Sequence record: MT161459.1
Reading direction: 5' to 3' (one strand)
Length of the DNA stretch: 64,000 bases
Positions within the stretch are counted from its first letter, which is position 1, and each line of letters opens with the position of its first letter. Positions 1 through 64,000 of this stretch are shown in pieces. The notes beneath the pieces were generated by a model that saw nothing but the letters and a program-made list of their open reading frames with translations, was not told the origin of the DNA and searched no databases. The position numbers and the translations under genes were made by a program.

Positions 1-561
1 GAGAACCAGGCAAAGGCTCTTGGGTACGAACAAGGTTACATGGGTCCAATTTACGGGTACACATGGCGGAACTTCAACGGCGTTGATCAACTGGCCCACG
101 TCATCGAACAGATCAAAACAGATCCATCCAGCAGACGCATTATCGTCAGCGCTTGGAACGCATCCGTTGTCGATGCAATGACTCTGCCTCCGTGTCACGT
201 TCTGTTTCGATTTAGTGTGAAACGTGGACGTCTGAATCTGACTTGGTATCAACGTAGCTGCGACGTTTTCCTCGGTCTGCCGTTCAACATCGCCAGCTAT
301 GCAGTCTTGCTGACTATGGTAGCGAACATTACAGGTTACGCTCCAGGCATCCTGACTGGCCTACTCGATGACACTCATCTATACCTCAACCACTTCGATC
401 AAGTTGAAGAGATGATCAAACGTCAGCCTAAAGATCTACCGGAGCTGGTTATCCACAAAGACTACGCGTCTCTGACCGATATCGAGAATCTGACTGTTGA
501 TGACTTCGAGTTAGTCGGGTACGATCCCCATCCAGCAATCAAAGCTCCGATGGCGGTGTAA
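1..561 (+). CDS. td: Thymidylate synthase, 3' part (starts before window)
   Basis: Frame open from base 1; motifs GPIYG, RRIIVSAWN, LPPCH (catalytic Cys), YQRSCDVFLGLPFN. Confidence 0.97.
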   Translation, partial: ENQAKALGYEQGYMGPIYGYTWRNFNGVDQLAHVIEQIKTDPSSRRIIVSAWNASVVDAMTLPPCHVLFRFSVKRGRLNLTWYQRSCDVFLGLPFNIASYAVLLTMVANITGYAPGILTGLLDDTHLYLNHFDQVEEMIKRQPKDLPELVIHKDYASLTDIENLTVDDFELVGYDPHPAIKAPMAV

Positions 562-1034
562 TGAAACCCAAATTCTTGTTCCTTGACATAGATGCTGTGC
601 TCAATGATCGAGACATAATGGACCAATACATGCGCAAGGATCCGAACGTCATAGTTTGGAGAAAGCATGGTCTATTAGAGTTGGCCCACACCACGTTTGT
701 GGGCCGTCTCCAAGACATCATTCAGCGAACGAACTGTACAGTCGTTGGCATTAGTAGCTGGTTCTCGCATCCAGAAGATAAGGACGAGATCGGCATGGTA
801 TTGGACATCCCAATCTCTGATGTGGTAGACAATACTGGCGGCGGTAGCTCTCGAGTGCGTTCCGTACTCCGATATTTGAAGAGTCACGACTACGAGAGCT
901 TCGTCATAATCGATGACATTCCAAACTTTACCACAGATAACGTGGGGTTAGATGATCATCATGTACAACCAACTGGGAGTGGACTGACCGAAGAGCTTGC
1001 TAACAAAGCTGTGAGGATTCTCGGCCCTATGTAG
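561..1034 (+). CDS. HAD-superfamily phosphatase resembling the Swiss-Army-Knife RNA-repair HAD family
   Basis: N-terminal FLDIDAVLN (DxD), central ISSW, C-terminal FVIIDD. Confidence 0.7.
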   Translation: MKPKFLFLDIDAVLNDRDIMDQYMRKDPNVIVWRKHGLLELAHTTFVGRLQDIIQRTNCTVVGISSWFSHPEDKDEIGMVLDIPISDVVDNTGGGSSRVRSVLRYLKSHDYESFVIIDDIPNFTTDNVGLDDHHVQPTGSGLTEELANKAVRILGPM

Positions 1035-1036
1035 AT

Positions 1037-1489
1037 ATGGAGCTATCCAAACTCATCGATAGGTATGGGTTCTACAAACTGACCACTATGGAGCTAGATG
1101 ATGGCGGGAAGATTTCTCGCAACTTCGCTAGACCCAACGAGTTCACCAATGTACTGTATGCGATAGTCGTGAATAGCGATATCAAGTACATCGGCAAGGC
1201 ATCTTGTTTGTGGAAGCGGTTCGATACTTATCGCAACTGCGCAAATTGGAGTAACGCGTTTCAATCGAACGTGACTAAAACGAAGCTGATAGAGAAGTCT
1301 ATCGAGCATGGACTAGCATCCCTGTATATCAGGAGGTGCCCGAGTCTTTACATTGGCCGGAAATCGGGAGCAACGTTAATCACTACGATGCACGACGAAG
1401 AGCCGCACATAATTTCTGTATTCAATCCGGAGTGGAATGTACACTATGCGAACCCTGTATCAAAATCTCGTAAATCTGTGCGTCGATAA
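1037..1489 (+). CDS. denA: Endonuclease II (GIY-YIG), host DNA degradation
   Basis: LYAIVVNSDIKYIGKA..KR..Y and C-terminal EEP..I..FNPEWN match T4 EndoII; lies just upstream of rnlA as in T4. Confidence 0.88.
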   Translation: MELSKLIDRYGFYKLTTMELDDGGKISRNFARPNEFTNVLYAIVVNSDIKYIGKASCLWKRFDTYRNCANWSNAFQSNVTKTKLIEKSIEHGLASLYIRRCPSLYIGRKSGATLITTMHDEEPHIISVFNPEWNVHYANPVSKSRKSVRR

Positions 1490-2606
1490 CGACACCAAAT
1501 TCTTTTTCTCTGATCACATCACGTCTCTTGGAAACAAGATGCGCGTGTTCAGCTACCACATCGCGAACTACTCCGATTGGCTGATGCCAGATGCGTTGGA
1601 AGCTCGCGGGATCATGTTCGAGATGGATGGTGAGATTCCGGTCCGTATTGCTTCTCGTCCAATGGCCAAGTTCTTCAACTTGTCCGAATTGCAAGGTTGG
1701 GTAGGTTTGTCTGACCTCCGAGAAGGGATGGTACTGCCTGACCTGACTAAGATCAACTTCTATATGGACAAACGCGATGGCAGTCTGATCAGCTCATTCA
1801 CTGATACCGATAAGACTGATGGTACGTCCAACGTTCTGTTGAAGAGCAAGACGTCAATCCGATCCGAGCAAGCTAACGACGCGAGCGTGTGGCTGTACGA
1901 TCACGAAGATCTGCTCGACTTCACATCAGATTGGGAGAATGATGGGTATACCGTCAACTTCGAGTGGACCAGTCCGAAGAACCAGATTGTGCTCGGCTAC
2001 AGCGAACCGGAGCTGCGTATCTTGAACGTGCGCAACCGCGATACTGGCGAATACGTCGATGTCCAAGAACTGCTGCGCGATCCAGTATTCGTCAAGTACG
2101 CCGTCGATCTGTTCGAAGCTCCATCCGATCCAGCTTGGGTAAGTAGCATTGGTGGGATGACCGGCATCGAGGGGTTCGTCATCTCCTGTGGCAATATGCT
2201 GATCAAGGTGAAGACTGACTGGTACGTGGCTCTGCACCATACCAAGGATTCGATCAACAACAACAAGCGGTTGATCGTATGCTGCGCAGAGAACTGCACT
2301 GACGATCTCCTGCAGATGTTCAAGGACGACGAGATCTCCCTGCAGAAGATCCGCACATTCGATAAGCATTTCTCGGATGTAGTGGGCGAGACGTTCGGGG
2401 AGATCTTCCGGAACTATAACCAGAACAAAGCGCTGATCCGCAAAGACTACGCCATCGCAATGAGTCGGATCTTTGGACCGAACAAGCATTGGTTCTCCGT
2501 CGCGATGCAGATGTATCAAGATGGTCCAGATGGCTTGGTGCAGAAGATCGTAGACGTTATCAAGAAGTATCCAGAGAAGTTCCTGCCTGCAGGATACTCC
2601 GCCTAA
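1437..2606 (+). CDS. rnlA: RNA ligase 1
   Basis: RGIMFEMDGE.PVRIASRPM.KFFNL, KxDGS motif I, IKVKTDWYVALH, C-terminal KFLPAGY; collinear with T4 Rnl1. Confidence 0.96.
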   Translation: MYTMRTLYQNLVNLCVDNDTKFFFSDHITSLGNKMRVFSYHIANYSDWLMPDALEARGIMFEMDGEIPVRIASRPMAKFFNLSELQGWVGLSDLREGMVLPDLTKINFYMDKRDGSLISSFTDTDKTDGTSNVLLKSKTSIRSEQANDASVWLYDHEDLLDFTSDWENDGYTVNFEWTSPKNQIVLGYSEPELRILNVRNRDTGEYVDVQELLRDPVFVKYAVDLFEAPSDPAWVSSIGGMTGIEGFVISCGNMLIKVKTDWYVALHHTKDSINNNKRLIVCCAENCTDDLLQMFKDDEISLQKIRTFDKHFSDVVGETFGEIFRNYNQNKALIRKDYAIAMSRIFGPNKHWFSVAMQMYQDGPDGLVQKIVDVIKKYPEKFLPAGYSA

Positions 2607-2610
2607 ATCC

Positions 2611-2639
2611 AAGCCACCTTCGGGTGGCTTTATTTTTTT
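2611..2639 (+). terminator. Rho-independent terminator
   Basis: AAGCCACC-TTCG-GGTGGCTT followed by T-tract. Confidence 0.9.
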
Positions 2640-2660
2640 GGATTATTTTTCAAATGGCGG

Positions 2661-2703
2661 TTGTCCCAAACTCCAGTCCATCAGATACTATCTTCATTGG
2701 GAC
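2661..2703 (+). promoter_or_regulatory. Sigma70-like early promoter
   Basis: TTGTCC-17bp-GATACT; inverted repeat GTCCCAA/TTGGGAC. Confidence 0.6.
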
Positions 2704-2744
2704 GAAACGAGTCCAACCAACTAACCGAAACTGAGGAATGCATC

Positions 2745-3098
2745 ATGAACACCACCAAAATCCAAGTAGTTGCCACCTTCATCAAATACAACGTAAACGG
2801 TACTGTGAACAAATCCAAGTTCGCTGCCGAGCACGACATCAGTACTCGTACTCTGGGTCGTTGGATCGAGAAGTTCGATGTTGAAGCTCGTCAGATGATC
2901 GAAGCTGAGAAGGCTCCGAAGACCTCCAAGAATGCTGCTTCCTCCAAACGTGACCTGGCTGCTAAACTGTACACCGAACATTGCGTAGTTACTTCCCGTA
3001 AGGATCTGATTGCTCTGATGGTTTCCGAAGCTGGTTTGACTGCTGCTGGTGCTAGCACTTACATCAGCAACTTCAAAACCGGTAAGTGGGAAATTTAA
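2745..3098 (+). CDS. Hypothetical protein with HTH-like N-half and a small helical C-terminal domain
   Basis: GAGGA RBS then ATG 2745; KSKFAAEHDISTRTLGRWIEK is HTH-like. Confidence 0.75.
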   Translation: MNTTKIQVVATFIKYNVNGTVNKSKFAAEHDISTRTLGRWIEKFDVEARQMIEAEKAPKTSKNAASSKRDLAAKLYTEHCVVTSRKDLIALMVSEAGLTAAGASTYISNFKTGKWEI

Positions 3099-3102
3099 TC
3101 GG

Positions 3103-3135
3103 TTGACCCAGGGATCGTTCTACCGGATGATCCCT
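3103..3135 (+). promoter_or_regulatory. Early promoter with inverted repeat around -10
   Basis: TTGACC-17bp-GATGAT; AGGGATC/GATCCCT. Confidence 0.65.
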
Positions 3136-3159
3136 ATATCCAAACAAAAGGAGTTCACC

Positions 3160-3336
3160 ATGAAAGCCAAGCAAACTCGAATCGAAGTCATCCTGTGTTT
3201 CCTGTGTACGATCATGATGGCAGTAACTATGGTTCTGATCTACGTCGATCGCGATTGGAATGCCGTTTGGACGTCCTTCGGTGCAGTTGCTTGTCTGTAC
3301 GGTGCTACGCACTTCAAAAAGATCACAAGAGGTTAA
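3160..3336 (+). CDS. Small membrane protein (two hydrophobic segments)
   Basis: AAGGAG RBS, ATG 3160. Confidence 0.7.
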   Translation: MKAKQTRIEVILCFLCTIMMAVTMVLIYVDRDWNAVWTSFGAVACLYGATHFKKITRG

Positions 3337-3338
3337 TC

Positions 3339-3584
3339 ATGTCAAATGTATCATTGTCTCAACCGGCTGTTCGTCAGATCGCTGAGTGGGCTGAGCGTAA
3401 CGCTCAAGCTATCGAAGTTCAGTTGGGGTCACATCGTGCGTACACCATCGAAGGTATTGTCGATGAGATGAACCAGTTCCTCGCAACTGTTGACAACATC
3501 CTGGAAATTCCGTTTGGCTGCAGCTTCAATGTAGACATGCCAACCCTTAACGTCATCCGTACAGCAATGGAGACAGTCAAATGA
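3339..3584 (+). CDS. Hypothetical protein
   Basis: GAGG RBS; ATGA overlap with next gene. Confidence 0.7.
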   Translation: MSNVSLSQPAVRQIAEWAERNAQAIEVQLGSHRAYTIEGIVDEMNQFLATVDNILEIPFGCSFNVDMPTLNVIRTAMETVK

Positions 3585-4723
3585 ATCAACATGACCAATT
3601 GTGTCAGGTAGCTAGCGTATATCTCGTTGGCGGTGCTGTTCGAGATCGGGTCATGGGTCGGGATCCAAAAGATGTAGACTACGTCGTGGTCGGATCCAGC
3701 ATCGATGAGATGGACGATCTCGGGTTTGAGTTGGTAGGCATGGGATTCCCTGTGTTCATCGGCCATAATGGTTGCGAGTACGCTCTCGCTCGTAGCGAGA
3801 AATCTATCGGTCTGGGATACAGCTCGTATGAAGTAGATGCTTCTCCGACGGTGACTCTGGAAGAAGATCTCCTTCGTCGCGACTTCACTATGAACGCGAT
3901 GGCAATGAACGCTGATGGAGTTATCATCGATCCATACCACGGTCAACTCGACATCGATAACAAGGTTATTCGTCTGGTTAACTCTGGCGCGTTCCACGAA
4001 GATCCAGTTCGTGTGATCCGAGCTTGCCGATTTGCAGCTCGTTACGGTTTCGATCTGCACAAAGACGTGCTGGACTCGATTGCTGAGTGTATCCGACAGG
4101 GTCGCATGCAGCACCTGACCAAAGAACGAGTGTGGAAAGAGTTTGAGAAAGCTCTGGAAGATCGCAAGTTTGCAGATTTCCTGGGTTGGATGCAACGCGT
4201 TGGAGCTCTGGGTCAGTTGGGGATCGATTTCGATCGTAAGCTCGAAGGGTATTGCGCGGTATACGATCAGATCCCAAATTCTGGCGAATCTGGCAAAGCT
4301 CGAGATAACCTACTAGCTATGGTATCGTTCTTGATGCTGCTCGACAAATCCGAATACAATAAGTTCCTGACCAAGGTCAAGATCTCGCACGACTACAAGG
4401 TTGGTGCGAATCTGATGCGGAACTACGGCGACATGCTGATGTGTCCGCGTGCTGACTTCATGGTCCGATTCTTGACCGACTGCCGAGTGCAAACCACTCC
4501 AACGTTCTACGATCTGGCTCTGGATTATCTGGATGCTATGAACACGAACGTGGCGGTTCTGATCAAGTCCAAGACTGCGTACTTCAAGGTGAAGGCAGCT
4601 CAGTTCCCAGAACTGGAGAATCGCGATCTCGGTTGGGCCATTCGCGAAGCTCGTATTGAGGCGGTACAAGCTGTATTCGAGCTGTGTAAAGATCGCGCCT
4701 TTACCCACGTCATCGTAAAATAA
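3581..4723 (+). CDS. cca: Class II tRNA nucleotidyltransferase (CCA-adding enzyme)
   Basis: YLVGGAVRD, DVDY, EDLLRRDFTMNAMA, FHEDPVRVIRACRFAAR, ERVWKE motifs. Confidence 0.93.
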   Translation: MNQHDQLCQVASVYLVGGAVRDRVMGRDPKDVDYVVVGSSIDEMDDLGFELVGMGFPVFIGHNGCEYALARSEKSIGLGYSSYEVDASPTVTLEEDLLRRDFTMNAMAMNADGVIIDPYHGQLDIDNKVIRLVNSGAFHEDPVRVIRACRFAARYGFDLHKDVLDSIAECIRQGRMQHLTKERVWKEFEKALEDRKFADFLGWMQRVGALGQLGIDFDRKLEGYCAVYDQIPNSGESGKARDNLLAMVSFLMLLDKSEYNKFLTKVKISHDYKVGANLMRNYGDMLMCPRADFMVRFLTDCRVQTTPTFYDLALDYLDAMNTNVAVLIKSKTAYFKVKAAQFPELENRDLGWAIREARIEAVQAVFELCKDRAFTHVIVK

Positions 4724-4726
4724 CGG

Positions 4727-4764
4727 TTGCCTTTCATGGGATAGGATGAGATGATTCCTATCCC
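4727..4764 (+). promoter_or_regulatory. Early promoter with inverted repeat around -10
   Basis: TTGCCT-17bp-GATGAT; perfect 9-bp GGGATAGGA/TCCTATCCC. Confidence 0.65.
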
Positions 4765-4783
4765 TAATCTAGAGGAATAAATC

Positions 4784-5839
4784 ATGTATTGGTTACTACT
4801 CGTTTTGCCGTTGATGGTTCCGTTCGTCGCGAAGTATGTATTCAAACGGACCTACACGTATCAGGAGATGGCGATCAACTGTGCCGTTGCCATCGCACTA
4901 ACTTCGGTCGTCTACTTTGCTGGGCTGTACCGGAGTATGTACGATACTGAGGTTCTTAGTGGGTTCGTTACCGAGAAGACTCGGGAATGGACGAGCTGTG
5001 AACACAGTTACAAGTGTCGGTGTCGCCAAGTCCGGAGCTGTTCGGGATCCGGCAAGAGCAAGAGTTGTTCGTACCACGAGGAGTGTGATACTTGTTATGA
5101 GCACTCCAATGACTGGGATTGGGATGTCAAGACTACGGTCGGCAACCATACCATCAACCGAGTGGATCGTCGCGGATCGATTGAGCCTCCTCGTTGGACC
5201 GAAGTGACTGTAGGAGAACCAGCTGCCAACACCCACATGTACACCAACTACATCAAGGCAGTTCCAGATAGTCTGTTTGCATACAATCAGAATATCATGG
5301 ACAAGTACAAGGATCAGATCCCGAAGTATCCGGACGTGTACGATTACTATAAGATCAACAGGGTCCTGAACTTCTCAGGTGCAGATACCGGAGAATGGAG
5401 CGACTACCTCAGCCAATCGCTGAAATCGATGGGCAAGGAGAAGCAGGTTAATATCATCGCGATTTTAACTGACAAACCGGTAGACTTTGCAGATGCTCTG
5501 TTCTATAGTTGGGCTGGCGGTAAGAAGAATGACGTCGTGATGGTCTACGGCGTGAAAGAAGGGGTGGTCGAATGGTTCCAAAGTACCTCTGTAGGCAATG
5601 GGATGAACAACCAAGAACTGCACATTACACTCCGTAATGAGTCGATCGGGAAAGCTGTTGATCTGGAGTTGTTGAAGTCTCAGGTCGGCATTATCAACGC
5701 CAAGTTTAATCGTCTTCCGATGGAACAGTTTGAATACCTGAAAGACCAAGTGGAACCTCCAATGTGGGTTCTGATAATGGCCCTGCTTATTGGACTTGGG
5801 TCCAGTCTGGGTGTGGCATACATTTTCGCTAAGGATTAA
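4784..5839 (+). CDS. Inner-membrane protein: two N-terminal TM helices, Cys-rich extracytoplasmic region, alpha/beta domain, C-terminal TM
   Basis: Hydrophobic termini; SCEHSYKCRC...CSYHEECDTCYEH. Confidence 0.8.
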   Translation: MYWLLLVLPLMVPFVAKYVFKRTYTYQEMAINCAVAIALTSVVYFAGLYRSMYDTEVLSGFVTEKTREWTSCEHSYKCRCRQVRSCSGSGKSKSCSYHEECDTCYEHSNDWDWDVKTTVGNHTINRVDRRGSIEPPRWTEVTVGEPAANTHMYTNYIKAVPDSLFAYNQNIMDKYKDQIPKYPDVYDYYKINRVLNFSGADTGEWSDYLSQSLKSMGKEKQVNIIAILTDKPVDFADALFYSWAGGKKNDVVMVYGVKEGVVEWFQSTSVGNGMNNQELHITLRNESIGKAVDLELLKSQVGIINAKFNRLPMEQFEYLKDQVEPPMWVLIMALLIGLGSSLGVAYIFAKD

Positions 5840-5901
5840 CCGTGGTAGATAAACTCGGTTGGGCCTTCGTTATAACACTAATGATGATAAAGGAAACTGC
5901 T

Positions 5902-6465
5902 GTGAATAAAACTATCGTTCTCGTTCTGGTTCTCGTGTTTGGCCTGGTTATTCTGCCGATCGGTGGGTTTGTTGGGATGTACGTCTCCAACGCAAACACT
6001 GCTACTCGGTTTGAGACCAACATCGAGAAGTTCCACAAGGACTCTCAGAACACCCTGAGCGCGTACACCAACAAGATCCGCGACATGGCCCAGATTCCGG
6101 ATATGTACACTGCTGACCTGAAAAAGGTGATCGATGCTACGTTCCAAGGTCGTTACGGTAAGGATGGCTCTAAAGCAGTCACTCAGTTCATGACTGAAAA
6201 CAATCTGCAGTTTGACTCCAGCATGTACAAGAGTCTGCAGGTCGCAATGGAAGCAGGTCGCAATGAGTTCAAGCTGTCCCAGACCAAGAAATTGGATGTG
6301 TGTGGTGGTTATGAGAACCATCGGAACTTCGTAATGAGTGGGTTCTTCGTTACGATGGCAGGTTTCCCGAAGAAAGATATCGACAAGATGTGCGCTATCG
6401 TCCTCGACAAAGAGACCAACAACGCTTTCGAGACTGGTGAGACTAGCTCCATCAAGCTCCGCTAA
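5902..6465 (+). CDS. LemA-like membrane-anchored helical protein
   Basis: AAGGA RBS + GTG 5902; single N-terminal TM then helical domain ending ...GFFVTMAGFP as in LemA-like proteins. Confidence 0.6.
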   Translation: MNKTIVLVLVLVFGLVILPIGGFVGMYVSNANTATRFETNIEKFHKDSQNTLSAYTNKIRDMAQIPDMYTADLKKVIDATFQGRYGKDGSKAVTQFMTENNLQFDSSMYKSLQVAMEAGRNEFKLSQTKKLDVCGGYENHRNFVMSGFFVTMAGFPKKDIDKMCAIVLDKETNNAFETGETSSIKLR

Positions 6466-6468
6466 AAT

Positions 6469-6492
6469 AAATCCCGCTTCGGCGGGATTTTT
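6469..6492 (+). terminator. Rho-independent terminator
   Basis: AAATCCCGC-TTCG-GCGGGATTT-TT. Confidence 0.9.
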
Positions 6493-6494
6493 CG

Positions 6495-6528
6495 TTGTGC
6501 AGCATCGCACGTTATTGGATACTAACGT
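6495..6528 (+). promoter_or_regulatory. Early promoter with inverted repeat around -10
   Basis: TTGTGC-17bp-GATACT; ACGTTA/TAACGT. Confidence 0.55.
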
Positions 6529-6570
6529 CATTGGGTCGACAGACCAACCAAACAGCAGAAGGACACAACC

Positions 6571-6801
6571 ATGAACATCGAACTCATACAGAACTCCAAA
6601 CACGCCAACCTGCTCAACGAAAATGAAGTTGAGATCGCAGTCACCATCGATGGCGCATATACTCGGATTTTCGATGTGTATGGCAAGCCGACTGGTCGTA
6701 AGAATGGTTTTACCCCGACTGGGGCTCTGTCACAACGTGCTATCAAACAATCTGAATTGAAAGCGGTCATGAAGTTCCTGACCGACAACGACCACATTTA
6801 A
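6571..6801 (+). CDS. Hypothetical protein
   Basis: AAGGA RBS; first gene after promoter. Confidence 0.75.
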   Translation: MNIELIQNSKHANLLNENEVEIAVTIDGAYTRIFDVYGKPTGRKNGFTPTGALSQRAIKQSELKAVMKFLTDNDHI

Positions 6802-6812
6802 TCGGAGTTATC

Positions 6813-7244
6813 ATGAAAAACTATCAAGCGTTGATCCTGGGTGGCGTAATAGCTTCCAGCGCGTTCGTTCTGGGAATGAATAGCGTCGAGGTGGTCAAGA
6901 TCCAAGAGACTCCGATCCAAATTACAGACAAGAGACCTATCGATGGTGGTGAGAAGTACAATCCGGAGGCAGTATATGTCGAACAGATCAAGGACTCATT
7001 TGAGGATCTAGAGAATGATATTCTGTCATCAGCTCGAGAAGAATCTGAAATGAGGGATCAGATTAGCGATGTCGGATTTGATCGGTTGATGAAAATCAAC
7101 AACAAGATCGTCGAGAATCGAAAGTTCGTGGTACAACTCCGTTGTCGCTCATACGACAGACGTTACCACTTCGACGACAATCGCGATGCTGTGCTGTACA
7201 AGCAGGCTCAGGTTATTTGTGCTGCTGTTGGCGAACACATCTGA
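6813..7244 (+). CDS. Hypothetical protein with N-terminal signal/TM segment
   Basis: GGAG RBS; hydrophobic N-terminus. Confidence 0.75.
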   Translation: MKNYQALILGGVIASSAFVLGMNSVEVVKIQETPIQITDKRPIDGGEKYNPEAVYVEQIKDSFEDLENDILSSAREESEMRDQISDVGFDRLMKINNKIVENRKFVVQLRCRSYDRRYHFDDNRDAVLYKQAQVICAAVGEHI

Positions 7245-7447
7245 TGTGGGCCATATTCAAAAGGAACGGAGATCTCGTCCGTTCCGGCATTAAAACTGAG
7301 AAGGGAGCGAAGAAAATCGCTAGCCAACGAGGTCATGCTATAGTAGGATTCATTATCGGGCACGATGTATACCTCGTCCAACGTAAACTGAGCTGCATAA
7401 GATCTCAGTCGTGGGCCCGAGAACCTTGGAGGAAAATCCATGTATAG
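7244..7447 (+). CDS. Hypothetical protein
   Basis: ATG overlaps previous stop; MWAIFKRNG... Confidence 0.65.
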   Translation: MWAIFKRNGDLVRSGIKTEKGAKKIASQRGHAIVGFIIGHDVYLVQRKLSCIRSQSWAREPWRKIHV

Positions 7448-7610
7448 TCTCCACCACGGAATCAAAGATTTCGATGGGATAAACAAGTGCCACGTAGTCA
7501 TAGACGGATACTCATACAAAGCAGTGATCCGGATGGTCTACCCAAACCACGTAGTAGCGTTCGTTAACGGCAAGAACGCTATCGTCAAGAAAACCAACAC
7601 ATTCAGATAA
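7440..7610 (+). CDS. Hypothetical 56-aa protein (not in ORF track)
   Basis: GGAGG RBS, ATG 7440, MYSLHHGIKD...KTNTFR-TAA; fills the gap exactly. Confidence 0.7.
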   Translation: MYSLHHGIKDFDGINKCHVVIDGYSYKAVIRMVYPNHVVAFVNGKNAIVKKTNTFR

Positions 7611-7618
7611 GGGATCGT

Positions 7619-8101
7619 ATGAAATTCGAAGTGGGACACTGGTACAATTTGGACGCTAAGCGTGCTGATGAGTTCGCGGAAAGCTGTGAAGATAATGCAG
7701 CAGTTCTCCAGACGGTAATTCAACCATTCTACGTATTGGAAGTGAATCCGGCAACTGGCGGAGTCGTTCAATTCGAGAACGCGTATCATATCAAATCAGA
7801 GATCGGAGATCTCGATATCATCAGCGGTATCGATGCGTACATGTTTGTCGACTCTCATCCAATCCATCCGTGGTTGATGCACCATGGCAATGCAACTGAG
7901 ATGACCTATATTCCCGAGCCATTCCGTACTTGGGATCCCAAGACTCCAGTACACACCACAACGGTCGAGCACGAGGTGGTTGATGTATCCCAAATGTGTC
8001 AACTGATTGGCATCAACAACGATCCCATCAACGCAAGCGCTATCTGCTATCAGATGGACTATGGCTACCGTTATGGTTGGAAAAACTGGAGTGCCGAATG
8101 A
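7619..8101 (+). CDS. Hypothetical protein (possible member of a G-x-x-Y-x-F paralog family)
   Basis: ORF track; MKFEVGHWYNL start. Confidence 0.75.
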   Translation: MKFEVGHWYNLDAKRADEFAESCEDNAAVLQTVIQPFYVLEVNPATGGVVQFENAYHIKSEIGDLDIISGIDAYMFVDSHPIHPWLMHHGNATEMTYIPEPFRTWDPKTPVHTTTVEHEVVDVSQMCQLIGINNDPINASAICYQMDYGYRYGWKNWSAE

Positions 8102-8586
8102 TCCAGAGTAAGTTTGTGATCGAGTCTGTCTACGCAGCATTCTGCAAACAGACTTCAATCTACCCGCCGACCGTTTTGGTCGGCCCTACTACCAAACAGA
8201 AGGATGAGCAACGGATCATCCAAGGCTGTGAGCCACTGTATAGCTTCTCAAACACACTGCTGTCTGAGACCAGACAGGCTTATTTCGATATCGAAGTGGC
8301 TTATTTGTTCGCGGATAATATCAAGCTACCGTACTTAGCTAAAGTTATCGGTAAGTTTGCGGCGTTGGTGGAGATCGCCTACAAGCAGATGAAGCTGGTG
8401 TACTCCAAGGATCCAATCCTGAAAGAGTACTTCGTCACCGCATTCCCAGATCGTATGGAGGAATATTCAACAGTTGTATTCCACCTTATGATGCAGGATA
8501 CTGGGGGCTCTCAAGAATGCATCGATGCATTCCGAGCTGAATACAAAGAAGTGCAAGCAGCGATGCGAAAGCGTATCGCGAAGTAA
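8098..8586 (+). CDS. Hypothetical protein
   Basis: ATGA overlap; MIQSKFVIE... Confidence 0.7.
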   Translation: MIQSKFVIESVYAAFCKQTSIYPPTVLVGPTTKQKDEQRIIQGCEPLYSFSNTLLSETRQAYFDIEVAYLFADNIKLPYLAKVIGKFAALVEIAYKQMKLVYSKDPILKEYFVTAFPDRMEEYSTVVFHLMMQDTGGSQECIDAFRAEYKEVQAAMRKRIAK

Positions 8587-8606
8587 CAATCCAAAGGAGT
8601 TTTGGA

Positions 8607-9656
8607 ATGAAAAAGTACAACAAAGCAGTAGTCAACGGTCGTTTTGAAATCCCGCACGTAGCCCATCTGGAGATGATCCGGATCGCGAAGAGTGTAGCTG
8701 ATAAGGTCTACATCGTTATTGGCTCGGCGAGTGCCTTCCCGAATATCATGAACCCGTTCCGTCCAGCTGAGCGTATTGCCATGTTGAAGGCAGCTATCAA
8801 GGACTACGGTATGGACTACCACGAATTCGAGTTTGTGCCAGTTGATGACAACAACTATCGCAACGCGCGTTGGGAGGCAGATATCCGCGACGCTGTCAAT
8901 GAGGTCGGTTCCGATAAGATCACAATGGTCGGATATCACAAGGACAAGAACAGCTGGTGGTTGGATACGTTCGGTTGGGAGTTAACCAGCGTACCCGAGC
9001 AAAAAGTCAACGGCTGGACTATCAGTTCTACTGACATCCGTCATGCATACTTTAGTGGTGCTGACGTTCGAGCTCTGCATCACGACAGTCTGACTCCATC
9101 CACGCTGGATTGGTTGGATAACTTCAAGATCAAGAACCCGATCGAGTACGCTCGTCTCCACGCAGAGCACGCGTACAATCAGAAAGAACTGAATAAGTTC
9201 AAGGCGTATCCTTATGCCACTTCTCTGAACTGCTGTACTGGCGATGCTGTAGTAGTGTGCAACGGTCATCTGCTGGTCACGATCCGCGGTAACATGCCTG
9301 GTTTGGGTGCATATGCTCTCCCTGGCGGTCACAAGGACTCTAACGAGACCTTCAAAGAGTGTGCCATTCGCGAGCTGAACGAAGAAGTTGGTCTCAAGGT
9401 TTGTGAACGTGTTATTCGTGGCAGCATCAAAGAGACCAAGATCTTTGACTACCCAACTCGCAGCTACCCAATTTGCAAGCCTACTCTGGGCGTGTTTATT
9501 GAGCTGATGCCAGATAACAACGGCAAGCTGCCGAAGATCAAGCCGAAGGATGAAGTGCGTGACGTCCTGTGGATGCCATTGCATATGGTTCGCCGCAATC
9601 GTCACAACTTCTTTGACGATCATTACGACATCATCAGCTACTTCTGCGGTTTGTAA
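8607..9656 (+). CDS. natV: Bifunctional NMN adenylyltransferase / ADP-ribose pyrophosphatase (NadM-Nudix, NatV-like)
   Basis: GRFEIPHVAH (HxGH variant), ISSTDIR, Nudix box GGHKDSNETFKECAIRELNEEVG, FFDDH. Confidence 0.9.
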   Translation: MKKYNKAVVNGRFEIPHVAHLEMIRIAKSVADKVYIVIGSASAFPNIMNPFRPAERIAMLKAAIKDYGMDYHEFEFVPVDDNNYRNARWEADIRDAVNEVGSDKITMVGYHKDKNSWWLDTFGWELTSVPEQKVNGWTISSTDIRHAYFSGADVRALHHDSLTPSTLDWLDNFKIKNPIEYARLHAEHAYNQKELNKFKAYPYATSLNCCTGDAVVVCNGHLLVTIRGNMPGLGAYALPGGHKDSNETFKECAIRELNEEVGLKVCERVIRGSIKETKIFDYPTRSYPICKPTLGVFIELMPDNNGKLPKIKPKDEVRDVLWMPLHMVRRNRHNFFDDHYDIISYFCGL

Positions 9657-9661
9657 ATACT

Positions 9662-9682
9662 AGCCACCTTCGGGTGGCTTTT
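9662..9682 (+). terminator. Rho-independent terminator
   Basis: AGCCACC-TTCG-GGTGGCT-TTT; same hairpin as at 2612. Confidence 0.85.
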
Positions 9683-9728
9683 CATTTGAGTACTGTATAA
9701 TGATCGCATCAACTAAGAGGGAATCACC

Positions 9729-10160
9729 ATGAGTAAAATATTCAGCCAAGAACGACTCCAGAAAGTCTCCAAGTATACTGCGATTGCTGGTATGATGTGG
9801 GTCGTAGGAACGATGGGCAGCTGTATGACTCAACCAACTCGAGTCCAAACGATTGGCGAGCTCCAATCATGCTACACTAGGATGAGTGGATCGAAACACT
9901 CCATCAGTGAGTACTTCTATTGCGACTTCAAATACGGCAACAATCAGTACCAGGAGATTGCATACCGACCTTCTGCTTATATGAAGATGAAAGGGACTGA
10001 TGGGACTAAGTATCACATCGAGGTACCAAATCCGGATTTGGACGCCCGATCTAAGTTCGGACTGTGGGGTTTGCTAATTCTTGGGATAGGCATCATTGGG
10101 ATGATCGCGACGTCCAAATCATCAGGGTCGGATTTTCCAAGAGGCCGCGGATATTTCTGA
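9729..10160 (+). CDS. Two-TM membrane protein with extracytoplasmic loop
   Basis: GAGG RBS; two hydrophobic segments. Confidence 0.75.
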   Translation: MSKIFSQERLQKVSKYTAIAGMMWVVGTMGSCMTQPTRVQTIGELQSCYTRMSGSKHSISEYFYCDFKYGNNQYQEIAYRPSAYMKMKGTDGTKYHIEVPNPDLDARSKFGLWGLLILGIGIIGMIATSKSSGSDFPRGRGYF

Positions 10161-10166
10161 TGGACC

Positions 10167-10173
10167 CTAAATA
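10167..10173 (+). promoter_or_regulatory. Late promoter
   Basis: CTAAATA, same motif as upstream of structural genes. Confidence 0.6.
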
Positions 10174-10200
10174 GGGGATAACTCTATAAGGAACAGTCAG

Positions 10201-11493
10201 ATGGAATACAATTTTAACGATTATGTTGCAGTGCACGCGGAGATGGATGTTTTGGCCGAAAACAAAGAGGCGATGGCTCTCATCAAGACGTTTGATGGTA
10301 CAGCCAAGAATTCCCGCGGTGCGTTTATCGCGAAAGCAGTTAGCGATCTGGGCATGAACGCAACCACCGCTGGCGCGTACTGGCAGCGTAACAAGAAGTA
10401 TGCAATCAGTCAGGGTGCTGCTGCAGTTATGACTCCGCCAGTCCACAAACCAGCTCGATCAACTAAGGCATCCAACGTCGATGTAGCGTCAGCGGTTACT
10501 GCTAGCGTTGCCGATTGGGGTCGAGTTGGTCAAAAGGCATTGCCGCAGAATGGCGTGACTATGGGCCCCCTAGTCATCGAAACTGGTACAACGACGACGA
10601 AGGCGACTGGTACGTTTTACGGTATCAAGAATGGGACTACGGGCAACTACACTGGGTGGATCATTTTCCCAACCGAAGGGTATGCCAGTAAGATCATAGA
10701 CAATACCCGCCCCGTCGCGCCCTCGATGCCAGTGGATAAAAATCTGAATGACGGTCTACGAGAAAGTATTATGAGAATTGGTAAGGCTGTCGGTATGACG
10801 TCCAGTAGCATGATGGGCGTCATCAAAGCTGCTCACGATGAGTACAAGCGTAATCAAGAAGCCGGTTTCAACGGATCTACAGATCTCGTTGCGCGAGATG
10901 CATGGTCCAAGTCCCTACTGCAAACATATCGCGACTGGGTAAGTAGCGGTCAGAAAGTTCTGAAAATGGAAGGACGTTATCTCGAGAGTCAAGGTGACGG
11001 TTATATGAGCATGGATGGCGGCGGTTATCAGGGTCGTCCATACAAGTTCGGCGCATACAACTCCGGCACATACCGCTTGCTGGGCGTTGTACTCTTCCCG
11101 AAAGAAGGATACGCGTACTACACAGACAAAGATGGTAAACGTTGTCAACCGGCCATCGTAACCAAGGAATTCGCCAAAGAGCTGATTACCAAGGTTCGAA
11201 ATCTGGGCGAGGTACTGGACATTTCACCGGATAGCATGATCTCATCTATCAACGCCACAGCTAATCGGATCGAAGCTGAATCTATAGCTGCGAAGGGAGC
11301 TATAGGTGATGTCAAGAAGTATTGCGCTATGGCAGATTCCATTATCAAGGATCTTCTTGAGCTCGAGAAACTTGCATCCGTGATCAATCCGCACGTCAAG
11401 AACGATGCACTATCTCGCGTCGTCAGCTATCAGTCATCGGAGATGCGCAAGAATCTCACCGCGACCAAGCAGTGGGCTAACGATCTCAAATAA
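10201..11493 (+). CDS. 430-aa protein with internal domain duplication; candidate virion internal protein
   Basis: AAGGA RBS; repeats GWIIFPTEGYA / GVVLFPKEGYA; late promoter upstream. Confidence 0.8.
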   Translation: MEYNFNDYVAVHAEMDVLAENKEAMALIKTFDGTAKNSRGAFIAKAVSDLGMNATTAGAYWQRNKKYAISQGAAAVMTPPVHKPARSTKASNVDVASAVTASVADWGRVGQKALPQNGVTMGPLVIETGTTTTKATGTFYGIKNGTTGNYTGWIIFPTEGYASKIIDNTRPVAPSMPVDKNLNDGLRESIMRIGKAVGMTSSSMMGVIKAAHDEYKRNQEAGFNGSTDLVARDAWSKSLLQTYRDWVSSGQKVLKMEGRYLESQGDGYMSMDGGGYQGRPYKFGAYNSGTYRLLGVVLFPKEGYAYYTDKDGKRCQPAIVTKEFAKELITKVRNLGEVLDISPDSMISSINATANRIEAESIAAKGAIGDVKKYCAMADSIIKDLLELEKLASVINPHVKNDALSRVVSYQSSEMRKNLTATKQWANDLK

Positions 11494-11495
11494 AC

Positions 11496-11519
11496 AAAAC
11501 CTCCTTCGGGAGGTTTTTT
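11496..11519 (+). terminator. Rho-independent terminator
   Basis: AAAACCTCC-TTCG-GGAGGTTTT-TT. Confidence 0.9.
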
Positions 11520-11520
11520 G

Positions 11521-11561
11521 TTGCCTTGCATTTCAGATCATGTAGAATGATCGCATCAACT
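11521..11561 (+). promoter_or_regulatory. Early promoter and shared leader
   Basis: TTGCCT-16bp-TAGAAT; GATCAT/ATGATC IR; AATGATCGCATCAACT identical to 9699-9714. Confidence 0.6.
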
Positions 11562-11575
11562 GAGGAGAAACAACC

Positions 11576-12013
11576 ATGTCCAAAGAATACAGTATCCAAA
11601 CTCTGACTCCAGGTAACATTGATACTCATAAGTGGTATCGCTTTCGAAGTGATATGGCACGCGATCAGTATGTCAGAATGGGGTTTAGCGTGAACCACGC
11701 ACTCGCTAACATCGTTTCGATAGGTAGTAGATTCCGAATCCTGTGTACCAATTCATTTGGAGTAACCGAGATCGTTACTGATCTTGGTCAGAAATTAGCG
11801 TCCGAATCCACTATTATCTGCCATCGCGAGTATTCCCAGTTTGTGACAGACATCGAGATTGAAGTCGAAGAGGATGAGTGCAAGCCGACTAACGCGGACT
11901 ACCTGAGAGCAACTGTGTTCTATCTGACCGATGGCAACGAGCCAGTTGCTCACATGACACTCGCGGACATCTGGACATATTATCAACGCGGTTACAAGGT
12001 AGAAGAGAAATGA
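11576..12013 (+). CDS. Hypothetical protein (paralog family)
   Basis: GAGGAG RBS; KWYRFRS motif. Confidence 0.8.
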   Translation: MSKEYSIQTLTPGNIDTHKWYRFRSDMARDQYVRMGFSVNHALANIVSIGSRFRILCTNSFGVTEIVTDLGQKLASESTIICHREYSQFVTDIEIEVEEDECKPTNADYLRATVFYLTDGNEPVAHMTLADIWTYYQRGYKVEEK

Positions 12014-12450
12014 GTAACGATCTGAAATGGCAAGTCGGAGTATCTTACTGTTGGGGCTCGACCGCACGTCGTTCCAACTTCGAGCAACATCATCCCGAGC
12101 ATTTTGGACTGCTGTCGAACCTCAAAATAGGTGATAGATTTGTGGTGACTCGGCTTATCGGAAATCGAACTGCTGAAATCCGGTTCAGCGATGAGACTAC
12201 GTGTTGTGTCCTGTTGACTCCCCAGCACAGGTTGTCATTTGCAACTTGCGCCGGAACCAACCGCGGGAACGTTGACGATAGCATCGAGGCAGTGAAATGG
12301 TTCATCGGTCAGAATCCTGGAGCTATGGAACTCAATCCCACTCTGAATGAGATGATCAAAGCGTACCGGATCGCAATCGATCGTGCTCACGATCTGCGAG
12401 AAACTATCGCCCGAGCTAAGTCTGAATTAGCTGAACTGGACATGTTGTAA
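12010..12450 (+). CDS. Hypothetical protein with C-terminal coiled coil (paralog family)
   Basis: ATGA overlap; VGVSYCWGS motif. Confidence 0.8.
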   Translation: MSNDLKWQVGVSYCWGSTARRSNFEQHHPEHFGLLSNLKIGDRFVVTRLIGNRTAEIRFSDETTCCVLLTPQHRLSFATCAGTNRGNVDDSIEAVKWFIGQNPGAMELNPTLNEMIKAYRIAIDRAHDLRETIARAKSELAELDML

Positions 12451-12482
12451 AACTAGCTTTAATGTGGGGATAATCTCCCCAC
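12445..12482 (+). promoter_or_regulatory. Early promoter with inverted repeat around -10
   Basis: TTGTAA-18bp-GATAAT; GTGGGGA/TCCCCAC. Confidence 0.55.
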
Positions 12483-12500
12483 TAACCAAGGAGAATAATC

Positions 12501-13454
12501 ATGGCTAAACCAGAAGTTGTTGTTGGGGATCAATTCAAGTTCCAGAGTCGCGCATCAGTTCTCGGGTACGCCGATTTCCTATGTGGCAAAGACACAGTCA
12601 ATAAGCGTGTAGTTGATCTGATGACCAAGTACGGATACTGCGACGATACCGTTATTCTAACGGTTGTGGAGACTAGTCCCGATGGCCTCTCTATCACAGC
12701 TCTGGAAGCTCAGCGTCCGAAAGGTCCAGTGATCCGTATCGACTCCAAGTCATTGAAATACAGCCATCCGAGAGTTGCATTGTTTGGTCGCATAGAGCGA
12801 GGTATGTATCTGACTAAACTGAATATCGACAAACGCAACATTCGCGAAGGTCAATACTATCAGTTCAAGAGCGCTGCAGCACTCAAGACGTACGGTCAGA
12901 CAGACCAACATCACGTTAACGCTAAAGTGAGCCGTATGATGGCTTGCAACGGTTTCGATCACACCTCATCCATCCAGATTCTCGGATTGAATAGGGACGA
13001 TGTCATCAGTTCGATTCGACTGAGAAGTGCCGATAACGCTGCATCCATGGTAATCAACGCAGATGCCCTGGAACTCAAGACAATCGGTAGTATTGCTATC
13101 TTCACTCCAGGTGAAGTAGATCAGTATCTGGAACCGATTGCTCCTATCACCAAGCCAATCCCGCCAGCTAGCAAGCCGGAAGGTGGATTGTATGATGTGG
13201 TAGTCGTGCCTGGGAAAGGAGAATGCCTATTCAATAAAGCGTTCCAAGCTATATACGCGCAGCCCAAAAGCCAGCTCATGACGAGTGTCGAGATGTGCCA
13301 AAAGCGTTTGGATGCTGCACGAGATGCAAAGAAAGCTGCTTTGGCTGAGATCAAACGTCAGAACGATATCCTGAACAAGGCCGATGCTGATATCATTCAG
13401 TACACCGATGCGCTGGTTGGGGCAACTTATATCATGGTTCAAGGGGACAAGTAA
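12501..13454 (+). CDS. Hypothetical protein, two tandem family domains plus coiled coil
   Basis: AAGGAG RBS; GDQFKFQS and GQYYQFKS repeats. Confidence 0.8.
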   Translation: MAKPEVVVGDQFKFQSRASVLGYADFLCGKDTVNKRVVDLMTKYGYCDDTVILTVVETSPDGLSITALEAQRPKGPVIRIDSKSLKYSHPRVALFGRIERGMYLTKLNIDKRNIREGQYYQFKSAAALKTYGQTDQHHVNAKVSRMMACNGFDHTSSIQILGLNRDDVISSIRLRSADNAASMVINADALELKTIGSIAIFTPGEVDQYLEPIAPITKPIPPASKPEGGLYDVVVVPGKGECLFNKAFQAIYAQPKSQLMTSVEMCQKRLDAARDAKKAALAEIKRQNDILNKADADIIQYTDALVGATYIMVQGDK

Positions 13455-13996
13455 TGGACATTTCTTTGCAGGAATGGAACGAGCATCTGAGCGCTATCCC
13501 AGCCGAAGACATTATCCGCAAATTGGAGACCGCAGAACCCTGTGGTCTTGGGGACGGATTCGCAAAGGCGACATGGAATAAGATTGCTCGCAATGCGATG
13601 ATCTTTGATATGCTGGATACTATGGTCAAGGCCATGGGCGAGCTTGGTCTGAAGCCAGCCAACAACGCCAACGGATATCGTGGGTTCTACGGTCAAGGTC
13701 AAGAGATTTCATTCCGCGATGCATGTGGGCTCATGGAACATCGATCGCTGTACGGTATCCGTGTATCCGTGAAGGACGAGATGATCCACATCGATTGGAC
13801 TCGCGGCAACACTCATCGCGGTGGGTGCATTTACGATCCGATGAAGATTGTGGTCACTAAGGATCAGTACGCGAAGGCACTAGCTCTCATGGTTCTGCCA
13901 AAACCTGGATGCTATTTCTGGTTGCAGTATAACAAGTTTCAGCGTACAGTCAGCTATGTACCGAATGGGTACGAAAACACATGGGTATATCTATGA
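13454..13996 (+). CDS. Hypothetical protein
   Basis: TAATG overlap with previous stop. Confidence 0.75.
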   Translation: MDISLQEWNEHLSAIPAEDIIRKLETAEPCGLGDGFAKATWNKIARNAMIFDMLDTMVKAMGELGLKPANNANGYRGFYGQGQEISFRDACGLMEHRSLYGIRVSVKDEMIHIDWTRGNTHRGGCIYDPMKIVVTKDQYAKALALMVLPKPGCYFWLQYNKFQRTVSYVPNGYENTWVYL

Positions 13997-14313
13997 TCGA
14001 TCCACTTGCACATCTGAACGTTACTATCGATGATCTCGAGCCTCGTGTATTCCCAGCTCTTCGGGAATACTTGGGTGATCTCGGTCACACATTCTTTTCA
14101 GCAATCTACGCCGAACACGGATCTCTGAACGTTGTGCTGGCAGAGGATCAATATCCTCACTCCGTGCACTTCAACGAAGGTATGACTGTGCGTAACTGGA
14201 TCCGGAGATTTCATCGCGAGAATAATCTGGATACCAAAGTGATCGAAACTGAACACTTCCTGGATGACAATTGGGAAGACATCGTTATCAAATCCCTCAA
14301 CCTAACCAAGTAA
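13993..14313 (+). CDS. Hypothetical protein
   Basis: ATGA overlap; MIDPLAH... Confidence 0.7.
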   Translation: MIDPLAHLNVTIDDLEPRVFPALREYLGDLGHTFFSAIYAEHGSLNVVLAEDQYPHSVHFNEGMTVRNWIRRFHRENNLDTKVIETEHFLDDNWEDIVIKSLNLTK

Positions 14314-14322
14314 GGAAATTGT

Positions 14323-14427
14323 ATGTTGGTACACACTTGCAATAAATGTAGCGCTCCATTGTTCCACGCTGATGTAACTGACGGCAAATGTCCTTTCTGT
14401 GGCGACACAGATATGGAGCCTCCCTAG
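14323..14427 (+). CDS. 34-aa zinc-ribbon mini-protein (not in ORF track)
   Basis: TAAGGA RBS; MLVHTCNKCSAPLFHADVTDGKCPFCGDTDMEPP with CxxC-x13-CxxC. Confidence 0.7.
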   Translation: MLVHTCNKCSAPLFHADVTDGKCPFCGDTDMEPP

Positions 14428-14450
14428 GTGGCCTTAACAGGAGAACACAA

Positions 14451-14978
14451 ATGATCATCGAATACGTAGATGGGAACCTGATAGCGTTCCTGCAGAACTG
14501 GAATAAGACCGGCAACAAACGGATCTATTCTGCGCACGGTTGTAACTGCTTCGCGGCAATGGGTTCTGGCTATGCTCCGCAGCTTGCACGAGCGTTCCCG
14601 CTAGTCAAGTTTGCTGACGATCAGTATCATGGGACATTCGAGGACGATCGTGCCCGCGCGCTCCATATGTTGGGTACTGTGTGCGGCGTAGAGATCTCTC
14701 GTAACCTGACTATCTTCAACGCGTACACGCAGTACCATCCAGGTCCCGATCTCCGGTTACCGCAATTGGCTAAGGCGTTCCAGGATATCAACGATCGGAT
14801 CGAATGCTGCGCGGAGATGGACGATCGAGAAAGCACTCTTCTCATTCCGAAGATCGGTGCAGGCGTTGCAGGCGGTAATTGGGAAGAGATCAGCAAGGTC
14901 ATCGACGATAACACACCCAATATCGGCGTGATTGTATTTGAGTACACCCCACAACCGAGGCAGGGTATCAGTGTCTAA
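14451..14978 (+). CDS. Macrodomain ADP-ribose-processing protein (T4 Tk.4-like)
   Basis: AGGAG RBS; GNL, AHGCNC...MGSG.A, NAYTQY, IPKIGAGVAGGNW motifs. Confidence 0.85.
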   Translation: MIIEYVDGNLIAFLQNWNKTGNKRIYSAHGCNCFAAMGSGYAPQLARAFPLVKFADDQYHGTFEDDRARALHMLGTVCGVEISRNLTIFNAYTQYHPGPDLRLPQLAKAFQDINDRIECCAEMDDRESTLLIPKIGAGVAGGNWEEISKVIDDNTPNIGVIVFEYTPQPRQGISV

Positions 14979-15114
14979 ACAACAGCAGTTCCAAGACGAA
15001 GCGGAGTCCATCTACGATGTAGAGGATCTGACCGAAGAGGAGATGGAGGCCATTCGCAGAGCGAGCACAGCAACATTCACTCCGGACGACAGCTTCGAAC
15101 AGAGGTTGTTCTAA
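14971..15114 (+). CDS. Small acidic protein
   Basis: GAGG RBS, GTG 14971; MSKQQQFQDEAESIYDVEDLTEEEMEA... Confidence 0.6.
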   Translation: MSKQQQFQDEAESIYDVEDLTEEEMEAIRRASTATFTPDDSFEQRLF

Positions 15115-15341
15115 TGGCGATGAAGACGTTCTTCTACTCTGCGGAAGTGTGCAAGGTATCAGACTCCACGCAGTTATTGAAACGGAGTTCGGGGACAATA
15201 TCATTGTCGAACGAAACTTTTGGGGAAGATCTCGGCGCAGCTGCAAAGGCGGCAATCGCATCCAAGATCAACAAAGATGAGTGGGCTCCGGCAATCCTAC
15301 CGAAGCAGATTCATCTCACTGCGTTCAATCCAGTGTACTAA
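15114..15341 (+). CDS. Hypothetical protein
   Basis: GAGG RBS; TAATG overlap. Confidence 0.7.
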   Translation: MAMKTFFYSAEVCKVSDSTQLLKRSSGTISLSNETFGEDLGAAAKAAIASKINKDEWAPAILPKQIHLTAFNPVY

Positions 15342-15346
15342 CAGAC

Positions 15347-15369
15347 AACCCACTTCGGTGGGTTTTCTT
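15347..15369 (+). terminator. Rho-independent terminator
   Basis: AACCCAC-TTCG-GTGGGTT-TTCTT. Confidence 0.85.
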
Positions 15370-15401
15370 GTAGCTTAAATAAAGTCAACAGAGGAGAGTA
15401 T

Positions 15402-15782
15402 ATGTTTAACTTGAAAATGATATTGTTTGGAGCGATTGGACTAGCGTTCGTTGCTCTGACGGCCAGTACATACTTCATGTACGACACAATCCAAGATCAG
15501 GAGTTATCGATTGCCAGCTTGTCTCAGAGAGCTGATGATAATGCCAAAGCTGTAGTTGCCATGAAGCAGTCCGTCGAAGATCTAGGCCGTCAACAGGAGA
15601 AAAGCAATAATGAGTTGTCAAAGGTTCAAGGTGAGTTTAGCAAGACGCAGAAGAGTCTGGAAGCATTCATTGGGCGCGACAACACCGTTGCCAAAAAACC
15701 TAAGCTCGTCGAGCGGAAGATCCAAGCAAGCTATGATAAATTCACAACTGACTTTGGTTGTGTGACGGGAGGCTGCAAGTGA
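15402..15782 (+). CDS. pseT.3: Inner-membrane spanin (Rz-like)
   Basis: N-terminal TM, coiled coil, AKKPKLVERKI.ASYDKF resembling T4 PseT.3; TTAAATA late-type motif at 15375. Confidence 0.85.
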   Translation: MFNLKMILFGAIGLAFVALTASTYFMYDTIQDQELSIASLSQRADDNAKAVVAMKQSVEDLGRQQEKSNNELSKVQGEFSKTQKSLEAFIGRDNTVAKKPKLVERKIQASYDKFTTDFGCVTGGCK

Positions 15783-16087
15783 GAATCAAATGGATCCCAG
15801 CTTTGCTTATGATGGGAGCACTCATCGGATGCGCGACGAAGATTGAGCAAGTGCCAGTGGAAGTCACAAAGAGTGTGTACCATCCAAACCGTCCATCTCC
15901 AGTCGAACCGTTTTCTCCCAAGTGGAAAGTGATGGTTGACGAGAACGGCAAGTCGTTTGTATCGATGAGCTATAGCGATTCAGTTCGATATCGCATCTGG
16001 TTAGAGGATGTCAAGCGATACATCCAGAGCCAGAACTCTATTATCTGCGGGTATAGAACCGATCTAAACGAATCGGAATGTAAGTGA
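15779..16087 (+). CDS. pseT.2: Outer-membrane spanin lipoprotein (Rz1-like)
   Basis: GGAGG RBS, GTG 15779; lipobox LIGC; Pro-rich; YI......ICGYRTDLNE..C. Confidence 0.85.
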   Translation: MRIKWIPALLMMGALIGCATKIEQVPVEVTKSVYHPNRPSPVEPFSPKWKVMVDENGKSFVSMSYSDSVRYRIWLEDVKRYIQSQNSIICGYRTDLNESECK

Positions 16088-16108
16088 ACCTCCTTCGGGA
16101 GGTTTTTT
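16087..16108 (+). terminator. Rho-independent terminator
   Basis: AACCTCC-TTCG-GGAGGTT-TTTT. Confidence 0.9.
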
Positions 16109-16163
16109 GTTATCAGCTCGTTGACTTTCTAAAACGCGTTATAAGCGTTTGGGATTCAATCCT

Positions 16164-16355
16164 GTACGATCTATCGGGTTAGTGGTAGGAATGGCGTATA
16201 GCGAGTTCTAGGCCGGTAAAATAGATAGTAATAATAGGTTGACATCCGAAGGATGTTCCTGGAGCGAAGCGACAGGGAGGGGGGACTTATAGAGTCTCTT
16301 AAAGGGTATAAGGAGATTCTATTTCTCCCCCTTCGGGGAGTTCACTACGTTCACT
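16164..16355 (+). repeat. Structured non-coding dispersed element, copy A
   Basis: 16279-16340 matches reverse complement of 54868-54931 except two 1-nt indels; 16164-16202 resembles reverse complement of 54992-55028; TGGAGCGAAGCGACA box at 16261. Confidence 0.9.
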
Positions 16356-16398
16356 ATCCAACCTGTTGACTATCTTCTCGATAGCCGCTAAGCTCATG

Positions 16399-16405
16399 CT
16401 AAATA
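16399..16405 (+). promoter_or_regulatory. Late promoter
   Basis: CTAAATA upstream of the SLT gene. Confidence 0.6.
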
Positions 16406-16458
16406 CGTAACCCACACTATCTTTTCACTAGGACGATACAAGAAATAGAGAGGCCATA

Positions 16459-16995
16459 ATGACCCCCAACCTAAAGAAGATCGGTATCTTCTCATTGCTA
16501 CTGTTGTCAACAACTGTCAATGCAATGCCAACAAAGGAATGTACTTTCCTAAATGAAGATCAGAAACAAGTTGTGACTCGAGCCTACCAGTTAGGCGAAG
16601 ATTCCGACTACGGTATGACTCTTGCTGCCATTGCCCTGACTGAGAGCAAAGCTGGCGAACAACTCATCAACAGAGTGAGTGGCGACTACGGCGTGTTCCA
16701 GAACAATTTGAAAAACACTGTTCGAATGATCGAACAGCGTACCGGATCTAGGATGTCATACCGACAGATCCAAGGACTCAAGAAGAACCTCGTCGCTAAC
16801 ATGGACGAGAGTGGAATGTACGCTCAGATGAATATCGAGTTCTGGGAGCAAGTCCACGGTAAAGAAGCGTGGAGCAAGATCATCGCTTCGTACAACGCGG
16901 GATACAATTACAGCGGATCCAAAGGTCAAAAGTACTTGGCTGAAGTGAAATCCAACTTGAGAAAACTCAAGCACTGTGATTGCATCGGTCAATAA
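16459..16995 (+). CDS. Lytic transglycosylase (SLT fold, T4 Vs.1-like) with signal peptide
   Basis: AAIALTES (catalytic Glu), YGVFQ, ASYNAG; hydrophobic N-terminus. Confidence 0.85.
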   Translation: MTPNLKKIGIFSLLLLSTTVNAMPTKECTFLNEDQKQVVTRAYQLGEDSDYGMTLAAIALTESKAGEQLINRVSGDYGVFQNNLKNTVRMIEQRTGSRMSYRQIQGLKKNLVANMDESGMYAQMNIEFWEQVHGKEAWSKIIASYNAGYNYSGSKGQKYLAEVKSNLRKLKHCDCIGQ

Positions 16996-17031
16996 TTTGC
17001 GGCAGTCTTCGGACTGCCTTAGTCGGTAGGA

Positions 17032-17532
17032 ATGGCATTGAAATACAACAAAGTTACAATTACATCATACGAAGAAGATCAATGTCGATCCGATCTCGAG
17101 GAACGAGAAGTCGACTTTAATCTTGCATCCATCAAGCAAGCAATCTGTGAGATGTTAGGCGAAGAGGACGAAGACGGAGATGATTGGCGCGACCCTATCG
17201 GAATTGAGCTAGAGTATCGTCACGATAAGTTTACCAAAACAGCTCACCTATACGGCGACGTTGAGTCAACGTATGCTAAGTTTGTTGCTAGCATTGAGCT
17301 GAGCGAATCTCTGGTTGATGCTTTCGAGCGCGTTCGGGTCAACGAATCGCACAACGACGTTGTACTCGGTAATTATCCAAACCACGTCAGGTTTGTCGTC
17401 ATGGTATCCGGTCGGGGCAATGACCTCGCATTCATCAATGACATCACTCGGCAATTTAATGGCCCGTACACGGCCCATAAAAATGTCAACGACGTTGTTC
17501 CATATCTGGCTGACATAAGCCTCAAACTCTAA
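17032..17532 (+). CDS. Hypothetical acidic protein
   Basis: AGGA RBS; ORF track. Confidence 0.75.
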   Translation: MALKYNKVTITSYEEDQCRSDLEEREVDFNLASIKQAICEMLGEEDEDGDDWRDPIGIELEYRHDKFTKTAHLYGDVESTYAKFVASIELSESLVDAFERVRVNESHNDVVLGNYPNHVRFVVMVSGRGNDLAFINDITRQFNGPYTAHKNVNDVVPYLADISLKL

Positions 17533-17542
17533 GGGAAATTTA

Positions 17543-18460
17543 ATGTCATACATCGAAGTAACTGTAGGCGCATCTTCTTCTGGTAAGAGTACCTACGCTC
17601 GCGAGGAAGTCAAAAAATCTCGCGGTATGCTGATCGAAGTCAATCGCGACAACACTCGACGCAGCTTGTTCGCCATCAACGGTTGGGGCGAGTACAAGTT
17701 CAACAAAGATCGCGAAGATCTGGTGACTGCCGTTCAGATGAGTACCATCCACCAAGTTCTGGCTGCTGGCAAGAGTGTCATCGTATCCGATACCAATCTG
17801 AATCCGGCATATCGTGAGAATCTTCGGTCTATTGCTGAATCCCACAACAACGTGGACTACAAAGAGGTTTGGTTCAATGTTCCCCTCGAAGAGTTGCTGA
17901 CTCGTAACAAGAATCGCGGTAGCTGGAAACTGACTCCCGATCGCGTCGAGCAAATGTACAACTCCTTTGCGGAGCAGTACGACGAGACCAAACGTACTTA
18001 CGTTCCGGACTACAATGCTGATGCGTGGGTCTATGAGCCTGACGCTAGTCTTCCAAAAGCTGTCATGTTCGATACTGATGGCACCACAGCCATCATGAAC
18101 GGGCGCGGACCTTTTGATTGGGCCAAGGTGGGCACCGATCTGCCGAAGTACAACGTCATCAACCACGCTATCGATCTGAAAGCTCGTGGGATCCAGATCA
18201 TCAACCTCTCTGGTCGTGATGGATGCTGCAAAGAAGCAACTGCGGAGTGGTACAAGAAGGTTGGCATGCCATGCGATGCTCACTTCCAACGCGAAGCTGG
18301 CGACCAGCGTTCCGATGATGAGATCAAGGAAGAAATCTTCCGTCGTGACATTGCTCCGTTCTACAACGTGCTGTATGCTGTTGACGATCGCGATCGCGTA
18401 GTTGACAAATGGCGTCAACTTGGCGTAGAGTGCTGGCAAGTAGCTCCTGGCGCGTTTTAA
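17543..18460 (+). CDS. pseT: Polynucleotide 5'-kinase / 3'-phosphatase
   Basis: P-loop GASSSGKST, NRD, DTNLN; HAD FDTDGT, SGR, VDDR...V..WR.LGVECWQV. Confidence 0.96.
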   Translation: MSYIEVTVGASSSGKSTYAREEVKKSRGMLIEVNRDNTRRSLFAINGWGEYKFNKDREDLVTAVQMSTIHQVLAAGKSVIVSDTNLNPAYRENLRSIAESHNNVDYKEVWFNVPLEELLTRNKNRGSWKLTPDRVEQMYNSFAEQYDETKRTYVPDYNADAWVYEPDASLPKAVMFDTDGTTAIMNGRGPFDWAKVGTDLPKYNVINHAIDLKARGIQIINLSGRDGCCKEATAEWYKKVGMPCDAHFQREAGDQRSDDEIKEEIFRRDIAPFYNVLYAVDDRDRVVDKWRQLGVECWQVAPGAF

Positions 18461-18465
18461 CCTTT

Positions 18466-18491
18466 AAGGGGCTTCGGCCCCTTTACCTTTT
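18466..18491 (+). terminator. Probable terminator
   Basis: AAGGGGC-TTCG-GCCCCTT then TACCTTTT. Confidence 0.7.
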
Positions 18492-18501
18492 GGAGATCAT
18501 C

Positions 18502-18780
18502 ATGTTTGCTATTACGTTCATCGATCAATTTAACAAGAAGTGTATCATCCAGCACGCAGATCAATTCTGCATTTTCAAAACCAAAGCAATCGCCACAAAG
18601 TACGAGACGTCCGTTCTAGCTCCACGAATCAAGGATTTGTTGAGTAACGGTCACGTTGTGGCTGGTGGCTGGTTTAAGAAATATAAGCCGTTGACTCAAG
18701 AAGAGATCCGATACTATACTCGGATGATTGAAACTATGCTCATCGAGCCCATCACCGCTAAAGTAGGGAAGACCAAATGA
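18502..18780 (+). CDS. Hypothetical protein
   Basis: GGAG RBS, ATG 18502. Confidence 0.7.
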   Translation: MFAITFIDQFNKKCIIQHADQFCIFKTKAIATKYETSVLAPRIKDLLSNGHVVAGGWFKKYKPLTQEEIRYYTRMIETMLIEPITAKVGKTK

Positions 18781-19037
18781 CTCATCTGGTAATAGACAGC
18801 TTGGAACAATTCCAACGTGAAGTTGATACGTTCACTGCAGCTGCAGTGGCATCATACCGCAAATTCGGTTTGGATCTCGATCGAGTCCAACTCCGTCCCG
18901 ACGAGTATCGATTTGCAGTCATATCTCCGAATGGCATGCACATACAAGTGAATACTGTGTGGTACAACGCTCGTGAGAAGAAAGCCGAGTACTGTGAAGG
19001 ACCTCTTCGCCAATATCCACCTAAGGACATCAAATGA
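18777..19037 (+). CDS. Hypothetical protein
   Basis: ATGA overlaps at both ends. Confidence 0.7.
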   Translation: MTHLVIDSLEQFQREVDTFTAAAVASYRKFGLDLDRVQLRPDEYRFAVISPNGMHIQVNTVWYNAREKKAEYCEGPLRQYPPKDIK

Positions 19038-19432
19038 TCCAAGAAACCCTCCCAGTAACCGGATTCGCGTTCATGAATACTATCACCAACAAGCTAGCGA
19101 CAGCTGACGGTCGAATAGTGTTCCAACAAGCGTCTGGATCTGGCCCAACAAACAAGCTGCGGAACACCGGCGAGTGGAGCACGTATGCTCATGCGTCGCT
19201 GATTATGGAGAAGTTTGACGTATCGTTTGAGATTGCTAGACGTATGCAGAATGCGTACAACCACATCGTGTACAGTTATCGCCCAAGTGATAGCGATAAA
19301 CTAGACATTGCGGAGTTTGAGCGAGTCATAAACGATAACGTTGACTTCTTTCGGAACCTCCGAGATACTAAGTTCTCCGAACAAAATGCGTTCGTTAAAG
19401 TCAAAGTCACTGGAGTTCAAATAGAACGATGA
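19034..19432 (+). CDS. Hypothetical protein
   Basis: AAGGA RBS; ATGA overlaps. Confidence 0.7.
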   Translation: MIQETLPVTGFAFMNTITNKLATADGRIVFQQASGSGPTNKLRNTGEWSTYAHASLIMEKFDVSFEIARRMQNAYNHIVYSYRPSDSDKLDIAEFERVINDNVDFFRNLRDTKFSEQNAFVKVKVTGVQIER

Positions 19433-19974
19433 AGATCACTTCACTGCTCCAACAAGCGTTCATTAACGCCCAGGAAAGCAAGTGTCTCTCGTATCGCGTG
19501 GGCGCGATCATCGCGAAAGATGGTCGCCCAGTCACTGCAGGATACAATGGGACTGTAACCGGCCAACCGAACTGCGACGAAGTTGCATTGGATAATGGAT
19601 GGGCTGAATACGTTGACGTTCCAGGAGTTGGGAAAGAGCTCCGCTTAAAAGAGAGCTGCTCGGATGCTTATTCCGAGTGGGGACGTAGCAAGATCATCCA
19701 CGCGGAGATCAACGCTATACTGTTTGCTGCAAGAGAGGGCAAGTCGATCGATGGCGGTACTATGTACTGTACCATGTCTCCTTGTCCGGATTGCGCCAAG
19801 GCAATAGCTCAGTCGGGTATCCGAACTCTGGTCTATTGCGAAGAGTATTCGAAGTCCAAAGAAGATTGGACCAAGGATCTCACGGATGCTGGAGTCAAGA
19901 TTATTCATCTTGACAAATCGCATCTGAATATGTTAAACTGGGAAACCGTCAAATCAAAGAGAGAGCGTATATGA
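19429..19974 (+). CDS. cd: dCMP deaminase
   Basis: VGAII, GYNG, HAEINAI, PCPDCAKAIAQSGI zinc-deaminase motifs. Confidence 0.96.
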   Translation: MKITSLLQQAFINAQESKCLSYRVGAIIAKDGRPVTAGYNGTVTGQPNCDEVALDNGWAEYVDVPGVGKELRLKESCSDAYSEWGRSKIIHAEINAILFAAREGKSIDGGTMYCTMSPCPDCAKAIAQSGIRTLVYCEEYSKSKEDWTKDLTDAGVKIIHLDKSHLNMLNWETVKSKRERI

Positions 19975-20300
19975 GAAAATATTCTGACCTAACTGCAAAT
20001 GAACAAGTCATCGTTAAACGTTGCATGGAAGCTATCCTGCGACTGGGTGAACATGAGATCGTGTTTGAGAAAGTGGATGGTTCCATCCGCGTTGCCAAAG
20101 CTACTCTGCGGCCTCAAGTGATCACCGAAGCTGTCGGCAAAGCTGAGTACGACAAAGAAGTGAATCCTGCCAAGCCGCGCGCCGAAAGTATCGTCAGCTG
20201 CCGATTCTTTGAAGTGGATGCTAAACAATGGCGCTCCTTCAAGATGGAAAATCTGATTGCTGTTGCTGGCAACAAGATCGAAGATCTGATTCGGATCTGA
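19971..20300 (+). CDS. 31.1: T4 31.1-like protein (WYL-like SH3 barrel)
   Basis: VFEKVDGSIR..K.T and WRSF...LI.V.G match T4 31.1; syntenic. Confidence 0.8.
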   Translation: MRKYSDLTANEQVIVKRCMEAILRLGEHEIVFEKVDGSIRVAKATLRPQVITEAVGKAEYDKEVNPAKPRAESIVSCRFFEVDAKQWRSFKMENLIAVAGNKIEDLIRI

Positions 20301-20305
20301 TAAAG

Positions 20306-20347
20306 TTTAGAACGTCACGTCAGCATAGTATTATATCTTTGTTGACG
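20306..20347 (+). promoter_or_regulatory. Sigma70-like promoter
   Basis: TTTAGA-17bp-TATTAT; imperfect IR CGTCAGCA/TGTTGACG. Confidence 0.5.
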
Positions 20348-20416
20348 CGATAAAGCGTTCGACTAGGGAGTTATCCATCGAGATAACGCAAGATTAACCT
20401 TGACAAAGGTTGACAA

Positions 20417-20830
20417 ATGAAAATAATGACACCTCCTGTTAATGATCTGGGGCTCGTAGCGTTTGATGAGCAAGTGATCTGCGAATGTCAGGCTGCACGG
20501 AAAGGTCAAGAGATCAAATCCGCGTCGGGCATTCTGTTGGGTGAACGAACTCAAGGTGATGTGCCGTTGTATGGAACCATCGTGTCCGTAGGCGAGAATG
20601 TATCGGAAGCTGTGAAGGCGTTGGTAGGTCGGGATATCCCACTTCCTAACGGACATATCTCCAACATTCCTGATCCGCGGATTGCTTATGGCGAAATGCC
20701 GTTCAATTCCAAAGAATCTAGGATCTTTGTGACTATGCACTACAAAGCTGTTCGAGCTGTGTATGATGTACGAGTCGAACCATCAACCAAACTAGCTCAA
20801 CCGGCAGCATCTAAACTGTCGCTCATGTAA
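20417..20830 (+). CDS. 31: Co-chaperonin for GroEL (capsid folding)
   Basis: SGILLGERTQGDVP, SVG..V, NIPDP, FVTMHYKAV match T4 gp31. Confidence 0.92.
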   Translation: MKIMTPPVNDLGLVAFDEQVICECQAARKGQEIKSASGILLGERTQGDVPLYGTIVSVGENVSEAVKALVGRDIPLPNGHISNIPDPRIAYGEMPFNSKESRIFVTMHYKAVRAVYDVRVEPSTKLAQPAASKLSLM

Positions 20831-20850
20831 TCATAACAGGAAACAAGCAA

Positions 20851-21132
20851 ATGACCAATTTCATGCAATCACTGATCCAATCCTCTCTGGCTCAACAACT
20901 CCAACAGTACTGGATCGGTGACGAAAACCAAGGTGCCAACATTGATGTGATGGCATTCGTCCAAGCTGAGTTCAACAAACCTCGCTTCGCGAAAAACCCT
21001 GCTGCACAAGCTCTGCTGTCTGAGATCGCAGAATGGGATGCTTCCAACGATGGTCTGAAATACGCTAAGCCGCTGGCTGCCGTAGTTCGCAAGTCCGTCA
21101 TCGCTAAAGTAACCGCCCACATCAAAGCATAA
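20851..21132 (+). CDS. rIII: Lysis-inhibition accessory protein
   Basis: GANIDV, NPA, LKYAKPLA.V.RK match T4 RIII; follows gene 31. Confidence 0.85.
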   Translation: MTNFMQSLIQSSLAQQLQQYWIGDENQGANIDVMAFVQAEFNKPRFAKNPAAQALLSEIAEWDASNDGLKYAKPLAAVVRKSVIAKVTAHIKA

Positions 21133-21143
21133 GGAATAAGAAA

Positions 21144-21503
21144 ATGGCTAAGAAATCTCTGCGTAACAAAGGTCACTACGTCACCTACAAAGCGTCTGGT
21201 CTGTTCTCCAAGAACAAAGAAGCCAAGCTGGTACGCCACCTGAAAGCTCATCCGGAAGATACCGTTGCTGCAGCTGCAGTCAAAAAGGTTCCGGCCAAGA
21301 GCTCCCGAGCTGGCTACGTTGGTCCTGCCAACAAGCGCGGTGCTGTCAATCAGATGATGTCCAAGCTGGATGCATCCGTTCGATCCGCTGAGCGTGTATA
21401 CGCTACCATCAAGGATCAGGCACACACCATGGTTCTGGGCAAATCCGCTCCGGTAACCTTCACCGACAAAGAACTGCATAAGCTGTTCCCGCAACGTCGG
21501 TAA
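21144..21503 (+). CDS. Basic protein, possibly 30.9-like
   Basis: Lys/Arg-rich; SRAGY motif; position after rIII. Confidence 0.6.
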   Translation: MAKKSLRNKGHYVTYKASGLFSKNKEAKLVRHLKAHPEDTVAAAAVKKVPAKSSRAGYVGPANKRGAVNQMMSKLDASVRSAERVYATIKDQAHTMVLGKSAPVTFTDKELHKLFPQRR

Positions 21504-21514
21504 TCGAGTACAAT

Positions 21515-21543
21515 AAAGCCATCCCACAAGGGGTGGCTTTTTT
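21515..21543 (+). terminator. Rho-independent terminator
   Basis: AAAGCCATCC-CACAA-GGGTGGCTTT-TTTT (one G-T pair). Confidence 0.8.
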
Positions 21544-21561
21544 CTTATCTGTGAGGTTAAC

Positions 21562-21813
21562 ATGAAACATAAACAGAAGCGGTCAGTTCAGCGGCCTACT
21601 AGCATCGAATACATCACCAAAGCAATGGTTGCTGGTCTGATTGACGGAGTATTCATCTTTGTGATCTACTGTGCAATTTTCGGATCTCCATCATATACTG
21701 GCCAGCCAATCAACCTCGGACATCTAGTGATGATCGCGGTAGCTTACGTTCTGGGCATGAAGTGTTCTCCAGCCAACCGTACCGTCGGTCGGATGGTGAT
21801 CGGCATCAAATAA
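21562..21813 (+). CDS. Small two-TM membrane protein
   Basis: GAGG RBS; hydrophobic segments. Confidence 0.7.
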   Translation: MKHKQKRSVQRPTSIEYITKAMVAGLIDGVFIFVIYCAIFGSPSYTGQPINLGHLVMIAVAYVLGMKCSPANRTVGRMVIGIK

Positions 21814-22007
21814 TGAGATACATCCTGGCTTTTATAATGGATGCCATTATAGTTTACGCAATAACGGTTAACCGAGATCTCCACACAATAACTGTTGATC
21901 AGATTGCGTACTTCGCGTACGGTATGATCTTCTACTATATCGCGTTGTATATTGTGCTGATCCCATCATTTGGGACTAGTATCGTCAATCATAATATGAG
22001 GAAGTGA
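21813..22007 (+). CDS. Small two-TM membrane protein
   Basis: TAATG overlap; MRYILAFIMDAII... Confidence 0.65.
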   Translation: MRYILAFIMDAIIVYAITVNRDLHTITVDQIAYFAYGMIFYYIALYIVLIPSFGTSIVNHNMRK

Positions 22008-22008
22008 A

Positions 22009-22311
22009 ATGGAACAACATTCAATGAGCAGCCTGATGGATATGGCTCGTCAAATGGTTGCCGAAGGTAAACTGGCTGCAGATTGTCGGCCAAGTCTGAC
22101 TACCCACAGTCTTGCAGAGATGTTACTCAGCTATCCGGACGTTCCGCTGATGGATTGTCGCTACGAAGGTGATCTGGAAGGCGAATATGAAATGAAGCTC
22201 TCGTATGTAGTTGGTATCGACTACGGGGTCGTTCCAGGTATTGCAGTTGTGTGTACCGATGACCGCGAGATCGGTTACGAAGAACTGGTGGACAGTCGTG
22301 CCAACTTCTAA
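22009..22311 (+). CDS. Hypothetical acidic protein
   Basis: GAGG RBS. Confidence 0.7.
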   Translation: MEQHSMSSLMDMARQMVAEGKLAADCRPSLTTHSLAEMLLSYPDVPLMDCRYEGDLEGEYEMKLSYVVGIDYGVVPGIAVVCTDDREIGYEELVDSRANF

Positions 22312-22315
22312 CGTT

Positions 22316-22783
22316 ATGGACATTCATGTTGCAATGCACGGTTCGGCAGGAGTGCTGTCGAACCTCCACAAACATTCATTTATCTTCGATGGTGTGCAGT
22401 GCGGCGGCATGGAGGGATTGATTCAATCCCTCCGGTATAAAAACGTTGACGAACAACTGCACATGGCTGGATTATACGGCATACAGGCAAAGCGTCTTGG
22501 AGATAAAAAGAACTGGAGAGCAAAGCAAGAGTTGTATTGGAAAGGAGTGCCGTTTAACCGTCATAGCGACGCGTATCAGGTGTTCTTGGATAATGCATAC
22601 GATGCCCTAGCTATTCAGTCGGAACGCTTCAGATCGGCGCTTATCGATTCTGACGGCAAGATTCTGACGCACACCGTAGGTCGTACCGATCCGTATATCA
22701 CATTACTGACACAGGAAGAATTCTTATGCAGGCTGAACAGACTCCGATCGAGTTTGATGACCTTGAGATGCGCGGGGGAATGA
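22316..22783 (+). CDS. 30.3: NADAR-superfamily protein (T4 30.3-like)
   Basis: LSN....F..DG.Q.GG.EG..Q, LYWKGVPFNR.S, AIQ..RFR.AL..S.GK.L.H, LT..EF...L..LR collinear with T4 gp30.3. Confidence 0.85.
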   Translation: MDIHVAMHGSAGVLSNLHKHSFIFDGVQCGGMEGLIQSLRYKNVDEQLHMAGLYGIQAKRLGDKKNWRAKQELYWKGVPFNRHSDAYQVFLDNAYDALAIQSERFRSALIDSDGKILTHTVGRTDPYITLLTQEEFLCRLNRLRSSLMTLRCAGE

Positions 22784-23040
22784 AGCGCGGTCAGACTATC
22801 GTCATCGTTGGCGACGGGCATATCGGGCAGCGTATCCACCAGGTTCTGGACGAAGTTCCAGAGCTGATTGTGCTCCACGAGCTAGCCAAAGAGCGTCCAT
22901 CCAAGAAACTGGTTCTGCCCGGACATGTTGGGACTCTCGGCGAGATGCACAAACACGAACTGGCCATGGCAATATCCGCAATGAAGGATCCCAAACCTTG
23001 GTACAATGAACATGGCAACAAACGGAGAATCTACAAATGA
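22780..23040 (+). CDS. Hypothetical protein ending KPWYNEHGNKRRIYK
   Basis: ATGA overlap with 30.3 stop (start could be 22768). Confidence 0.7.
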   Translation: MKRGQTIVIVGDGHIGQRIHQVLDEVPELIVLHELAKERPSKKLVLPGHVGTLGEMHKHELAMAISAMKDPKPWYNEHGNKRRIYK

Positions 23041-23231
23041 ATCCTATCGATCATCGCATGGTAGTAGCTGTTCTGGGGTCGTTGGGTCAACTCGACCCGA
23101 CCAACGCTAGATCGTTGTCTTTAGCTGACGCGATGGATGCACATCCAACATTCTATTGTCCGAGAGCTAAGGACATCGCTCCAAAGCCTTGGTATCGCGA
23201 ACATGGCAACAAACGGAGAATCTACAAATGA
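23008..23231 (+). repeat. 33-bp exact direct repeat forming the 3' ends of two adjacent genes
   Basis: GAACATGGCAACAAACGGAGAATCTACAAATGA at 23008-23040 and 23199-23231. Confidence 0.95.
23037..23231 (+). CDS. Hypothetical protein ending KPWYREHGNKRRIYK
   Basis: GGAG RBS inside the repeat; ATGA overlap. Confidence 0.7.
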   Translation: MNPIDHRMVVAVLGSLGQLDPTNARSLSLADAMDAHPTFYCPRAKDIAPKPWYREHGNKRRIYK

Positions 23232-23497
23232 GTGTTTCTCGATACAGACTAGTAACGCCAAATCGTGACATTCCGATATGTCGTTCCACGTACACAGCCG
23301 AGCTTCGTTCTGGCGGCGGTCCAAAGGAGCTCATCGAATATGCTCTGGACGGAACGTTTGAAGTGCACTACATGTCGCCGGCTGGTGTATTGTTGACGCG
23401 TCATAACCAATACGGCGTAGTCACGTACAACAGCTTGACTGGGACGTCCTCACTGTCTGCGTTTGCCGATCGTCCTGACCTCATCCTTAAACGATAA
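23228..23497 (+). CDS. Hypothetical protein
   Basis: ATGA overlap; MSVSRYRLV... Confidence 0.7.
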   Translation: MSVSRYRLVTPNRDIPICRSTYTAELRSGGGPKELIEYALDGTFEVHYMSPAGVLLTRHNQYGVVTYNSLTGTSSLSAFADRPDLILKR

Positions 23498-23507
23498 TGG
23501 AACTGAA

Positions 23508-24149
23508 ATGAATCCGATTGTAACTGAAAAGCCTGTCATCACAACCGATATCGACGGCGTAGTGCTCAACTGGGCTAGTAACCTGCCATTCTTTGCCGCA
23601 GAGTTTAACTTGCCGACTGACGTCGCGGTGCAAATGCTGATCGATGAGAAGTTCCGGAGCCCAGCAGAAATGTTCCAATGCTCTCGGGCAGTCGGCGATG
23701 AGATCTTGAAGCAGTATAATAGCTCCAAGTGGATCCGTGGGCTGAAAGGTTACACCGATGCGCTGATTCACATCAATAAGATGAAGGAGCAATACGACTT
23801 CGTGGCCATCACCGCCATTGGGACAGATTTTAGCATTGCGATGAACCGTATGTCCAACCTGAACGTGCTATTTCCAGGTGCATTTAAAGATGTCCTGATC
23901 TGCGATCACAATCAGAGCAAAGATGCGCTGTTCTACAACGCCAAAGCTAAGTACGGAGATCGCATCGTTTGTTACGTGGATGATCTATCCAAGCATTGTC
24001 AAGATGCGCGAGATGTGTGGCCAGATCTTCCCATCATGCGCATGGTTCGTGGAGAGAACAAACCGATGAAATGTGACGTTGACGACAACATCCAAACCGT
24101 GTATGGTTGGTCATCAATTGAACACATTCTGAATAAGGAAAACGCATGA
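23508..24149 (+). CDS. 30.2: HAD-family protein (T4 30.2-like)
   Basis: TDIDGVVLNW.S.LPFFA, NL..LFPGAF..VL.C.H, CYVDDL..HC match T4 30.2. Confidence 0.9.
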   Translation: MNPIVTEKPVITTDIDGVVLNWASNLPFFAAEFNLPTDVAVQMLIDEKFRSPAEMFQCSRAVGDEILKQYNSSKWIRGLKGYTDALIHINKMKEQYDFVAITAIGTDFSIAMNRMSNLNVLFPGAFKDVLICDHNQSKDALFYNAKAKYGDRIVCYVDDLSKHCQDARDVWPDLPIMRMVRGENKPMKCDVDDNIQTVYGWSSIEHILNKENA

Positions 24150-24511
24150 CCAAAGAAATGAAGACCGACAACCTCGGTCGGCCGTTGAAGGTGGGGTCCA
24201 TTATCTCCGCTAATGGGGAGATTGGAGTTGTATTCAAAGTCACACCGGAGAAGGTTCGGTACCACAGCCTGCCGAAATTTGTCAAGGAGCGCGGTCCTAG
24301 ATACAGCACTATTCCTGGCTCCTACAAACGAGCTGGTAGTATTGCCTGGAGCTTCGAGGTATCTGTGCTGACTGACGTCACTCCAGTAGTTCGGGATGTT
24401 GCTAAAGATTACATCGTCGTCGAGTACATCGTCGCTGGTAGCGAATGCACCAGTTTGGCCGAATTCCGAAATCACACTCTGGATGCAGTGAGGGAAGTAT
24501 ATGACATTTAA
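24146..24511 (+). CDS. Hypothetical protein
   Basis: AAGGA RBS; ATGA overlap. Confidence 0.7.
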   Translation: MTKEMKTDNLGRPLKVGSIISANGEIGVVFKVTPEKVRYHSLPKFVKERGPRYSTIPGSYKRAGSIAWSFEVSVLTDVTPVVRDVAKDYIVVEYIVAGSECTSLAEFRNHTLDAVREVYDI

Positions 24512-24896
24512 GGCTTACGTGTTTGTCAACAGCAAGGTATGTGGCAATCAAACTGGAATCCAAGCAGCTCACGCAATCGCTCGGTTGGTCCACAAACGAT
24601 CGTATCGCGTATCTAGCTGGATGGCTCATGAGACTCTCGTGATTCTGAATGGCGGAACTGATGCCCGAATGCACGAGATCCTGGATATCCTGATCGATAA
24701 CTCCAGTGCAGAGCACGTTGCATCATTCCACGAGCCAGACATGGGCGGAATGCTGACTGCTATCGCGTACATCCCATCCGATGCCGAGGATTTCATGGCT
24801 CGGGAGATTCGCGCTGGGGTTGGTCAATATGACATCGTCGTTCCGAGCACAGCGATTGCTAACCTGATTGCTACCACCCACACCCATCGAGGTTGA
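24501..24896 (+). CDS. Peptidyl-tRNA hydrolase 2-like fold protein
   Basis: K.YVFVN.....NQTGIQAAHA, W....LVIL.G, F.EPD..G.LTAIA pattern resembles PTH2. Confidence 0.55.
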   Translation: MTFKAYVFVNSKVCGNQTGIQAAHAIARLVHKRSYRVSSWMAHETLVILNGGTDARMHEILDILIDNSSAEHVASFHEPDMGGMLTAIAYIPSDAEDFMAREIRAGVGQYDIVVPSTAIANLIATTHTHRG

Positions 24897-24897
24897 T

Positions 24898-25281
24898 ATG
24901 TTTCAAAATTTAACTCGCCGCGCTCGCGCCATTTTCAGCCAGAAATCTGAAGTGTCCATCAACGGCGTCAATTTCGAGGGCTCGAATGTGGACATCGTTG
25001 GCAACCGAGTGTTGATAGATGGCAAACCGGTTGACTTTGGGCCTACTGAGGCACTGGCACGGATCGTCATTCATATCTCCGGCAACTGCGATTGCGTCAC
25101 AACTCAATCTGGTGACGTATCCGTATCCGGCGATGTATCCAACGGAATTGGAACCCAATCTGGAACCGTTCGCGTTGATGGCGAGGCTCGCGGCAACATT
25201 AACACGATGTCTGGCGATGTTACTGTGCATGGATCGATCCAGCAAGTCAAGACCATGTCGGGCAATATTACCACACGATAA
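24898..25281 (+). CDS. Beta-helix repeat protein (DUF4097/bactofilin-like)
   Basis: Four T(Q/M)SG(D/T/N)(V/I) repeats about 17 aa apart. Confidence 0.65.
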   Translation: MFQNLTRRARAIFSQKSEVSINGVNFEGSNVDIVGNRVLIDGKPVDFGPTEALARIVIHISGNCDCVTTQSGDVSVSGDVSNGIGTQSGTVRVDGEARGNINTMSGDVTVHGSIQQVKTMSGNITTR

Positions 25282-25284
25282 CGG

Positions 25285-25313
25285 TTGACACCTCCTTCGG
25301 GAGGTGTTATTGT
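25285..25313 (+). promoter_or_regulatory. Promoter whose spacer is a UUCG hairpin
   Basis: TTGACA-17bp-TATTGT; ACACCTCC-TTCG-GGAGGTGT spans 25288-25307. Confidence 0.6.
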
Positions 25314-25333
25314 CTCTGCAACAAGGAGATTTT

Positions 25334-25651
25334 ATGCGTATCGCTGTTTGGTGTATTAATGTCACGGTTAGTCTAGGTTTGTTCGTAGCTCGTTGGGCTG
25401 CTGGACTGGCCATAGGTTACTGGACTTGGCAGCTTCACACGATGCTGTATACCCACTTTGTAGATGGCGGTCCGTTTCCGTGGTATCTGAACTATGTTCC
25501 GGAGTACTTCACCACCGAGCCAGGCGTTCTGTGGTTAGTTCCGGTATTCCTGATCGCTAACGTAGTTCTACCATTAATGTGCTTCTTCCCAACTGCTTGG
25601 CCGATCGTTTTGGCTGGACTGGGATTTGTTACTTATAAGGCCATCAAATGA
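25334..25651 (+). CDS. Multi-pass membrane protein
   Basis: AAGGAG RBS; hydrophobic throughout. Confidence 0.75.
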   Translation: MRIAVWCINVTVSLGLFVARWAAGLAIGYWTWQLHTMLYTHFVDGGPFPWYLNYVPEYFTTEPGVLWLVPVFLIANVVLPLMCFFPTAWPIVLAGLGFVTYKAIK

Positions 25652-25920
25652 AACTAAGATTCCAGAAGCGTATTCGGATTCTTCCATGGCTGACTATCAA
25701 CCTGAATAGCTCAGCTCTGGCTGGCAAGGTCTCTGGATCTAGCGTCACCGTAGGAGTTCCTGGATTGGGCGTCAATGTCAATAACGAGGGCGTCCAAGGT
25801 CACTTGGGAGCTCCAGGAACTGGATTGGGGTATCGGACCAAGCGAGTTGGCCCAAAGACTATCGGCGATGTGGTGGTCAGCTGGTTCAAAAAGAAACCGG
25901 TTGATCTGAAATCGAGCTAG
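25648..25920 (+). CDS. DUF4236-like protein
   Basis: LRFQKRIRILPWL.INL, S.SVTVG..G..VNV, G.PGTGL.YR pattern. Confidence 0.7.
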   Translation: MKLRFQKRIRILPWLTINLNSSALAGKVSGSSVTVGVPGLGVNVNNEGVQGHLGAPGTGLGYRTKRVGPKTIGDVVVSWFKKKPVDLKSS

Positions 25921-25929
25921 ACTGATAAT
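25901..25929 (+). promoter_or_regulatory. Promoter upstream of DNA ligase
   Basis: TTGATC-17bp-GATAAT. Confidence 0.5.
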
Positions 25930-25958
25930 ATCTACACTGAAACCAAGAAGGAATACCA

Positions 25959-27452
25959 ATGTCTGTTCTGTCTATCCTGAATATGATTGCATCCGAAGAT
26001 AAAACTTCTGTCAAGGAAGCAATCACTTCCAAACACGCTCATCTGGATGAGCTGCGTCGTGCGTTCAAATTTTGTTATAACAAACAACTCAAATTCGGCG
26101 TTAAGTCCAAGACATTTCCGGTTATCGACAAATCCGCGTTCAAGAATGTCACCAGTCTGAAAGACTCTCTGGATTTCCTGGAATACGGTCTCATGACTCG
26201 GAAACTGACTGGATCTGCTGCCATTGAAGAGCTGACCAAGGTTCTGACCAATGGCACTAGCGATGACTACGAAGTGGTTCGTCGTGTTATGTTCCGCGAT
26301 CTGGAGATCGGGATCGGTCAAACCATTGCCAATAAAGTGTGGGACAAACTTTGTCCGAAACAACCTCAGATGTTAGCTTCTGCGGAAGATGATGAACTGG
26401 CGATGAAGATCCTGCGTCGTGGTCACGCATTGGCAGAAATGAAGGCTGATGGTGCGCGCTGCTTTACTGACATCAACGCCGAAGATGACATCATCTCCAA
26501 GAGCTCTCGATCTGGTAATGAATATCAGAAGCTGGATCTGTTGGACGAAGCTATTCGATCCACTACGTTCGGCAACTGGGTTATTGATGGCGAGCTGGTG
26601 TACCGTGGTGATACCTCTGGCATAGCGTACGTTCCGACTGAGGATGAGAATGGCGTCATCGTCGAAGAATCTGCTGACGTTCAACAGCGCAAGATCGGTA
26701 ATGGTATTGTCAATAAATCTCTGAAAGGCTCAATTACAAAAGAGCAAGCTGATAACATCGTATATCAAGTGTGGGATATAGTTCCGCGTGATGTGTACTA
26801 TGGCGATCGTGATTGTCCGAAAGAGCTGACCCAAGAGAAACGTCGTGAATACCTGGAGATGTTCGTTAGTCAGGTTCAGGGTGCCGGCTTCACTAACATC
26901 GAACTGATCGAACAGACTCCAGTCAAGACTCTGGCTGAAGCGAAGGCTGTGTACGCGAAATATGTCCAGATGGGATACGAAGGGATCATCCTGAAATGCG
27001 GTCTGAATCTGTGGAAGAATACTCGTTCCAAAGATCTGGTCAAGTTCAAGGAAAAGATCCGCGTTGATCTGTACATCGTTGGTCACTATCCGCATAAGAA
27101 AGATCCGAACAAGCTGGGTGGCATTACTGTACGCAGTGCATGCGGTCGGATCCAGACCAACTGCGGTAGCGGCTTCTCGAATACCGACACCAAGAAGGTG
27201 AAAGGCTCCAAGGAGAAGATCGCAATCCCGATGTCTGAGCGAGATGAGTTCGATCGCGGTCTGCTGTACACTCCAGAGTGGCAAGCCAAGTTAATCGGGA
27301 TGGTCGTTGAGATCGAGTGTAACGGTCTGATTGACTCCAAAGCTCGCAAAGAAGGCGAGGCTGAATTCAAGCTGTTCCTGCCAATCTTCAAGGGGTTCCG
27401 GATCGACAAACTAGAAGCTAACCGTCTGGAAGAGGCATTCAATCGTGACTGA
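25959..27452 (+). CDS. 30: ATP-dependent DNA ligase
   Basis: EMKADGAR (KxDGxR), IDGELV, YEGIILK, DLVKFK, KLFLPIF; collinear with T4 gp30. Confidence 0.97.
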   Translation: MSVLSILNMIASEDKTSVKEAITSKHAHLDELRRAFKFCYNKQLKFGVKSKTFPVIDKSAFKNVTSLKDSLDFLEYGLMTRKLTGSAAIEELTKVLTNGTSDDYEVVRRVMFRDLEIGIGQTIANKVWDKLCPKQPQMLASAEDDELAMKILRRGHALAEMKADGARCFTDINAEDDIISKSSRSGNEYQKLDLLDEAIRSTTFGNWVIDGELVYRGDTSGIAYVPTEDENGVIVEESADVQQRKIGNGIVNKSLKGSITKEQADNIVYQVWDIVPRDVYYGDRDCPKELTQEKRREYLEMFVSQVQGAGFTNIELIEQTPVKTLAEAKAVYAKYVQMGYEGIILKCGLNLWKNTRSKDLVKFKEKIRVDLYIVGHYPHKKDPNKLGGITVRSACGRIQTNCGSGFSNTDTKKVKGSKEKIAIPMSERDEFDRGLLYTPEWQAKLIGMVVEIECNGLIDSKARKEGEAEFKLFLPIFKGFRIDKLEANRLEEAFNRD

Positions 27453-27714
27453 TACCATCAGCGTTTCGAATGCGGAAGAAGCACTCGAGTTGACCAAAGC
27501 TCATTTCACTGCTCGAGATATGGTCAAGGCAGCTCTCGAGTGCGTGACCAAAGAGACGAGAACTGGGCGCGGAGCTGCATACCATTTCCCGCCGGCGATC
27601 TCCGACGTAGCAATTCAACTGACTATCGCTGAGATGGAACGACGTGGATTTGGCGTTGAACTGATCCACCCACGAGATTCCGTTGGCGGTCAATTCATTC
27701 GGATCAGCTGGTAA
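27445..27714 (+). CDS. Hypothetical protein (paralog of 36054-36864 genes)
   Basis: GGAAGAGG RBS, GTG; ends FIRISW. Confidence 0.7.
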   Translation: MTDTISVSNAEEALELTKAHFTARDMVKAALECVTKETRTGRGAAYHFPPAISDVAIQLTIAEMERRGFGVELIHPRDSVGGQFIRISW

Positions 27715-27715
27715 A

Positions 27716-27741
27716 AAGAAAGCCACCCTAGGGTGGCTTTT
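27716..27741. terminator. Bidirectional terminator between convergent genes
   Basis: AAAGCCACC-CTAG-GGTGGCTTT flanked by A and T runs. Confidence 0.85.
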
Positions 27742-27742
27742 C

Positions 27743-29605
27743 TTATATCAATTGGGAGCAGAACTTAGATTTCAACTCCTCGTAATCCATTCGATCTGCG
27801 ACCCCCATTTCTGGGACCTTAGATGCTTCGGCCTGACCGGCTAGCAGCCAGGTTTTGACTTGATCCAACTCGTCAATTCCTTTGGATTCGTTGACGAATG
27901 TTCCGAACCCAACTCTGATTGCCTTCAACTTCCCAGTGGATATAAACGCATCGCCGTCATACACAGTCTCATTGACCGCAATCTCAGATGATGGGACTAC
28001 GGACGTATCAAAGTGAACGTTCTGGATGATTCCCTTGCGATTGGGAGACGCAGCCAATCTATTGATACGGACCGTTGTGCCACGTGGCATAATCACCTCA
28101 CACTCTTGAGGGAATTGGGCTGCAAATTTGCCAGGCACGACAACTGGGATTTTGTACGCATCGCGGATGGTCATAGTCGTCGTCAGATCGCGATCTATTG
28201 GATCTGTGTCCATCAAATCTGTGTACCGATATGTTGCCATCGCTGACATACCAGGACCGCAGAACGACATACCCTTGATGGGGCTAGTCGTCGTACTCAC
28301 GTACGTCCGGAAGTGGAACAGTTTCCCTTCCGCGATCTCCAGCGCCAGGTAATCACGCATAGCCATGCTTCGGAACAGCAGGACATCTTTGGTCACGTAT
28401 GCAGCACTCTCCTCAAACGCCTTGTCCATCTTAGCAACCAGATTCTGACCTTTGTTGCCACCAGATCCGTTCAATAAGAAATTGTTGATCGTTTTGAATC
28501 CCATGCCGCAGTAGTGCATAATAGTTGCCTTGTGTTCCGCGGGAACCGTGGTCCCTAACTTCAAGTACGCCTGTTCGTGAGCGATCTTCATGCCTTCCAG
28601 AACTGATATGCGGAAAAGTGCAATCATAGCTGAATGGAAATCGAACTGATGCTTCTTCGCAAGTCTATCCATTAGTTTAATCAATGGTTGAACTTTACCG
28701 TCAATCATGTCCTGAATAGTCAGATCCAATTCGTTGACTTCGTGCACGATTTCTGCGTATATATCTTCCGCGCGATCGTCGATAGAGATACCGCTCATTC
28801 GCAGCGATGTCTTGATCTTTGGAATGTCCGCGATGATTTTCTGCTTGTGGATTGCATCCTGAGTCTGGATCTCATTGCGATTCCCAACGTGCGTTGTAAA
28901 ACTCTTGCCTTCGCGCTCGAGTTGTTGGATAGTCTTCGATGTTGACAAGTAATCCTGCACTTTCTCTGGAACCTCGGTGTTACCAGCGATCGTGGATACG
29001 TCGATCTGAGCTGGAACGAACTTCTTCATCTGCGGTTCTACAACAGCGCTAACCTGAACAGCTACTTCTTCTGGAGTAGCATCGGCAGCGACCTTGATCT
29101 TGAAGTGGGCCTCTACATCAAACATGTGCGAACTTCGGGACAATACGATGTAGTCGTACTTTCCGTCCGGAGATCCGATGACTTGATCCAGCTCAAACTG
29201 CACCCCATGCTTTTTGAGATACCGAACGCAGATGGAACTGACAGTCTGTGTGATCCCAGAACTAGATGGCAGTCTGAACAGGATGTGTTTGGATTGCGTG
29301 TTGCTCTCCGTTTCCGTCGCGATGATGTTTGCGATGGTTGCGACTGCATTCAACGGTTTCTGAATGGTTTTGATAGATCGAGACGTTTTGCCGTTTACCG
29401 ACATGAACATATGATAGATAGTAGGCCTCGCGCTCTTACGATATGCCAGTACGCGTCCAGTCGTCAGGTTATTTGCCTTGATCGAAATGGTTTGGGATCC
29501 CGAATCGAATGTCCAAGTGTCGTTGCTTGATGCATCCTTGGTAGTCTGAGACGAGATGTAGTCGAAAGTTGAAGCTTCCGCTAGCAAAAACTCTTTTATT
29601 GACAT
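27743..29605 (-). CDS. alt: Alt-like ADP-ribosyltransferase (virion-packaged)
   Basis: ART R-S-E motifs LLFRSM / YVSTT / QECEVIMPRG; GAGGT RBS gives start MSIKEFLLAE; CTAAATA at 29630-29636. Confidence 0.85.
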   Translation of the reverse strand: MSIKEFLLAEASTFDYISSQTTKDASSNDTWTFDSGSQTISIKANNLTTGRVLAYRKSARPTIYHMFMSVNGKTSRSIKTIQKPLNAVATIANIIATETESNTQSKHILFRLPSSSGITQTVSSICVRYLKKHGVQFELDQVIGSPDGKYDYIVLSRSSHMFDVEAHFKIKVAADATPEEVAVQVSAVVEPQMKKFVPAQIDVSTIAGNTEVPEKVQDYLSTSKTIQQLEREGKSFTTHVGNRNEIQTQDAIHKQKIIADIPKIKTSLRMSGISIDDRAEDIYAEIVHEVNELDLTIQDMIDGKVQPLIKLMDRLAKKHQFDFHSAMIALFRISVLEGMKIAHEQAYLKLGTTVPAEHKATIMHYCGMGFKTINNFLLNGSGGNKGQNLVAKMDKAFEESAAYVTKDVLLFRSMAMRDYLALEIAEGKLFHFRTYVSTTTSPIKGMSFCGPGMSAMATYRYTDLMDTDPIDRDLTTTMTIRDAYKIPVVVPGKFAAQFPQECEVIMPRGTTVRINRLAASPNRKGIIQNVHFDTSVVPSSEIAVNETVYDGDAFISTGKLKAIRVGFGTFVNESKGIDELDQVKTWLLAGQAEASKVPEMGVADRMDYEELKSKFCSQLI

Positions 29606-29644
29606 ATAATACCTCATGTAATTTACACTTATTTAGGAGCTATC

Positions 29645-29893
29645 ATGAAATACACCATCCAATGTATGGGCAAGACTGGCGTTGTAGAAGAATCCACTGT
29701 CTATAGTCACAAGCATTTCAAGTGGGCTCTTGAGACTATCGTGGGTCGAGTGGTTCACGACATCAAGTCAGTTGAGAATATGTTTCAGCCGTTGACCTTC
29801 CAAGCTACCTTCGATCTTGGAGGCGAGGCCACAGTTTTTGTAATACCAAACGGAGAAATCAATGGAACCGATGGGAGCAGTAACCCTAACTAA
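29645..29893 (+). CDS. Hypothetical protein
   Basis: AGGAG RBS. Confidence 0.65.
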   Translation: MKYTIQCMGKTGVVEESTVYSHKHFKWALETIVGRVVHDIKSVENMFQPLTFQATFDLGGEATVFVIPNGEINGTDGSSNPN

Positions 29894-31178
29894 CTGTCAA
29901 CAAAAGGCTTTGGATGCTGTTAAGGCATCGAGAAAGCACATCACGATCTCTGGGCCAGCTGGATCCGGCAAGTCGTTCCTGACTAAGCTGTTGATCCAGT
30001 CACTCGGAGATCGTCTGGGGATTGCAATCTGCGCTCCAACTCATCAAGCTAAGATCGTCCTCGCTAAGATGGCCGGATTGAATGCAACGACTATTCACAG
30101 TCTGTTCATGATCCACCCAGAGACTTACGAGGACGTCAGATCATTCGGTCAATCAAAGAAACCTGATCTATCCAAGATCAGGTATCTGATCATCGACGAA
30201 GCGAGTATGGTGGACGAAGATCTGTGCAAGATCATTCTAGCTTGTATCCCAAGCACGTGTCAGATCATCGCGATTGGCGACAAATCTCAGGTACAGCCAG
30301 TTCGTCACGAGCCAGGTGTCCTCAGCCCTTTCTTTACAGATCGGGAGACCTTCCGGTTGGTGGAGCTGGAAGAGGTTGTTCGTCAACAAGCTGGGAATCC
30401 GATCATCGAAGTGGCTAACAAGATTCGTGTTGGTGGATGGTTTGAAACTAAGTGGGATCGCGAGAACAAGCGCGGTGTGCTGCAAGTCAGTGGTGCCAAC
30501 AAGATGATCGAGGCTATCCTCAAGAAGGTGAAGTGTCCGGAAGATCTCCTGAACTACCGACTACTGGCTTATACCAACAACGTAGTGGATCGCATGAATG
30601 CTGTCGTTCGACGTCACGTGTACAACACGTCTGAACCGTTCGTGGATAACGAATACTTGGTCATGCAACAACCGGTGACTAAGGAAGAAGAGATCGATGG
30701 GACCATGTGCACTGTGGTTGTACTGAATAACGGCGAGATCGTGAAGATCAAACCCGATTCCATTCAGCGTCGGACTATGACCATCAATCTGCCGTACGTC
30801 GATACGTTCGATGTTGAAGTTGCAGATATGGTTGTCTTCGATAGTGAGGAACAGGAGAAGGATATTCTCGTCATTTGGGACAATGATAGTCAGATCCAAT
30901 TGGATTCTGCATTGTCCAGAGCTGCCGCGCAGTACAAATCGATGGGAGCTCGGAAGACTCGCGGCGTGAAGGGTCCATGGGACTACTTCTGGGAAGTAAA
31001 GGGTCAGTTCGCTGATACCAAATCTCTCGGGGCAAGCACGATCCACAAAAGTCAAGGGATCACACTGAAAGGATGTGGGATCTACACCGGCGATATGAAT
31101 TTCGCTACATTTGAAATCCAAACGCAACTAGCGTACGTTGCCGTCACTCGTGCAACCGACTGGGTGCTTTACTGCTAA
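29862..31178 (+). CDS. dda: Dda SF1B DNA helicase
   Basis: GPAGSGKS, APTHQA, TIHS, IIDEASMV, IGD..QVQPV, STIHKSQG, YVAVTRA. Confidence 0.95.
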   Translation: MEPMGAVTLTNCQQKALDAVKASRKHITISGPAGSGKSFLTKLLIQSLGDRLGIAICAPTHQAKIVLAKMAGLNATTIHSLFMIHPETYEDVRSFGQSKKPDLSKIRYLIIDEASMVDEDLCKIILACIPSTCQIIAIGDKSQVQPVRHEPGVLSPFFTDRETFRLVELEEVVRQQAGNPIIEVANKIRVGGWFETKWDRENKRGVLQVSGANKMIEAILKKVKCPEDLLNYRLLAYTNNVVDRMNAVVRRHVYNTSEPFVDNEYLVMQQPVTKEEEIDGTMCTVVVLNNGEIVKIKPDSIQRRTMTINLPYVDTFDVEVADMVVFDSEEQEKDILVIWDNDSQIQLDSALSRAAAQYKSMGARKTRGVKGPWDYFWEVKGQFADTKSLGASTIHKSQGITLKGCGIYTGDMNFATFEIQTQLAYVAVTRATDWVLYC

Positions 31179-31210
31179 TGATGGGCCTTCGGGCCCAATA
31201 AGGAACCGAA

Positions 31211-31693
31211 ATGTTGTTAGACCAAATCAAACAAGACCAACTGACCCTCCGCAAAGGTGACCGTTCCGATCCGACCGTTCAGATGAAGATCAACGCCCTG
31301 ACTACACTGATCGGCGAGGCATCTCCTGCGGGCAACCAAGTGGCTACGGACGAATCCGTCCAAGCTGTCGTTCGTAAGTTCGTGAAGAACTTGGACGAAT
31401 CTCTGGCAGTCATGGTACAGCGAACTAAGGATATCACGGAAACCAGTACCAATGCAGACGTAATGTCTATCCTGCAAGACGATATTCGCTACACTAACAT
31501 GCTGATAGAACGCGCCATGTACGCAAGCTATCTGCCGGCAGTCTTCGATGTTGCTGACATAAATAAAATCCTGGATACTATGCCAAGCATCATCATCGGA
31601 GCTGCTATGGGTGCCTGTAAGAAGGCTGCTTCTGCAAGTGGCAAAATGTTCGACGGTGCTCTGGTTCAAAAGGCAATCAAAGAGAGGGTTTAA
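31211..31693 (+). CDS. GatB/YqeY-domain protein
   Basis: LLDQIKQD....RK, V..VVRKFVK...ES, E......YLP pattern. Confidence 0.7.
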   Translation: MLLDQIKQDQLTLRKGDRSDPTVQMKINALTTLIGEASPAGNQVATDESVQAVVRKFVKNLDESLAVMVQRTKDITETSTNADVMSILQDDIRYTNMLIERAMYASYLPAVFDVADINKILDTMPSIIIGAAMGACKKAASASGKMFDGALVQKAIKERV

Positions 31694-31866
31694 TGGGAAA
31701 GCAATGTGTAGTGTGTAAGCAGCCAATCCTCGATCACGAGCGTTTCGATCTGACCGAGTCTGGAGCTGTCCACGAAGGTACCTGCAAGATGTATCTGAAA
31801 GAACATCGAGCCAAGCTGAACGAAGGGACCTCCAGTCAACATCTGGCTGATGTGGAACTCCTATGA
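31693..31866 (+). CDS. uvsY.-1: UvsY.-1-like small Cys/His protein (not in ORF track)
   Basis: MGKQCVVCKQPI...SGAVHEGTC..Y.KE matches T4 CVVCKTPI...GPVHPGPC; directly upstream of uvsY. Confidence 0.85.
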   Translation: MGKQCVVCKQPILDHERFDLTESGAVHEGTCKMYLKEHRAKLNEGTSSQHLADVELL

Positions 31867-32270
31867 CTCTGGATGAACTGAAGTTAGAGTTCGAGAAAGA
31901 CATGCCCATCGTCCTGACGCAGCTTCAATCCGAAGCTGCTAATACGCCAGTGTTGTATGGGAAGTATTGTCGGTACGTCAGCGACTTCAATCGAGAGTTG
32001 ACTCAGCGCAAGAACCATCAGAAGACCGTCCTGCGAGATCGTCTGAACTACTACCTCGGTCGTGGCGATGACGTTTGTTTGGATGTCTATAGTTCCACCG
32101 AACTGCGAACTGTGCTGCCTGGGGATGAAGAAGTCATCAAAGCTAACACCGCAGTCGAGATCGTTGAAAATAAGATCGAGCTTTGTCGATCTGCTATGGA
32201 GGCCATCCGTCAACGCGGATTCTCTATCAGCAACGTTGTTAACTTGCGGAAGTTGGAAGCGGGAGAATAA
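31863..32270 (+). CDS. uvsY: Recombination mediator UvsY
   Basis: L..RL.YY.GRG, AI..RGFSI.N...LRK.EAG match T4 UvsY. Confidence 0.93.
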   Translation: MTLDELKLEFEKDMPIVLTQLQSEAANTPVLYGKYCRYVSDFNRELTQRKNHQKTVLRDRLNYYLGRGDDVCLDVYSSTELRTVLPGDEEVIKANTAVEIVENKIELCRSAMEAIRQRGFSISNVVNLRKLEAGE

Positions 32271-32299
32271 AAAAGGCCACCCAATTTGGGTGGCCTTTT
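32271..32299. terminator. Bidirectional terminator
   Basis: AAAAGGCCACCC-AATTT-GGGTGGCCTTTT. Confidence 0.9.
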
Positions 32300-32303
32300 G
32301 TTT

Positions 32304-32570
32304 TTAGAACTCCTCGGGTTCTGCAACGTCGTCAGATGATAGTTCCTTCTTGCGTCCTGCTAGCGCGTCGCGAATCTGGATGTCTTCTGCATCGGTGATC
32401 TCTACTTCCTTGACTCGCGCCTTGTAAAATTTCTCAAGCTCAGTCACGCCTTCTGGAGTCCTGCACGCTTCGATTTTGGCGAGGAAGCCATCGATGGCCA
32501 CCCTCGCTTTTTGTTCAGCTGCTTTGACTTGGTCTTCTGCTTCTGTTAGATAAATGTCAAACGTTTTCAC
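32304..32570 (-). CDS. uvsW.1: UvsW.1 protein
   Basis: KIEAC.T.EG..ELE.FYK.RVKE.E..D..DI.IRDALAG. Confidence 0.92.
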   Translation of the reverse strand: MKTFDIYLTEAEDQVKAAEQKARVAIDGFLAKIEACRTPEGVTELEKFYKARVKEVEITDAEDIQIRDALAGRKKELSSDDVAEPEEF

Positions 32571-34069
32571 AATGTTACCTCTGCTGTTTTGTACGTGAAT
32601 TGTTCGGCGTTGTATCTGGCAATTCGCTCCAGTCCATGCTTGAATGCATAGTTCTGGTGGGTGTATCGCTTCTTGGCGTTAGCAGACTTTGGTTTAACGC
32701 AGAAGTCATCGATGATGTCCCACAGCTTAGCTTTGAGCTTGGACTGATGTTTACGCAATACGCGACCCAACGACTGTAATACGATGACCTTCGATTTTAC
32801 CGGATGTGCAAAGATGATGTGGTGCAGTTTCTTGATACTGATACCAGTCGAGAATACGCCGTAGGACGCAACGATGATAATGCCATCTTCGTTCTCAGCA
32901 TCTCCCTTCAACTTCACACGATCGTCAGTTTTGGTCTCGCCAGACACATAGTGAACCTTATCTCCGTATTTAGCGACTAGCGCCTCGTACAGCATTTTGC
33001 CATGCTTGACGTTCTTGAACATGACCAACACGTTTTCGTTTTTGTCGCGAGCGAGCTTCAACGCTAGTTTGCAAATCCAAGCGTTTCGTTTGGTGTGCTT
33101 GGTAATTACCTTGATCTCTTCGGCGTACGCAACCCCTTTGTACAGGATGGTCTCTTCATCTGGATACCGTAGAAACACGCTATTAATTTCAAGCTCGGTG
33201 ACCTGACCTTCATCCATCAACGTCTTGGTTGATACTGGACGGAAAATATCACCAAACATGCCAATGTATTGCATGATGTTGGTGTTACCGTCTTTCAACG
33301 ATCCGCTCATTCCAAACTTGAAACGGCAATGACCAAGTCGCGTGACGATGTTGTTAATCTCTTTGCCGGTCGCCAAGTGACATTCATCAACGTTGACCAA
33401 CCCAAATTGACTGAACCAGGCTGAGTCCATTTTGCAGGCACTCTGCCACGTGGATACGTATATCAACGCGTCTGAATTTTTTCTGGTCCCGCTCATGATC
33501 CCCAAGCACGCTGCACGAGGAATGATACGGTAGTCGGCGTAGTCGTCTATCATCTGTTGGACGAGGGCTGTAGTTGGAACAATGACTAGGATCTTGCCAT
33601 CATAGTTTTCCATGTACCAGCGGTTGATGAGCGCGCTTATCAAGCTCTTGCCAGCTGATGTTGGAAGGTTGAGGGTTCTGCGCTGGCTGTTGATAGCTGT
33701 GAACACGGAATCTGCTTGATACCAGTGAGGCTTGATCCGCTGATCGCCGGAGTAGATCTCCAGGTTATCCAGCCACTTGTCAAAATCTTCTCGAGAAATC
33801 TCGTTGCTCTTCTTGAAGTCTTCATCGATAGTAACTGTCAGGTCATTGTTCTGGCAATACCGAACGAGAGTATCAACCAGTCCGATAGGGAGAGTTCCTT
33901 CGTTGGATAGTAGACGGATACGTCCGTCCCATGCTCCATAGCGAAACTTTGGATTGAATCTCGCGCCCTCAACTTCGAACGAGAAGTAGTTGCGGAGTTC
34001 CATGAGGGTTGAATTTTCAGCTTCGATCAATGCGTAGCTGTAGTCCCTGAATTTTATATTAACGTTCAT
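32567..34069 (-). CDS. uvsW: UvsW SF2 helicase
   Basis: RFNPKFRYG.WDGRIRL, LPTSAGKS, VDECH, ASYGVFSTGISIK, QSLGRVLR; CATAAATA at 34095-34102. Confidence 0.97.
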   Translation of the reverse strand: MNVNIKFRDYSYALIEAENSTLMELRNYFSFEVEGARFNPKFRYGAWDGRIRLLSNEGTLPIGLVDTLVRYCQNNDLTVTIDEDFKKSNEISREDFDKWLDNLEIYSGDQRIKPHWYQADSVFTAINSQRRTLNLPTSAGKSLISALINRWYMENYDGKILVIVPTTALVQQMIDDYADYRIIPRAACLGIMSGTRKNSDALIYVSTWQSACKMDSAWFSQFGLVNVDECHLATGKEINNIVTRLGHCRFKFGMSGSLKDGNTNIMQYIGMFGDIFRPVSTKTLMDEGQVTELEINSVFLRYPDEETILYKGVAYAEEIKVITKHTKRNAWICKLALKLARDKNENVLVMFKNVKHGKMLYEALVAKYGDKVHYVSGETKTDDRVKLKGDAENEDGIIIVASYGVFSTGISIKKLHHIIFAHPVKSKVIVLQSLGRVLRKHQSKLKAKLWDIIDDFCVKPKSANAKKRYTHQNYAFKHGLERIARYNAEQFTYKTAEVTL

Positions 34070-34204
34070 TGAAAGTTTTCCAGTTTGAAAATGATATTTA
34101 TGTTGATGTAGCGTAGATCATTCCCTATTATACCCTAGGATTTACATGTAGTAAATACCACATAGGGTTCAATAATGTTCCCTATGAAATAGAGGAAGTG
34201 TTTA

Positions 34205-34588
34205 GTGTCGATACGCGAAAATGTCGTAGCGATCTTAACCATCTTTGTGTCAATGTGGGGAAGTGTATTTGCATACAACACGTTTATTGGAGATCAAAAA
34301 TCCTATGAGTTGAAGCAAGAAATCACTGGACATTTTGACGAAAGTATGGGAAAGTTACGCGAAGATATCAATAAGCTACCCACTAACACCGACGTTGAAA
34401 ACTCGCAGCTCAAGTCTATGCTGTACGCGAAGGACTTACTCGATGAGAAGAAAGCTGATGAAGTTCGTAGACTAAACCAGCTGGAACTCCAGCTAGAACA
34501 ATTGTCAAGAAAACTTGACGTGCAACAACAACGATCGGGTGAGGTGGTGCCGGAAAAGGATACCTGGCAAACTAGGGCTACGCAATAA
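34205..34588 (+). CDS. Membrane-anchored coiled-coil protein, probably late
   Basis: GAGGA RBS, GTG; N-terminal TM; GTAAATA at 34151. Confidence 0.7.
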   Translation: MSIRENVVAILTIFVSMWGSVFAYNTFIGDQKSYELKQEITGHFDESMGKLREDINKLPTNTDVENSQLKSMLYAKDLLDEKKADEVRRLNQLELQLEQLSRKLDVQQQRSGEVVPEKDTWQTRATQ

Positions 34589-34685
34589 AGAAGAGCCCAG
34601 TAATACGGATCGAGAGGGTCGATACGCGCAACATATTAGATGTTGGTCGTCCCTCATTTCATAACTATGCACGAGGATAAACTCA

Positions 34686-34967
34686 ATGGACTTACGAACT
34701 GTATGTTTGATAGTCGCAATAATTGTGCTGCTTGTATATCTCATCGTCGATCGAGAAAAAGAAGACCCAGACGACAATGAAGCGCTGGTACAGGCAGCTA
34801 GGTTGAAACACAAGTACCGAGAAGCAATCTCGCCGTTGATCCTGAATGGTATGAGGCGAGACAAAAAGATCAAGGGCCGCAGTATGATGAGGACCGAAGT
34901 GTGTCCAATATATGCAGCACCTTGTACCAACCACACGACCAAAAGTAGGAAGAAGAAACGCAAATGA
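34686..34967 (+). CDS. Membrane-anchored protein with basic tail
   Basis: GAGG RBS; N-terminal TM. Confidence 0.7.
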   Translation: MDLRTVCLIVAIIVLLVYLIVDREKEDPDDNEALVQAARLKHKYREAISPLILNGMRRDKKIKGRSMMRTEVCPIYAAPCTNHTTKSRKKKRK

Positions 34968-35953
34968 TCTTCAAAAGCTATCCTGAAATGGAAAACCACA
35001 GCAAGAGTCGCATCATCAACGCAGTGATCGAGCAAGGCCACGGTGCAGCAGATGTAGTTTGGTGCGCGCGCGAAAAGATTCACGGTACCAACTTCTCGCT
35101 CTGGTACAACGGCGTAGATGACGTCCGAGCTGCAAGACGCACTGACTTCCTGGAGTTCGCTGACAAGTTCTACGACTTCACCAACATCGAACGTCGATAC
35201 CAGTTGTGCGTCCAAGCTCTGTATCTGCGGTTGGGCCTGACTACTGAGGTGATGGCGGTGTACGGCGAGTATGCTGGGATTATGTCGAGTGGGAAGTGGA
35301 TCCAAACCGGTATCGAATATGGCCCTCAAGACTTCTACGCGTTCGACGTCATGGTAGATGGAGTTCCCATCGATGATGATGTCATGGAGTCTGCTTGCCT
35401 GGATTGTGGCATGAAGACAGCTCCGCTGCTGAAAGTTGGGACCTTCAAAGAAGTGATGGGAGTTCCGAATGATCTGCAGTCCGTGGTCATGACCAAGAAC
35501 GAAACTGGCACTTTCGAGATCGTCAAGGGCACCGACAACATCGCCGAAGGTTACGTTGCTAAGCCGCGCGTAGGTCGCCGGTTCTGGAACGGAGCTCGGG
35601 TAGCGATCAAGTGCAAGAACGAGAAGTGGTCCGAGACTGCTAAGGGCAAGGGCGTCAAGATTGAGGTCAAAGACATCTCCGATAAAGATGCGTCCATTCT
35701 GGCTATGCTGGGCGACTACATCACCGAGAATCGTTTGAAGAACGTGCTCTCCAAGATCGGCGTACCGGAGACCAAGGAGTTCGGCAAGGTCATGGGCATG
35801 CTGTCCCAAGACATCATCAAAGACTATGAGTCCGACACCGAGACTTTGGTCAAAGATGCTGACGAGCCAAGTCGAGTATGTCGGATGATGAATACTGCAG
35901 TGGGTAACTTCATTCGTCCTCTGTGGGTTGACATCTGCGACGGTGCATGGTAA
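34964..35953 (+). CDS. rnlB: RNA ligase 2
   Basis: FK.Y..MENH, AREKIHGTNFS, GEYAG, FYAFDV, AEGYVAK, AIKCKNEKWSE. Confidence 0.96.
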   Translation: MIFKSYPEMENHSKSRIINAVIEQGHGAADVVWCAREKIHGTNFSLWYNGVDDVRAARRTDFLEFADKFYDFTNIERRYQLCVQALYLRLGLTTEVMAVYGEYAGIMSSGKWIQTGIEYGPQDFYAFDVMVDGVPIDDDVMESACLDCGMKTAPLLKVGTFKEVMGVPNDLQSVVMTKNETGTFEIVKGTDNIAEGYVAKPRVGRRFWNGARVAIKCKNEKWSETAKGKGVKIEVKDISDKDASILAMLGDYITENRLKNVLSKIGVPETKEFGKVMGMLSQDIIKDYESDTETLVKDADEPSRVCRMMNTAVGNFIRPLWVDICDGAW

Positions 35954-35960
35954 GTAATCG

Positions 35961-35990
35961 GGAGGACTTCGGTCCTCCTTAATTTTTTTT
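35961..35990 (+). terminator. Rho-independent terminator
   Basis: GGAGGAC-TTCG-GTCCTCC then T-tract. Confidence 0.85.
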
Positions 35991-35995
35991 GCCTG

Positions 35996-36023
35996 TTGTC
36001 TTATCACTTCAATTGAGTATAAT
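35996..36023 (+). promoter_or_regulatory. Early promoter
   Basis: TTGTCT-16bp-TATAAT. Confidence 0.65.
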
Positions 36024-36053
36024 CCGCCATACAACATTCATAGGAGTTATGTA

Positions 36054-36311
36054 ATGATTACTGCCGATAGCGCATTCGCGCAAACTGAAGCAAACTTCAA
36101 GAATCAAATGGATCACGAGCTGGGCAAGATCGAATCCCTGATCACCAAAGCCATCGCAGAACGTAAATACACTGCCACTGCATACAACGTTCCGCGCGAC
36201 ATGCTCAAATCCATTCAGGTTGAGCTGGAATCCAAAGGGTTCCGAGCTTCCATCAAGAAAGCTCTTCATCAGATGGACACCGACACCATCGAAATCCACT
36301 GGGGGATCTGA
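36054..36311 (+). CDS. Small protein, tandem paralog 1
   Basis: AGGAG RBS; MITADSA...IEIHWGI. Confidence 0.8.
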   Translation: MITADSAFAQTEANFKNQMDHELGKIESLITKAIAERKYTATAYNVPRDMLKSIQVELESKGFRASIKKALHQMDTDTIEIHWGI

Positions 36312-36313
36312 TC

Positions 36314-36574
36314 ATGTTTGCAGCTAAAGATGCAGCAGCTCTGATGGCTGAAGCCGTAGAGCGCAAGAAAACTCCGGAAGCAAATCGTATGCTGGTTGCC
36401 GTTCAACGCGCCGCGAATGATGGAGGAGACTGCGCAACGTATCAAACTGATGTGGAATTTCCGATCATCCGCGCTGCAATGGAAATCCTCATAGGTCTCG
36501 GGTACACCGCTACAGCTGATCGTCGTCCAGAATCTACCGTATACGATGTCAAAATTGCATGGAGACACATCTAA
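36314..36574 (+). CDS. Small protein, tandem paralog 2
   Basis: MFAAKDAA...VKIAWRHI. Confidence 0.8.
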   Translation: MFAAKDAAALMAEAVERKKTPEANRMLVAVQRAANDGGDCATYQTDVEFPIIRAAMEILIGLGYTATADRRPESTVYDVKIAWRHI

Positions 36575-36864
36575 TGATCACAGCTAAAGAAGCAGCTGCC
36601 CAGTCCCGCGATGCTAACCACGGTGACCTGAAAGTTCTCACCGATTCTATTGACCGTTACATCAATACCGCATCCAAGAGTGGCAAGCGGAGCGTCTCCG
36701 TACAAACGTCAGTGGATCGCGATGTGATTGACGCAGCTGTCCGGATTGTCGAACAGGCTGGTTACGTAGTGACGGTGCATGCCAACAACTACCCGTCTAG
36801 CCGAATGGTACCAGGCGAAGCGTTTGGTCACAAATATTCAATCAATGTGGTGTGGGGATTATAG
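36574..36864 (+). CDS. Small protein, tandem paralog 3
   Basis: GGAG RBS; MITAKEAA...INVVWGL. Confidence 0.8.
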   Translation: MITAKEAAAQSRDANHGDLKVLTDSIDRYINTASKSGKRSVSVQTSVDRDVIDAAVRIVEQAGYVVTVHANNYPSSRMVPGEAFGHKYSINVVWGL

Positions 36865-37091
36865 TGAACATTCTCGATCGTGTACATCAACAATGTACCG
36901 GCGATAGCGGTATGGTGACGACCATCGTCACCTACTTGTCGGTGTGTCTTGGATATTGGATCCGATCTGGCAATCTTCCAGGATCTACATTCTGCTGGAC
37001 TGCAATGGTAGCGACAGCAGGATCGTGCCTTCTGATAGGCAACGCATCAAAGTTTATTTCCAACAAATTACAACAACGGAAGACAAAATGA
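36864..37091 (+). CDS. Small membrane protein
   Basis: GTG overlapping previous stop; two hydrophobic segments. Confidence 0.55.
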   Translation: MNILDRVHQQCTGDSGMVTTIVTYLSVCLGYWIRSGNLPGSTFCWTAMVATAGSCLLIGNASKFISNKLQQRKTK

Positions 37092-37468
37092 ATAATCCAG
37101 TGACAGCTGATCCGTACAAAGAATCAAACATTAACAACAACTGGGAACACCATCGCCCAGGCAATATATGCATCTACATGGGTGATGGCGGCGAGCGTTG
37201 GTACGTCATTCGCGAACGTCAGGAGACGGATGGCGATCCCAGAGGATACTACAAGGGCAAACAAGTGATGGTCGGTCTGCAGTTGGTATGTGGCGACGAT
37301 CGCACGATCAACAACAACGGCTCTCGCAAGCGTATTATTCAAAAGCACGCAAATGCTGTGAAAGTGGTGGATCGCGAAATGTACATGCAGTACATCGCTC
37401 AGAGACTCGAGCACATCTACGCTTGTGCAGAAGAGCGTATGGAACAACCATTCAACACATCATTCTAA
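37088..37468 (+). CDS. Hypothetical protein
   Basis: GGAAG RBS, ATG 37088. Confidence 0.7.
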   Translation: MNNPVTADPYKESNINNNWEHHRPGNICIYMGDGGERWYVIRERQETDGDPRGYYKGKQVMVGLQLVCGDDRTINNNGSRKRIIQKHANAVKVVDREMYMQYIAQRLEHIYACAEERMEQPFNTSF

Positions 37469-37476
37469 GAGGCCAT

Positions 37477-38184
37477 ATGACAGACATCGACTTTGAAAGA
37501 GTATTCGAGATGCGGGATAATCTCCCAGCAGCCGAAGCCAAGATTGCAATCCAATCATACGCCAAAAGCATTGGTATCAAGATTCCAAAGACTGGGATTG
37601 GTGTAAAGGGCATGATCGAGATGCTGATGGACAAAGCTGATCGAGATGCTAATGGATCATTCGAACCGGCAGCCAATTCCAGTCCGCCTGATGTAGACAC
37701 AAACCGAGTTGTGATCTCGGATCCGGAACTGACTGAAGTCCTCCAGAATCAATACGAGGTATTGAGCGAACTGCCAGGCGGCCAATACACAGATCCTGGA
37801 GCGATTCTATCTCACGCATCCGACAAGCGTATGATGGTCGTTGGCGAGCCTATCAGCGAGACTGGATTCACTCCGGATCAGGAAGAGAAGTTACAAGCGG
37901 CCATTACTCGTATCAACGAGATCGAAGAGGGTGCGTTCGTTCTGCCGGAGAACTACGAACCTCGTAACGATCTGATCGGGCGTGCTCCTGACGCATATTT
38001 GAATCTGCCATACTGGATCCTCGATTGGATCATCAGCGCTGGCCGAGATTGGAAGTGCAAGGTCAAGGAGTACGATGATGCGAGCGAAATCGTATATCTA
38101 TACGACTTGCTGTACTACATCCGTCTGAACGGTAAGGTCATCGTTCGCGAGACTCGCAACAGCCACTACCACCATTTGTCGTGA
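37477..38184 (+). CDS. inh: Inhibitor of prohead protease, paralog 1
   Basis: AK..I..YA..IGIK; F.LPENY.P..DLIG; LPYWI..WI; LLYYI..NG.VI.RETRNS match T4 Inh. Confidence 0.88.
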   Translation: MTDIDFERVFEMRDNLPAAEAKIAIQSYAKSIGIKIPKTGIGVKGMIEMLMDKADRDANGSFEPAANSSPPDVDTNRVVISDPELTEVLQNQYEVLSELPGGQYTDPGAILSHASDKRMMVVGEPISETGFTPDQEEKLQAAITRINEIEEGAFVLPENYEPRNDLIGRAPDAYLNLPYWILDWIISAGRDWKCKVKEYDDASEIVYLYDLLYYIRLNGKVIVRETRNSHYHHLS

Positions 38185-38237
38185 CTAAATAAAGCAACAG
38201 CCCCACAATCGTGGGGCTTCACCCTATGGAGATAAAA

Positions 38238-38867
38238 ATGATCGACCAAAGTAAGATCGACCAATTCCGTGCAATGGAGCAGTCGGAAGGCAAAGCAGCA
38301 CTTCAAGCGTATGGCAAAGAACTGGGAGTTTCCCTGAAACAAAGCTGGACTTTTGATAAAATGGTAGCTGCTCTAGAGGCTGCTGTCAAACCGTCTGAGC
38401 CTGTTGTAGAGACTAAGCTGCCCGATGATACCACTCCAGTACCGGAGGTTGTAGATCCGGTTGTAGAGCAGATTCCACCGACAGATCTAGATGTCAGCTC
38501 TATCATCCCAAAAGAACTGCCGTCCCCTCCGAAAGAGGAAATTGGTCCAGAACCGGAGCACATCCTCGAGCACATGTCATTTGATATGGTAGGTGAACAA
38601 TTCCCATGGGCTTGGAACATGCGCAACATCCAGGACAAATACTGGTATGGGCAAGTTAATTCCGGAATTGACGACACGTTCGTTAGCAAGATTGATGAGC
38701 TGGGAGCTGAATGGACCAAGGCCGAGACCGATGACGCATTCACAGAGTATTTGTCTAAGGTTATCCGATATAGTGGGATGATGATCATCCTGCGAGATCT
38801 GCGCACCGATAACTTCTATCAGATCAGCGAATCTGGTTACCGTTTCGGACGAGACTTCCGCCTTTAA
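38238..38867 (+). CDS. Inh-like paralog 2
   Basis: MIDQSKI..F.A.....GKA.L..YG.ELG..LK....FD.MV matches Inh N-terminus; ILRDLR.DNF resembles Inh C-terminus; CTAAATA at 38185. Confidence 0.75.
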   Translation: MIDQSKIDQFRAMEQSEGKAALQAYGKELGVSLKQSWTFDKMVAALEAAVKPSEPVVETKLPDDTTPVPEVVDPVVEQIPPTDLDVSSIIPKELPSPPKEEIGPEPEHILEHMSFDMVGEQFPWAWNMRNIQDKYWYGQVNSGIDDTFVSKIDELGAEWTKAETDDAFTEYLSKVIRYSGMMIILRDLRTDNFYQISESGYRFGRDFRL

Positions 38868-38871
38868 TACT

Positions 38872-38894
38872 AAACCTCCTTCGGGAGGTTTTTT
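38872..38894 (+). terminator. Rho-independent terminator
   Basis: AAACCTCC-TTCG-GGAGGTTT-TTT. Confidence 0.9.
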
Positions 38895-38895
38895 G

Positions 38896-38923
38896 TTGTC
38901 TCGAATTTCAGTTCGTGTATACT
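38896..38923 (+). promoter_or_regulatory. Early promoter
   Basis: TTGTCT-16bp-TATACT. Confidence 0.6.
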
Positions 38924-38970
38924 TCCCTTCATCGGAGCGATGTAGCTCAACTTCAAACGAGGATTAGACG

Positions 38971-39405
38971 ATGTCAGCATTCACCGTAGCTCAACTGGTA
39001 TCCATTCACTTTGCTCGTACCGAACGTCAGGTTTCTGTTAAGGATCTGGCTAAGCAGTATAACGTTAGCGAGAGTACTATCCGTCGTGCAATTGCGAAGG
39101 TTGAAAGTCAGCAAGCCAAGTTCAAAGCTAATGCAGTTAGCGGTGCTACTGCTAACATCCCAACAATCGTTCGTCAACGTCCTACTCCGAAGAAGTTCGC
39201 GGATATCAAACCTCCAGTAGCTTATACTGTGGGTCGTCAGTTGGCCGAAGAGTCTGTATCGGGTCACCCAGAAGTGAAGCGTCCGACCAAGAAGTGGACT
39301 TTCGAAGGTCAATCGAAGGGTCGCATTATGCGTCCACGCAAACAAGTCGAAGTCCGTCCGTACCAGGAGACTGCAATGTTCCTGGCATTTGCAGCAGCTA
39401 AGTGA
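38971..39405 (+). CDS. HTH-containing basic protein
   Basis: SVKDLAKQYNVSESTIRRAI is a classic HTH. Confidence 0.75.
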   Translation: MSAFTVAQLVSIHFARTERQVSVKDLAKQYNVSESTIRRAIAKVESQQAKFKANAVSGATANIPTIVRQRPTPKKFADIKPPVAYTVGRQLAEESVSGHPEVKRPTKKWTFEGQSKGRIMRPRKQVEVRPYQETAMFLAFAAAK

Positions 39406-39411
39406 GATCAG

Positions 39412-39612
39412 ATGAATATTATCGAGAAAGTACAAGCGCATTTCATGCACGAGAACGGAGCATCTGTAGCAGATCTCGCTCTCCAACATGGTGTAAGTGA
39501 ACAGGTTATCACTGATGCGATCGCCGAAGTAAACCAACGTCGACTTGCTTACGGTCAAAAACCGGTCAGTCGCAAACCTAAAATGTGGGAGCACGTAAAT
39601 GTCAAGAAATAG
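39412..39612 (+). CDS. Small HTH protein (paralog of preceding gene)
   Basis: HF......SVADLALQHGVSEQVITDAI. Confidence 0.7.
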   Translation: MNIIEKVQAHFMHENGASVADLALQHGVSEQVITDAIAEVNQRRLAYGQKPVSRKPKMWEHVNVKK

Positions 39613-39958
39613 TTCAGTTATCGGCACTATCGGGTTGGTGGCTGCTGCCGCACTGGTGATCATCTCCCAGTACGCGTGGATTGCAGTTACATCGGATACC
39701 TACGCCGGTTACCAGGTTACCGAGAAGGAGTCCATTGCCAAGGGCTCCGAGGGGATGATGGTGTACGTCAAGAAAGGCGAAGACTATCGAGAGTTTGAGA
39801 ATGACAACAACTACCTGTTGTTGAAGTTTGACTCTCGCAATATCCAGAACCGAATGGAAGTAGGTAAGTGCTTCAATATCACTGCATACGGGTGGCGCAT
39901 CGGTTTCCTGGGGTTGTACGAGAATATCCGGAAAATCGAGCCTGTAGACTGCAAATAG
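39599..39958 (+). CDS. Membrane-anchored beta protein (DUF1523-like)
   Basis: N-terminal TM; F.N.N..L..KF.S..IQ...E.GK......YGWRI.FL..Y.NI. Confidence 0.6.
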   Translation: MSRNSSVIGTIGLVAAAALVIISQYAWIAVTSDTYAGYQVTEKESIAKGSEGMMVYVKKGEDYREFENDNNYLLLKFDSRNIQNRMEVGKCFNITAYGWRIGFLGLYENIRKIEPVDCK

Positions 39959-39961
39959 TTG

Positions 39962-39990
39962 TAGTCCACTCACGTAGTTGATGTTATACT
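39962..39990 (+). promoter_or_regulatory. Early promoter
   Basis: TAGTCC-17bp-TATACT followed by CAACTGAGGAG leader. Confidence 0.5.
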
Positions 39991-40018
39991 GCCTGCATAC
40001 CAACTGAGGAGTAATCAC

Positions 40019-41128
40019 ATGAAGATCACCGTTGAACTGTATTTCATGCCGCTGTTGAATGAGAAGATGTCCAAACTGGCCAACATCGCGTCCAAATTGG
40101 GATGCGTGGCACCATCGTATAATATCATTCGGACTTACAGCGTCAAGAATCCGGACACATACAAAGTGACGGTATTCAACGAGATCGAGATCACTGGTGC
40201 TGCTCCGAAGTTGGAAGGTTGGGAGTTTGTAGCTAAGTTCGATCACGATGAGAAGATCGTGTATCAGCATGGCTGGATCCCAACCGAGTTTAACGTTAGC
40301 GTTTGTAAGTGCGATCATTGTTGCGTTTCTCGTTATCGGAAGGTGTCTTATATCGTCAAGAACGATGTAGGTCTCCATATGCAGGTTGGCGGCTCTTGTT
40401 TGAAGCATTATACTGGTGGTCACAAGCTGCCAACAATCCTCGGCCGGTACTTCGATGGCCTGACCGATCTCGAATCCGATGGATGGAGAACCGGTCATGC
40501 ATCTACCGAATACGATCTGATGACCGTGCTGAAATTCGCTCGTCATGCGGTCAATGTGTATGGATATGTCCGGTCCACTCAAGGCACTCTGGAAATCCCG
40601 AGTACATCGTCTATCGTGACCCAGATGATCTCCGGTAACCGCGATCTTAACGAGCTCGTGAAGGCGGCTCTCCGAGTTCCAGATTCCGAAGTATTCAAGA
40701 TGCTGGAATTCGTCAACGATATGCCGTCCAATGACGAAAGCTATGTGAACAACCTGAAATCCATTGCGACCAACGGGTACTGTACCTTCAAATCTCTGGG
40801 ATTTGCCGTGTCCATCGTGTCAGCTTATGACAAGGATCAAGCAGTTCGTCGCGCTGCAGAATCGTCCAAGTCTGTACACTTGGGTAGCGTTGGTGAGCGT
40901 CTGCGCAATATGGAAGTTGAGGTCACTTCAGTTCGAGTCATTGAAGGTACATTCGACTTCACTACCGTCATCAATATGGTGGTAGGCGATGATGTCCTGG
41001 TGTGGTTTGCAGCTGGATCGAAGGATATTTCCAAGGGCGATACTTTTACTCTGACTGGCACCGTCAAGAGCCACTCTGAGTATGCGGGGATCAAACAAAC
41101 CGTATTGACACGGTGCAAAATCGATTGA
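40019..41128 (+). CDS. Conserved phage protein with CDHC zinc motif and C-terminal OB-like fold
   Basis: CDHC...R.R...YIV...QVG.SCL..Y; FTLTGTVK.H.EY.G.KQT.L.RCK. Confidence 0.75.
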   Translation: MKITVELYFMPLLNEKMSKLANIASKLGCVAPSYNIIRTYSVKNPDTYKVTVFNEIEITGAAPKLEGWEFVAKFDHDEKIVYQHGWIPTEFNVSVCKCDHCCVSRYRKVSYIVKNDVGLHMQVGGSCLKHYTGGHKLPTILGRYFDGLTDLESDGWRTGHASTEYDLMTVLKFARHAVNVYGYVRSTQGTLEIPSTSSIVTQMISGNRDLNELVKAALRVPDSEVFKMLEFVNDMPSNDESYVNNLKSIATNGYCTFKSLGFAVSIVSAYDKDQAVRRAAESSKSVHLGSVGERLRNMEVEVTSVRVIEGTFDFTTVINMVVGDDVLVWFAAGSKDISKGDTFTLTGTVKSHSEYAGIKQTVLTRCKID

Positions 41129-41134
41129 GGAGTT

Positions 41135-41698
41135 ATGGCCAAATATGTAACACTAGTGGGGAGTCGAGAGGCTCCCCAATCCATTTGTAAGGTAGCGGAG
41201 CGCATCGGTCAGTTCCTGAGCGATCGGGGGTTCGTCGGGAGATCCGGACGCGCGATCGGAATGGATTCCGCATTTGAACGGTTTTACAACCCAGATATGT
41301 TCGAGGCATACGTTATCAAGGATCTCCCGAACGCGATCAACGTTCGGCACCACGATATGGACGCATATGAGGAACTGGCGGCGAGCTTGATTCCTCACTA
41401 CGAGTACCTGGACTTCTACTCCAGGTGGTTACACGCTCGCAATACATGTCAGGTTCTCGGGCTAGATCTGAATACTCCGAGTATGCTGCTGATATGCTGG
41501 GCTCCAGAGCCACGAAGGGGCGGCGGAGTTCGAGGGGGAACTAAGTCAGCGGTTGCTCTGGCCAGACGTCATGGGATCCCAGTATCCAATCTGTATCATC
41601 GAGATCAGTTGATCAAATGGTGTGAGAAGGTAGGATGCGATGTTCCTGCAGATCCGAACCACAGTTCTCAGCAGGACTTATCCTTTCTTGATAAATAA
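41135..41698 (+). CDS. SLOG/DprA-like Rossmann-fold protein
   Basis: VTLVGSRE.P, RSG.A.GMD.AFE, HARN..QVLG.DL..PS...ICW, GGT..AV.LA...GIPV.NL. Confidence 0.75.
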   Translation: MAKYVTLVGSREAPQSICKVAERIGQFLSDRGFVGRSGRAIGMDSAFERFYNPDMFEAYVIKDLPNAINVRHHDMDAYEELAASLIPHYEYLDFYSRWLHARNTCQVLGLDLNTPSMLLICWAPEPRRGGGVRGGTKSAVALARRHGIPVSNLYHRDQLIKWCEKVGCDVPADPNHSSQQDLSFLDK

Positions 41699-41726
41699 AA
41701 TCAACAATAACAAGAAGGATTTTCGT

Positions 41727-42074
41727 ATGATGGAATTACCAGCAGTCGCCAAATTATGCTATGAAAATGTCCGCTGCTTTGCCAAGGTATTCGGCGATCA
41801 CGGTTATGCACCGTGGGACGAACTAAGTGAGGATAAACGGAACGATTTGATCTTAGACGTTCGGTCTATTATTAATGATCCAAACATCACAGCATCAGAG
41901 CTACATGATATTTGGGTACGCCGCATGGTAGATAGAGGATGGACTTATGGTCCAGTCAAGGACTCCGTTGCTATGACTCGCCCCGACATTTGCGCGTACG
42001 AGTTCAAGTCTCCGATCCACCAACAGGAACTGAGGTTGATTATTTGTGTAGTGCGTATTGCTACATCCTGCTAA
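41727..42074 (+). CDS. RyR-domain-like protein
   Basis: LH..W......GWTYGPVKD....T.P pattern of RyR repeats. Confidence 0.7.
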   Translation: MMELPAVAKLCYENVRCFAKVFGDHGYAPWDELSEDKRNDLILDVRSIINDPNITASELHDIWVRRMVDRGWTYGPVKDSVAMTRPDICAYEFKSPIHQQELRLIICVVRIATSC

Positions 42075-42078
42075 AAAG

Positions 42079-42108
42079 AAAGCCCCTGTCCATCGACAGG
42101 GGCTTTTT
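42079..42108. terminator. Bidirectional terminator
   Basis: AAAGCCCCTGTC-CATC-GACAGGGGCTTT. Confidence 0.9.
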
Positions 42109-42109
42109 G

Positions 42110-42316
42110 TTATCTGATAGAATTCAGGATGGTAGCTCGGTCTTCTGGACCAAACGTACTCAACCAAGATCTCATCTTACCGATACCTTCTACCATACGC
42201 TTGCGATCGTGCTCTTTCTTTTCAGCTAGCAGTCTCGCGCCGCGCGTCTCGTTACTTTCATTGAGGATCGCAGCAGCAGCAAGCGTTGCTTCATGATCCG
42301 TGTTGTACATTGACAT
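42110..42316 (-). CDS. Hypothetical helical protein
   Basis: AAGGA RBS; MSMYNTDHE... Confidence 0.6.
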   Translation of the reverse strand: MSMYNTDHEATLAAAAILNESNETRGARLLAEKKEHDRKRMVEGIGKMRSWLSTFGPEDRATILNSIR

Positions 42317-42329
42317 CTTCGATTCCTTA

Positions 42330-43526
42330 TTATAGTACCACTGGGATAGTGTGGACAAACTGGCTGGTATTGGCGAGTAGGTCCCAGTCATCACATTGAA
42401 CGACAATATCGTGACGGGTTACATCGTCGTACGTTGGGAACGCACTGAGCGCATATCGAGTCATGATGCCGATCATTGGCTGCAAAGAACTGTAGTCTGC
42501 AGTCACGAGGAATGATCCAGCTTCATCAGATTCTTGGAACGGAGAGTAGAACAGTCCACTCGCGTGATCCAACCCAGTCGGATCTTCCATCTTGCCGCCA
42601 ACCATCATGTAGTCCACCATAGAGTTGCCGTCCATGATCAACTTCAATCCAGTGCCACGGATAATGTCGTCATCGCCAACTTGACCGCTTGCACGGATCA
42701 GACCACACACCTTGAAACTAGCTACGAGGTACGTTGCTGGGATGGAAGTCCACCACTCGATCTCTGCCGCTGCTGAACATGCGCGCGAAATTAGCTCTCG
42801 ACCTTTGTAATACGGTACCGTGGACACCAGCGCAGCAGGCTCTTCTTTCTTACTGATAGTGATCAGTTTGGTAATGATATCGATGTTAATCTCTTCAGCG
42901 ATCGCTGTTGACAATAGGTCCTCAACTGCCAGGTCAGCATTCAAACCCTGACGCTCCATATCGTACAACAGTTCGATAGTCGTTGGGCTCTTCAGTTTGC
43001 GACTGCATACCCGAGCAGTCCATTTGTTGATCAAGAATCTGGACTCCGCTACGCTCGAATTCGGATCCTGGTACGTATCCGGATCAGCAGCATCCGACAC
43101 GAAGCGAAGTTTGCCGCGCATAGCGAGCTTATGAGCGTCTTCTATTGCCTTCGAGTTGAGGTAACTGTAGTCTCCATCTTCGATCACGCTAAACACGAAG
43201 TCGTACAGTACAAACATATCGCCCTTGACCATTCCGTCAGTAGGACCTGGCAACCCGCTATTACCAAATTGGTATTTACCACCGCTAGTGATATAATCCA
43301 ACTGGATGTCGTGGTTGTTATCCTCGTTATCCGCTTGGACATAGTCGTATCTCATTCCAAACACAGTAGCTATTGGTTGGGATGTCGGTTGAGTTGATAC
43401 CAACTCCTTGTAGATCTTCTCTTGTGTCTTGCGCGTCAATGAGATCAACGCTTCACGTCCGGATGCAATTCCAGCAGTGCCACTAGATTCTTGTATTAGC
43501 TGATTAATCTTGCTAACTTTAGCCAT
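42330..43526 (-). CDS. 24: Capsid vertex protein
   Basis: KINQLIQES, GRE.L..LTR.T...IY..LV.TQ.T.QP.A..FG.RY match T4 gp24; CTAAATA at 43553-43559. Confidence 0.92.
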   Translation of the reverse strand: MAKVSKINQLIQESSGTAGIASGREALISLTRKTQEKIYKELVSTQPTSQPIATVFGMRYDYVQADNEDNNHDIQLDYITSGGKYQFGNSGLPGPTDGMVKGDMFVLYDFVFSVIEDGDYSYLNSKAIEDAHKLAMRGKLRFVSDAADPDTYQDPNSSVAESRFLINKWTARVCSRKLKSPTTIELLYDMERQGLNADLAVEDLLSTAIAEEINIDIITKLITISKKEEPAALVSTVPYYKGRELISRACSAAAEIEWWTSIPATYLVASFKVCGLIRASGQVGDDDIIRGTGLKLIMDGNSMVDYMMVGGKMEDPTGLDHASGLFYSPFQESDEAGSFLVTADYSSLQPMIGIMTRYALSAFPTYDDVTRHDIVVQCDDWDLLANTSQFVHTIPVVL

Positions 43527-43565
43527 GTTAAGATTCCTCTTGGTTTATCCTTTATTTAGGGCAAC

Positions 43566-43591
43566 AAAAAGGGAGAGCTTTCGCTCTCCCT
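43566..43591 (-). terminator. Terminator after gene 23
   Basis: Minus strand AGGGAGAGC-GAAA-GCTCTCCCT-TTTT. Confidence 0.85.
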
Positions 43592-43611
43592 GTTGGTTTT
43601 GCTTTGGTCTA

Positions 43612-45192
43612 TTATACACCAGCAACCAGAACACGACGGAAGAAGGAGTTCTTACCGAACATGTTGGTGTGCTGCGGCATACCGTTGGAGATCTTAGCGA
43701 AGTCACGGTTAGCAGTACCGTCAGCCATTGGGTGCAGTTTAACACCGTAGCGAGTCTTGAAGCCCAGAACTGGTTGGAAGTTCTTAGGATCGGTACCACG
43801 CAGAGGGGTCAGAGCAACGTATGGGCAGTAGTAGATACCAGCGTCCATTTCGGAAGCGCCTTTGTAACCTACAGTGAAGTAATCTTCAACTGCATACTGA
43901 TCGATGAACACGCGATACTTGCCTGCCAGAACACCAGCGAACACGCTAGAGTTGGTGTCAGTGTTCATGGTGGTGTTAGCACCTTGAGCAGCGTAACCAA
44001 CCATCATGTCGGTGTGGCCCAGAGCAGCAGCAACGTTACGGGAACAGATCAGGAAGTTACCTTGACCACGACCAGTTTGACGACCGATTTCAGCAGCTTC
44101 TTTGTCGATCTGGATTACCAGAGCTTTGTAGGATTCACCAGCCCAACGAGCGCCACGAGTATCTTTCACGTCAGCGAAGTCGAAGGTACCAGCTTTACCA
44201 CCAGCTTGGTTGGTCCAACCAGTCTTACCAACACGTGCAGTAGCGTTGATCCACAGAATCATTTCACGGTTGATCTCGTGCATGATTTCGTTAGCCAGGA
44301 TGGTGCTCAACTCGGAGTCGGCGTCCAGACCGTGAACAGCGCGCAGATCTTGTGCCAGTTCGATGGAGTACTGTGCTTTCAGTTGACGGGACTTGGCTTC
44401 AACTACTTGCTTGTCGATACGGAAGGACATTTCATTCCATTCATTACCGGAGGAACCGTTGAAACCTTGTTGGAGTTCAGCGAAGCTGGTAGCCATTGCA
44501 GAACTGGTTTCAGCAGCCAGACCAGTAACAGTCAGCTTCTTGTAGATTGCTGTCGGTTTGGTCTCGGTAATGGAGTTTGCAGTGATCGGGGAGATAACTT
44601 GCATGGTCTTGGTACCAGCCAGTACACCGTCAGCTTCTTCGATGTGCAGCTTGAAGAAATCGCCAACTGCGTATGCTGCTTTAGCATCGAATTCGGAGAT
44701 GTCTTGTGCAGCGCCACGACCGGAGAAATCTGCGTCAGGACCGTACATTGGGTGGAATGCTTCACGAGCGGCTGCATCCAGAGCTTTGTCGCCGTAGATA
44801 GCACGCAGGGTAAACACTTGACCGGTAGAGCTAGTCATCGGTTGAACGCCGCAGATGTCGAACGCGATCAGTTGCGGAATGGAACGACGAACCAGACCCA
44901 TAACAGCAGGACCTACGTTAGTCACTTGACCAGTGGTTTCACCAGAAGCGATCTTGCCAGCGTCATACCCGTGATCGCCGCCGATATTGGCTTCGTTCAT
45001 GCGCTTGACGTCTACCATGGAGGTAACGACTACCGGATCGGTATACACGCCACCTTCGTTGTGGGTGATATCTTCGTGTTGGTTTTCGAACATACGCGAA
45101 ACGATATCTTTGCGCTTCATGGTAGCGATTTCCGGTGAACCTGCTTGCTCAACCAGTTTCTGCCACTTGGTCATCAGATCTTTCTTAGACAT
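43612..45192 (-). CDS. 23: Major capsid protein
   Basis: GLVRR.IP.LIAFDICGVQPM..TGQVF.LR, MSFRIDKQ, YCPYV.L, DPKNFQP..GFKTRYG; CATAAATA at 45249-45256. Confidence 0.98.
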   Translation of the reverse strand: MSKKDLMTKWQKLVEQAGSPEIATMKRKDIVSRMFENQHEDITHNEGGVYTDPVVVTSMVDVKRMNEANIGGDHGYDAGKIASGETTGQVTNVGPAVMGLVRRSIPQLIAFDICGVQPMTSSTGQVFTLRAIYGDKALDAAAREAFHPMYGPDADFSGRGAAQDISEFDAKAAYAVGDFFKLHIEEADGVLAGTKTMQVISPITANSITETKPTAIYKKLTVTGLAAETSSAMATSFAELQQGFNGSSGNEWNEMSFRIDKQVVEAKSRQLKAQYSIELAQDLRAVHGLDADSELSTILANEIMHEINREMILWINATARVGKTGWTNQAGGKAGTFDFADVKDTRGARWAGESYKALVIQIDKEAAEIGRQTGRGQGNFLICSRNVAAALGHTDMMVGYAAQGANTTMNTDTNSSVFAGVLAGKYRVFIDQYAVEDYFTVGYKGASEMDAGIYYCPYVALTPLRGTDPKNFQPVLGFKTRYGVKLHPMADGTANRDFAKISNGMPQHTNMFGKNSFFRRVLVAGV

Positions 45193-45273
45193 TGAAAAAA
45201 TTCCTTATGTTGTTTGAAGTGTGAGAGAAATTCTTCTCTTCATGAATCTATTTATGGGACTTGTTTTGGGCCA

Positions 45274-46056
45274 TTACAGATTCAGGTACTGCATTACCTC
45301 GGGGTCGATAGCTGGTTGAGCTTGTTCAACGACGGGTTGTTGGACTGGTTCATTCTCAGGCGGAACGAAATTCAGACCTTCTGCGATCGGCTCTTGTTTG
45401 GTAGGTTTGGTAACGCTAACCATTTCGACGATTGCGGACAGTTTGGTGCCAAAGGATTCGCCATAAGACATACCTTCTGACAGGGCAATAACTTTCTCTT
45501 TCTGGATGTCAGTCAGACCAGCAACAGCTTCGTGGATCTCTTGATCACGCTTGATGGTTTTGATGGACTCTTTCAGGGCCAAGTTGTTGTCCAGAACTTT
45601 ATTCAGTTCGACCTTGGATTCTTCCAGTTCGCTCTGCAGTTCGGAAACTACATCAACTGCTTCATCTGGAACAATTACGTTGTGCTCAACGAAGGTAGTC
45701 TTCATTGCGCCCAGCAGGCTTTCGAACATTTGAACCTTGATACCATTTTCGACAGCCAGTTTGTTCTCAGTCATCCATTCTTCAACCAGATGTTCGAAGT
45801 ATTTGTTGACATTTTCGGCCAACACAGCGTTCTTTTCAGAAGCCTTTTCTTCTACCAGTTGATCGGCCATTTCAGCCATTTGAGCGACGTGGGATTCAGC
45901 CAGCTTGACTGCATTTGCTTTCACAGTAGTTTCGAAAACGGCACTGAACTTGGTCTTGACTTCGTCAGACAGTTCGATGGATTCGAAAATGCTGTCCAGC
46001 TCAACATCAGTCTTGATGTTCTGCGCTTCTTGCAACAGAGTTTCTTTGATGGACAT
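45274..46056 (-). CDS. 22: Prohead core scaffold protein
   Basis: FESIELS.EVK..F..VFE..VK..A..LAE; acidic helical; syntenic. Confidence 0.93.
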   Translation of the reverse strand: MSIKETLLQEAQNIKTDVELDSIFESIELSDEVKTKFSAVFETTVKANAVKLAESHVAQMAEMADQLVEEKASEKNAVLAENVNKYFEHLVEEWMTENKLAVENGIKVQMFESLLGAMKTTFVEHNVIVPDEAVDVVSELQSELEESKVELNKVLDNNLALKESIKTIKRDQEIHEAVAGLTDIQKEKVIALSEGMSYGESFGTKLSAIVEMVSVTKPTKQEPIAEGLNFVPPENEPVQQPVVEQAQPAIDPEVMQYLNL

Positions 46057-46087
46057 TTTGTTTCCTCGAGTTTGTTGTACGTATTAT

Positions 46088-46729
46088 TTATGCAAGCGTT
46101 TTCAGCGCTTCGCTTAGAGCGAGGAACGCGGTATCTTGCGAAATTTTTTGGGGCTCTACTACTGCAGGATGTTCCACGGTAGGTTCCTTGGATTCGTATA
46201 CCGGTTTGACGTATGCATTTGGCGCACTTGGGCCCCAAACCACATCAACGCCAACTGTCAGTTTGAATCCTTCCTGCACTTCGTTAATCCCGTAGGAGTT
46301 ACGTTTCAGAGTTCCGAGTCCGCGAGAGCTGACTCCAGGAATCCATCCAGCACGAATAAGCGCTGCAGTTTTATCCCCCTCCGCGTAATCCCCCTCGACG
46401 ATTCGAGCTCTACCCCATACATCGTTGCCTCTCCACTCCAAATGCTCTATAATAATAGCGGCGTGTAGTGGATCTGGCATTGATCGTTGTGGATGGTTCA
46501 ACTCCCCAAGGGCTTGGTTTGTGTTTACTTGTTCCTTGATGTATTTAGCAACCGCTTCTTGAAGGACCTTTTTTGGGTAGAGACGCTCGTTGCCATTCAC
46601 TACCTCAGCCTGCAAGAATACACCCTCGATGTACAACTTTCCGTTGACTTCTTTGGACTCCACAAACATTTTCTGATCGCCAGCTTTACCTGGCTGACCC
46701 CAATCTTCTACTAGCAGGATCGGTTCCAT
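46088..46729 (-). CDS. 21: Prohead protease
   Basis: LYIEGVFLQAEVVN.N.R.YP, ALGELNHP, GVSSRGLG, DVVWGPSAP.A. Confidence 0.97.
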   Translation of the reverse strand: MEPILLVEDWGQPGKAGDQKMFVESKEVNGKLYIEGVFLQAEVVNGNERLYPKKVLQEAVAKYIKEQVNTNQALGELNHPQRSMPDPLHAAIIIEHLEWRGNDVWGRARIVEGDYAEGDKTAALIRAGWIPGVSSRGLGTLKRNSYGINEVQEGFKLTVGVDVVWGPSAPNAYVKPVYESKEPTVEHPAVVEPQKISQDTAFLALSEALKTLA

Positions 46730-46730
46730 T

Positions 46731-47210
46731 TTAGATCCCCATCTGCTTGCGCTTCTTCAAAGCCTTCTTAGTCTTGCGAAGTGCGCGAACTTGTCCACTT
46801 GGGTTAGCGCGTCTGGTTTTTGCAGCTTTGCGTGCAATTTGACGGCGTTGACCTTTAGACAGTCCAGTTGTTTGAGTTGCGTTGCGCTCGCGAGTTTTAC
46901 GGTCTTTCGTTCGGGTAATGATACCCATCGAGTTGACGTGACGCACGATTGATTCTTCCACACTAACTTCTTCTCGAAGTGACAGCATCGCCAGCGCTTC
47001 GATTGATTCATCAGTATTTAGCATGCGTTCCAACAGCGTGTCAACATCGGATCCGAATGTTGACTCCAGTGTCAGCAACTTTTGTTTTGATTCTTCAACT
47101 TTTGCAGTAACGAGACTCTCCAGTACGTCGAACTCTTCGTCCGATTCAACCATACGGCCTGTTTGGGAGACGCGCCATTTTGCAACCACTTGTTCTTTTG
47201 TGATGGACAT
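46731..47210 (-). CDS. 68: Prohead core protein
   Basis: TTGLSK..RRQIARKA.KT.RANPS...RA.RK.KKA..KRK.MG; AGGTG RBS at MSITK. Confidence 0.92.
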   Translation of the reverse strand: MSITKEQVVAKWRVSQTGRMVESDEEFDVLESLVTAKVEESKQKLLTLESTFGSDVDTLLERMLNTDESIEALAMLSLREEVSVEESIVRHVNSMGIITRTKDRKTRERNATQTTGLSKGQRRQIARKAAKTRRANPSGQVRALRKTKKALKKRKQMGI

Positions 47211-47253
47211 TTTAGCACCTTGTGTTATTGACGGCGGGACACTCCCGCCGTCA

Positions 47254-47409
47254 TTATTCGTCGTCTTCCTCAAAGGGAGCAGCGTTAGCTGCAATCTCTC
47301 TACGGGTAGCTTCAATCGCTCCGCGCGTTCGTGTGGACATCTCGTACTCGAACGCTTGTTTTGCGGCCATGAAATCCCCATCCTGCACAGCTTGCATAAA
47401 TTCATTCAT
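47254..47409 (-). CDS. 67: Prohead core protein
   Basis: 51 aa, acidic C-terminus, GD...AK..F; lies between genes 20 and 68. Confidence 0.8.
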   Translation of the reverse strand: MNEFMQAVQDGDFMAAKQAFEYEMSTRTRGAIEATRREIAANAAPFEEDDE

Positions 47410-47410
47410 T

Positions 47411-48964
47411 TTAGAAATCCTCTGGTTCTTCTTCTTTGTCTTTGAGGACAGGGTCCTCCAATTCTTTCTCGATGCGTTCGCGCTCCTGCTCAATCTCTTC
47501 ATCGGACATCTTCAAGACGTTCTTCATGATGTAGTCGTGGGATAGATACTTGCCAGTAATGTCAGCAAGTGCTTGGACTAACCCAACGCGTCGTTCCATG
47601 ATTTCAACGTCTTTGATCTCTTCGAAGTATGAGTCCTTGGAGAACACTACGCGAATATTTTCTCGTTCATCTTCCCACTCCTGTTCGGACATCTTGCCTT
47701 TCAATAGCAGGTTGGTCTTGAGCGGATCGGTGAAAATGACTTCAAATTGTTGCTGCAGACCGCGGATCAATTTGGTGAACTGGAGCTCATCGCGCGTGAT
47801 ATCGCTACCGCCGCCAAACTGAACGCCACCACCTTCTTGAGGTAGGCGGGAGAGAGGAATTTTCATGCTCTCGTACAGCTTGCGGTTGAACCAACGCACG
47901 TCATCCATTTCACCCATAGATTGGGCACCAGGAAGTGTCGAAACTTCGGTAGTTGCTTTACCATCTCGGCGCATCAGCCAGTAATCTTCTGTCATAGACA
48001 GGTTGTTCGAGCTGTTCTTGACTTTGCCAGTAGCACTATCGTAAACTACGCGGTTCTTCATCCCCTGCATGACATTATTTAGATGCATGGTTGCTTTCTT
48101 GTTTGGCATGTTGCCAACATCGATGTAGAACACGCGACGTTCTGGAGCTCTGGTGATACGATAGATGACCATCGCATCTTCCAGCATCTTCAACTGGTTT
48201 GCAGGTTTGATGACGTTGTGCAGGTATCCAATAATGCTTTTGCCGTCAATGTCACATTTCCCGCTATGAGAATATACCATCGCCATCGCTGGAATGATTA
48301 CGCGCGTGTTGGTATTGATGATATTGTAGCGAGCATCGTCGTTGCCAGTATATGTGAAAAATTCACGATATCCCTTGTATACATCGTTGCCATTTTCGTT
48401 TTCTTTGTAGATCTCACGAACGTATTCAACAGATCGCGGATCCAGAAGTCGAAGCTCCTTGATTCCCTCTTTTGGTTTCTTAGGGTCGATCATCTTGTGG
48501 AAATACAGACGACTGTCGATATACCATCTACGGAAATGACGCTTGCCTTCACGCTCAAAATTCAGCAGCTTGAGGATCTCACGAAACTCATCACGGACAG
48601 TGTTCTTGACAGACTCAGACCATTTGGTTTTGTCGAGATCCAAGTACACCGTATCTTTGTTGTCTTCTTGAACGATCGCATCGTTGATAATCTCGTCAAT
48701 TGCGTTGTCTACCTCGTGGTATTTGGATAGCGATCTATACTGGTTGACGAGATCTTTCGTGTTCTGAATTCTAGGAGCGCTGCCATAGAATGCTTGATTG
48801 AAACTCTTACGAGGAGCTGACGTATCAACGTGTTCAAGCTCTGTAGCTCCGTCCGCGTTGTCGGGCATCGCAAAGCTGTCAATTCGATTGTCAAGATCCT
48901 TATCGAGATCTTTGCCTGAGGCTGTAAACCACGGCATCAAAAAACTTAGAATTGGGTTGCTCAT
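47411..48964 (-). CDS. 20: Portal protein
   Basis: EVDNAI.EI.N.AIV, FRRWY.D.R, YRITRAP.RRVFYIDVG.MP, EDYWL.RR.G. Confidence 0.98.
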   Translation of the reverse strand: MSNPILSFLMPWFTASGKDLDKDLDNRIDSFAMPDNADGATELEHVDTSAPRKSFNQAFYGSAPRIQNTKDLVNQYRSLSKYHEVDNAIDEIINDAIVQEDNKDTVYLDLDKTKWSESVKNTVRDEFREILKLLNFEREGKRHFRRWYIDSRLYFHKMIDPKKPKEGIKELRLLDPRSVEYVREIYKENENGNDVYKGYREFFTYTGNDDARYNIINTNTRVIIPAMAMVYSHSGKCDIDGKSIIGYLHNVIKPANQLKMLEDAMVIYRITRAPERRVFYIDVGNMPNKKATMHLNNVMQGMKNRVVYDSATGKVKNSSNNLSMTEDYWLMRRDGKATTEVSTLPGAQSMGEMDDVRWFNRKLYESMKIPLSRLPQEGGGVQFGGGSDITRDELQFTKLIRGLQQQFEVIFTDPLKTNLLLKGKMSEQEWEDERENIRVVFSKDSYFEEIKDVEIMERRVGLVQALADITGKYLSHDYIMKNVLKMSDEEIEQERERIEKELEDPVLKDKEEEPEDF

Positions 48965-48982
48965 TAATATCTCCTTTGCATG

Positions 48983-49001
48983 TATTTATACTTCTATTTA
49001 G
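48983..49001 (-). promoter_or_regulatory. Tandem late promoters for gene 20
   Basis: Minus strand CTAAATA (48995-49001) and TATAAATA (48983-48990). Confidence 0.75.
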
Positions 49002-49040
49002 AGGGGACATTAATGAGGGGAGCGATTGCTCCCACCCATA

Positions 49041-49529
49041 TTACTGCCACCAGTCCATGGACAGAGTTACTTCGAATGTTTCCACTTCGGAGTTCTGATC
49101 CCAGCTCAGTTGCAACTCTGCGATGTTGGTCGGCCAGATACCGTAGAGAGTGTAGCTGCGCGTTACGTTGGTCTTGCGATCCAACTGACGTACAGTTGCT
49201 TCTTTTTTGTAGCTGGATGGACTTTCGCCGGAGATGTTGCGGTCCATAGCTTGAGCAAGGTTCTGCCAAGCGATGAATTGCTGACGGACATTGTGTTCCG
49301 TGTCGTTATACACGGTAATGGTCCAATCTTCGTAAGTTCGATCGCCAGCCAGTTTCAGTTTTTTGTTCTGATAGCTGACTGGGATTGGTTCAACCACACC
49401 AGATGGCATGGATGCACCCTTACACTTGAATTTGAAGTCTTTGCCCAGGAATGGGATCTCTACTTCAAACAAGTTGGGGCGAGCTAAGTCGCCCCCTACA
49501 TATGCTTTAGTGATGTCTGTCAGTTCCAT
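49041..49529 (-). CDS. 19: Tail tube protein
   Basis: GDLARPNLFEVEI, K..AGDRT..DWT.TV.ND, WPTN..EL.L.WD....V..F.VT...DW. Confidence 0.97.
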   Translation of the reverse strand: MELTDITKAYVGGDLARPNLFEVEIPFLGKDFKFKCKGASMPSGVVEPIPVSYQNKKLKLAGDRTYEDWTITVYNDTEHNVRQQFIAWQNLAQAMDRNISGESPSSYKKEATVRQLDRKTNVTRSYTLYGIWPTNIAELQLSWDQNSEVETFEVTLSMDWWQ

Positions 49530-49538
49530 AAGTCCCCC

Positions 49539-51578
49539 TTATTGTTGGAAGCTGCCTACAAGCTCATCGAAATCTGCACCAGTTGAAGTGGCTACAAAAT
49601 TCAAAGAAATGAAATTTATCGAGCGAGCAGGTTTGATCAAGATCGTGGCTACGAACTCGTTGCGGTCAATGACAGTTGGGCTGTTATTGCTTTCGTCACA
49701 GATTACGCGGAAGTCGTAGATGCCACCCAGCGACCGAATAGTATCCAGATAGGAGCTTACTTCGCTGCGGAAACTGGAGCGAGTGAACGCATCGTTCAGT
49801 TCGAACAGCTTGTACTTGGCACTTTCACTGATGGATTTCTTCAACAGGTTAAACAGTCTGCGGACGTTGATACGGTCAAACGGAGTCGGAGCCTGTGAAG
49901 CTGTCTTATCGCCATACAGAACGTAACCTTGTCCAGCAAAACCAACAACTGGGTTGATTCCATTCTGGTACATTTCATCACGATGCGGCTGACGAGTTTC
50001 GATTGCCAGTTTGATGACGTTTGCGATCTGACCGCGGTTGAATCCAGCTGGAGACATCCAAGGTTGACCAACGGTGTCTGTACGAGCACACAGTCCAGCA
50101 ATGTCAGCAGCCAGTGGGATCCAACGGTTGATGTCATTGTACTTGTCGTACTGGTATTTATAGTTGCCGTCAATCGTGGCGTACGTAGTTCCAACGTTCA
50201 TGTTGTCATCGATAGCAGCACCGGAAGTCGTGATACCGCGACGCCAGTCAACAATCTTGCGAACTGCAGTGGCTACCGGTTGATTGATCACAAACTCACG
50301 CGGAGGAGAGACGGACACCAGACAGTCGCGACGTTCGTCAGCAATTGCAATGACTGCTTTCTGTACAGTAGATGCCAATTTAGCGCCTTCGCCTGCACAT
50401 GCCCCTGCAATCAGCAGGTTGATGTCGGTATGCTCACGGTCTGCGAACATGTCCCAACCTTTGATCCAGTCACCAGCACTCACAGTTGAACTTCCAGCAT
50501 TACCACCACCAAATGACAGAACGCCGGTGTACGTTGCAGGCCAAGATTCAGCAGTTGCTTGAATATACGAGCTGTAACCGTTGCCAAAGTACTCATCTAC
50601 GTGGATACTAGTCCCGTAAACATCACGATCGCCAACTTTGGTGGATAGGATCTTGGATTCTACTGCCACTCCGTTGTTGAATACAATGAACGCGAACTGG
50701 TTCGGGTTTTGCGGGCCGTACTCGAGGAAGCTGCTCGGAGTGATGTTACCATATTGAAGACCGCTTGGGTAAACCACTGGATCGATAGTCTTCACGCTAG
50801 TTACGCGACCATTGGCATCGAAGTTGTAATAGTCTTTATACGCGATGATCGCTACCTTGAGGTTATCTCCGTAGTTACCTGCGTAACGAGCAGCCATGAC
50901 TGGGATGCGTTGTTCTTCGCACACGTCGATGAACGTTGCTTTCAAGTCATCGCGCATGGACAGAGCGGACTTCGCAAACTCGTCGTTCGGGAAGTAGATG
51001 TTACTGTCCAGTTGGATGGAGTCAATAGTTGCAGTTGCACTTTGACCGCTTCCTGGGCCACCGCTGACGAATTGCATTTGCCACGCGACATCCAGATTCG
51101 GATAGTCATTCAGGGTCTTAGCTTTTGCGATGATCGCTGCAGTTGGGATAACCACTGCAACAACGCCACCAGAAGCGGAGACTTTGGTAACTGCGCCAGT
51201 TGCGACGATAGCACCAGCTTGCAGTACGTTGACTACAGATCCTGGTTTGTAACCAACACCAGCAGAGGTAATGGTGTATTTCAGAGTTTCGTACTGCGGA
51301 GAAGAATTTCGTGCGGTCAGTTCATTCAGAACGCGAACTACACGAAGATCGTTTCCGTATTGTAGGAAGTTGATACCGCTGAAGAAACTATCTGCGGTCT
51401 GGTCATCTGGACGACCAAACTTATCAACCATATCGACTTCGGAGACCGTTTGCGTAATCTGGAATGCAGCACCCCAGTTATACTTACCAACCAGAGCAGC
51501 ACGTCCAGTGGACGATCTTGCGATGGTGGTCTGCAGGTTGATCTCTTTGGTCTCAATTCCTGGAGAGAGTAATGTCAT
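49539..51578 (-). CDS. 18: Tail sheath protein
   Basis: MTLLSPGIE.KE, YKYQYDKYND.NRW.PL, PWMSPAG.NRG, FDRINVRRLF, PARSINFI.LNF.AT. Confidence 0.98.
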   Translation of the reverse strand: MTLLSPGIETKEINLQTTIARSSTGRAALVGKYNWGAAFQITQTVSEVDMVDKFGRPDDQTADSFFSGINFLQYGNDLRVVRVLNELTARNSSPQYETLKYTITSAGVGYKPGSVVNVLQAGAIVATGAVTKVSASGGVVAVVIPTAAIIAKAKTLNDYPNLDVAWQMQFVSGGPGSGQSATATIDSIQLDSNIYFPNDEFAKSALSMRDDLKATFIDVCEEQRIPVMAARYAGNYGDNLKVAIIAYKDYYNFDANGRVTSVKTIDPVVYPSGLQYGNITPSSFLEYGPQNPNQFAFIVFNNGVAVESKILSTKVGDRDVYGTSIHVDEYFGNGYSSYIQATAESWPATYTGVLSFGGGNAGSSTVSAGDWIKGWDMFADREHTDINLLIAGACAGEGAKLASTVQKAVIAIADERRDCLVSVSPPREFVINQPVATAVRKIVDWRRGITTSGAAIDDNMNVGTTYATIDGNYKYQYDKYNDINRWIPLAADIAGLCARTDTVGQPWMSPAGFNRGQIANVIKLAIETRQPHRDEMYQNGINPVVGFAGQGYVLYGDKTASQAPTPFDRINVRRLFNLLKKSISESAKYKLFELNDAFTRSSFRSEVSSYLDTIRSLGGIYDFRVICDESNNSPTVIDRNEFVATILIKPARSINFISLNFVATSTGADFDELVGSFQQ

Positions 51579-51592
51579 TGTGTTGTCCTTTA

Positions 51593-53993
<2,401 letters not shown>

Positions 53994-54002
53994 TTTATCT
54001 CC

Positions 54003-54824
54003 TTATGGTATATTGACACGTGGGTGTGGCGGTTCAGGTTCTACAGGGATTGGGATATTCTCGGATTCAGTCTGCTTGACTTTTCCATCCCAGTTTTCTT
54101 TCTGCGCTGTTCTCGGATCTACTTCCATATCAACAGATTCGAAGCTGCCTTCACTATTGAGCTCCACGCGGTTAGAGTTGAAATCCAAATATATGGTCTT
54201 GATTTCACCCTTCAGATCGACAATTGGAGGATATAACCATCCGTCCATTTCGAATATCAGATCCCACTGGAGTCTGCGACGACTCATTTTATCGCCTTCC
54301 ACTTCCTCGCTCATACTCAGCGACTGGTGCGTAATTTGGATGTCTCTGTCCACCGGACTAAGGCTATCGTGCAACTCCGTAATTCTGGTTGTAAAATTGG
54401 GCTGGAAGTATGGGAGGATCTGCTCCACTATTTGAAGCATATCGTCTTCGAATCTGGTGTATATCGACAGCTCGAACATTAGCTTGTACGGAACTGGATT
54501 TGATCTACTGACTGTATTCTTGGCGCCTAGCGTAGTACTCCGAACGTTCACCCCAGTTTTGAATGTGGGATTATAGATCATGTCTACCATGGACAGGTTC
54601 ATGCGCGGAAGAATAGTTTCCACCTTAGCGATTCCAGATTGGTCCATATTGCTAAGCATGCTGTTCAGTTTGACAGCAAATCGCTCTTTGCTGGAGTATG
54701 TAATCGGAACCTTGATATAGCTGACGACCCCATCTCGTTCTCTCGCTACTTGGACGCCATTAAACAGCTGTCCCATTAGCACTATGTATCTGCGGATACT
54801 GCTGTTGTAAAAATAGCCAAACAT
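54003..54824 (-). CDS. 15: Tail sheath stabiliser/terminator
   Basis: FGYFYNSSIRRYIVLMG.LF, KVPITY.SKE.F, ETILPRM, QI.EQILPYFQP; CTAAATA at 54843-54849. Confidence 0.97.
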   Translation of the reverse strand: MFGYFYNSSIRRYIVLMGQLFNGVQVARERDGVVSYIKVPITYSSKERFAVKLNSMLSNMDQSGIAKVETILPRMNLSMVDMIYNPTFKTGVNVRSTTLGAKNTVSRSNPVPYKLMFELSIYTRFEDDMLQIVEQILPYFQPNFTTRITELHDSLSPVDRDIQITHQSLSMSEEVEGDKMSRRRLQWDLIFEMDGWLYPPIVDLKGEIKTIYLDFNSNRVELNSEGSFESVDMEVDPRTAQKENWDGKVKQTESENIPIPVEPEPPHPRVNIP

Positions 54825-54852
54825 TGTGGTCTCCTTTTAATTTATTTAGCGG

Positions 54853-55028
54853 TGGAGCGTAGCGACACTCCCCGAAGGGGGAGAAATAGAATCTCCTTAT
54901 ACCCTTTAAAGAGACTCTATAAGTCCCCCCTCTACCGACCTACGGTCGGAGATGTCGCTACGCTCCATCCATTTAAACCTTCTATAACCGTCTATACGGA
55001 ATCCCATCACTAACCTGATAGATCGTAC
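54853..55028 (-). repeat. Structured non-coding dispersed element, copy B, with perfect 15-bp terminal inverted repeats
   Basis: TGGAGCGTAGCGACA (54853-54867) and TGTCGCTACGCTCCA (54953-54967) flank a core shared with 16279-16340. Confidence 0.9.
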
Positions 55029-55037
55029 TGATGCTAA

Positions 55038-55826
55038 CTAGAACGCTTCTAGATCATCGAAAGAATCGGGTATAGACAGCTTGTGGGGTTCTACTGGGAA
55101 TACTACTGGATTGACTCCGCCTCCGATGAGGTTATCGAACTCTTCCACGAAGGTATCAGCTTCCGCAGCAATTGCGTTATCCTCGGAATATTCTTCGATA
55201 TTGGTATCGGCACGACCGTCCAACATACGGATTGGGTCCAACTGAGAGTCGAACAGCAGATCTGTAGCGTCGAACTCCGGCTTGAGTTCCTCTCCAGAAT
55301 AAACAAACTTCTGAGCGGTGATTTTGTACTGACTAACTTGACCAGCTTGTAGGAATGGAGCATTCGGTTCCACCCAGATCACCTCAAAGAGACCCTTGCT
55401 CATCGGGAAGAATATCAAGTCCCCTTCTTTAACTACTTCGCCATCGGCCTGTATACTGAATAACTCTGGACTGACTACAAGAGTCATCTCATCATTCACC
55501 TGCATACCGAACTTGCTAAAGAACTCTTGCTGACCGCTAAACCCATCGAAGCTCTCGATATACATAGCAACTCGATACGCTTTCTTGAATTTGGATTGAA
55601 GGTCCTCTCCAAACAGTTTATCGAAGTTGACAAACTCTCTCCGGATATAGAACATTTCAATCCCCTTCATTTGAACCGCTTCCGATACAAGCGATCGAGC
55701 GAGAGCTTGGGTATTTGCGTTGTTGAAGTTATTCACGAACGGATTTGTAATGTGATTGTCGTGGGTATCGTTATAGCCAGACTGATTTTCCAGTCTGGCA
55801 AATAGATGCGAACTTTTCTTGTACAT
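55038..55826 (-). CDS. 14: Neck protein
   Basis: LFARLEN, E.VQM.G.E.FY..REFV..D..FGEDLQSKF, FFSKFG..V.DE. Confidence 0.96.
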   Translation of the reverse strand: MYKKSSHLFARLENQSGYNDTHDNHITNPFVNNFNNANTQALARSLVSEAVQMKGIEMFYIRREFVNFDKLFGEDLQSKFKKAYRVAMYIESFDGFSGQQEFFSKFGMQVNDEMTLVVSPELFSIQADGEVVKEGDLIFFPMSKGLFEVIWVEPNAPFLQAGQVSQYKITAQKFVYSGEELKPEFDATDLLFDSQLDPIRMLDGRADTNIEEYSEDNAIAAEADTFVEEFDNLIGGGVNPVVFPVEPHKLSIPDSFDDLEAF

Positions 55827-55829
55827 GTC

Positions 55830-56750
55830 TTACCCCATGATAATCGGTAGGGGCTCTTCTAGAAGCAGAAGTTCCTGACGCAACGTTTCTTTCTCCATCC
55901 TCGCTTCCTCGATCAGACGCTGACCGTCGATGGTAACACCACCAGGGAGAGCCATGCCTTGGTGTTTGGCCAATATCTGACCCCACACCTCTTTGACGAG
56001 CGTAGTGGAGTAGTCTTTGACCCAACGAACGTTGAGCACGCCTTGATCGGGGAATTCAGATCGCTTTTGACCTGCGAGATTTTTGGGCAGTCGCTTGAAC
56101 GGATCTACCCACATATCAGCGATACTAGCTGGGTCTTTTGATGATCCAGCGCGACCATTTGATCCAGCGATGCCTTGGACAGATCTTTCGATTTCCACAA
56201 AGTTCTGGACATACACTTCCATGATAATGAGATCATCCTCGCGGAAATTGCCAGTCAGTTGCAGGATGCCGTTGATGGGATCCAACCAGTAATCAGGAAG
56301 TGGATCTAGTTGATCCATCATGAGATTCTGGTAGCTATTGAATTGAGCAAAGAACCCGATGTTGCCTAGAGCTCCAAATGGACCATGGTAGCTGATCCCT
56401 TGTGGGCCGCCACCGAGCACCGTCATGAAGTCTGTCATGAAGTTCAATGTAGCGCCTCCCCCAAGTCCGCCCCAGAGTAAACTCTTCTGGCGAATGATTT
56501 TGGAGATGGCAAAAATTGGATAATGGCTTAGATCGATGTAACCAGACTCCGCTTGAGTCTTGTCCATCTTGACGGTGATGTAAGCCTTGTTGAGAGCATC
56601 ATGATGATACTCTTTGTATAGCTCGAGAGCTCGCCCGATGCTATCATAAATCTGATCCTCGGTGATCTCGATCTGGATCACAGGTGCACCAAGACGGCGC
56701 AAAATTAGATCCTTGAGATCCCTTGGGTTCTTGACGTAATTGAGCGCCAT
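55830..56750 (-). CDS. 13: Neck protein
   Basis: NPR.LKD.ILRRLGAP.I.IE.TE.QIYD.I.RALE, WG..LAKHQGM.LPGGVT.DG..LI.EA. Confidence 0.96.
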   Translation of the reverse strand: MALNYVKNPRDLKDLILRRLGAPVIQIEITEDQIYDSIGRALELYKEYHHDALNKAYITVKMDKTQAESGYIDLSHYPIFAISKIIRQKSLLWGGLGGGATLNFMTDFMTVLGGGPQGISYHGPFGALGNIGFFAQFNSYQNLMMDQLDPLPDYWLDPINGILQLTGNFREDDLIIMEVYVQNFVEIERSVQGIAGSNGRAGSSKDPASIADMWVDPFKRLPKNLAGQKRSEFPDQGVLNVRWVKDYSTTLVKEVWGQILAKHQGMALPGGVTIDGQRLIEEARMEKETLRQELLLLEEPLPIIMG

Positions 56751-56759
56751 GGTGTTTCC

Positions 56760-56948
56760 TTATTTGTGAACGATAGGTTGAGCTACTTCATCGCGAGCAT
56801 TCTGGACGCGACTTTCGATAGCGGTAGTGTCATCGGAACAAATGTTGTTGTCTTTGCGTCCTTCGAGGATGCGAACCAACTCTTTCAGGATACACAGAAG
56901 AACTTCTGTGCCAACCTTGCGGAGAATGGCTAATAGGATTAATTGCAT
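56760..56948 (-). CDS. Small amphipathic protein
   Basis: AAGGA RBS; 62 aa; hydrophobic/basic N-half. Confidence 0.65.
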   Translation of the reverse strand: MQLILLAILRKVGTEVLLCILKELVRILEGRKDNNICSDDTTAIESRVQNARDEVAQPIVHK

Positions 56949-56957
56949 AACTTTTCC

Positions 56958-57131
56958 TTATTTGGAATGGCGCACCGTGCCCCAATGGCCGCTGCGCACT
57001 TTAATTGAAACGTCCGTCGACTCGATGAGCTTGTATGCTCCATCGACCTTGATATACGCTTGTGCAACCTTATATTTACCGTTGCACTTAATCAATGGAA
57101 CTCCCACCCGATCTATATGTTCAGCTGTCAT
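56958..57131 (-). CDS. 57-aa beta-rich protein with repeated (Y/I)K(V/C)xGx(Y/W) motifs (not in ORF track)
   Basis: GGAG RBS; MTAEHIDRVGVPLIKCNGKYKVAQAYIKVDGAYKLIESTDVSIKVRSGHWGTVRHSK. Confidence 0.75.
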   Translation of the reverse strand: MTAEHIDRVGVPLIKCNGKYKVAQAYIKVDGAYKLIESTDVSIKVRSGHWGTVRHSK

Positions 57132-57145
57132 AAGCTCTCCAGTTA

Positions 57146-57171
57146 GGAGTGGTGGACGAATCCACCACTCC
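57146..57171 (-). other. Perfect 11-bp hairpin between genes
   Basis: Minus strand GGAGTGGTGGA-TTCG-TCCACCACTCC, no U-tract. Confidence 0.75.
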
Positions 57172-57172
57172 C

Positions 57173-57796
57173 TTAGTATTTCAAGTAAAGGTGACCGTCT
57201 GGATAACCATCGTCGTCCTGCGGTTCTTCCGTGCCGTACGTGTACATATGGTGCATATGCAACACGATATAATCCTTGATATTACCGTCATCCACCAAAC
57301 AGTGGTCAGCCCATTCGTCACTGCCAGGAGTAATTTCTCTCCGGACGGACGCTGACTGGTTCGGCCCACGAATAAGAACAATGGACGATGTCGGATTCCC
57401 TACAGTCACCTTGTTATCGGTGCCTATTCCAATTAAGGATTTCTGCTCGCGATCTTTCGTCCAACCGTCAAACGTTTGGCCGTAATCTACACTCACATCA
57501 CTCAACACTACGCCAGACAACACCATATCGGTTACCGGCTTAGAGTTTCCATTATTCTTTGGACCAACATAATAATGGAGTCCGTCTTTACTCATCTCGA
57601 TCAAGTTTTTTCTGCCACTATCGGTAGCAGCCTTGATTGAATACTCGTACGGAACAACGAACTCCTTATTGGTAGAATCAGAGAAGAGCAACACAGCTCT
57701 CTTGCTCTCATCTCCCTGCACTACTTGACCGCACTCCGATCCATCTCCATTGTTATGGATGATTTCTGGTAGGTCGGTAATCTTCACGATTGACAT
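57173..57796 (-). CDS. Short fibre-like structural protein
   Basis: N-terminal KITDLP; LIGIGTDNKVTVGN module like Wac repeats; C-terminal PDGHLYLKY. Confidence 0.7.
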   Translation of the reverse strand: MSIVKITDLPEIIHNNGDGSECGQVVQGDESKRAVLLFSDSTNKEFVVPYEYSIKAATDSGRKNLIEMSKDGLHYYVGPKNNGNSKPVTDMVLSGVVLSDVSVDYGQTFDGWTKDREQKSLIGIGTDNKVTVGNPTSSIVLIRGPNQSASVRREITPGSDEWADHCLVDDGNIKDYIVLHMHHMYTYGTEEPQDDDGYPDGHLYLKY

Positions 57797-57810
57797 ATTC
57801 TAAGTCCTTC

Positions 57811-59409
57811 TTACGGGGTAATGACATTTCCTTCTTCTGTACCCATTAGTCGCCCGGATTGTGTAGCCATTAGGTTCTTCTTGGAACTGACTATTCTAGT
57901 TGTGTTTGTTTGCACTGTTCCAAATCGATTAGAGTACTCTGCGTAGTACTGGAGTCCGTAGTCGTAGGATGCACCTATTACCACAGTCAATACAGGCTTT
58001 GTAGCCCCTTCAATTGGTCCATACTGCGTTCTCCACTGAACCTTATCCCATCCAGCTGCAGTTGTTGGGATATTCAGAGTTGCTCCTGACGTACCTACGT
58101 ATGACGGATCTGGCTGCTTGGTGATCTGTGGAAGTAACTTTCCGATCCATCGGAAATCTTTATCCTCGACTCCGGCCATGGTCACGAACCAAGGTTCGAA
58201 ACTCCCAAGCACAGATTCTCTGGAAATATTGCCCGACCCCTCTTCGAGGTTGAACAGATAGTTGGTCTGGTTGAAATACAGCGCAAACTGTTCTACAGTC
58301 AGACCCTTCGTCTTGTAGAACTTCGATCCGAATATAGAATCGAAAGATCCTATGATTGGCTGCGCTGGCTTGATCTGGCTTACCAACTTACCATTCACGT
58401 GAAGTCGAATATTGCCTACATATCCACCGGCTACGTCGAACCATAGACCGAACCCCAGAACCACATTCGGTGGCAGAGTTCCAACTACATCAGATTCAGC
58501 TACGATAACACCATCTGACATGACAAACATAGTGTGACTCGATTTGCGATAGCCGATACCAGTTGACCTAAAGTCATCGGATCTCGATAGCATCATGATT
58601 GAGTCGCTAGCTGTATCCGACATGACGATACTAGACTCAACGTGATGCGTACCTTGATCCAGATTCAATGTGTGGTCGAATTGCATCCAAGAATTATCCA
58701 GAATCACCGCATTGTACGTCACGGTACGCGGAGTCGCTTGGTAGCTTAACAATGCGCTAGATTTCGTCACCTGCGGAGCTTGAATCTGGATATCGCCACT
58801 GTCGTTGTAATCCACACCAACCCCAATATTGAACTGAATTAGACAATCCTTGAGCGCTTTGAACACGCATTGGACTCGCGTATTAGCTACCAGTTCCGGT
58901 ACTGTGGGGAATGGTGTAATGATCTGCAAATATTCAGATTGACGATCTGCTGGGACTCCATCCGCGTAGATATCCAAAGACTTGCGTCCAACTTGCAGAT
59001 TGATTCGCTTGATCATAGCGCTAGCGTTGTACGTCTCGCCTTGTCTCACATAGATGCGAGCTTGGAAGAACATCCGACTCTGAGCAGCCTTGAACGTATA
59101 TGATCTGCTGTATTCTAGATCGCTATTCGCATACGTAGCGTACGCATTGCCACCAGCTGATGGAGCGTTAGAGAATGCACTCCACCCAGGAGGTGGAGTC
59201 CCAATTACAGTACCGTCGATGTATGTGAAGTAGTCAGATCCATTAAGCATCCGACTATTCGTTACAAGGTTTTCGTCAACTGGATCGTAAGTACGTCTCC
59301 ACGTTCCGCCGGAGAAAACCCAAGCTACTGCATCTCTCCAGTAGCCACCATAAACTTTTGGCGCTGCCTCGTGCAGCGCCAGTTTGTCGTCGTAAATTTT
59401 GATAGGCAT
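57811..59409 (-). CDS. Putative adhesin: carbohydrate-binding-like, LamG-like and Ig-like domains
   Basis: N-terminal KVYGGYW...VFSGGTW; ITKQP...QW...I.GAT..L...Y.N..G.V Ig pattern; C-terminal LMATQSGRLMGTEEGNVI. Confidence 0.65.
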   Translation of the reverse strand: MPIKIYDDKLALHEAAPKVYGGYWRDAVAWVFSGGTWRRTYDPVDENLVTNSRMLNGSDYFTYIDGTVIGTPPPGWSAFSNAPSAGGNAYATYANSDLEYSRSYTFKAAQSRMFFQARIYVRQGETYNASAMIKRINLQVGRKSLDIYADGVPADRQSEYLQIITPFPTVPELVANTRVQCVFKALKDCLIQFNIGVGVDYNDSGDIQIQAPQVTKSSALLSYQATPRTVTYNAVILDNSWMQFDHTLNLDQGTHHVESSIVMSDTASDSIMMLSRSDDFRSTGIGYRKSSHTMFVMSDGVIVAESDVVGTLPPNVVLGFGLWFDVAGGYVGNIRLHVNGKLVSQIKPAQPIIGSFDSIFGSKFYKTKGLTVEQFALYFNQTNYLFNLEEGSGNISRESVLGSFEPWFVTMAGVEDKDFRWIGKLLPQITKQPDPSYVGTSGATLNIPTTAAGWDKVQWRTQYGPIEGATKPVLTVVIGASYDYGLQYYAEYSNRFGTVQTNTTRIVSSKKNLMATQSGRLMGTEEGNVITP

Positions 59410-59418
59410 GCGTATTCC

Positions 59419-62400
59419 TTAGTTGACAAACTCGAAGAATACATCGCCTTCTTTCGGGTTTGCTGGTTTATCGGTTGCGAAGTTGCCGTAGTAATATGAC
59501 TCGGTCCAAGCTCCGTCGCGTCTTGAGAATCGTTTACCGTTCTTCGGCGCTTCGTATGCATTGGATGTCATTACTATATCTCCATTCACCGTTACTGCAC
59601 TCTTAGAGTTGATCACGGTGTCTGCAACAATATCCCCAATAACAACTTGGTTGTTACTAGCTCCGTTGTCGGCGATAGCAATCACGTTAACATCAACTCT
59701 GTCCAACATTCCGCGAATGCTGGTGCGTTGACTTTCGGACGGCTGTGCGAGGGCAAACGACATTACCTTACCATTTAGCTTGGTATACGAAGCAGCGTTG
59801 CTCAGATCTACAACTGTGTCGGATCCTTGAACGGAAGCGCTACCGACAACTACTCCAGCAGCCTTGTAACTCTTGCCGGCGTTGATCGACACATCAGCAT
59901 CTGGGTTGACCCCGTTGAATATCTGCGTCCATGAGTTGTTGCGTCTTGCGTAGTACTTCTGATCGTTCGGAGCATCAATACCATCGTGCCACACTCTATG
60001 AGTTGCCTCACCGATGGTAACGCTTGGAACTGTTGCGAAGATCGTTGGAGCCTTGATGTCACCAATAACCAGCTTGTCGGTCAGCATAGTCAGGATATTG
60101 ACGTCCTGGCTCAGGATACGACCGGTTATTTTGGTCCCTTCCGCCATCTTAACGTTGTCCAGCGTACCACCAATCGTGACTTTCCGGTTGGTTTTATCGC
60201 CGATCACAATCTCGCCAGTCGGAGCTGCGTAGATGATGTCTACTACACCGCCGTTGGTGTTCCCAGTCAGTTTCATTGCACTTTGCAGTGCAATACTCTG
60301 AGCGCCAACCAGATCCCACTTACCAACTCCAGCCTTGCAAACGCGAGTGTATTGCATTCCGTTGTTTGGAGCTTCTTCGCCAATTCCGCCGCCACCGCCA
60401 CCTGGGTTGAACGCTGTCCACGCATGGTCTTTGCGAGCGTAGAATGCGCCATCTGCTGGAGCATCCAGTCCGTCGTGCCACACTTTGTGATCGAAGTTGC
60501 TACCACGAATATGGACAGACGATAGATCGTCTCCCTGAGCACGAATCACAGTCTTGTGAGAATCGTTTCCGACGACCAACTCATCCGACACGTTGATAGC
60601 CATCAAACTTACGGCATTGCCATCAGTATCGCGACTAGCAATACTGCTACCAGCTGCGATTGTCAGATCCGCAATATCACTACGCACAGACATCGGGATC
60701 TTAGTGTCGCCGAGATCCAACCGAGAACCTGCAGTGTTGTTGCGAACGATGTTATACGTGGTAGTTCTTCCATCAGATCCGGAAATTGCAGTATCTGCAG
60801 TCATCTCAAATCCAACGCGCGGATCGATGTCTTGTACGAACTCAGCGAGGTTGCCGGTGTGCAGCATTTCTTTGGTTTCTGCGCCGTAGGTCACGGTCAT
60901 GGACTCGCCATCAGCTACACGGAAGTCGATCGAGCTGCGCTTGATCGTCAACTTATCGGTCGTTGCGTCGATAGCAGGCAATCCGCCAAATGTAATGGAC
61001 GTTGCATCCAACGGCTCGACCAGCTTGCCGCGGATTGCTATGTCTGTCGCCGATTGGCCAATCACGATCAGGTTGGGCTTCGATTCGCGAGCTTCGTGAG
61101 ATACCAGCACAACGCCTTGTGGAGTTCTCAGAGTTCTAGTTGCGCCAACCACGATGTCATTATTGAACGCATCGACCCACTCCCACTTACTATTCACAAA
61201 CTTACGAACGTATGACGCGTCAACGTTCTGCGCAGTTGGATCGAGAATGAAACCACTACCAGCGATATACGGTTTGTACATCCGGTCGTACATCAAACGC
61301 CCAGCCTCTCCGACCCCAATTTGTTGGTATTCGGTATCAGCGACGTCTTTAGTACCGCGGATAACTTCCTTCAACCCAGTTTTGGGAGTATCGATCGTCT
61401 CGCTAAAGTTTTTCAGTTTTGGAGTGTGATCCAAGTTAACTACGTCACTCAAAGATTTCAGGATGCCATCATGGCGATCGTAGTCATTAGCTTGTTTGAG
61501 GACCTGAGTTGCTAAGTCGCCACGCAGGCCGTCAGTTGGGCTTAGACCAACCAAACCTTCGAGGTTTGCAACCTTTTCTTGGCTGATCTCAATCTCTTGC
61601 CAAGCGGTCTTTTGACTGACTGTCGGCTTCCCGACGTTGTATTTCAGCTCGATAATATCCCGCTGAGCGGTAAACAGATCGGTCTGGTTGGCACCAACGT
61701 CTCCGCGTACAGATCGCGTATATTCCCAGATGTTGTTGACTGTAATCTGTTCCCCAGCGCGGTTGTTGTAAACCATTGGGAATCCCGCGGTATTAACAGC
61801 CACGTCTAACCGTGCAATATCCTTAGACCCTTCGTCAGCATGCAGCTCGGTTGCAGTCAATCGGTCGTAGATTGTCTTCCCTTCGATGGCAGATGTCGTC
61901 GGACCCATCTCGTTACGCAGATCGCGAGTGTTTCGGATTAGTACATCTGGCGTATCGCCATCCCACCACTTTTCCAAACCGGTAATACGTGTCTCATGGT
62001 TGGTAATGGTTTCCCAGTCGCGTTCTACTTGACCTTTGACTCCAAGTCCTGGAGCGTCTACATCTGGATTGCCGTTGACGTCAAACCCTTTGTAGTTACC
62101 CAACATGGTCTTGATGTTGCGAATCTCTTGGCGTACGTTAGCTTTTGGCTCAGTTGGTTCCTGAGTCCCGATATCTACTTTGATTCCAGCAACGTTGCCG
62201 TCAGTGACAGCCAGCGCATCGTGAACCTCAGTGACCTGGAGCTTCAACTCAGCTTCCGATTTCTCAACGGCAGTGACTCGATCGTATATGTTAGTGCCAT
62301 CACCGGTAGCGTTGATGATCTCGTCGTGTACGTTGATCAGATCAACTACTTTATCCAGCACGCCTTTGGATACGTTGATGTTGTCGTTCAAGGTAGTGAC

Positions 62401-62571
62401 GTTGACTTGGACCTTAACCGACCCGCGGTTCAGCGCACCTTCGTTGGTTAGTGCACTGTCAGCTCCATCTAGTTCCTCCCCGTCTTGGATCCAGTCAATA
62501 CGAGATTGGCCTGCTGCTGGCAGGCCATCTACATACGGTAACTGGTGCAAATCTTTTTTCTCAATCGTCAT
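59419..62571 (-). CDS. wac: Fibritin (collar/whiskers), extended to about 1050 aa
   Basis: LPYVDG.P..GQSRI.WI..GEEL.GAD matches T4 Wac N-terminus; coiled coil; several foldon-like motifs; CTAAATA at 62601-62607. Confidence 0.93.
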   Translation of the reverse strand: MTIEKKDLHQLPYVDGLPAAGQSRIDWIQDGEELDGADSALTNEGALNRGSVKVQVNVTTLNDNINVSKGVLDKVVDLINVHDEIINATGDGTNIYDRVTAVEKSEAELKLQVTEVHDALAVTDGNVAGIKVDIGTQEPTEPKANVRQEIRNIKTMLGNYKGFDVNGNPDVDAPGLGVKGQVERDWETITNHETRITGLEKWWDGDTPDVLIRNTRDLRNEMGPTTSAIEGKTIYDRLTATELHADEGSKDIARLDVAVNTAGFPMVYNNRAGEQITVNNIWEYTRSVRGDVGANQTDLFTAQRDIIELKYNVGKPTVSQKTAWQEIEISQEKVANLEGLVGLSPTDGLRGDLATQVLKQANDYDRHDGILKSLSDVVNLDHTPKLKNFSETIDTPKTGLKEVIRGTKDVADTEYQQIGVGEAGRLMYDRMYKPYIAGSGFILDPTAQNVDASYVRKFVNSKWEWVDAFNNDIVVGATRTLRTPQGVVLVSHEARESKPNLIVIGQSATDIAIRGKLVEPLDATSITFGGLPAIDATTDKLTIKRSSIDFRVADGESMTVTYGAETKEMLHTGNLAEFVQDIDPRVGFEMTADTAISGSDGRTTTYNIVRNNTAGSRLDLGDTKIPMSVRSDIADLTIAAGSSIASRDTDGNAVSLMAINVSDELVVGNDSHKTVIRAQGDDLSSVHIRGSNFDHKVWHDGLDAPADGAFYARKDHAWTAFNPGGGGGGIGEEAPNNGMQYTRVCKAGVGKWDLVGAQSIALQSAMKLTGNTNGGVVDIIYAAPTGEIVIGDKTNRKVTIGGTLDNVKMAEGTKITGRILSQDVNILTMLTDKLVIGDIKAPTIFATVPSVTIGEATHRVWHDGIDAPNDQKYYARRNNSWTQIFNGVNPDADVSINAGKSYKAAGVVVGSASVQGSDTVVDLSNAASYTKLNGKVMSFALAQPSESQRTSIRGMLDRVDVNVIAIADNGASNNQVVIGDIVADTVINSKSAVTVNGDIVMTSNAYEAPKNGKRFSRRDGAWTESYYYGNFATDKPANPKEGDVFFEFVN

Positions 62572-62610
62572 AGATTTCACCTTATTGGTTGTAATACTTG
62601 TATTTAGCTA

Positions 62611-63921
62611 TCACGCAATGGTATACTTGACGCCAAATATGTTCCATATGTAGCTATTCTCCGCATGTGGAATGAACGTTCTGCCGGATGCGTCAAAGTG
62701 TCCGTACCAGAACAATCCTTCGCAAGGGAGAAGGTTGATTTCGCCGTATCGATTCATCATGCTCTCGATCTGCTGCTTGCTGAACTTGTTGGAGTTGTAA
62801 TACCCACGTCCATCTGCACCACCTTCGACAACAATAGCATCGAAGTTCCACCACGGTTGGTTCATAGTGAATTTACCGCGATCCAAAGGTCCGGCCCAAA
62901 TGTGAGTCCAGCTCTCGACGAGGGTACCGTGGCCGTGGCCATTTGGAGATCTGGTTCCCACTTGCCCATCCACATAGTCTTTGCGCGTTAAAGCGTCTCC
63001 GCGTCCACTTTGTCCAACAGCTGAATACACGTTAGTTGTGACCAGATCGCCAGCCATCGAATCGCCGTAACGATTGATGAATAGCGTAGCTCCATGAGCA
63101 GACAATGCTTTGTTGGTGACATTAGCTGCAGCTCCATGTAAGAGTGCTGTGATCCCATACTGGCTATCCGATGCGATTGGCATAGTTGCTGGAGAAATAG
63201 CTACATCTCCGAGAGATCTTGCGTTGGCTTCAGCTTGAGTAGCCATTCGAATGGTACCAACTTGGGATTGGGACGCTCTCGTGTTGATGAATCCTTTCGG
63301 AGTCACTGCATATCCTTCGTGCAGAGCTGCGTTCGTGATCGGAGATGCTGCGTTCTTGACTGTCCCAGAAGTTGTCTCCGATGCACCGCTGATTGACGTC
63401 ACGGCGAATGTGTCAATTGCCGCCTTTACCTTCATTGGAGTCATTGCAGTTGTATCGTCAACGCCACCCTTCGCTGCAGTCAATGTTGATATGGACATCG
63501 TACCACGTTTGCCCTCCGTAGGAATGGACTTGGTTCGCAGAACGTCCCATAATGTGGATGTGCTCACAGACAGATCGATCTTAGCAGCAGCTTCCTCGCG
63601 TTCCGCTACGGTGCTATATCGAACCAGACCGTATACCGATTCGGTAGCATTCGGGCGCGACATCTTGGTGTGTAACGTGAACGGTGTGACAATCTTAGTC
63701 TTGTCGGTACCGGCCAACACTTCGTCTAGTGTAGCCAACTCGCCGATCCCACTCGCGGTTTCGGTTGCAATTGGAAGTGGCTTGGTTGCATGAGCGCTGA
63801 TGGCATTAGCCATCAGCTGGAGGTCAATAATCGTGGGTCCAAATGCTGCGGTTTTGGTCGGATCCAGAATAACCGCGTCAGCTTTCGAGCTAATATGCTG
63901 ACTGTTGTTGTTCGCTCTCAA
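62611..63921 (-). CDS. 12: Short tail fibre
   Basis: N..QHIS..A..V..DP start; six A(T/S)E...G...(L/I)(A/S)T repeats; TTG start with GGAG RBS. Confidence 0.88.
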   Translation of the reverse strand: MRANNNSQHISSKADAVILDPTKTAAFGPTIIDLQLMANAISAHATKPLPIATETASGIGELATLDEVLAGTDKTKIVTPFTLHTKMSRPNATESVYGLVRYSTVAEREEAAAKIDLSVSTSTLWDVLRTKSIPTEGKRGTMSISTLTAAKGGVDDTTAMTPMKVKAAIDTFAVTSISGASETTSGTVKNAASPITNAALHEGYAVTPKGFINTRASQSQVGTIRMATQAEANARSLGDVAISPATMPIASDSQYGITALLHGAAANVTNKALSAHGATLFINRYGDSMAGDLVTTNVYSAVGQSGRGDALTRKDYVDGQVGTRSPNGHGHGTLVESWTHIWAGPLDRGKFTMNQPWWNFDAIVVEGGADGRGYYNSNKFSKQQIESMMNRYGEINLLPCEGLFWYGHFDASGRTFIPHAENSYIWNIFGVKYTIA

Positions 63922-63998
63922 GATATTCTCTCCCAGTAATAAAGCGTGCTGACTTTCTTATCTAGATCTGTGATGGGGACCTCTGCAAACTTCCGCCA
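63918..63998 (-). CDS. 11: Baseplate wedge protein, 3' end only
   Basis: ...TLYYWERIS-stop resembles T4 gp11 YYFERIA; directly upstream of gene 12. Confidence 0.7.
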   Translation of the reverse strand, partial: WRKFAEVPITDLDKKVSTLYYWERIS

Positions 63999-64000
63999 TT

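Follow-up and report, generated by a model that had tools for sequence, protein, structure and literature searches.

A conserved intergenic hairpin cassette of Aeh1-like Aeromonas phages, a candidate signal for the start of DNA synthesis

What could a structured, non-coding element do that occurs twice, in opposite orientations, within one part of a phage genome? Two such elements, copies A and B, are located in the window examined here, a stretch of 64,000 nucleotides (bases 124001-188000) from the 218-kb genome of Aeromonas phage Ahp1_CNU-2021 (MT161459.1). Re-reading of the sequence placed both copies where the initial annotation had put them. They are members of a conserved intergenic cassette of approximately 190-300 bp. 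The earlier statement that the element is present twice holds inside the window; the whole phage genome contains seven copies. The initial annotation did not include the remaining five copies, which lie beyond the window, nor the members of the family in related phages, the spacing of the copies, or a fold of the core supported by comparison. We weigh below several readings of the cassette, of which a tentative one is preferred: a candidate single-strand hairpin signal at which replication or priming starts.

Copies A and B in the window

The pattern GTACGATCTATC(G/A)GGTTAGTG was found in the window only at 16164-16184 (+) and 55008-55028 (-), and the 20-mer GGGGGGACTTATAGAGTCTC only at 16279 (+) and 54911 (-). 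Shuffled sequence contained no match to either. Local BLAST aligned 78 nt of the core of copies A and B with 94.9% identity, and 38 nt of the 5' box with 84% identity. The parts of both copies are listed in Table 1. The tri-loop hairpin described for each copy, the late-promoter motif CTAAATA downstream of both, and the 15-bp inverted repeat, perfect in copy B and with a degenerate 3' arm in copy A, were all recovered.

The 5' end of the element needed correction, since the similarity begins approximately 35 nt upstream of the start assigned initially, with a TATAAG-type box. This upstream similarity takes in the preceding terminator in copies A and C and, in a variant form, in copy F. The sequence CCTCCTTCGGGAGGTTT(T/C)CTTTTATC precedes copy C and the copies in Aeromonas islands (see below) as well, and a variant of it precedes copy F. 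The (C/T)GTATAAGCG-type box of the 5' extension is common to most copies and to islands L056 and L057. The 5' extension of copy B runs over the end of the gene encoding the gp14 neck protein, taking in its final codons and stop (55040-55038).

The 5' box and spacer of copy A are conserved in sequence and contain no well-supported helix. As single strands, copies A and B fold with -69.6 kcal/mol (z -3.7 vs shuffles) and -87.8 kcal/mol (z -8.6), respectively. The promoter scan revealed no sigma-70-type site inside copy A or B. The scan, which demands that the second hexamer end in T, did not list the TTGACT-17-TAAGCT site of copy A, and this site is external to the conserved part.

Table 1. Features of copies A and B, with positions in the window
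Feature	Position	Strand	Description
Copy A terminator	16086..16105	+	Intrinsic hairpin GAACCTCCTTCGGGAGGTTT and T run, ahead of the cassette
Copy A 5' extension	16128..16163	+	Conserved (C/T)GTATAAGCG-type box
Copy A 5' box and A/D-type spacer	16164..16241	+	GTACGATCTATCGGGTTAG...TATAG...ATAGATAG
Copy A GAA tri-loop hairpin	16242..16256	+	ACATCC-GAA-GGATGT, contains CCGAAGG mini-hairpin motif
Copy A 5' arm box	16260..16274	+	TGGAGCGAAGCGACA, contains GCGAAGC mini-hairpin motif
Copy A core hairpin	16280..16331	+	Arms 16280-16298/16313-16331, loop TTAAAGGGTATAAG 16299-16312; 76.1 bits
Copy A 3' end	16332..16355	+	TTCGGGGAG, then degenerate 3' arm TTCACTACGTTCACT (16341-16355)
Copy A downstream sigma-70-like promoter	16366-16394	+	TTGACT-17 nt-TAAGCT, read by eye
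Copy A late-promoter motif	16399-16405	+	CTAAATA, ahead of vs.1-like gene starting at 16459
Copy B 5' extension	55029..55060	-	GATCTAGAAGCGTTCTAGTTAGCATCA
Copy B 5' box	54968..55028	-	GTACGATCTATCAGGTTAG...CCGTATAGACGG...TATAGAAGGTTTAAATGGA
Copy B 5' arm	54953..54967	-	TGGAGCGTAGCGACA, perfect complement to 3' arm
Copy B GTA tri-loop hairpin	54935..54949	-	CCGACC-GTA-GGTCGG
Copy B core hairpin	54877..54929	-	Arms 54929-54911/54895-54877, loop TTTAAAGGGTATAAG 54910-54896; 79.9 bits
Copy B 3' end	54853..54876	-	TTCGGGGAG, then 3' arm TGTCGCTACGCTCCA (54867-54853)
Copy B late-promoter motif	54843..54849	-	CTAAATA, 19 nt 5' of gp15 ATG (54824)

The core hairpin and its flanking motifs

The invariant heart of the cassette consists of a single hairpin of 19 positions, whose loop of 14-15 nt (TTAAAG...TATAAG) is A/T-rich and conserved. 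Three small nested hairpins had been proposed from the window, and conservation was seen for none of them; the pairings CTTATA/TATAAG and GGAGA/TCTCC fail in relatives, as their arms are not complementary in Aeh1, phiAS5, and PX29, and comparison supports one long core hairpin instead. Conservation and covariation, which the initial annotation had suggested looking for in relatives, were both found. The helix cells are paired in 87.4% of cases vs at most 65% when the partners are slid. Both sides have changed in 9 of the 19 pairs; pair 11-53, for instance, is A-U, C-G or G-C depending on the lineage. The observed covariation score was reached by none of 500 shuffles. The closing pair of the tri-loop hairpin is altered on both sides in copies F and G (TCGACC...GGTCGA) vs copy B (CCGACC...GGTCGG).

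Compared with a close metagenomic relative of Ahp1, the core shows no substitution in 351 aligned bases, and the flanking element sequence shows 53 in 878 and 22 in 319 (6-7%). The helix cells include 40 G.T vs 11 A.C combinations, which favours one strand, the asymmetry representing only four or five independent changes.

GNA tri-loop hairpins of the GCGNAGC and CCGNAGG types flank the core. In some copies, a 15-bp closing stem encloses the core and the tri-loops; copies A, C, E, and F have it in degenerate form or not at all. The motifs GCGAAGC/GCGTAGC and CCGAAGG/CCGTAGG occur on the sense strand of every copy. Throughout the window, GCGNAGC and CCGNAGG were found 37 and 30 times, respectively, with 31 expected; since this is no enrichment, the motif argument rests on few occurrences per copy. 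DNA mini-hairpins of the GCGNAGC/CCGAAGG type are present at the G4 complementary-strand origin, in ssiA of RSF1010, and in the hairpin promoters of N4 (PMC13037366).

A coding function of the core was rejected, because two frames contain stops and an indel in the loop shifts the third. The search of the whole window against Rfam 15 yielded no match at the gathering threshold, and a permissive search of the regions of copies A and B, of an Aeh1 copy, and of the islands gave chance-level matches only (E >0.03, far below the gathering score). ARAGORN detected no tRNA or tmRNA. No description of the cassette was found in Rfam 15 or in the literature checked. These results bear on the idea that the copies are independent small RNA genes, each with its own promoter, acting, for example, as a decoy or regulator in trans. 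The element is highly structured and multi-copy, its conserved loop could serve as a recognition surface, and a conserved TATAAG-type box lies upstream. Nevertheless, we consider small RNA genes very improbable: the element is bounded by neither a sigma-70-type promoter nor a terminator, copy E and the Aeh1-type copies lack the TATAAG-type box, no Rfam family matches, and the spacing of the copies would be left unaccounted for.

Distribution, spacing, and orientation in Aeromonas phages

All seven Ahp1 copies are intergenic. Aeh1 contains 8 copies and PX29 contains 7; BLAST revealed 8-9 matching places in phiAS5, phiWae14, Ah1, and avDM12-TAAL (8 in phiAS5 and 9 in Ah1) and 6-7 such places in AsFcp phages. 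All Aeh1-like T4-type Aeromonas phages examined thus carry several cassettes. The scan of IMG/VR with the loop-motif pattern recovered Aeh1, Ah1, and phiAS5 only, with no further lineages. Five cassette sites are syntenic across genera whose core genes share only ~68% identity, and the cassette just upstream of the gp15-gp16-gp17 (terminase) genes is conserved in all four lineages. Several copies lie inside core late-gene clusters (gp14/gp15; gp54/gp26; and tail-fibre genes), and the gp26/gp54 site of Aeh1 holds a tandem pair. The sites of copies E and F in Ahp1 and the gp47 and ndd sites in Aeh1 and PX29 are non-orthologous. Two Aeh1 ORFs that overlap cassettes, p059 and p285, are unlikely to be genes.

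The phage genome is circularly permuted, and the copies are located approximately 30 kb apart around it. The gaps between copies in Ahp1 range from 25.1 to 38.6 kb; a minimum gap of this size or larger has a probability of ~5e-5. For Aeh1 and PX29, this test gave 2.6e-4 and 0.011, respectively, the three tests not being independent, as five sites are shared by descent. The ~30-kb spacing is kept despite the non-orthologous sites (E and F vs gp47 and ndd). We know of no other non-coding phage repeat for which regular spacing has been reported.

The orientation of the cassette agrees with the direction of transcription in 17 of 22 copies overall and, in Ahp1, with that of the downstream gene in all seven. 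Three of the eight Aeh1 copies and two of the seven PX29 copies (5/15) are antisense to the flanking genes. Of the five shared sites, two have the cassette in opposite orientations in Ahp1 and in Aeh1/PX29, and the ndd-site cassette is inverted between Aeh1 and PX29. These flips at orthologous sites argue against an obligate mRNA-embedded element. A put-type antiterminator or RNase III site, which would always be sense, was rejected on account of the antisense copies.

The motif CTAAATA, which is the published late-promoter consensus of Aeh1 (PMC1524935), occurs within 60 nt downstream of five of the seven Ahp1 copies. Most co-oriented copies have a late promoter immediately downstream; downstream of the antisense copies, CTAAATA was not found. 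A terminator is located directly 5' of copies A, C, and F and of the island copies, and several copies stand between a terminator and a late promoter. Such placement would suit RNA-level punctuation, in which the hairpin serves as a processing, stabilising or insulating structure in read-through or operon transcripts, between a terminator and the next, often late, promoter, much like REP elements or T7 RNase III sites. The prevailing co-orientation, the strong RNA folds, and the acceptance of G.U pairs by the helix point in the same direction. We regard this role as unlikely, however, given the antisense copies and the flips at orthologous sites. Moreover, it would leave the regular 30-kb spacing unaccounted for and finds no counterpart among Rfam families, and the lack of core substitutions, even of pairing-neutral ones, suggests more than a structural requirement. 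REP/BIME and ERIC elements are likewise intergenic and imperfectly palindromic, keep a conserved structure, have homogenised copies, and mostly follow the direction of transcription, but they are bacterial, number in the hundreds, and are not regularly spaced.

The flanks of the core are a mosaic of modules, with variants common to non-orthologous copies; the 3' arm of copy C, for example, is unlike the arm in the orthologous copy L023. A CapR-type zinc-finger domain is encoded by genes adjoining copy E and the gp15 copy of Aeh1. In phiAS5 and PX29, the gp15 site contains an ORF of similar size and position, a possible counterpart of the Aeh1 gene. The gp14/gp15 site of Ahp1 has the cassette and no CapR-type gene.

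A selfish or neutral palindromic repeat without phage function (MITE-, REP- or PeSL-like, or debris of a homing endonuclease), spread and homogenised by the very active recombination of T4-type phages, would fit the mosaic flanks, the variants shared by non-orthologous copies, the flips in place, and the tandem pair in Aeh1. It would also agree with the adjoining CapR-type genes, whose domain is typical of homing endonucleases, with the gp14/gp15 cassette of Ahp1 that has no such neighbour, and with the occurrence of the element in unrelated Aeromonas elements. We judge this origin improbable, since five sites are kept across genera with core genes of ~68% identity, copy number is steady at 7-9 with regular spacing, and purifying constraint on the core is strong in comparison with its own flanks. 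Furthermore, there are no end inverted repeats and no target-site duplication at copy A or B, and the core is absent from the scanned species-representative bacterial genomes. The MITE-like candidate of the initial annotation is weakened by the syntenic sites, the purifying selection on the core, and the lack of terminal repeats and target duplication. A MITE proper was rejected: the 15-bp arms of copy B are internal, with the 5' box outside them, and no direct repeat flanks copy A or B.

PeSLs of RB49/phi1-type T4 phages are, like the cassette, repeated intergenic stem-loops, often with polyG/polyC arms, which adjoin terminators or promoters and are substrates for recombination between copies (PMC2839356). 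PeSLs number ~50 per genome, occupy hyperplastic regions, measure ~100 bp or less, and contain a consensus sigma-70 promoter (PMC2839356), whereas the cassette has 7-9 regularly spaced copies, also in core late-gene clusters, and no internal consensus promoter. The cassette was not assigned to the PeSLs, as neither an internal sigma-70 promoter nor ~50 clustered copies were found.

In the metagenome contig L017, sequence from upstream of copy C is fused to sequence from downstream of copy B. This junction is a possible trace of the predicted recombination between inverted copies and may be an assembly chimera.

Islands with the same core and a possible role in replication

Chromosomal islands of Aeromonas contain the identical 52-nt core and arm boxes within a non-coding region of 1.2-1.4 kb. 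An island of this kind is carried by the Aeromonas genome GCA_036990685.1. In islands L056 and L057, this region lies upstream of a conserved ORFan of ~300 aa and runs on into TTATGCACA (DnaA-box-like) motifs and short direct repeats; in L009, it runs on into TCAAAGGTGCCCCCTA iterons. Late-promoter-like motifs (CTAAATA in L056/L057 and ATAAATA in L009) are present and may respond to the phage. Both strands of a 700-nt island region fold equally well (z -7.9 and -8.7) and therefore provide no strand information.

One island encodes a large serine integrase, many ORFans, and homologues of T4-type capsid-vertex, tail-tube, and tube-cap genes. The best tblastn match of the island Gp23-family protein among all phage records was gp24 of Ahp1. 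From these sequences, we infer that the island is satellite-like and that its helper would be an Ahp1-like phage. The island ORFans of 160 aa and 304 aa had no tblastn match in 50,697 phage records; the AlphaFold model of the latter is weak (pLDDT 56) and gave no fold match at E <=0.001. A serine-integrase attachment site was rejected, since the core is internal in the integrated islands L026 and L027 (8260-8320, ~750 nt beyond the integrase gene at 5976-7508) and not at a host-gene border. A host-derived repeat was rejected as well: the 19-mer scan of one genome per bacterial species returned only seven chance-like matches in Bacteroidota and Fusobacteria, and the core was not found in these species-representative genomes.

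As with P4/P2 cos, PICI packaging sites, and PLE/ICP1, an integrative island here bears an exact copy of non-coding sequence of its presumed helper phage. The island site differs, being neither terminal in a genome nor known as a packaging signal, and the helper is deduced from sequence alone. Satellites usually share exact cis sites with their helpers for packaging signals (P2/P4 cos), a precedent that would fit the cassette as a DNA site that binds or loads some phage protein with a role other than initiating replication. The sliding clamp gp45 might enter the DNA here, in the manner of an enhancer, to serve late promoters close by; the site might instead be acted on by a topoisomerase or organise the nucleoid, or it might be recognised by terminase and copied by the islands for packaging. 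The late promoters just downstream of most co-oriented copies and the copy conserved in four lineages upstream of gp15-gp16-gp17 would agree with such a site, and regular spacing would suit a factor tracking DNA for a limited distance. We give this proposal little probability. Covariation of intrastrand pairs and strand asymmetry are unexpected for a plain double-stranded site, the antisense copies have no downstream CTAAATA, and, to our knowledge, neither late promoters nor packaging of T4-type phages need specific upstream sites.

The candidates listed in the initial annotation (replication origin or ssDNA-initiation signal; packaging or recombination site; MITE-like element; ncRNA) are partly supported, with the origin candidate favoured. 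The cassette would work in cis as a folded single strand and would most likely mark where DNA synthesis or recombination-dependent replication begins, via priming or helicase loading in the manner of the ssi signals of plasmids and ssDNA phages. The phage would thereby gain start points at regular intervals, and the islands, which carry the core and boxes in their own origin-like regions, would be able to exploit the machinery with which an infecting Ahp1-like phage replicates. The regular spacing in three genomes, the GCGNAGC/CCGNAGG mini-hairpin motifs, the same core and boxes in origin-like island regions, and an orientation not strictly tied to transcription argue for the start of replication. 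Against it stand the lack of a DnaA box at copy A or B and of a MotA box (TGCTTNA) within 420 nt around copy A and 350 nt around copy B. No GC-skew saw-tooth is visible at copies C and D, which lie in a uniformly transcribed region; such a pattern is not expected in a phage replicating mainly by recombination. The co-orientation bias (17/22) and the placement between terminators and late promoters also count against it, as they suit a role at the RNA level. The likeness of TAGCGA to the CS-6 box of ssoA, pointed out initially, is too short for weighing.

The ssi signals (G4 origin; RSF1010 ssiA/ssiB) are, like the cassette, clusters of stable one-strand hairpins with GCGNAGC/CCGNAGG mini-hairpins and, like the island cassettes, are located within or beside origin regions. 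Their orientation sets the direction of synthesis and not that of transcription, to which the orientation of the cassettes may be likened. Unlike the ssi signals, the cassette, a candidate for priming, is linked to no primase or initiator. It is also larger, its long hairpin with an A/T-rich loop has no ssi counterpart, and its seven copies are dispersed over the 218-kb genome of a dsDNA phage.

T4 itself, with ori(uvsY) and ori(34), exemplifies a genome with more than one start site acting in cis, as proposed here. The infecting phage replicates plasmids that contain a T4 origin, and this would parallel the proposed piracy by the islands. T4 origins consist of a MotA-dependent middle promoter and an unwinding element and have no hairpin cassette; with no TGCTTNA around copies A and B, membership of this origin type was rejected. 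No cassette copy is present at uvsY, and the rnh/gene 34 spacer gave a match in PX29 alone, which is weak and degenerate (20 bits). We know of no mapping of replication origins in T4 relatives other than T4.

In its widest form, our proposal is that Aeh1-like phages would possess approximately seven spaced hairpin start sites, that the islands would copy this signal for replication by the phage, and that one of them would represent an undescribed satellite-like element; as a whole, it must be considered doubtful. The islands resemble satellites whose helpers would be T4-type phages; our searches found no description of satellites with helpers of this class. The repeats also cause breaks or false joins in metagenome assemblies and could give rise to inversions. 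In four genera, the cassettes provide candidate sites that are conserved, can be counted, and are easy to delete, which makes the origin question directly testable. If the proposal is true, they would constitute the first origin network to be defined by sequence in relatives of T4 rather than in T4 itself.

Cassette copies in Ahp1 and related phages

The genome of Aeromonas phage Ahp1_CNU-2021 is 218,317 bp in size (Straboviridae; MT161459.1), and the window corresponds to its positions 124001-188000. The initial annotation placed two copies of an intergenic, hairpin-containing element with its characteristic sequences and boxes in the window: copy A at 16164-16355 (+) and copy B at 54853-55028 (-). 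Both were recovered at these positions, and two diagnostic patterns have exactly two occurrences each in the window (0 expected by chance). The element is hereafter referred to as the cassette, and its long hairpin with a conserved loop as the core. Copies A and B share 94.9% identity over 78 aligned nt of the core and 84% over 38 aligned nt of the 5' box. Their folds have energies of -69.6 kcal/mol (A; z -3.7 vs shuffled sequence) and -87.8 kcal/mol (B; z -8.6). Copy A is flanked by a pseT.2/Rz1-like gene and a vs.1-like gene, both on the + strand, and copy B by gp14 (neck protein) and gp15, both on the - strand. In agreement with the late promoters proposed downstream of both copies, CTAAATA, the late-promoter consensus published for Aeh1 (PMC1524935), occurs 3' of A and of B. 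In copy B, the conserved 5' extension (window 55029-55060, -) overlaps the last codons and stop of gp14, so that cassette sequence may encode the C-terminus of this Ahp1 protein.

The cassette had been thought to be present twice. BLAST (seven places) and a search for exact patterns on the rest of the genome raise this number to seven copies (A-G), all of which are intergenic and match the direction of the downstream gene. About 52 nt are invariant in the alignment of these copies: GGGGACTTATAGAGTCTC(T)TTAAAGGGTATAAGGAGATTCTATTTCTCCCCC. Flanking modules form a mosaic, with ACATCC-GAA-GGATGT common to copies A and D, and CGACC-GTA-GGTCG to copies B, C, F, and G. The 3' arm is degenerate in A and C and reads TGTCGCTACGCTCCAC in the other five.

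The spacer upstream of gp15 in phage Aeh1 contains a hairpin with the same loop as the Ahp1 core but different stems. This 166-bp spacer matched the following numbers of places by BLAST: 8 (Aeh1, phiAS5, and phiWae14); 9 (Ah1 and avDM12-TAAL); and 6-7 (PX29 and AsFcp phages). Individual copies in Aeh1 and PX29 were located by searching a covariance model of the core against both whole genomes. Five sites are common to Ahp1 and Aeh1/PX29: gp49-proximal, beside a 1,200-aa gene, gp26|gp54, upstream of gp15, and pseT.2|vs.1. Lineage-specific sites are those of copies E and F in Ahp1, and gp47 and ndd in Aeh1/PX29. The gp26|gp54 site holds two tandem copies 170 bp apart in Aeh1 (L038 20975-21206 = genome 119,975-120,206), and a single copy in Ahp1 and in PX29.

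Positions of cassette copies and of adjacent reverse-strand genes
Feature	Position	Strand	Basis or remark
Ahp1 copy	17.4 kb	+	exact pattern
Ahp1 copy	55.0 kb	+	exact pattern
Ahp1 copy	84.3 kb	-	exact pattern
Ahp1 copy	109.5 kb	-	exact pattern
Ahp1 copy A	140.3 kb	+	exact pattern
Window stretch containing Ahp1 copy A	window 16100-16420 = genome 140100-140420	+	BLAST, 100% identity
Ahp1 copy B	178.9 kb	-	exact pattern
Ahp1 copy	207.3 kb	+	exact pattern
Aeh1 copy	22.4 kb	-	covariance model
Aeh1 copy	49.6 kb	+	covariance model
Aeh1 copy	90.0 kb	-	covariance model
Aeh1 tandem pair	120.0 and 120.2 kb	-	covariance model
Aeh1 copy	148.9 kb	+	covariance model
Aeh1 copy	187.1 kb	+	covariance model
Aeh1 copy	230.8 kb	+	covariance model
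PX29 copy	22.2 kb	-	covariance model
PX29 copy	38.9 kb	+	covariance model
PX29 copy	77.0 kb	-	covariance model
PX29 copy	106.1 kb	-	covariance model
PX29 copy	135.5 kb	+	covariance model
PX29 copy	175.5 kb	+	covariance model
PX29 copy	219.2 kb	+/-, reported as -	covariance model
AHP1_1431	L003 34333-35277	-	CapR homology domain; adjoins copy E
Aeh1p224	L006 1913-2518	-	CapR homology domain; between gp14 and gp15 copy
Similarly placed ORF, phiAS5	L007 1906-2601	-	position only
Similarly placed ORF, PX29	L008 2581-3195	-	position only

The covariance model weakly matched the PX29 rnh|gene 34 spacer (~197.2 kb; L063 47523-47620, -; 20 bits, E 0.05); this sequence has 40 nt inserted in its loop and may be a decayed copy. 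Two small ORFs annotated over Aeh1 copies on the opposite strand, Aeh1p059 (L036 49489-49671) and Aeh1p285 (L039 38549-38653), are probably annotation artefacts. A ~480-530-aa annotated 'RNA-binding protein' is encoded beside tk in Aeh1 (Aeh1p164, L038 261-1841) and PX29 (gp326, L061 36469-37899). The cassette is not mentioned in the Aeh1 genome paper or the review of T4 relatives, and no Rfam family matches it. Membership tests also rejected a PeSL (the promoter-early stem-loop of RB49/phi1-type phages), a MITE, a T4-type origin, an attachment site, and any Rfam family.

CapR, the zinc-finger domain with which T5orf172-type homing endonucleases bind DNA (PMC10055350), is encoded by genes alongside some copies. 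These genes and the flank mosaicism would suit a selfish repeat, which we regard as unlikely and which is at odds with both conservation and regular spacing. At the Ahp1 gp14|gp15 site, the cassette is present and the CapR-type gene absent.

Constraint on the core and its structure

Nine metagenome contigs with loci orthologous to Ahp1, derived from at least one close relative, covered all seven sites. In the seven orthologous pairs, the core displayed 0 substitutions in 351 aligned bases, as compared with 53/878 upstream and 22/319 downstream in the remaining cassette and spacer sequence; ~22 core changes were expected at the flank rate. At the sequence level, this shows purifying constraint on the core, which varies solely in a loop T indel and G/C run lengths. 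The 3' arm of copy C is unlike its orthologue (L023), where the majority variant is present; this discrepancy indicates gene conversion among copies.

One core helix of 19 positions was supported by an alignment of 26 copies (four phage lineages, three islands). The nested small hairpins initially proposed (CTTATA/TATAAG and GGAGA/TCTCC) are not conserved. Helix cells were paired in 87.4% of cases, falling to 43-65% when partners were slid, and nine pairs changed on both sides. For instance, pair 11-53 is A-U in Ahp1, C-G in Aeh1, and G-C in PX29, while pairs 7-57, 8-56, and 10-54 alternate between G-C and A-U. None of 500 shuffles scored as high for covariation as the real alignment. In Aeh1, PX29, and island L057, all positions of what is a 3x3 internal loop in Ahp1 are paired; position 20-44 is non-Watson-Crick in every lineage (G.U, U.U or U.C), and the loop retains TTAAAG and TATAAG. 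G.T cells outnumber A.C cells in the helix (40 vs 11), and one strand therefore appears to fold better, this wobble asymmetry being due to few independent changes. We infer that the cassette acts as a folded single strand; that it is a trans-acting small RNA seems highly improbable.

Spacing and orientation

On the circular map of Ahp1, the copies are separated by 37.6, 29.3, 25.1, 30.8, 38.6, 28.4, and 28.4 kb. The probability of such a minimum gap for seven random points is 5e-5; the same test gave 2.6e-4 for Aeh1 (tandem pair counted once) and 0.011 for PX29, the three tests sharing ancestry. Non-orthologous sites also fall in the large interval needing filling. Regular spacing is the observation least well handled by explanations other than a start signal for replication or priming.

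Copies are co-oriented with flanking genes in 7/7 (Ahp1), 5/8 (Aeh1), and 5/7 (PX29) cases. This bias, together with the layout of terminator, cassette, and late promoter, would agree with a role in RNA punctuation, a possible but doubtful reading. The gp49-proximal and vs.1 sites have opposite orientations in Ahp1 and Aeh1/PX29, as does the ndd site in Aeh1 and PX29; at flipped sites, the whole unit is inverted, not the core alone. A site for protein loading, late enhancement or packaging is rather improbable.

In one metagenome contig (L017; OERK01000279.1, ~11250-11710, -), the upstream flank of copy C continues through the cassette into the downstream flank of copy B (gp15 start). This junction is that expected from inversion by recombination between inverted copies and could have arisen in this way, or could be an assembly chimera. 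Contigs L020 and L024 simply stop inside the repeat.

Chromosomal islands and possible function

The exact core and arm boxes were also found in a 1.3-kb ORF-free region adjoining a large serine recombinase in IMG/VR contig L009 (with L028; IMG 3300005076). Protein look-ups revealed islands of this type integrated in bacterial chromosomes (L026 5976-20915 with L032, Logan ERR1216281_91; L027 with L034, GCA_036990685.1). Host genes are followed by the integrase, the non-coding region with the core, ~14 ORFans, a T4 gp48 homologue (tube cap; PF11091), a Gp23-family protein, a gp19-type tube protein, and an RNase_T exonuclease, alongside which a DUF2971 protein is encoded. The island spans an estimated ~20 kb. 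Among 50,697 phage records, its Gp23/gp24-family capsid protein best matched Ahp1 gp24 (29.8% identity). Named homologues of the island's 304-aa ORFan occur solely in Aeromonas, the close relatives being named Aeromonas hydrophila; a further homologue is encoded on a metagenome contig of T4-like type. The island has the look of a satellite of T4-type Aeromonas phages, and one not previously described. The metagenomic homologue (50% identity; L058 896-1873, Logan SRR14611556_340) has nrdAB and an endonuclease VII-type gene as neighbours, as does Ahp1 copy D; the core was not found in the 7.9 kb examined.

In L056 and L057, two prophage-like regions of A. salmonicida, a 1.4-kb non-coding region precedes the ORFan homologue. 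It comprises, in order, a terminator, a 5' box of Ahp1 type, tri-loop hairpins of GNA type, TGGAGCGTAGCGACA, the core (scoring 66.7 and 40.7 bits), TTATGCACA motifs in line with the consensus for DnaA boxes, short direct repeats, and CTAAATA. The L009 region contains TCAAAGGTGCCCCCTA iterons and folds strongly on either strand. These non-coding regions look like replication-control regions. The ~300-aa ORFan gene has CTAAATA upstream of it in L056 (~5790-5800) and L057 (~5795-5805); in L009, ATAAATA (~7195, -) is upstream of a 175-aa ORF preceding that gene. These motifs suggest that an infecting T4-type phage may activate the chromosomal genes through its late transcription machinery.

Taken together, these comparisons show a cassette that is ancient, constrained, conserved in structure, regularly spaced, and present also in Aeromonas islands. 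Its spacing, loose orientation, mini-hairpin motifs of the type found in single-strand initiation (ssi) signals (PMC13037366), and origin-like island context jointly make us favour, tentatively, a start signal for replication or priming. The cassette looks most like REP-/PeSL-type intergenic repeats and would work most like ssi signals.

Follow-up and report, generated by a model that had tools for sequence, protein, structure and literature searches.

The neck-whisker gene of Aeromonas phage Ahp1_CNU-2021 (Straboviridae; 100% sequence identity), a T4-like phage, is followed by a series of conserved genes whose products may, at what we judge to be an even chance, lengthen the whisker with a lectin-tipped assembly of parts that plug into one another. 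The genes lie in a window of 64,000 nucleotides (the whole stretch of DNA that was analysed) from sequence record MT161459.1, and their sequences identify the locus as a neck-whisker locus of the Aeh1 type. The wac gene (59419-62571; GenBank AHP1_2811) starts with ATG and encodes 1050 residues; its frame is also open from a GTG at 62580, giving 1053 residues, and the Wac residue numbers used here follow that longer frame. After it come genes for a 532-aa protein (57811-59409) and a 207-aa protein (57173-57796), a 57-aa ORF (56958-57131), a 62-aa ORF (56760-56948) and gene 13 (55830-56750), all on the minus strand. The surroundings are those of a T4-like late cluster, with a gp12-like protein upstream and gp13, gp14 and gp15 downstream. 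The structure is that of an operon, with gaps of 9-41 nt between the genes (9 nt between wac and the 532-aa gene) and an ATGA overlap in the related lineage L025. Reading of the sequence and a scan also located an 11-bp stem with a 4-nt loop (57146-57171, minus strand) after the stop codon of the 207-aa gene and ahead of the ribosome-binding site that serves the 57-aa ORF; there is no T-run at this stem-loop on the coding strand. The original prediction that four genes absent from T4 separate wac from gene 13 holds for all four proteins at the sensitivity of tblastn; the ORFs are real and conserved, and all of the terminal strings it quoted are found in the translations. The tblastn matches of the four proteins fall only in Aeromonas, Cronobacter, Citrobacter and Vibrio phages, apart from a single match, limited to the Ig domain, in Escherichia phage PJNS034.

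The first link of this system is already known. Long fibritin of the Aeh1 type has been described (Letarov et al. 2005; Letarov and Krisch 2013, PMC3797505), and its dependence on the downstream product gp218 has been published as the action of a whisker "chaperone". The Ahp1 532-, 207-, 57- and 62-aa ORFs correspond, in the same order, to Aeh1p218, p219, p220 and p221, but the Ahp1 proteins are divergent (44-55% identical). Wac itself matches phrog_9687, "fibritin neck whisker", over the full length of the profile (positions 1-1059 of 1059, E 1.4e-299), and also phrog_1056 (E 5e-67). It shares with T4 fibritin its position between genes 12 and 13, an N-terminal neck-binding domain and a coiled-coil shaft (61510-62550, minus strand; phmmer matches to 2bsg_A and 3j2o_A in the PDB), with residues 11-357 aligning to residues 6-340 of the T4 protein (E 1.8e-28). 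Both also match Pfam Fibritin_C (PF07921; for Ahp1, E 9.9e-09, profile positions 25-92 of 93), but in Ahp1 this foldon-type region is internal (residues 399-473; 61162-61386, minus strand). A T4-type Wac would stop there; the Ahp1 protein runs on for ~580 residues and is twice the T4 length.

The fibre-like C-terminal extension of Wac (59422-61161, minus strand), found in 41 phage records, is 38% identical to its Aeh1 counterpart. It contains three modules (residues 638-725, 809-889 and 950-1029), each closed by a foldon-like hairpin, whose relatedness was seen in internal blastp comparisons of segments (E 5e-13 and 3e-8); weak foldon alignments fall at residues 706-747 and 977-1026. The protein then ends in a new conserved tail of 33 residues (59422-59520, minus strand), which we propose as a docking strand for the next protein. 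Conservation of this tail across eight lineages is 0.70, against 0.30-0.65 in every other 30-residue block of Wac, and its DNA is the sole stretch in which ~79% identity persists in distant relatives.

The evidence supports a functional coupling between Wac and the 532-aa protein. The latter matches phrog_9363 (E 1e-184), is 54% identical to Aeh1p218 over its full length and is encoded by a gene with a pN/pS of 0.05. Full-length matches to its family come from the same 41 phage records as the long Wac extension, and in 10/10 lineages inspected its gene lies directly 3' of wac. Aeh1 Wac is soluble and folded only when gp218 is co-expressed, according to data that are in part unpublished, and fibritin of this type does not trimerise by itself; Letarov and Krisch accordingly read gp218 as a fibritin-specific chaperone and not as a virion component (PMC3797505). 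The original prediction was unaware of this published alternative. Taken to its full extent, the alternative holds that the 532-aa protein aids the folding and trimerisation of Wac and then leaves, so that it is absent from the virion, and that the small late proteins of 207 and 57 aa have nothing to do with it and happen to share its operon. We consider it unlikely, though by no means far-fetched. Phage fibre genes commonly precede a chaperone gene, as with T4 gp57A and gp38 and the Tfa proteins, and the position of the 532-aa gene fits this pattern. The architecture of the 532-aa protein fits less well.

Its N-terminus carries three tandem 13-residue repeats (residues 2-40; 59290-59409, minus strand) that are in register in 10/10 lineages, with W30, G35, W37, Y41 and D42 invariant. 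Conservation over residues 21-60 is 0.73-0.83, yet the monomer model gives the N-terminus a pLDDT of only 29-35; a segment that is conserved but predicted to be disordered is what would be expected of one that folds upon binding. Two ConA-like/LamG beta-sandwich domains (approximately residues 68-225 and 234-400; 58210-59208, minus strand) follow in the AF2 model, with block pLDDT of ~57-92. Foldseek matched them to laminin LG4-5, neurexin LNS, CBM66 and galectin (probability 1.0) as well as to 4dqa, and BFVD matches of the model are ConA-like/LamG phage proteins; at the sequence level the structural matches are just 8-14% identical, and no Pfam family matched these domains. An Ig-like domain (approximately residues 425-510; 57880-58137, minus strand) is indicated by a phmmer match to the Ig repeats of 9c2d_S, a "putative tail protein" (E 0.002), by the matches of residues 423-519 to ten multi-Ig proteins and by a Foldseek match to 3bfo (target TM 0.76). 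The model, with its pair of ConA/LamG-like domains and its Ig-like domain, thus fits the "lectin/Ig adhesin" that had been predicted.

These features argue against a protein that serves as a chaperone and nothing else. In the viral fold library, the folds of the 532-aa protein found their matches among structural, tail and tail-fibre proteins of phages. Its distal domains are more variable than its N-terminus, in the manner of receptor-facing parts. To our knowledge, the protein, with its 532 residues and three domains, two of them lectin-like and one Ig-like, is far larger and more elaborate than any known fibre chaperone. A folding function and retention on the fibre can also go together: gp38 (of the T2/S16 type, on gp37) and Tfa (of Mu, P2 and lambda) are encoded directly after a trimeric fibre gene and are needed for folding, and products of this kind can stay on the fibre tip as the receptor-binding part. 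The 532-aa gene likewise directly follows a trimeric fibre gene, and by functional analogy its product may combine the two roles. It differs from these chaperone/adhesins in its proposed place on a neck whisker rather than a tail fibre, in being far larger and in its lectin/Ig domains, and comparison with the gp38, Tfa and gp57A families gave no Pfam, PHROG, PDB-sequence or Foldseek match. We propose that the 532-aa protein is a clamp and a lectin-like whisker-tip protein.

The C-terminal tail of the 532-aa protein (57814-57879, minus strand; pLDDT <50) consists of two short acidic-Gly repeats and ends in GTEEGNVITP. It is kept in the Aeh1-like, L025, S13, L008 (with four repeats) and L010 lineages and missing in the 65, CC2, VmeM-32 and L024 lineages. 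A neighbouring gene that bears the N-terminal adaptor of the 207-aa protein is present in 5/6 lineages with the tail and in 0/4 without it, a correlation that is statistically weak because the lineages are few and related. This tracking of tail and adaptor is a further point against a pure chaperone. The exception counts against a chain: L010 retains the tail but lacks a partner gene next to its 532-family gene.

It could also be that the accessory proteins attach elsewhere on the virion, whether at the baseplate, on the long tail fibres or on the capsid, and that the gap between wac and gene 13 is merely a tolerated site of insertion. The content of this gap does vary among lineages, and Ig-like and LamG domains are found on capsid decoration and baseplate proteins too. 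In addition, S13 gp093, a 403-aa protein headed by the N-terminal module of the 207-aa protein, has tail-fibre repeats (Pfam PTR). Against this reading stand a 532 family that shares its 41 records with the long Wac and is adjacent to it in every inspected lineage, the dependence of Wac folding on gp218, and a conservation that peaks in the tail of Wac and in the N-terminus of the 532-aa protein. We give attachment elsewhere only a slight chance, and a whisker-tip location for the 532-aa protein seems to us the better reading.

The 207-aa protein matches phrog_23703 (E 6e-61). Its N-terminal adaptor module (residues 1-49; 57650-57796, minus strand) has nine invariant positions (G19, E21, G23, Q24, Q27, A34, F38, D40 and P49), and its C-terminal tail (57176-57250, minus strand), ending in DGYPDGHLYLKY, includes the most highly conserved block of the protein (residues 196-207, conservation 0.93). 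The model of the whole protein, with a pLDDT of 34, is uninformative. We propose that the protein is a short terminal fibre segment. Its Aeh1 homologue, gp219, is insoluble when produced alone and was termed by the authors a possible pseudogene without homologues (PMC3797505). The insolubility resembles that of Wac without gp218 and would fit a missing clamp.

The end modules of these small proteins recur in relatives. On the metagenomic contig L008, a 902-aa protein carries the 207-type N-terminus, body and C-terminal tail, with residues 19-207 of the Ahp1 protein aligning to its last 200 residues (E 2e-8). The gene directly after it encodes a 347-aa protein whose N-terminus is made of repeats of the 57-aa type (E 2e-6 against the Ahp1 ORF); these repeats also align with the 532 family, at the N-terminus in both cases. 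The 347-aa protein gave a weak LamG match as well, and one stretch of it looks Ig-like by eye. The 207-type N-terminal module heads a 133-aa protein of L008 as well, so that this contig, with its four 532-tail repeats, has two adaptor-bearing genes. Relatives of the terminal modules beyond their own PHROG families were not detected. The distribution of these sequences supports the view that the end motifs behave as portable modules, and their presence on large fibre and lectin proteins argues against unrelated small late proteins.

The same comparison invites the reading that the 207- and 57-aa genes are shrunken, roleless leftovers of an L008-like chain of 902- and 347-aa proteins. Of the modules of the 902-aa protein, just those at the two ends do have an equivalent in the 207-aa protein, and of the 347-aa protein, just the module at the N-terminus has one in the 57-aa ORF; the ORF is poorly conserved, and the published description of gp219 points the same way. 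However, the 207 family comprises 13 clusters with intact frames down to 35% identity, a pN/pS of 0.13 and near-invariant termini, and the small ORF retains its start, its frame and a ribosome-binding site or translational coupling across lineages with only ~40% identity. Decay strikes us as improbable, and we favour small but functional segments.

The 57-aa ORF had been described as unannotated but is already in GenBank as AHP1_2781. It has a ribosome-binding site (GGAG) 7 nt upstream, matches phrog_38868 (E 4e-6) and has counterparts of 58, 49 and 44 aa in relatives, with the ATGA overlap in L025; with a pN/pS of 0.40, it is the least constrained gene of the locus. We propose that it is a stand-alone docking module of 13-residue repeats, which may clamp or cap the 207 tail in minimal form. 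The 62-aa ORF is probably a separate element, outside the chain though inside its coordinates. It matches phrog_20154 (E 4e-22; 14 phage records), has a pN/pS of 0.14, looks helical for the most part and, in most lineages with a long Wac, directly precedes gene 13; homologues were recognised by eye in CC2, VmeM-32, L010, L024 and L025.

The original prediction is supported in part. It had linked the proteins by matching motifs, and this element fared less well. The tails of Wac and the 207-aa protein both exist and are strongly conserved, but their likeness is weak (hhalign P = 0.008), and with an HMM of the Wac tail only, the 207/902 tails ranked 36th-247th among the 963 matches listed (1747 segments searched). 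The strings in the 532 N-terminus and the 57-aa ORF likewise exist, with a weak likeness (hhalign P = 0.17); an HMM of the 532 N-terminus placed the 57-aa family 51st-479th of 1277. Unbiased HMM tests thus did not confirm homology at the two tail/hairpin junctions, and the L-I-x-I...V-x-V-G module said to be common to the 207-aa protein and Wac received weak, transitive support. A chained whisker arm draws instead on the coupling of Wac and the 532-aa protein, the high conservation of the termini of Wac and the 532- and 207-aa proteins, as befits sites of interaction, the portability of the end modules and the tracking of the 532 tail; the failed junction homology, the partnerless L010, the published reading of gp218, the low constraint on the 57-aa ORF and the confinement of the end modules to their own PHROGs weigh against it. 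We found no virion proteomics, cryo-EM or neck structure, or binding data for this phage group in the literature.

We envisage the following arrangement. Wac comprises a neck-binding N-terminus, a coiled coil, the internal foldon-type region, ~580 residues of fibre-like modules and the conserved 33-residue tail. The three 13-residue repeats of the 532 N-terminus, unfolded on their own, would clamp the C-terminal tails of the Wac trimer in a 3:1 geometry; such clamping would explain both the insolubility of Wac without gp218, that is, the published "chaperone" effect, and the retention of gp218-like proteins at the whisker tip. Held there, the 532-aa protein would expose its two ConA/LamG-like domains and its Ig-like domain, which together would form a head for adhesion or for weak binding of carbohydrate. 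Its acidic-Gly tail may bring in the 207-aa protein by the adaptor at the N-terminus of the latter. The 207-aa protein would be a short piece of fibre, related to the extension of Wac, and its conserved tail would be clamped in turn by the 57-aa protein, which is made of the repeat module alone. Consecutive genes would then encode consecutive pieces with conserved ends and variable bodies, as in T4 gp34-35-36-37, G7C gp63.1/gp66 and the CBA120 tailspikes. The link to G7C is a single weak Foldseek match to gp63.1 (E 1.5e-3) in the lectin-like part of the 532-aa protein; the Ahp1 adaptors matched their own PHROGs and no adaptor of the G7C or CBA120 type, and the proposed chain hangs from the neck.

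A more specific version, which is possible but doubtful, is a "trans-foldon relay", in which the conserved tails of each trimeric segment, unable to trimerise by themselves, are nucleated by a monomeric module of three 13-residue hairpins at the N-terminus of the next product, one hairpin per chain. Whereas the Aeh1 account ends at a chaperone and a possible pseudogene, the gp219-like family is conserved here, the gp218-like protein has lectin/Ig folds and the end modules appear on bigger proteins. The co-occurrence in 41 records, the adjacency to wac in ten lineages, the architecture of the 532-aa protein, the conserved 207 family and the reuse of the end modules on larger L008 proteins are new. 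If the relay is true, each junction would be a folding switch, an assembly checkpoint and a 3:1 symmetry adaptor at once. Its plug-and-socket code would let phages gain or lose lectin/Ig heads and fibre segments on the whisker, in chains of two to five proteins that depend on the lineage.

In T4-like phages, the whiskers are commonly regarded as simple sensors of fibre retraction. For the wac region of Aeromonas phage Ahp1_CNU-2021, the best reading of our results joins a published chaperone result with the original prediction that Wac and the proteins encoded next to it are daisy-chained. Letarov and Krisch described the Aeh1-type fibritin and two downstream ORFs; Aeh1 Wac formed inclusion bodies by itself, co-expression with gp218 gave soluble oligomers that resisted trypsin and SDS, and gp218 was named a fibritin-specific chaperone (PMC3797505). 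The same authors found gp219 insoluble, considered it a possible pseudogene without homologues, and speculated that the long fibritin has a role in host recognition (PMC3797505). In the joint reading, the 532-aa protein, the gp218 homologue (54% identity), would clamp the Wac tails with its triple-repeat N-terminus and so let Wac fold. The protein would probably stay on those tails as a lectin/Ig head, its C-terminal tail would recruit the 207-aa protein as a further segment, and the 57-aa protein would be a minimal clamp for the tail of the latter. If this is true, gp219 was insoluble alone because a clamp of the 57-aa type was missing. We regard a direct coupling of Wac and the 532-aa protein as probable, and give the whole chain about an even chance.

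Ahp1_CNU-2021 (MT161459, Straboviridae) matches the 5.9-kb region with 100% identity, and the wac-13 cluster lies on the minus strand throughout. A gp12-like gene (62611-63921, minus strand, 436 aa) and wac (59419-62571; 1050 aa counted from ATG) are followed by the 532-aa (57811-59409), 207-aa (57173-57796), 57-aa (56958-57131) and 62-aa (56760-56948) ORFs, and then by the genes for gp13 (55830-56750, 306 aa) and gp14 (55038-55826, 262 aa). The gaps from Wac through gp13 are, in order, 9, 14, 41, 9 and 9 nt, and good ribosome-binding sites precede the 57-aa, 62-aa and gp13 starts. Wac could also start at a GTG (62580), three codons ahead of the annotated ATG (62571); Wac residues are numbered here in the 1053-aa frame that opens at this GTG. 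A Pfam search with all ORFs gave matches to two families only, Fibritin_C for Wac and the neck-protein family for gp14. Every string quoted in the original prediction was found in the sequence; the 57-aa ORF, there called unannotated, is present in GenBank as a hypothetical protein. No copy of the T4-type late promoter motif lies within the cluster or between gene 12 and gene 13, and the window's only exact copies, at 48983, 50155 and 51637 (minus strand), are far downstream in the direction of transcription. The cluster may be transcribed by read-through from upstream, or Ahp1 may use a differing late-promoter motif. The stretch from the 207-aa stop codon to the 57-aa ribosome-binding site contains a perfect stem of 11 bp closed by a TTCG loop (57146-57171). 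The coding strand shows no T-run there; the stem could serve RNA stability or translational control.

Wac itself is a fibritin with a long extension. T4 fibritin residues 6-340 align with Wac residues 11-357 (E 1.8e-28), and Fibritin_C covers residues 399-473; thus, the end point of a T4-type fibritin is internal in this protein. The last ~580 residues hold three related modules (638-725, 809-889 and 950-1029; E 5e-13 and 3e-8), each closed by a foldon-like hairpin; the foldon alignments are weak. The most conserved block is the final 33 residues (0.70 vs 0.30-0.65 elsewhere, in eight lineages), and the DNA at the Wac-tail junction is the sole stretch to remain ~79% identical in phage 65 and other distant relatives. 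The best non-Wac matches of a Wac-tail HMM were gp14 neck proteins (E 0.09 to 22), namely that at 55038-55826 in the window and its homologues in the loci L002, L005, L006, L007, L024 and L025. These share a short strand motif of acidic-Gly-Asp plus aromatic residues, a likeness that may reflect chance or a common type of strand.

The 532-aa protein has a predicted lectin/Ig architecture. An AF2 model built from 16 sequences (pLDDT 71) predicts two beta-sandwich domains (~68-225 and ~234-400) and an Ig-like domain (~425-510), with residues 1-63 and 511-532 not folded. Foldseek matches support these predicted domains: laminin LG4-5 pairs, neurexin LNS domains, CBM66, galectin, a Bacteroides carbohydrate-binding protein and Ig domains in the PDB, and ConA-like and LamG phage proteins in BFVD. 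In sequence, too, the Ig domain has a match, to the 9c2d_S repeats. Conservation in the family peaks at residues 21-60 (0.73-0.83), which are disordered in the model, and the first 40 residues consist of three 13-residue repeats that are in register in 10/10 lineages. Conserved yet unfolded alone, this N-terminus looks like a docking module that folds on binding. A rival explanation holds that the 532-type protein is a transient chaperone only; the published conclusion from the Aeh1 co-expression speaks for it, and the predicted lectin-like and Ig domains speak for the reading preferred here, in which the protein probably remains on Wac as its head.

The key new evidence for a modular arrangement comes from other lineages. 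Metagenomic T4-like contig L008 (ENA ERZ27315841 k119_960397, 34.5 kb) carries an expanded set at 2842-12054, with genes for proteins of 603, 133, 902 and 347 aa between wac and gene 13. The 603-aa protein is a 532-family member that follows a long Wac and has four C-tail repeats; the 207-type N-terminal motif is present in the 133-aa and the 902-aa protein alike (phrog_23703 matches); and residues 19-207 of the 207-aa protein, tail included, align to the last ~200 of the 902-aa protein (E 2e-8). The next protein, of 347 aa, matches the 57-aa ORF at its N-terminus (E 2e-6; phrog_38868), the only part of it that aligns to the 532-family profile, N-terminus to N-terminus (E 0.009); beyond it lie an Ig-like stretch, seen by eye, and a weak Laminin_G_3 match. 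In Cronobacter phage S13, a 532 homologue is followed by a protein of 403 aa that has tail-fibre repeats and, at its N-terminus, the same adaptor as the 207-aa protein. Further, the 532 C-tail is found in the Aeh1-like, L025, S13, L008 and L010 lineages and is missing in 65, CC2, VmeM-32 and L024, all four of which lack an adaptor-bearing gene. L010 is the one exception, having the C-tail and no adjoining partner gene. Chain length appears to vary by lineage, from two proteins (65, CC2, VmeM-32) to five (L008).

The proposed likeness between the junctions themselves fared less well. Resemblances of the Wac tail to the 207 tail (hhalign P = 0.008) and of the 532 N-terminus to the 57-aa ORF (P = 0.17) found only loose support. 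In unbiased cross-family HMM searches of 1747 ORF segments, the Wac-tail model did not place 207 tails near the top, nor did the 532 N-terminus model so place the 57-aa family; we therefore claim no homology for these two junctions. A pattern designed after viewing both families matched 13/1747 segments, and every match was a Wac or 207/902 protein. When the 207 and Wac families were compared as profiles, the probability was only 10% (E 0.003), and the terminal modules matched nothing beyond their own families in PHROGs at E up to 1.

That the accessory genes are decaying remnants is a second rival, which the published view of gp219 would favour. The 207-aa protein is the gp219 homologue (44% identity), and Aeh1p220 and p221 are the counterparts of the 57-aa and 62-aa ORFs. 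In comparison with an 87%-identical relative, gp13 has a pN/pS of 0.02, the 532-aa gene 0.05, the 207-aa gene 0.13, the 62-aa gene 0.14 and the 57-aa gene, the least constrained, 0.40. The 207-aa protein is best conserved at its termini (0.93 for residues 196-207), which together with its pN/pS argues that the gene is not a pseudogene. Gp219-like proteins are thus a conserved family, contrary to the published suggestion. All Aeh1-like lineages examined retain a small ORF of the 57-aa type (58, 49, 44 aa), which in L025 overlaps the stop codon before it through ATGA. No sequence in the PDB matched the 207-aa protein, and its AF2 model (11 sequences; pLDDT 34) was unusable. The 62-aa ORF was rejected as a chain member, as it occurs in lineages with and without the 207-aa and 57-aa genes. 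Its N-terminal half is amphipathic and helical-looking, and it is kept just upstream of gene 13, independently of those genes, in Aeh1-like phages, CC2, VmeM-32, L010, L024 and L025; phage 65 has a truncated copy and S13 has none.

The accessory proteins might instead be attached elsewhere on the virion, and our literature search found no virion proteomics or neck structures for this phage group. Distribution bears on this rival as well. The Wac extension and the full-length 532 family occur in the same 41 phage records (35 Aeromonas, 4 Cronobacter, 1 Citrobacter, 1 Vibrio), and the 532 gene directly follows wac in 10/10 lineages inspected, which are few and related. The 532 family is narrow, with ~8 clusters, full-length or partial, among 1.84 billion protein representatives; the 207 family is confined to the Aeh1-like group (14 phage records, 13 clusters overall). 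Wider searches added few lineages: IMG/VR gave 8 loci, 7 in genomes already known here and 1 metagenomic, and metagenome contigs gave 4 (3 close Ahp1 relatives and 1 S13-like). The annotation of Aeromonas phage Ah1 (MG250483) splits wac into two genes, and its 207 homologue aligns as two pieces, as does the 532 homologue of PX29 (GU396103); each has a single break, which could be a sequencing error or real.

If the chain reading is true, the published chaperone result and a structural role for the same protein would be reconciled. Two pairings would then make up the junction code: conserved tail to triple 13-residue repeat, and acidic tail to N-terminal adaptor. A whisker bearing a lectin/Ig head and plug-in segments would make the neck of these phages a second, modular adhesion organ.
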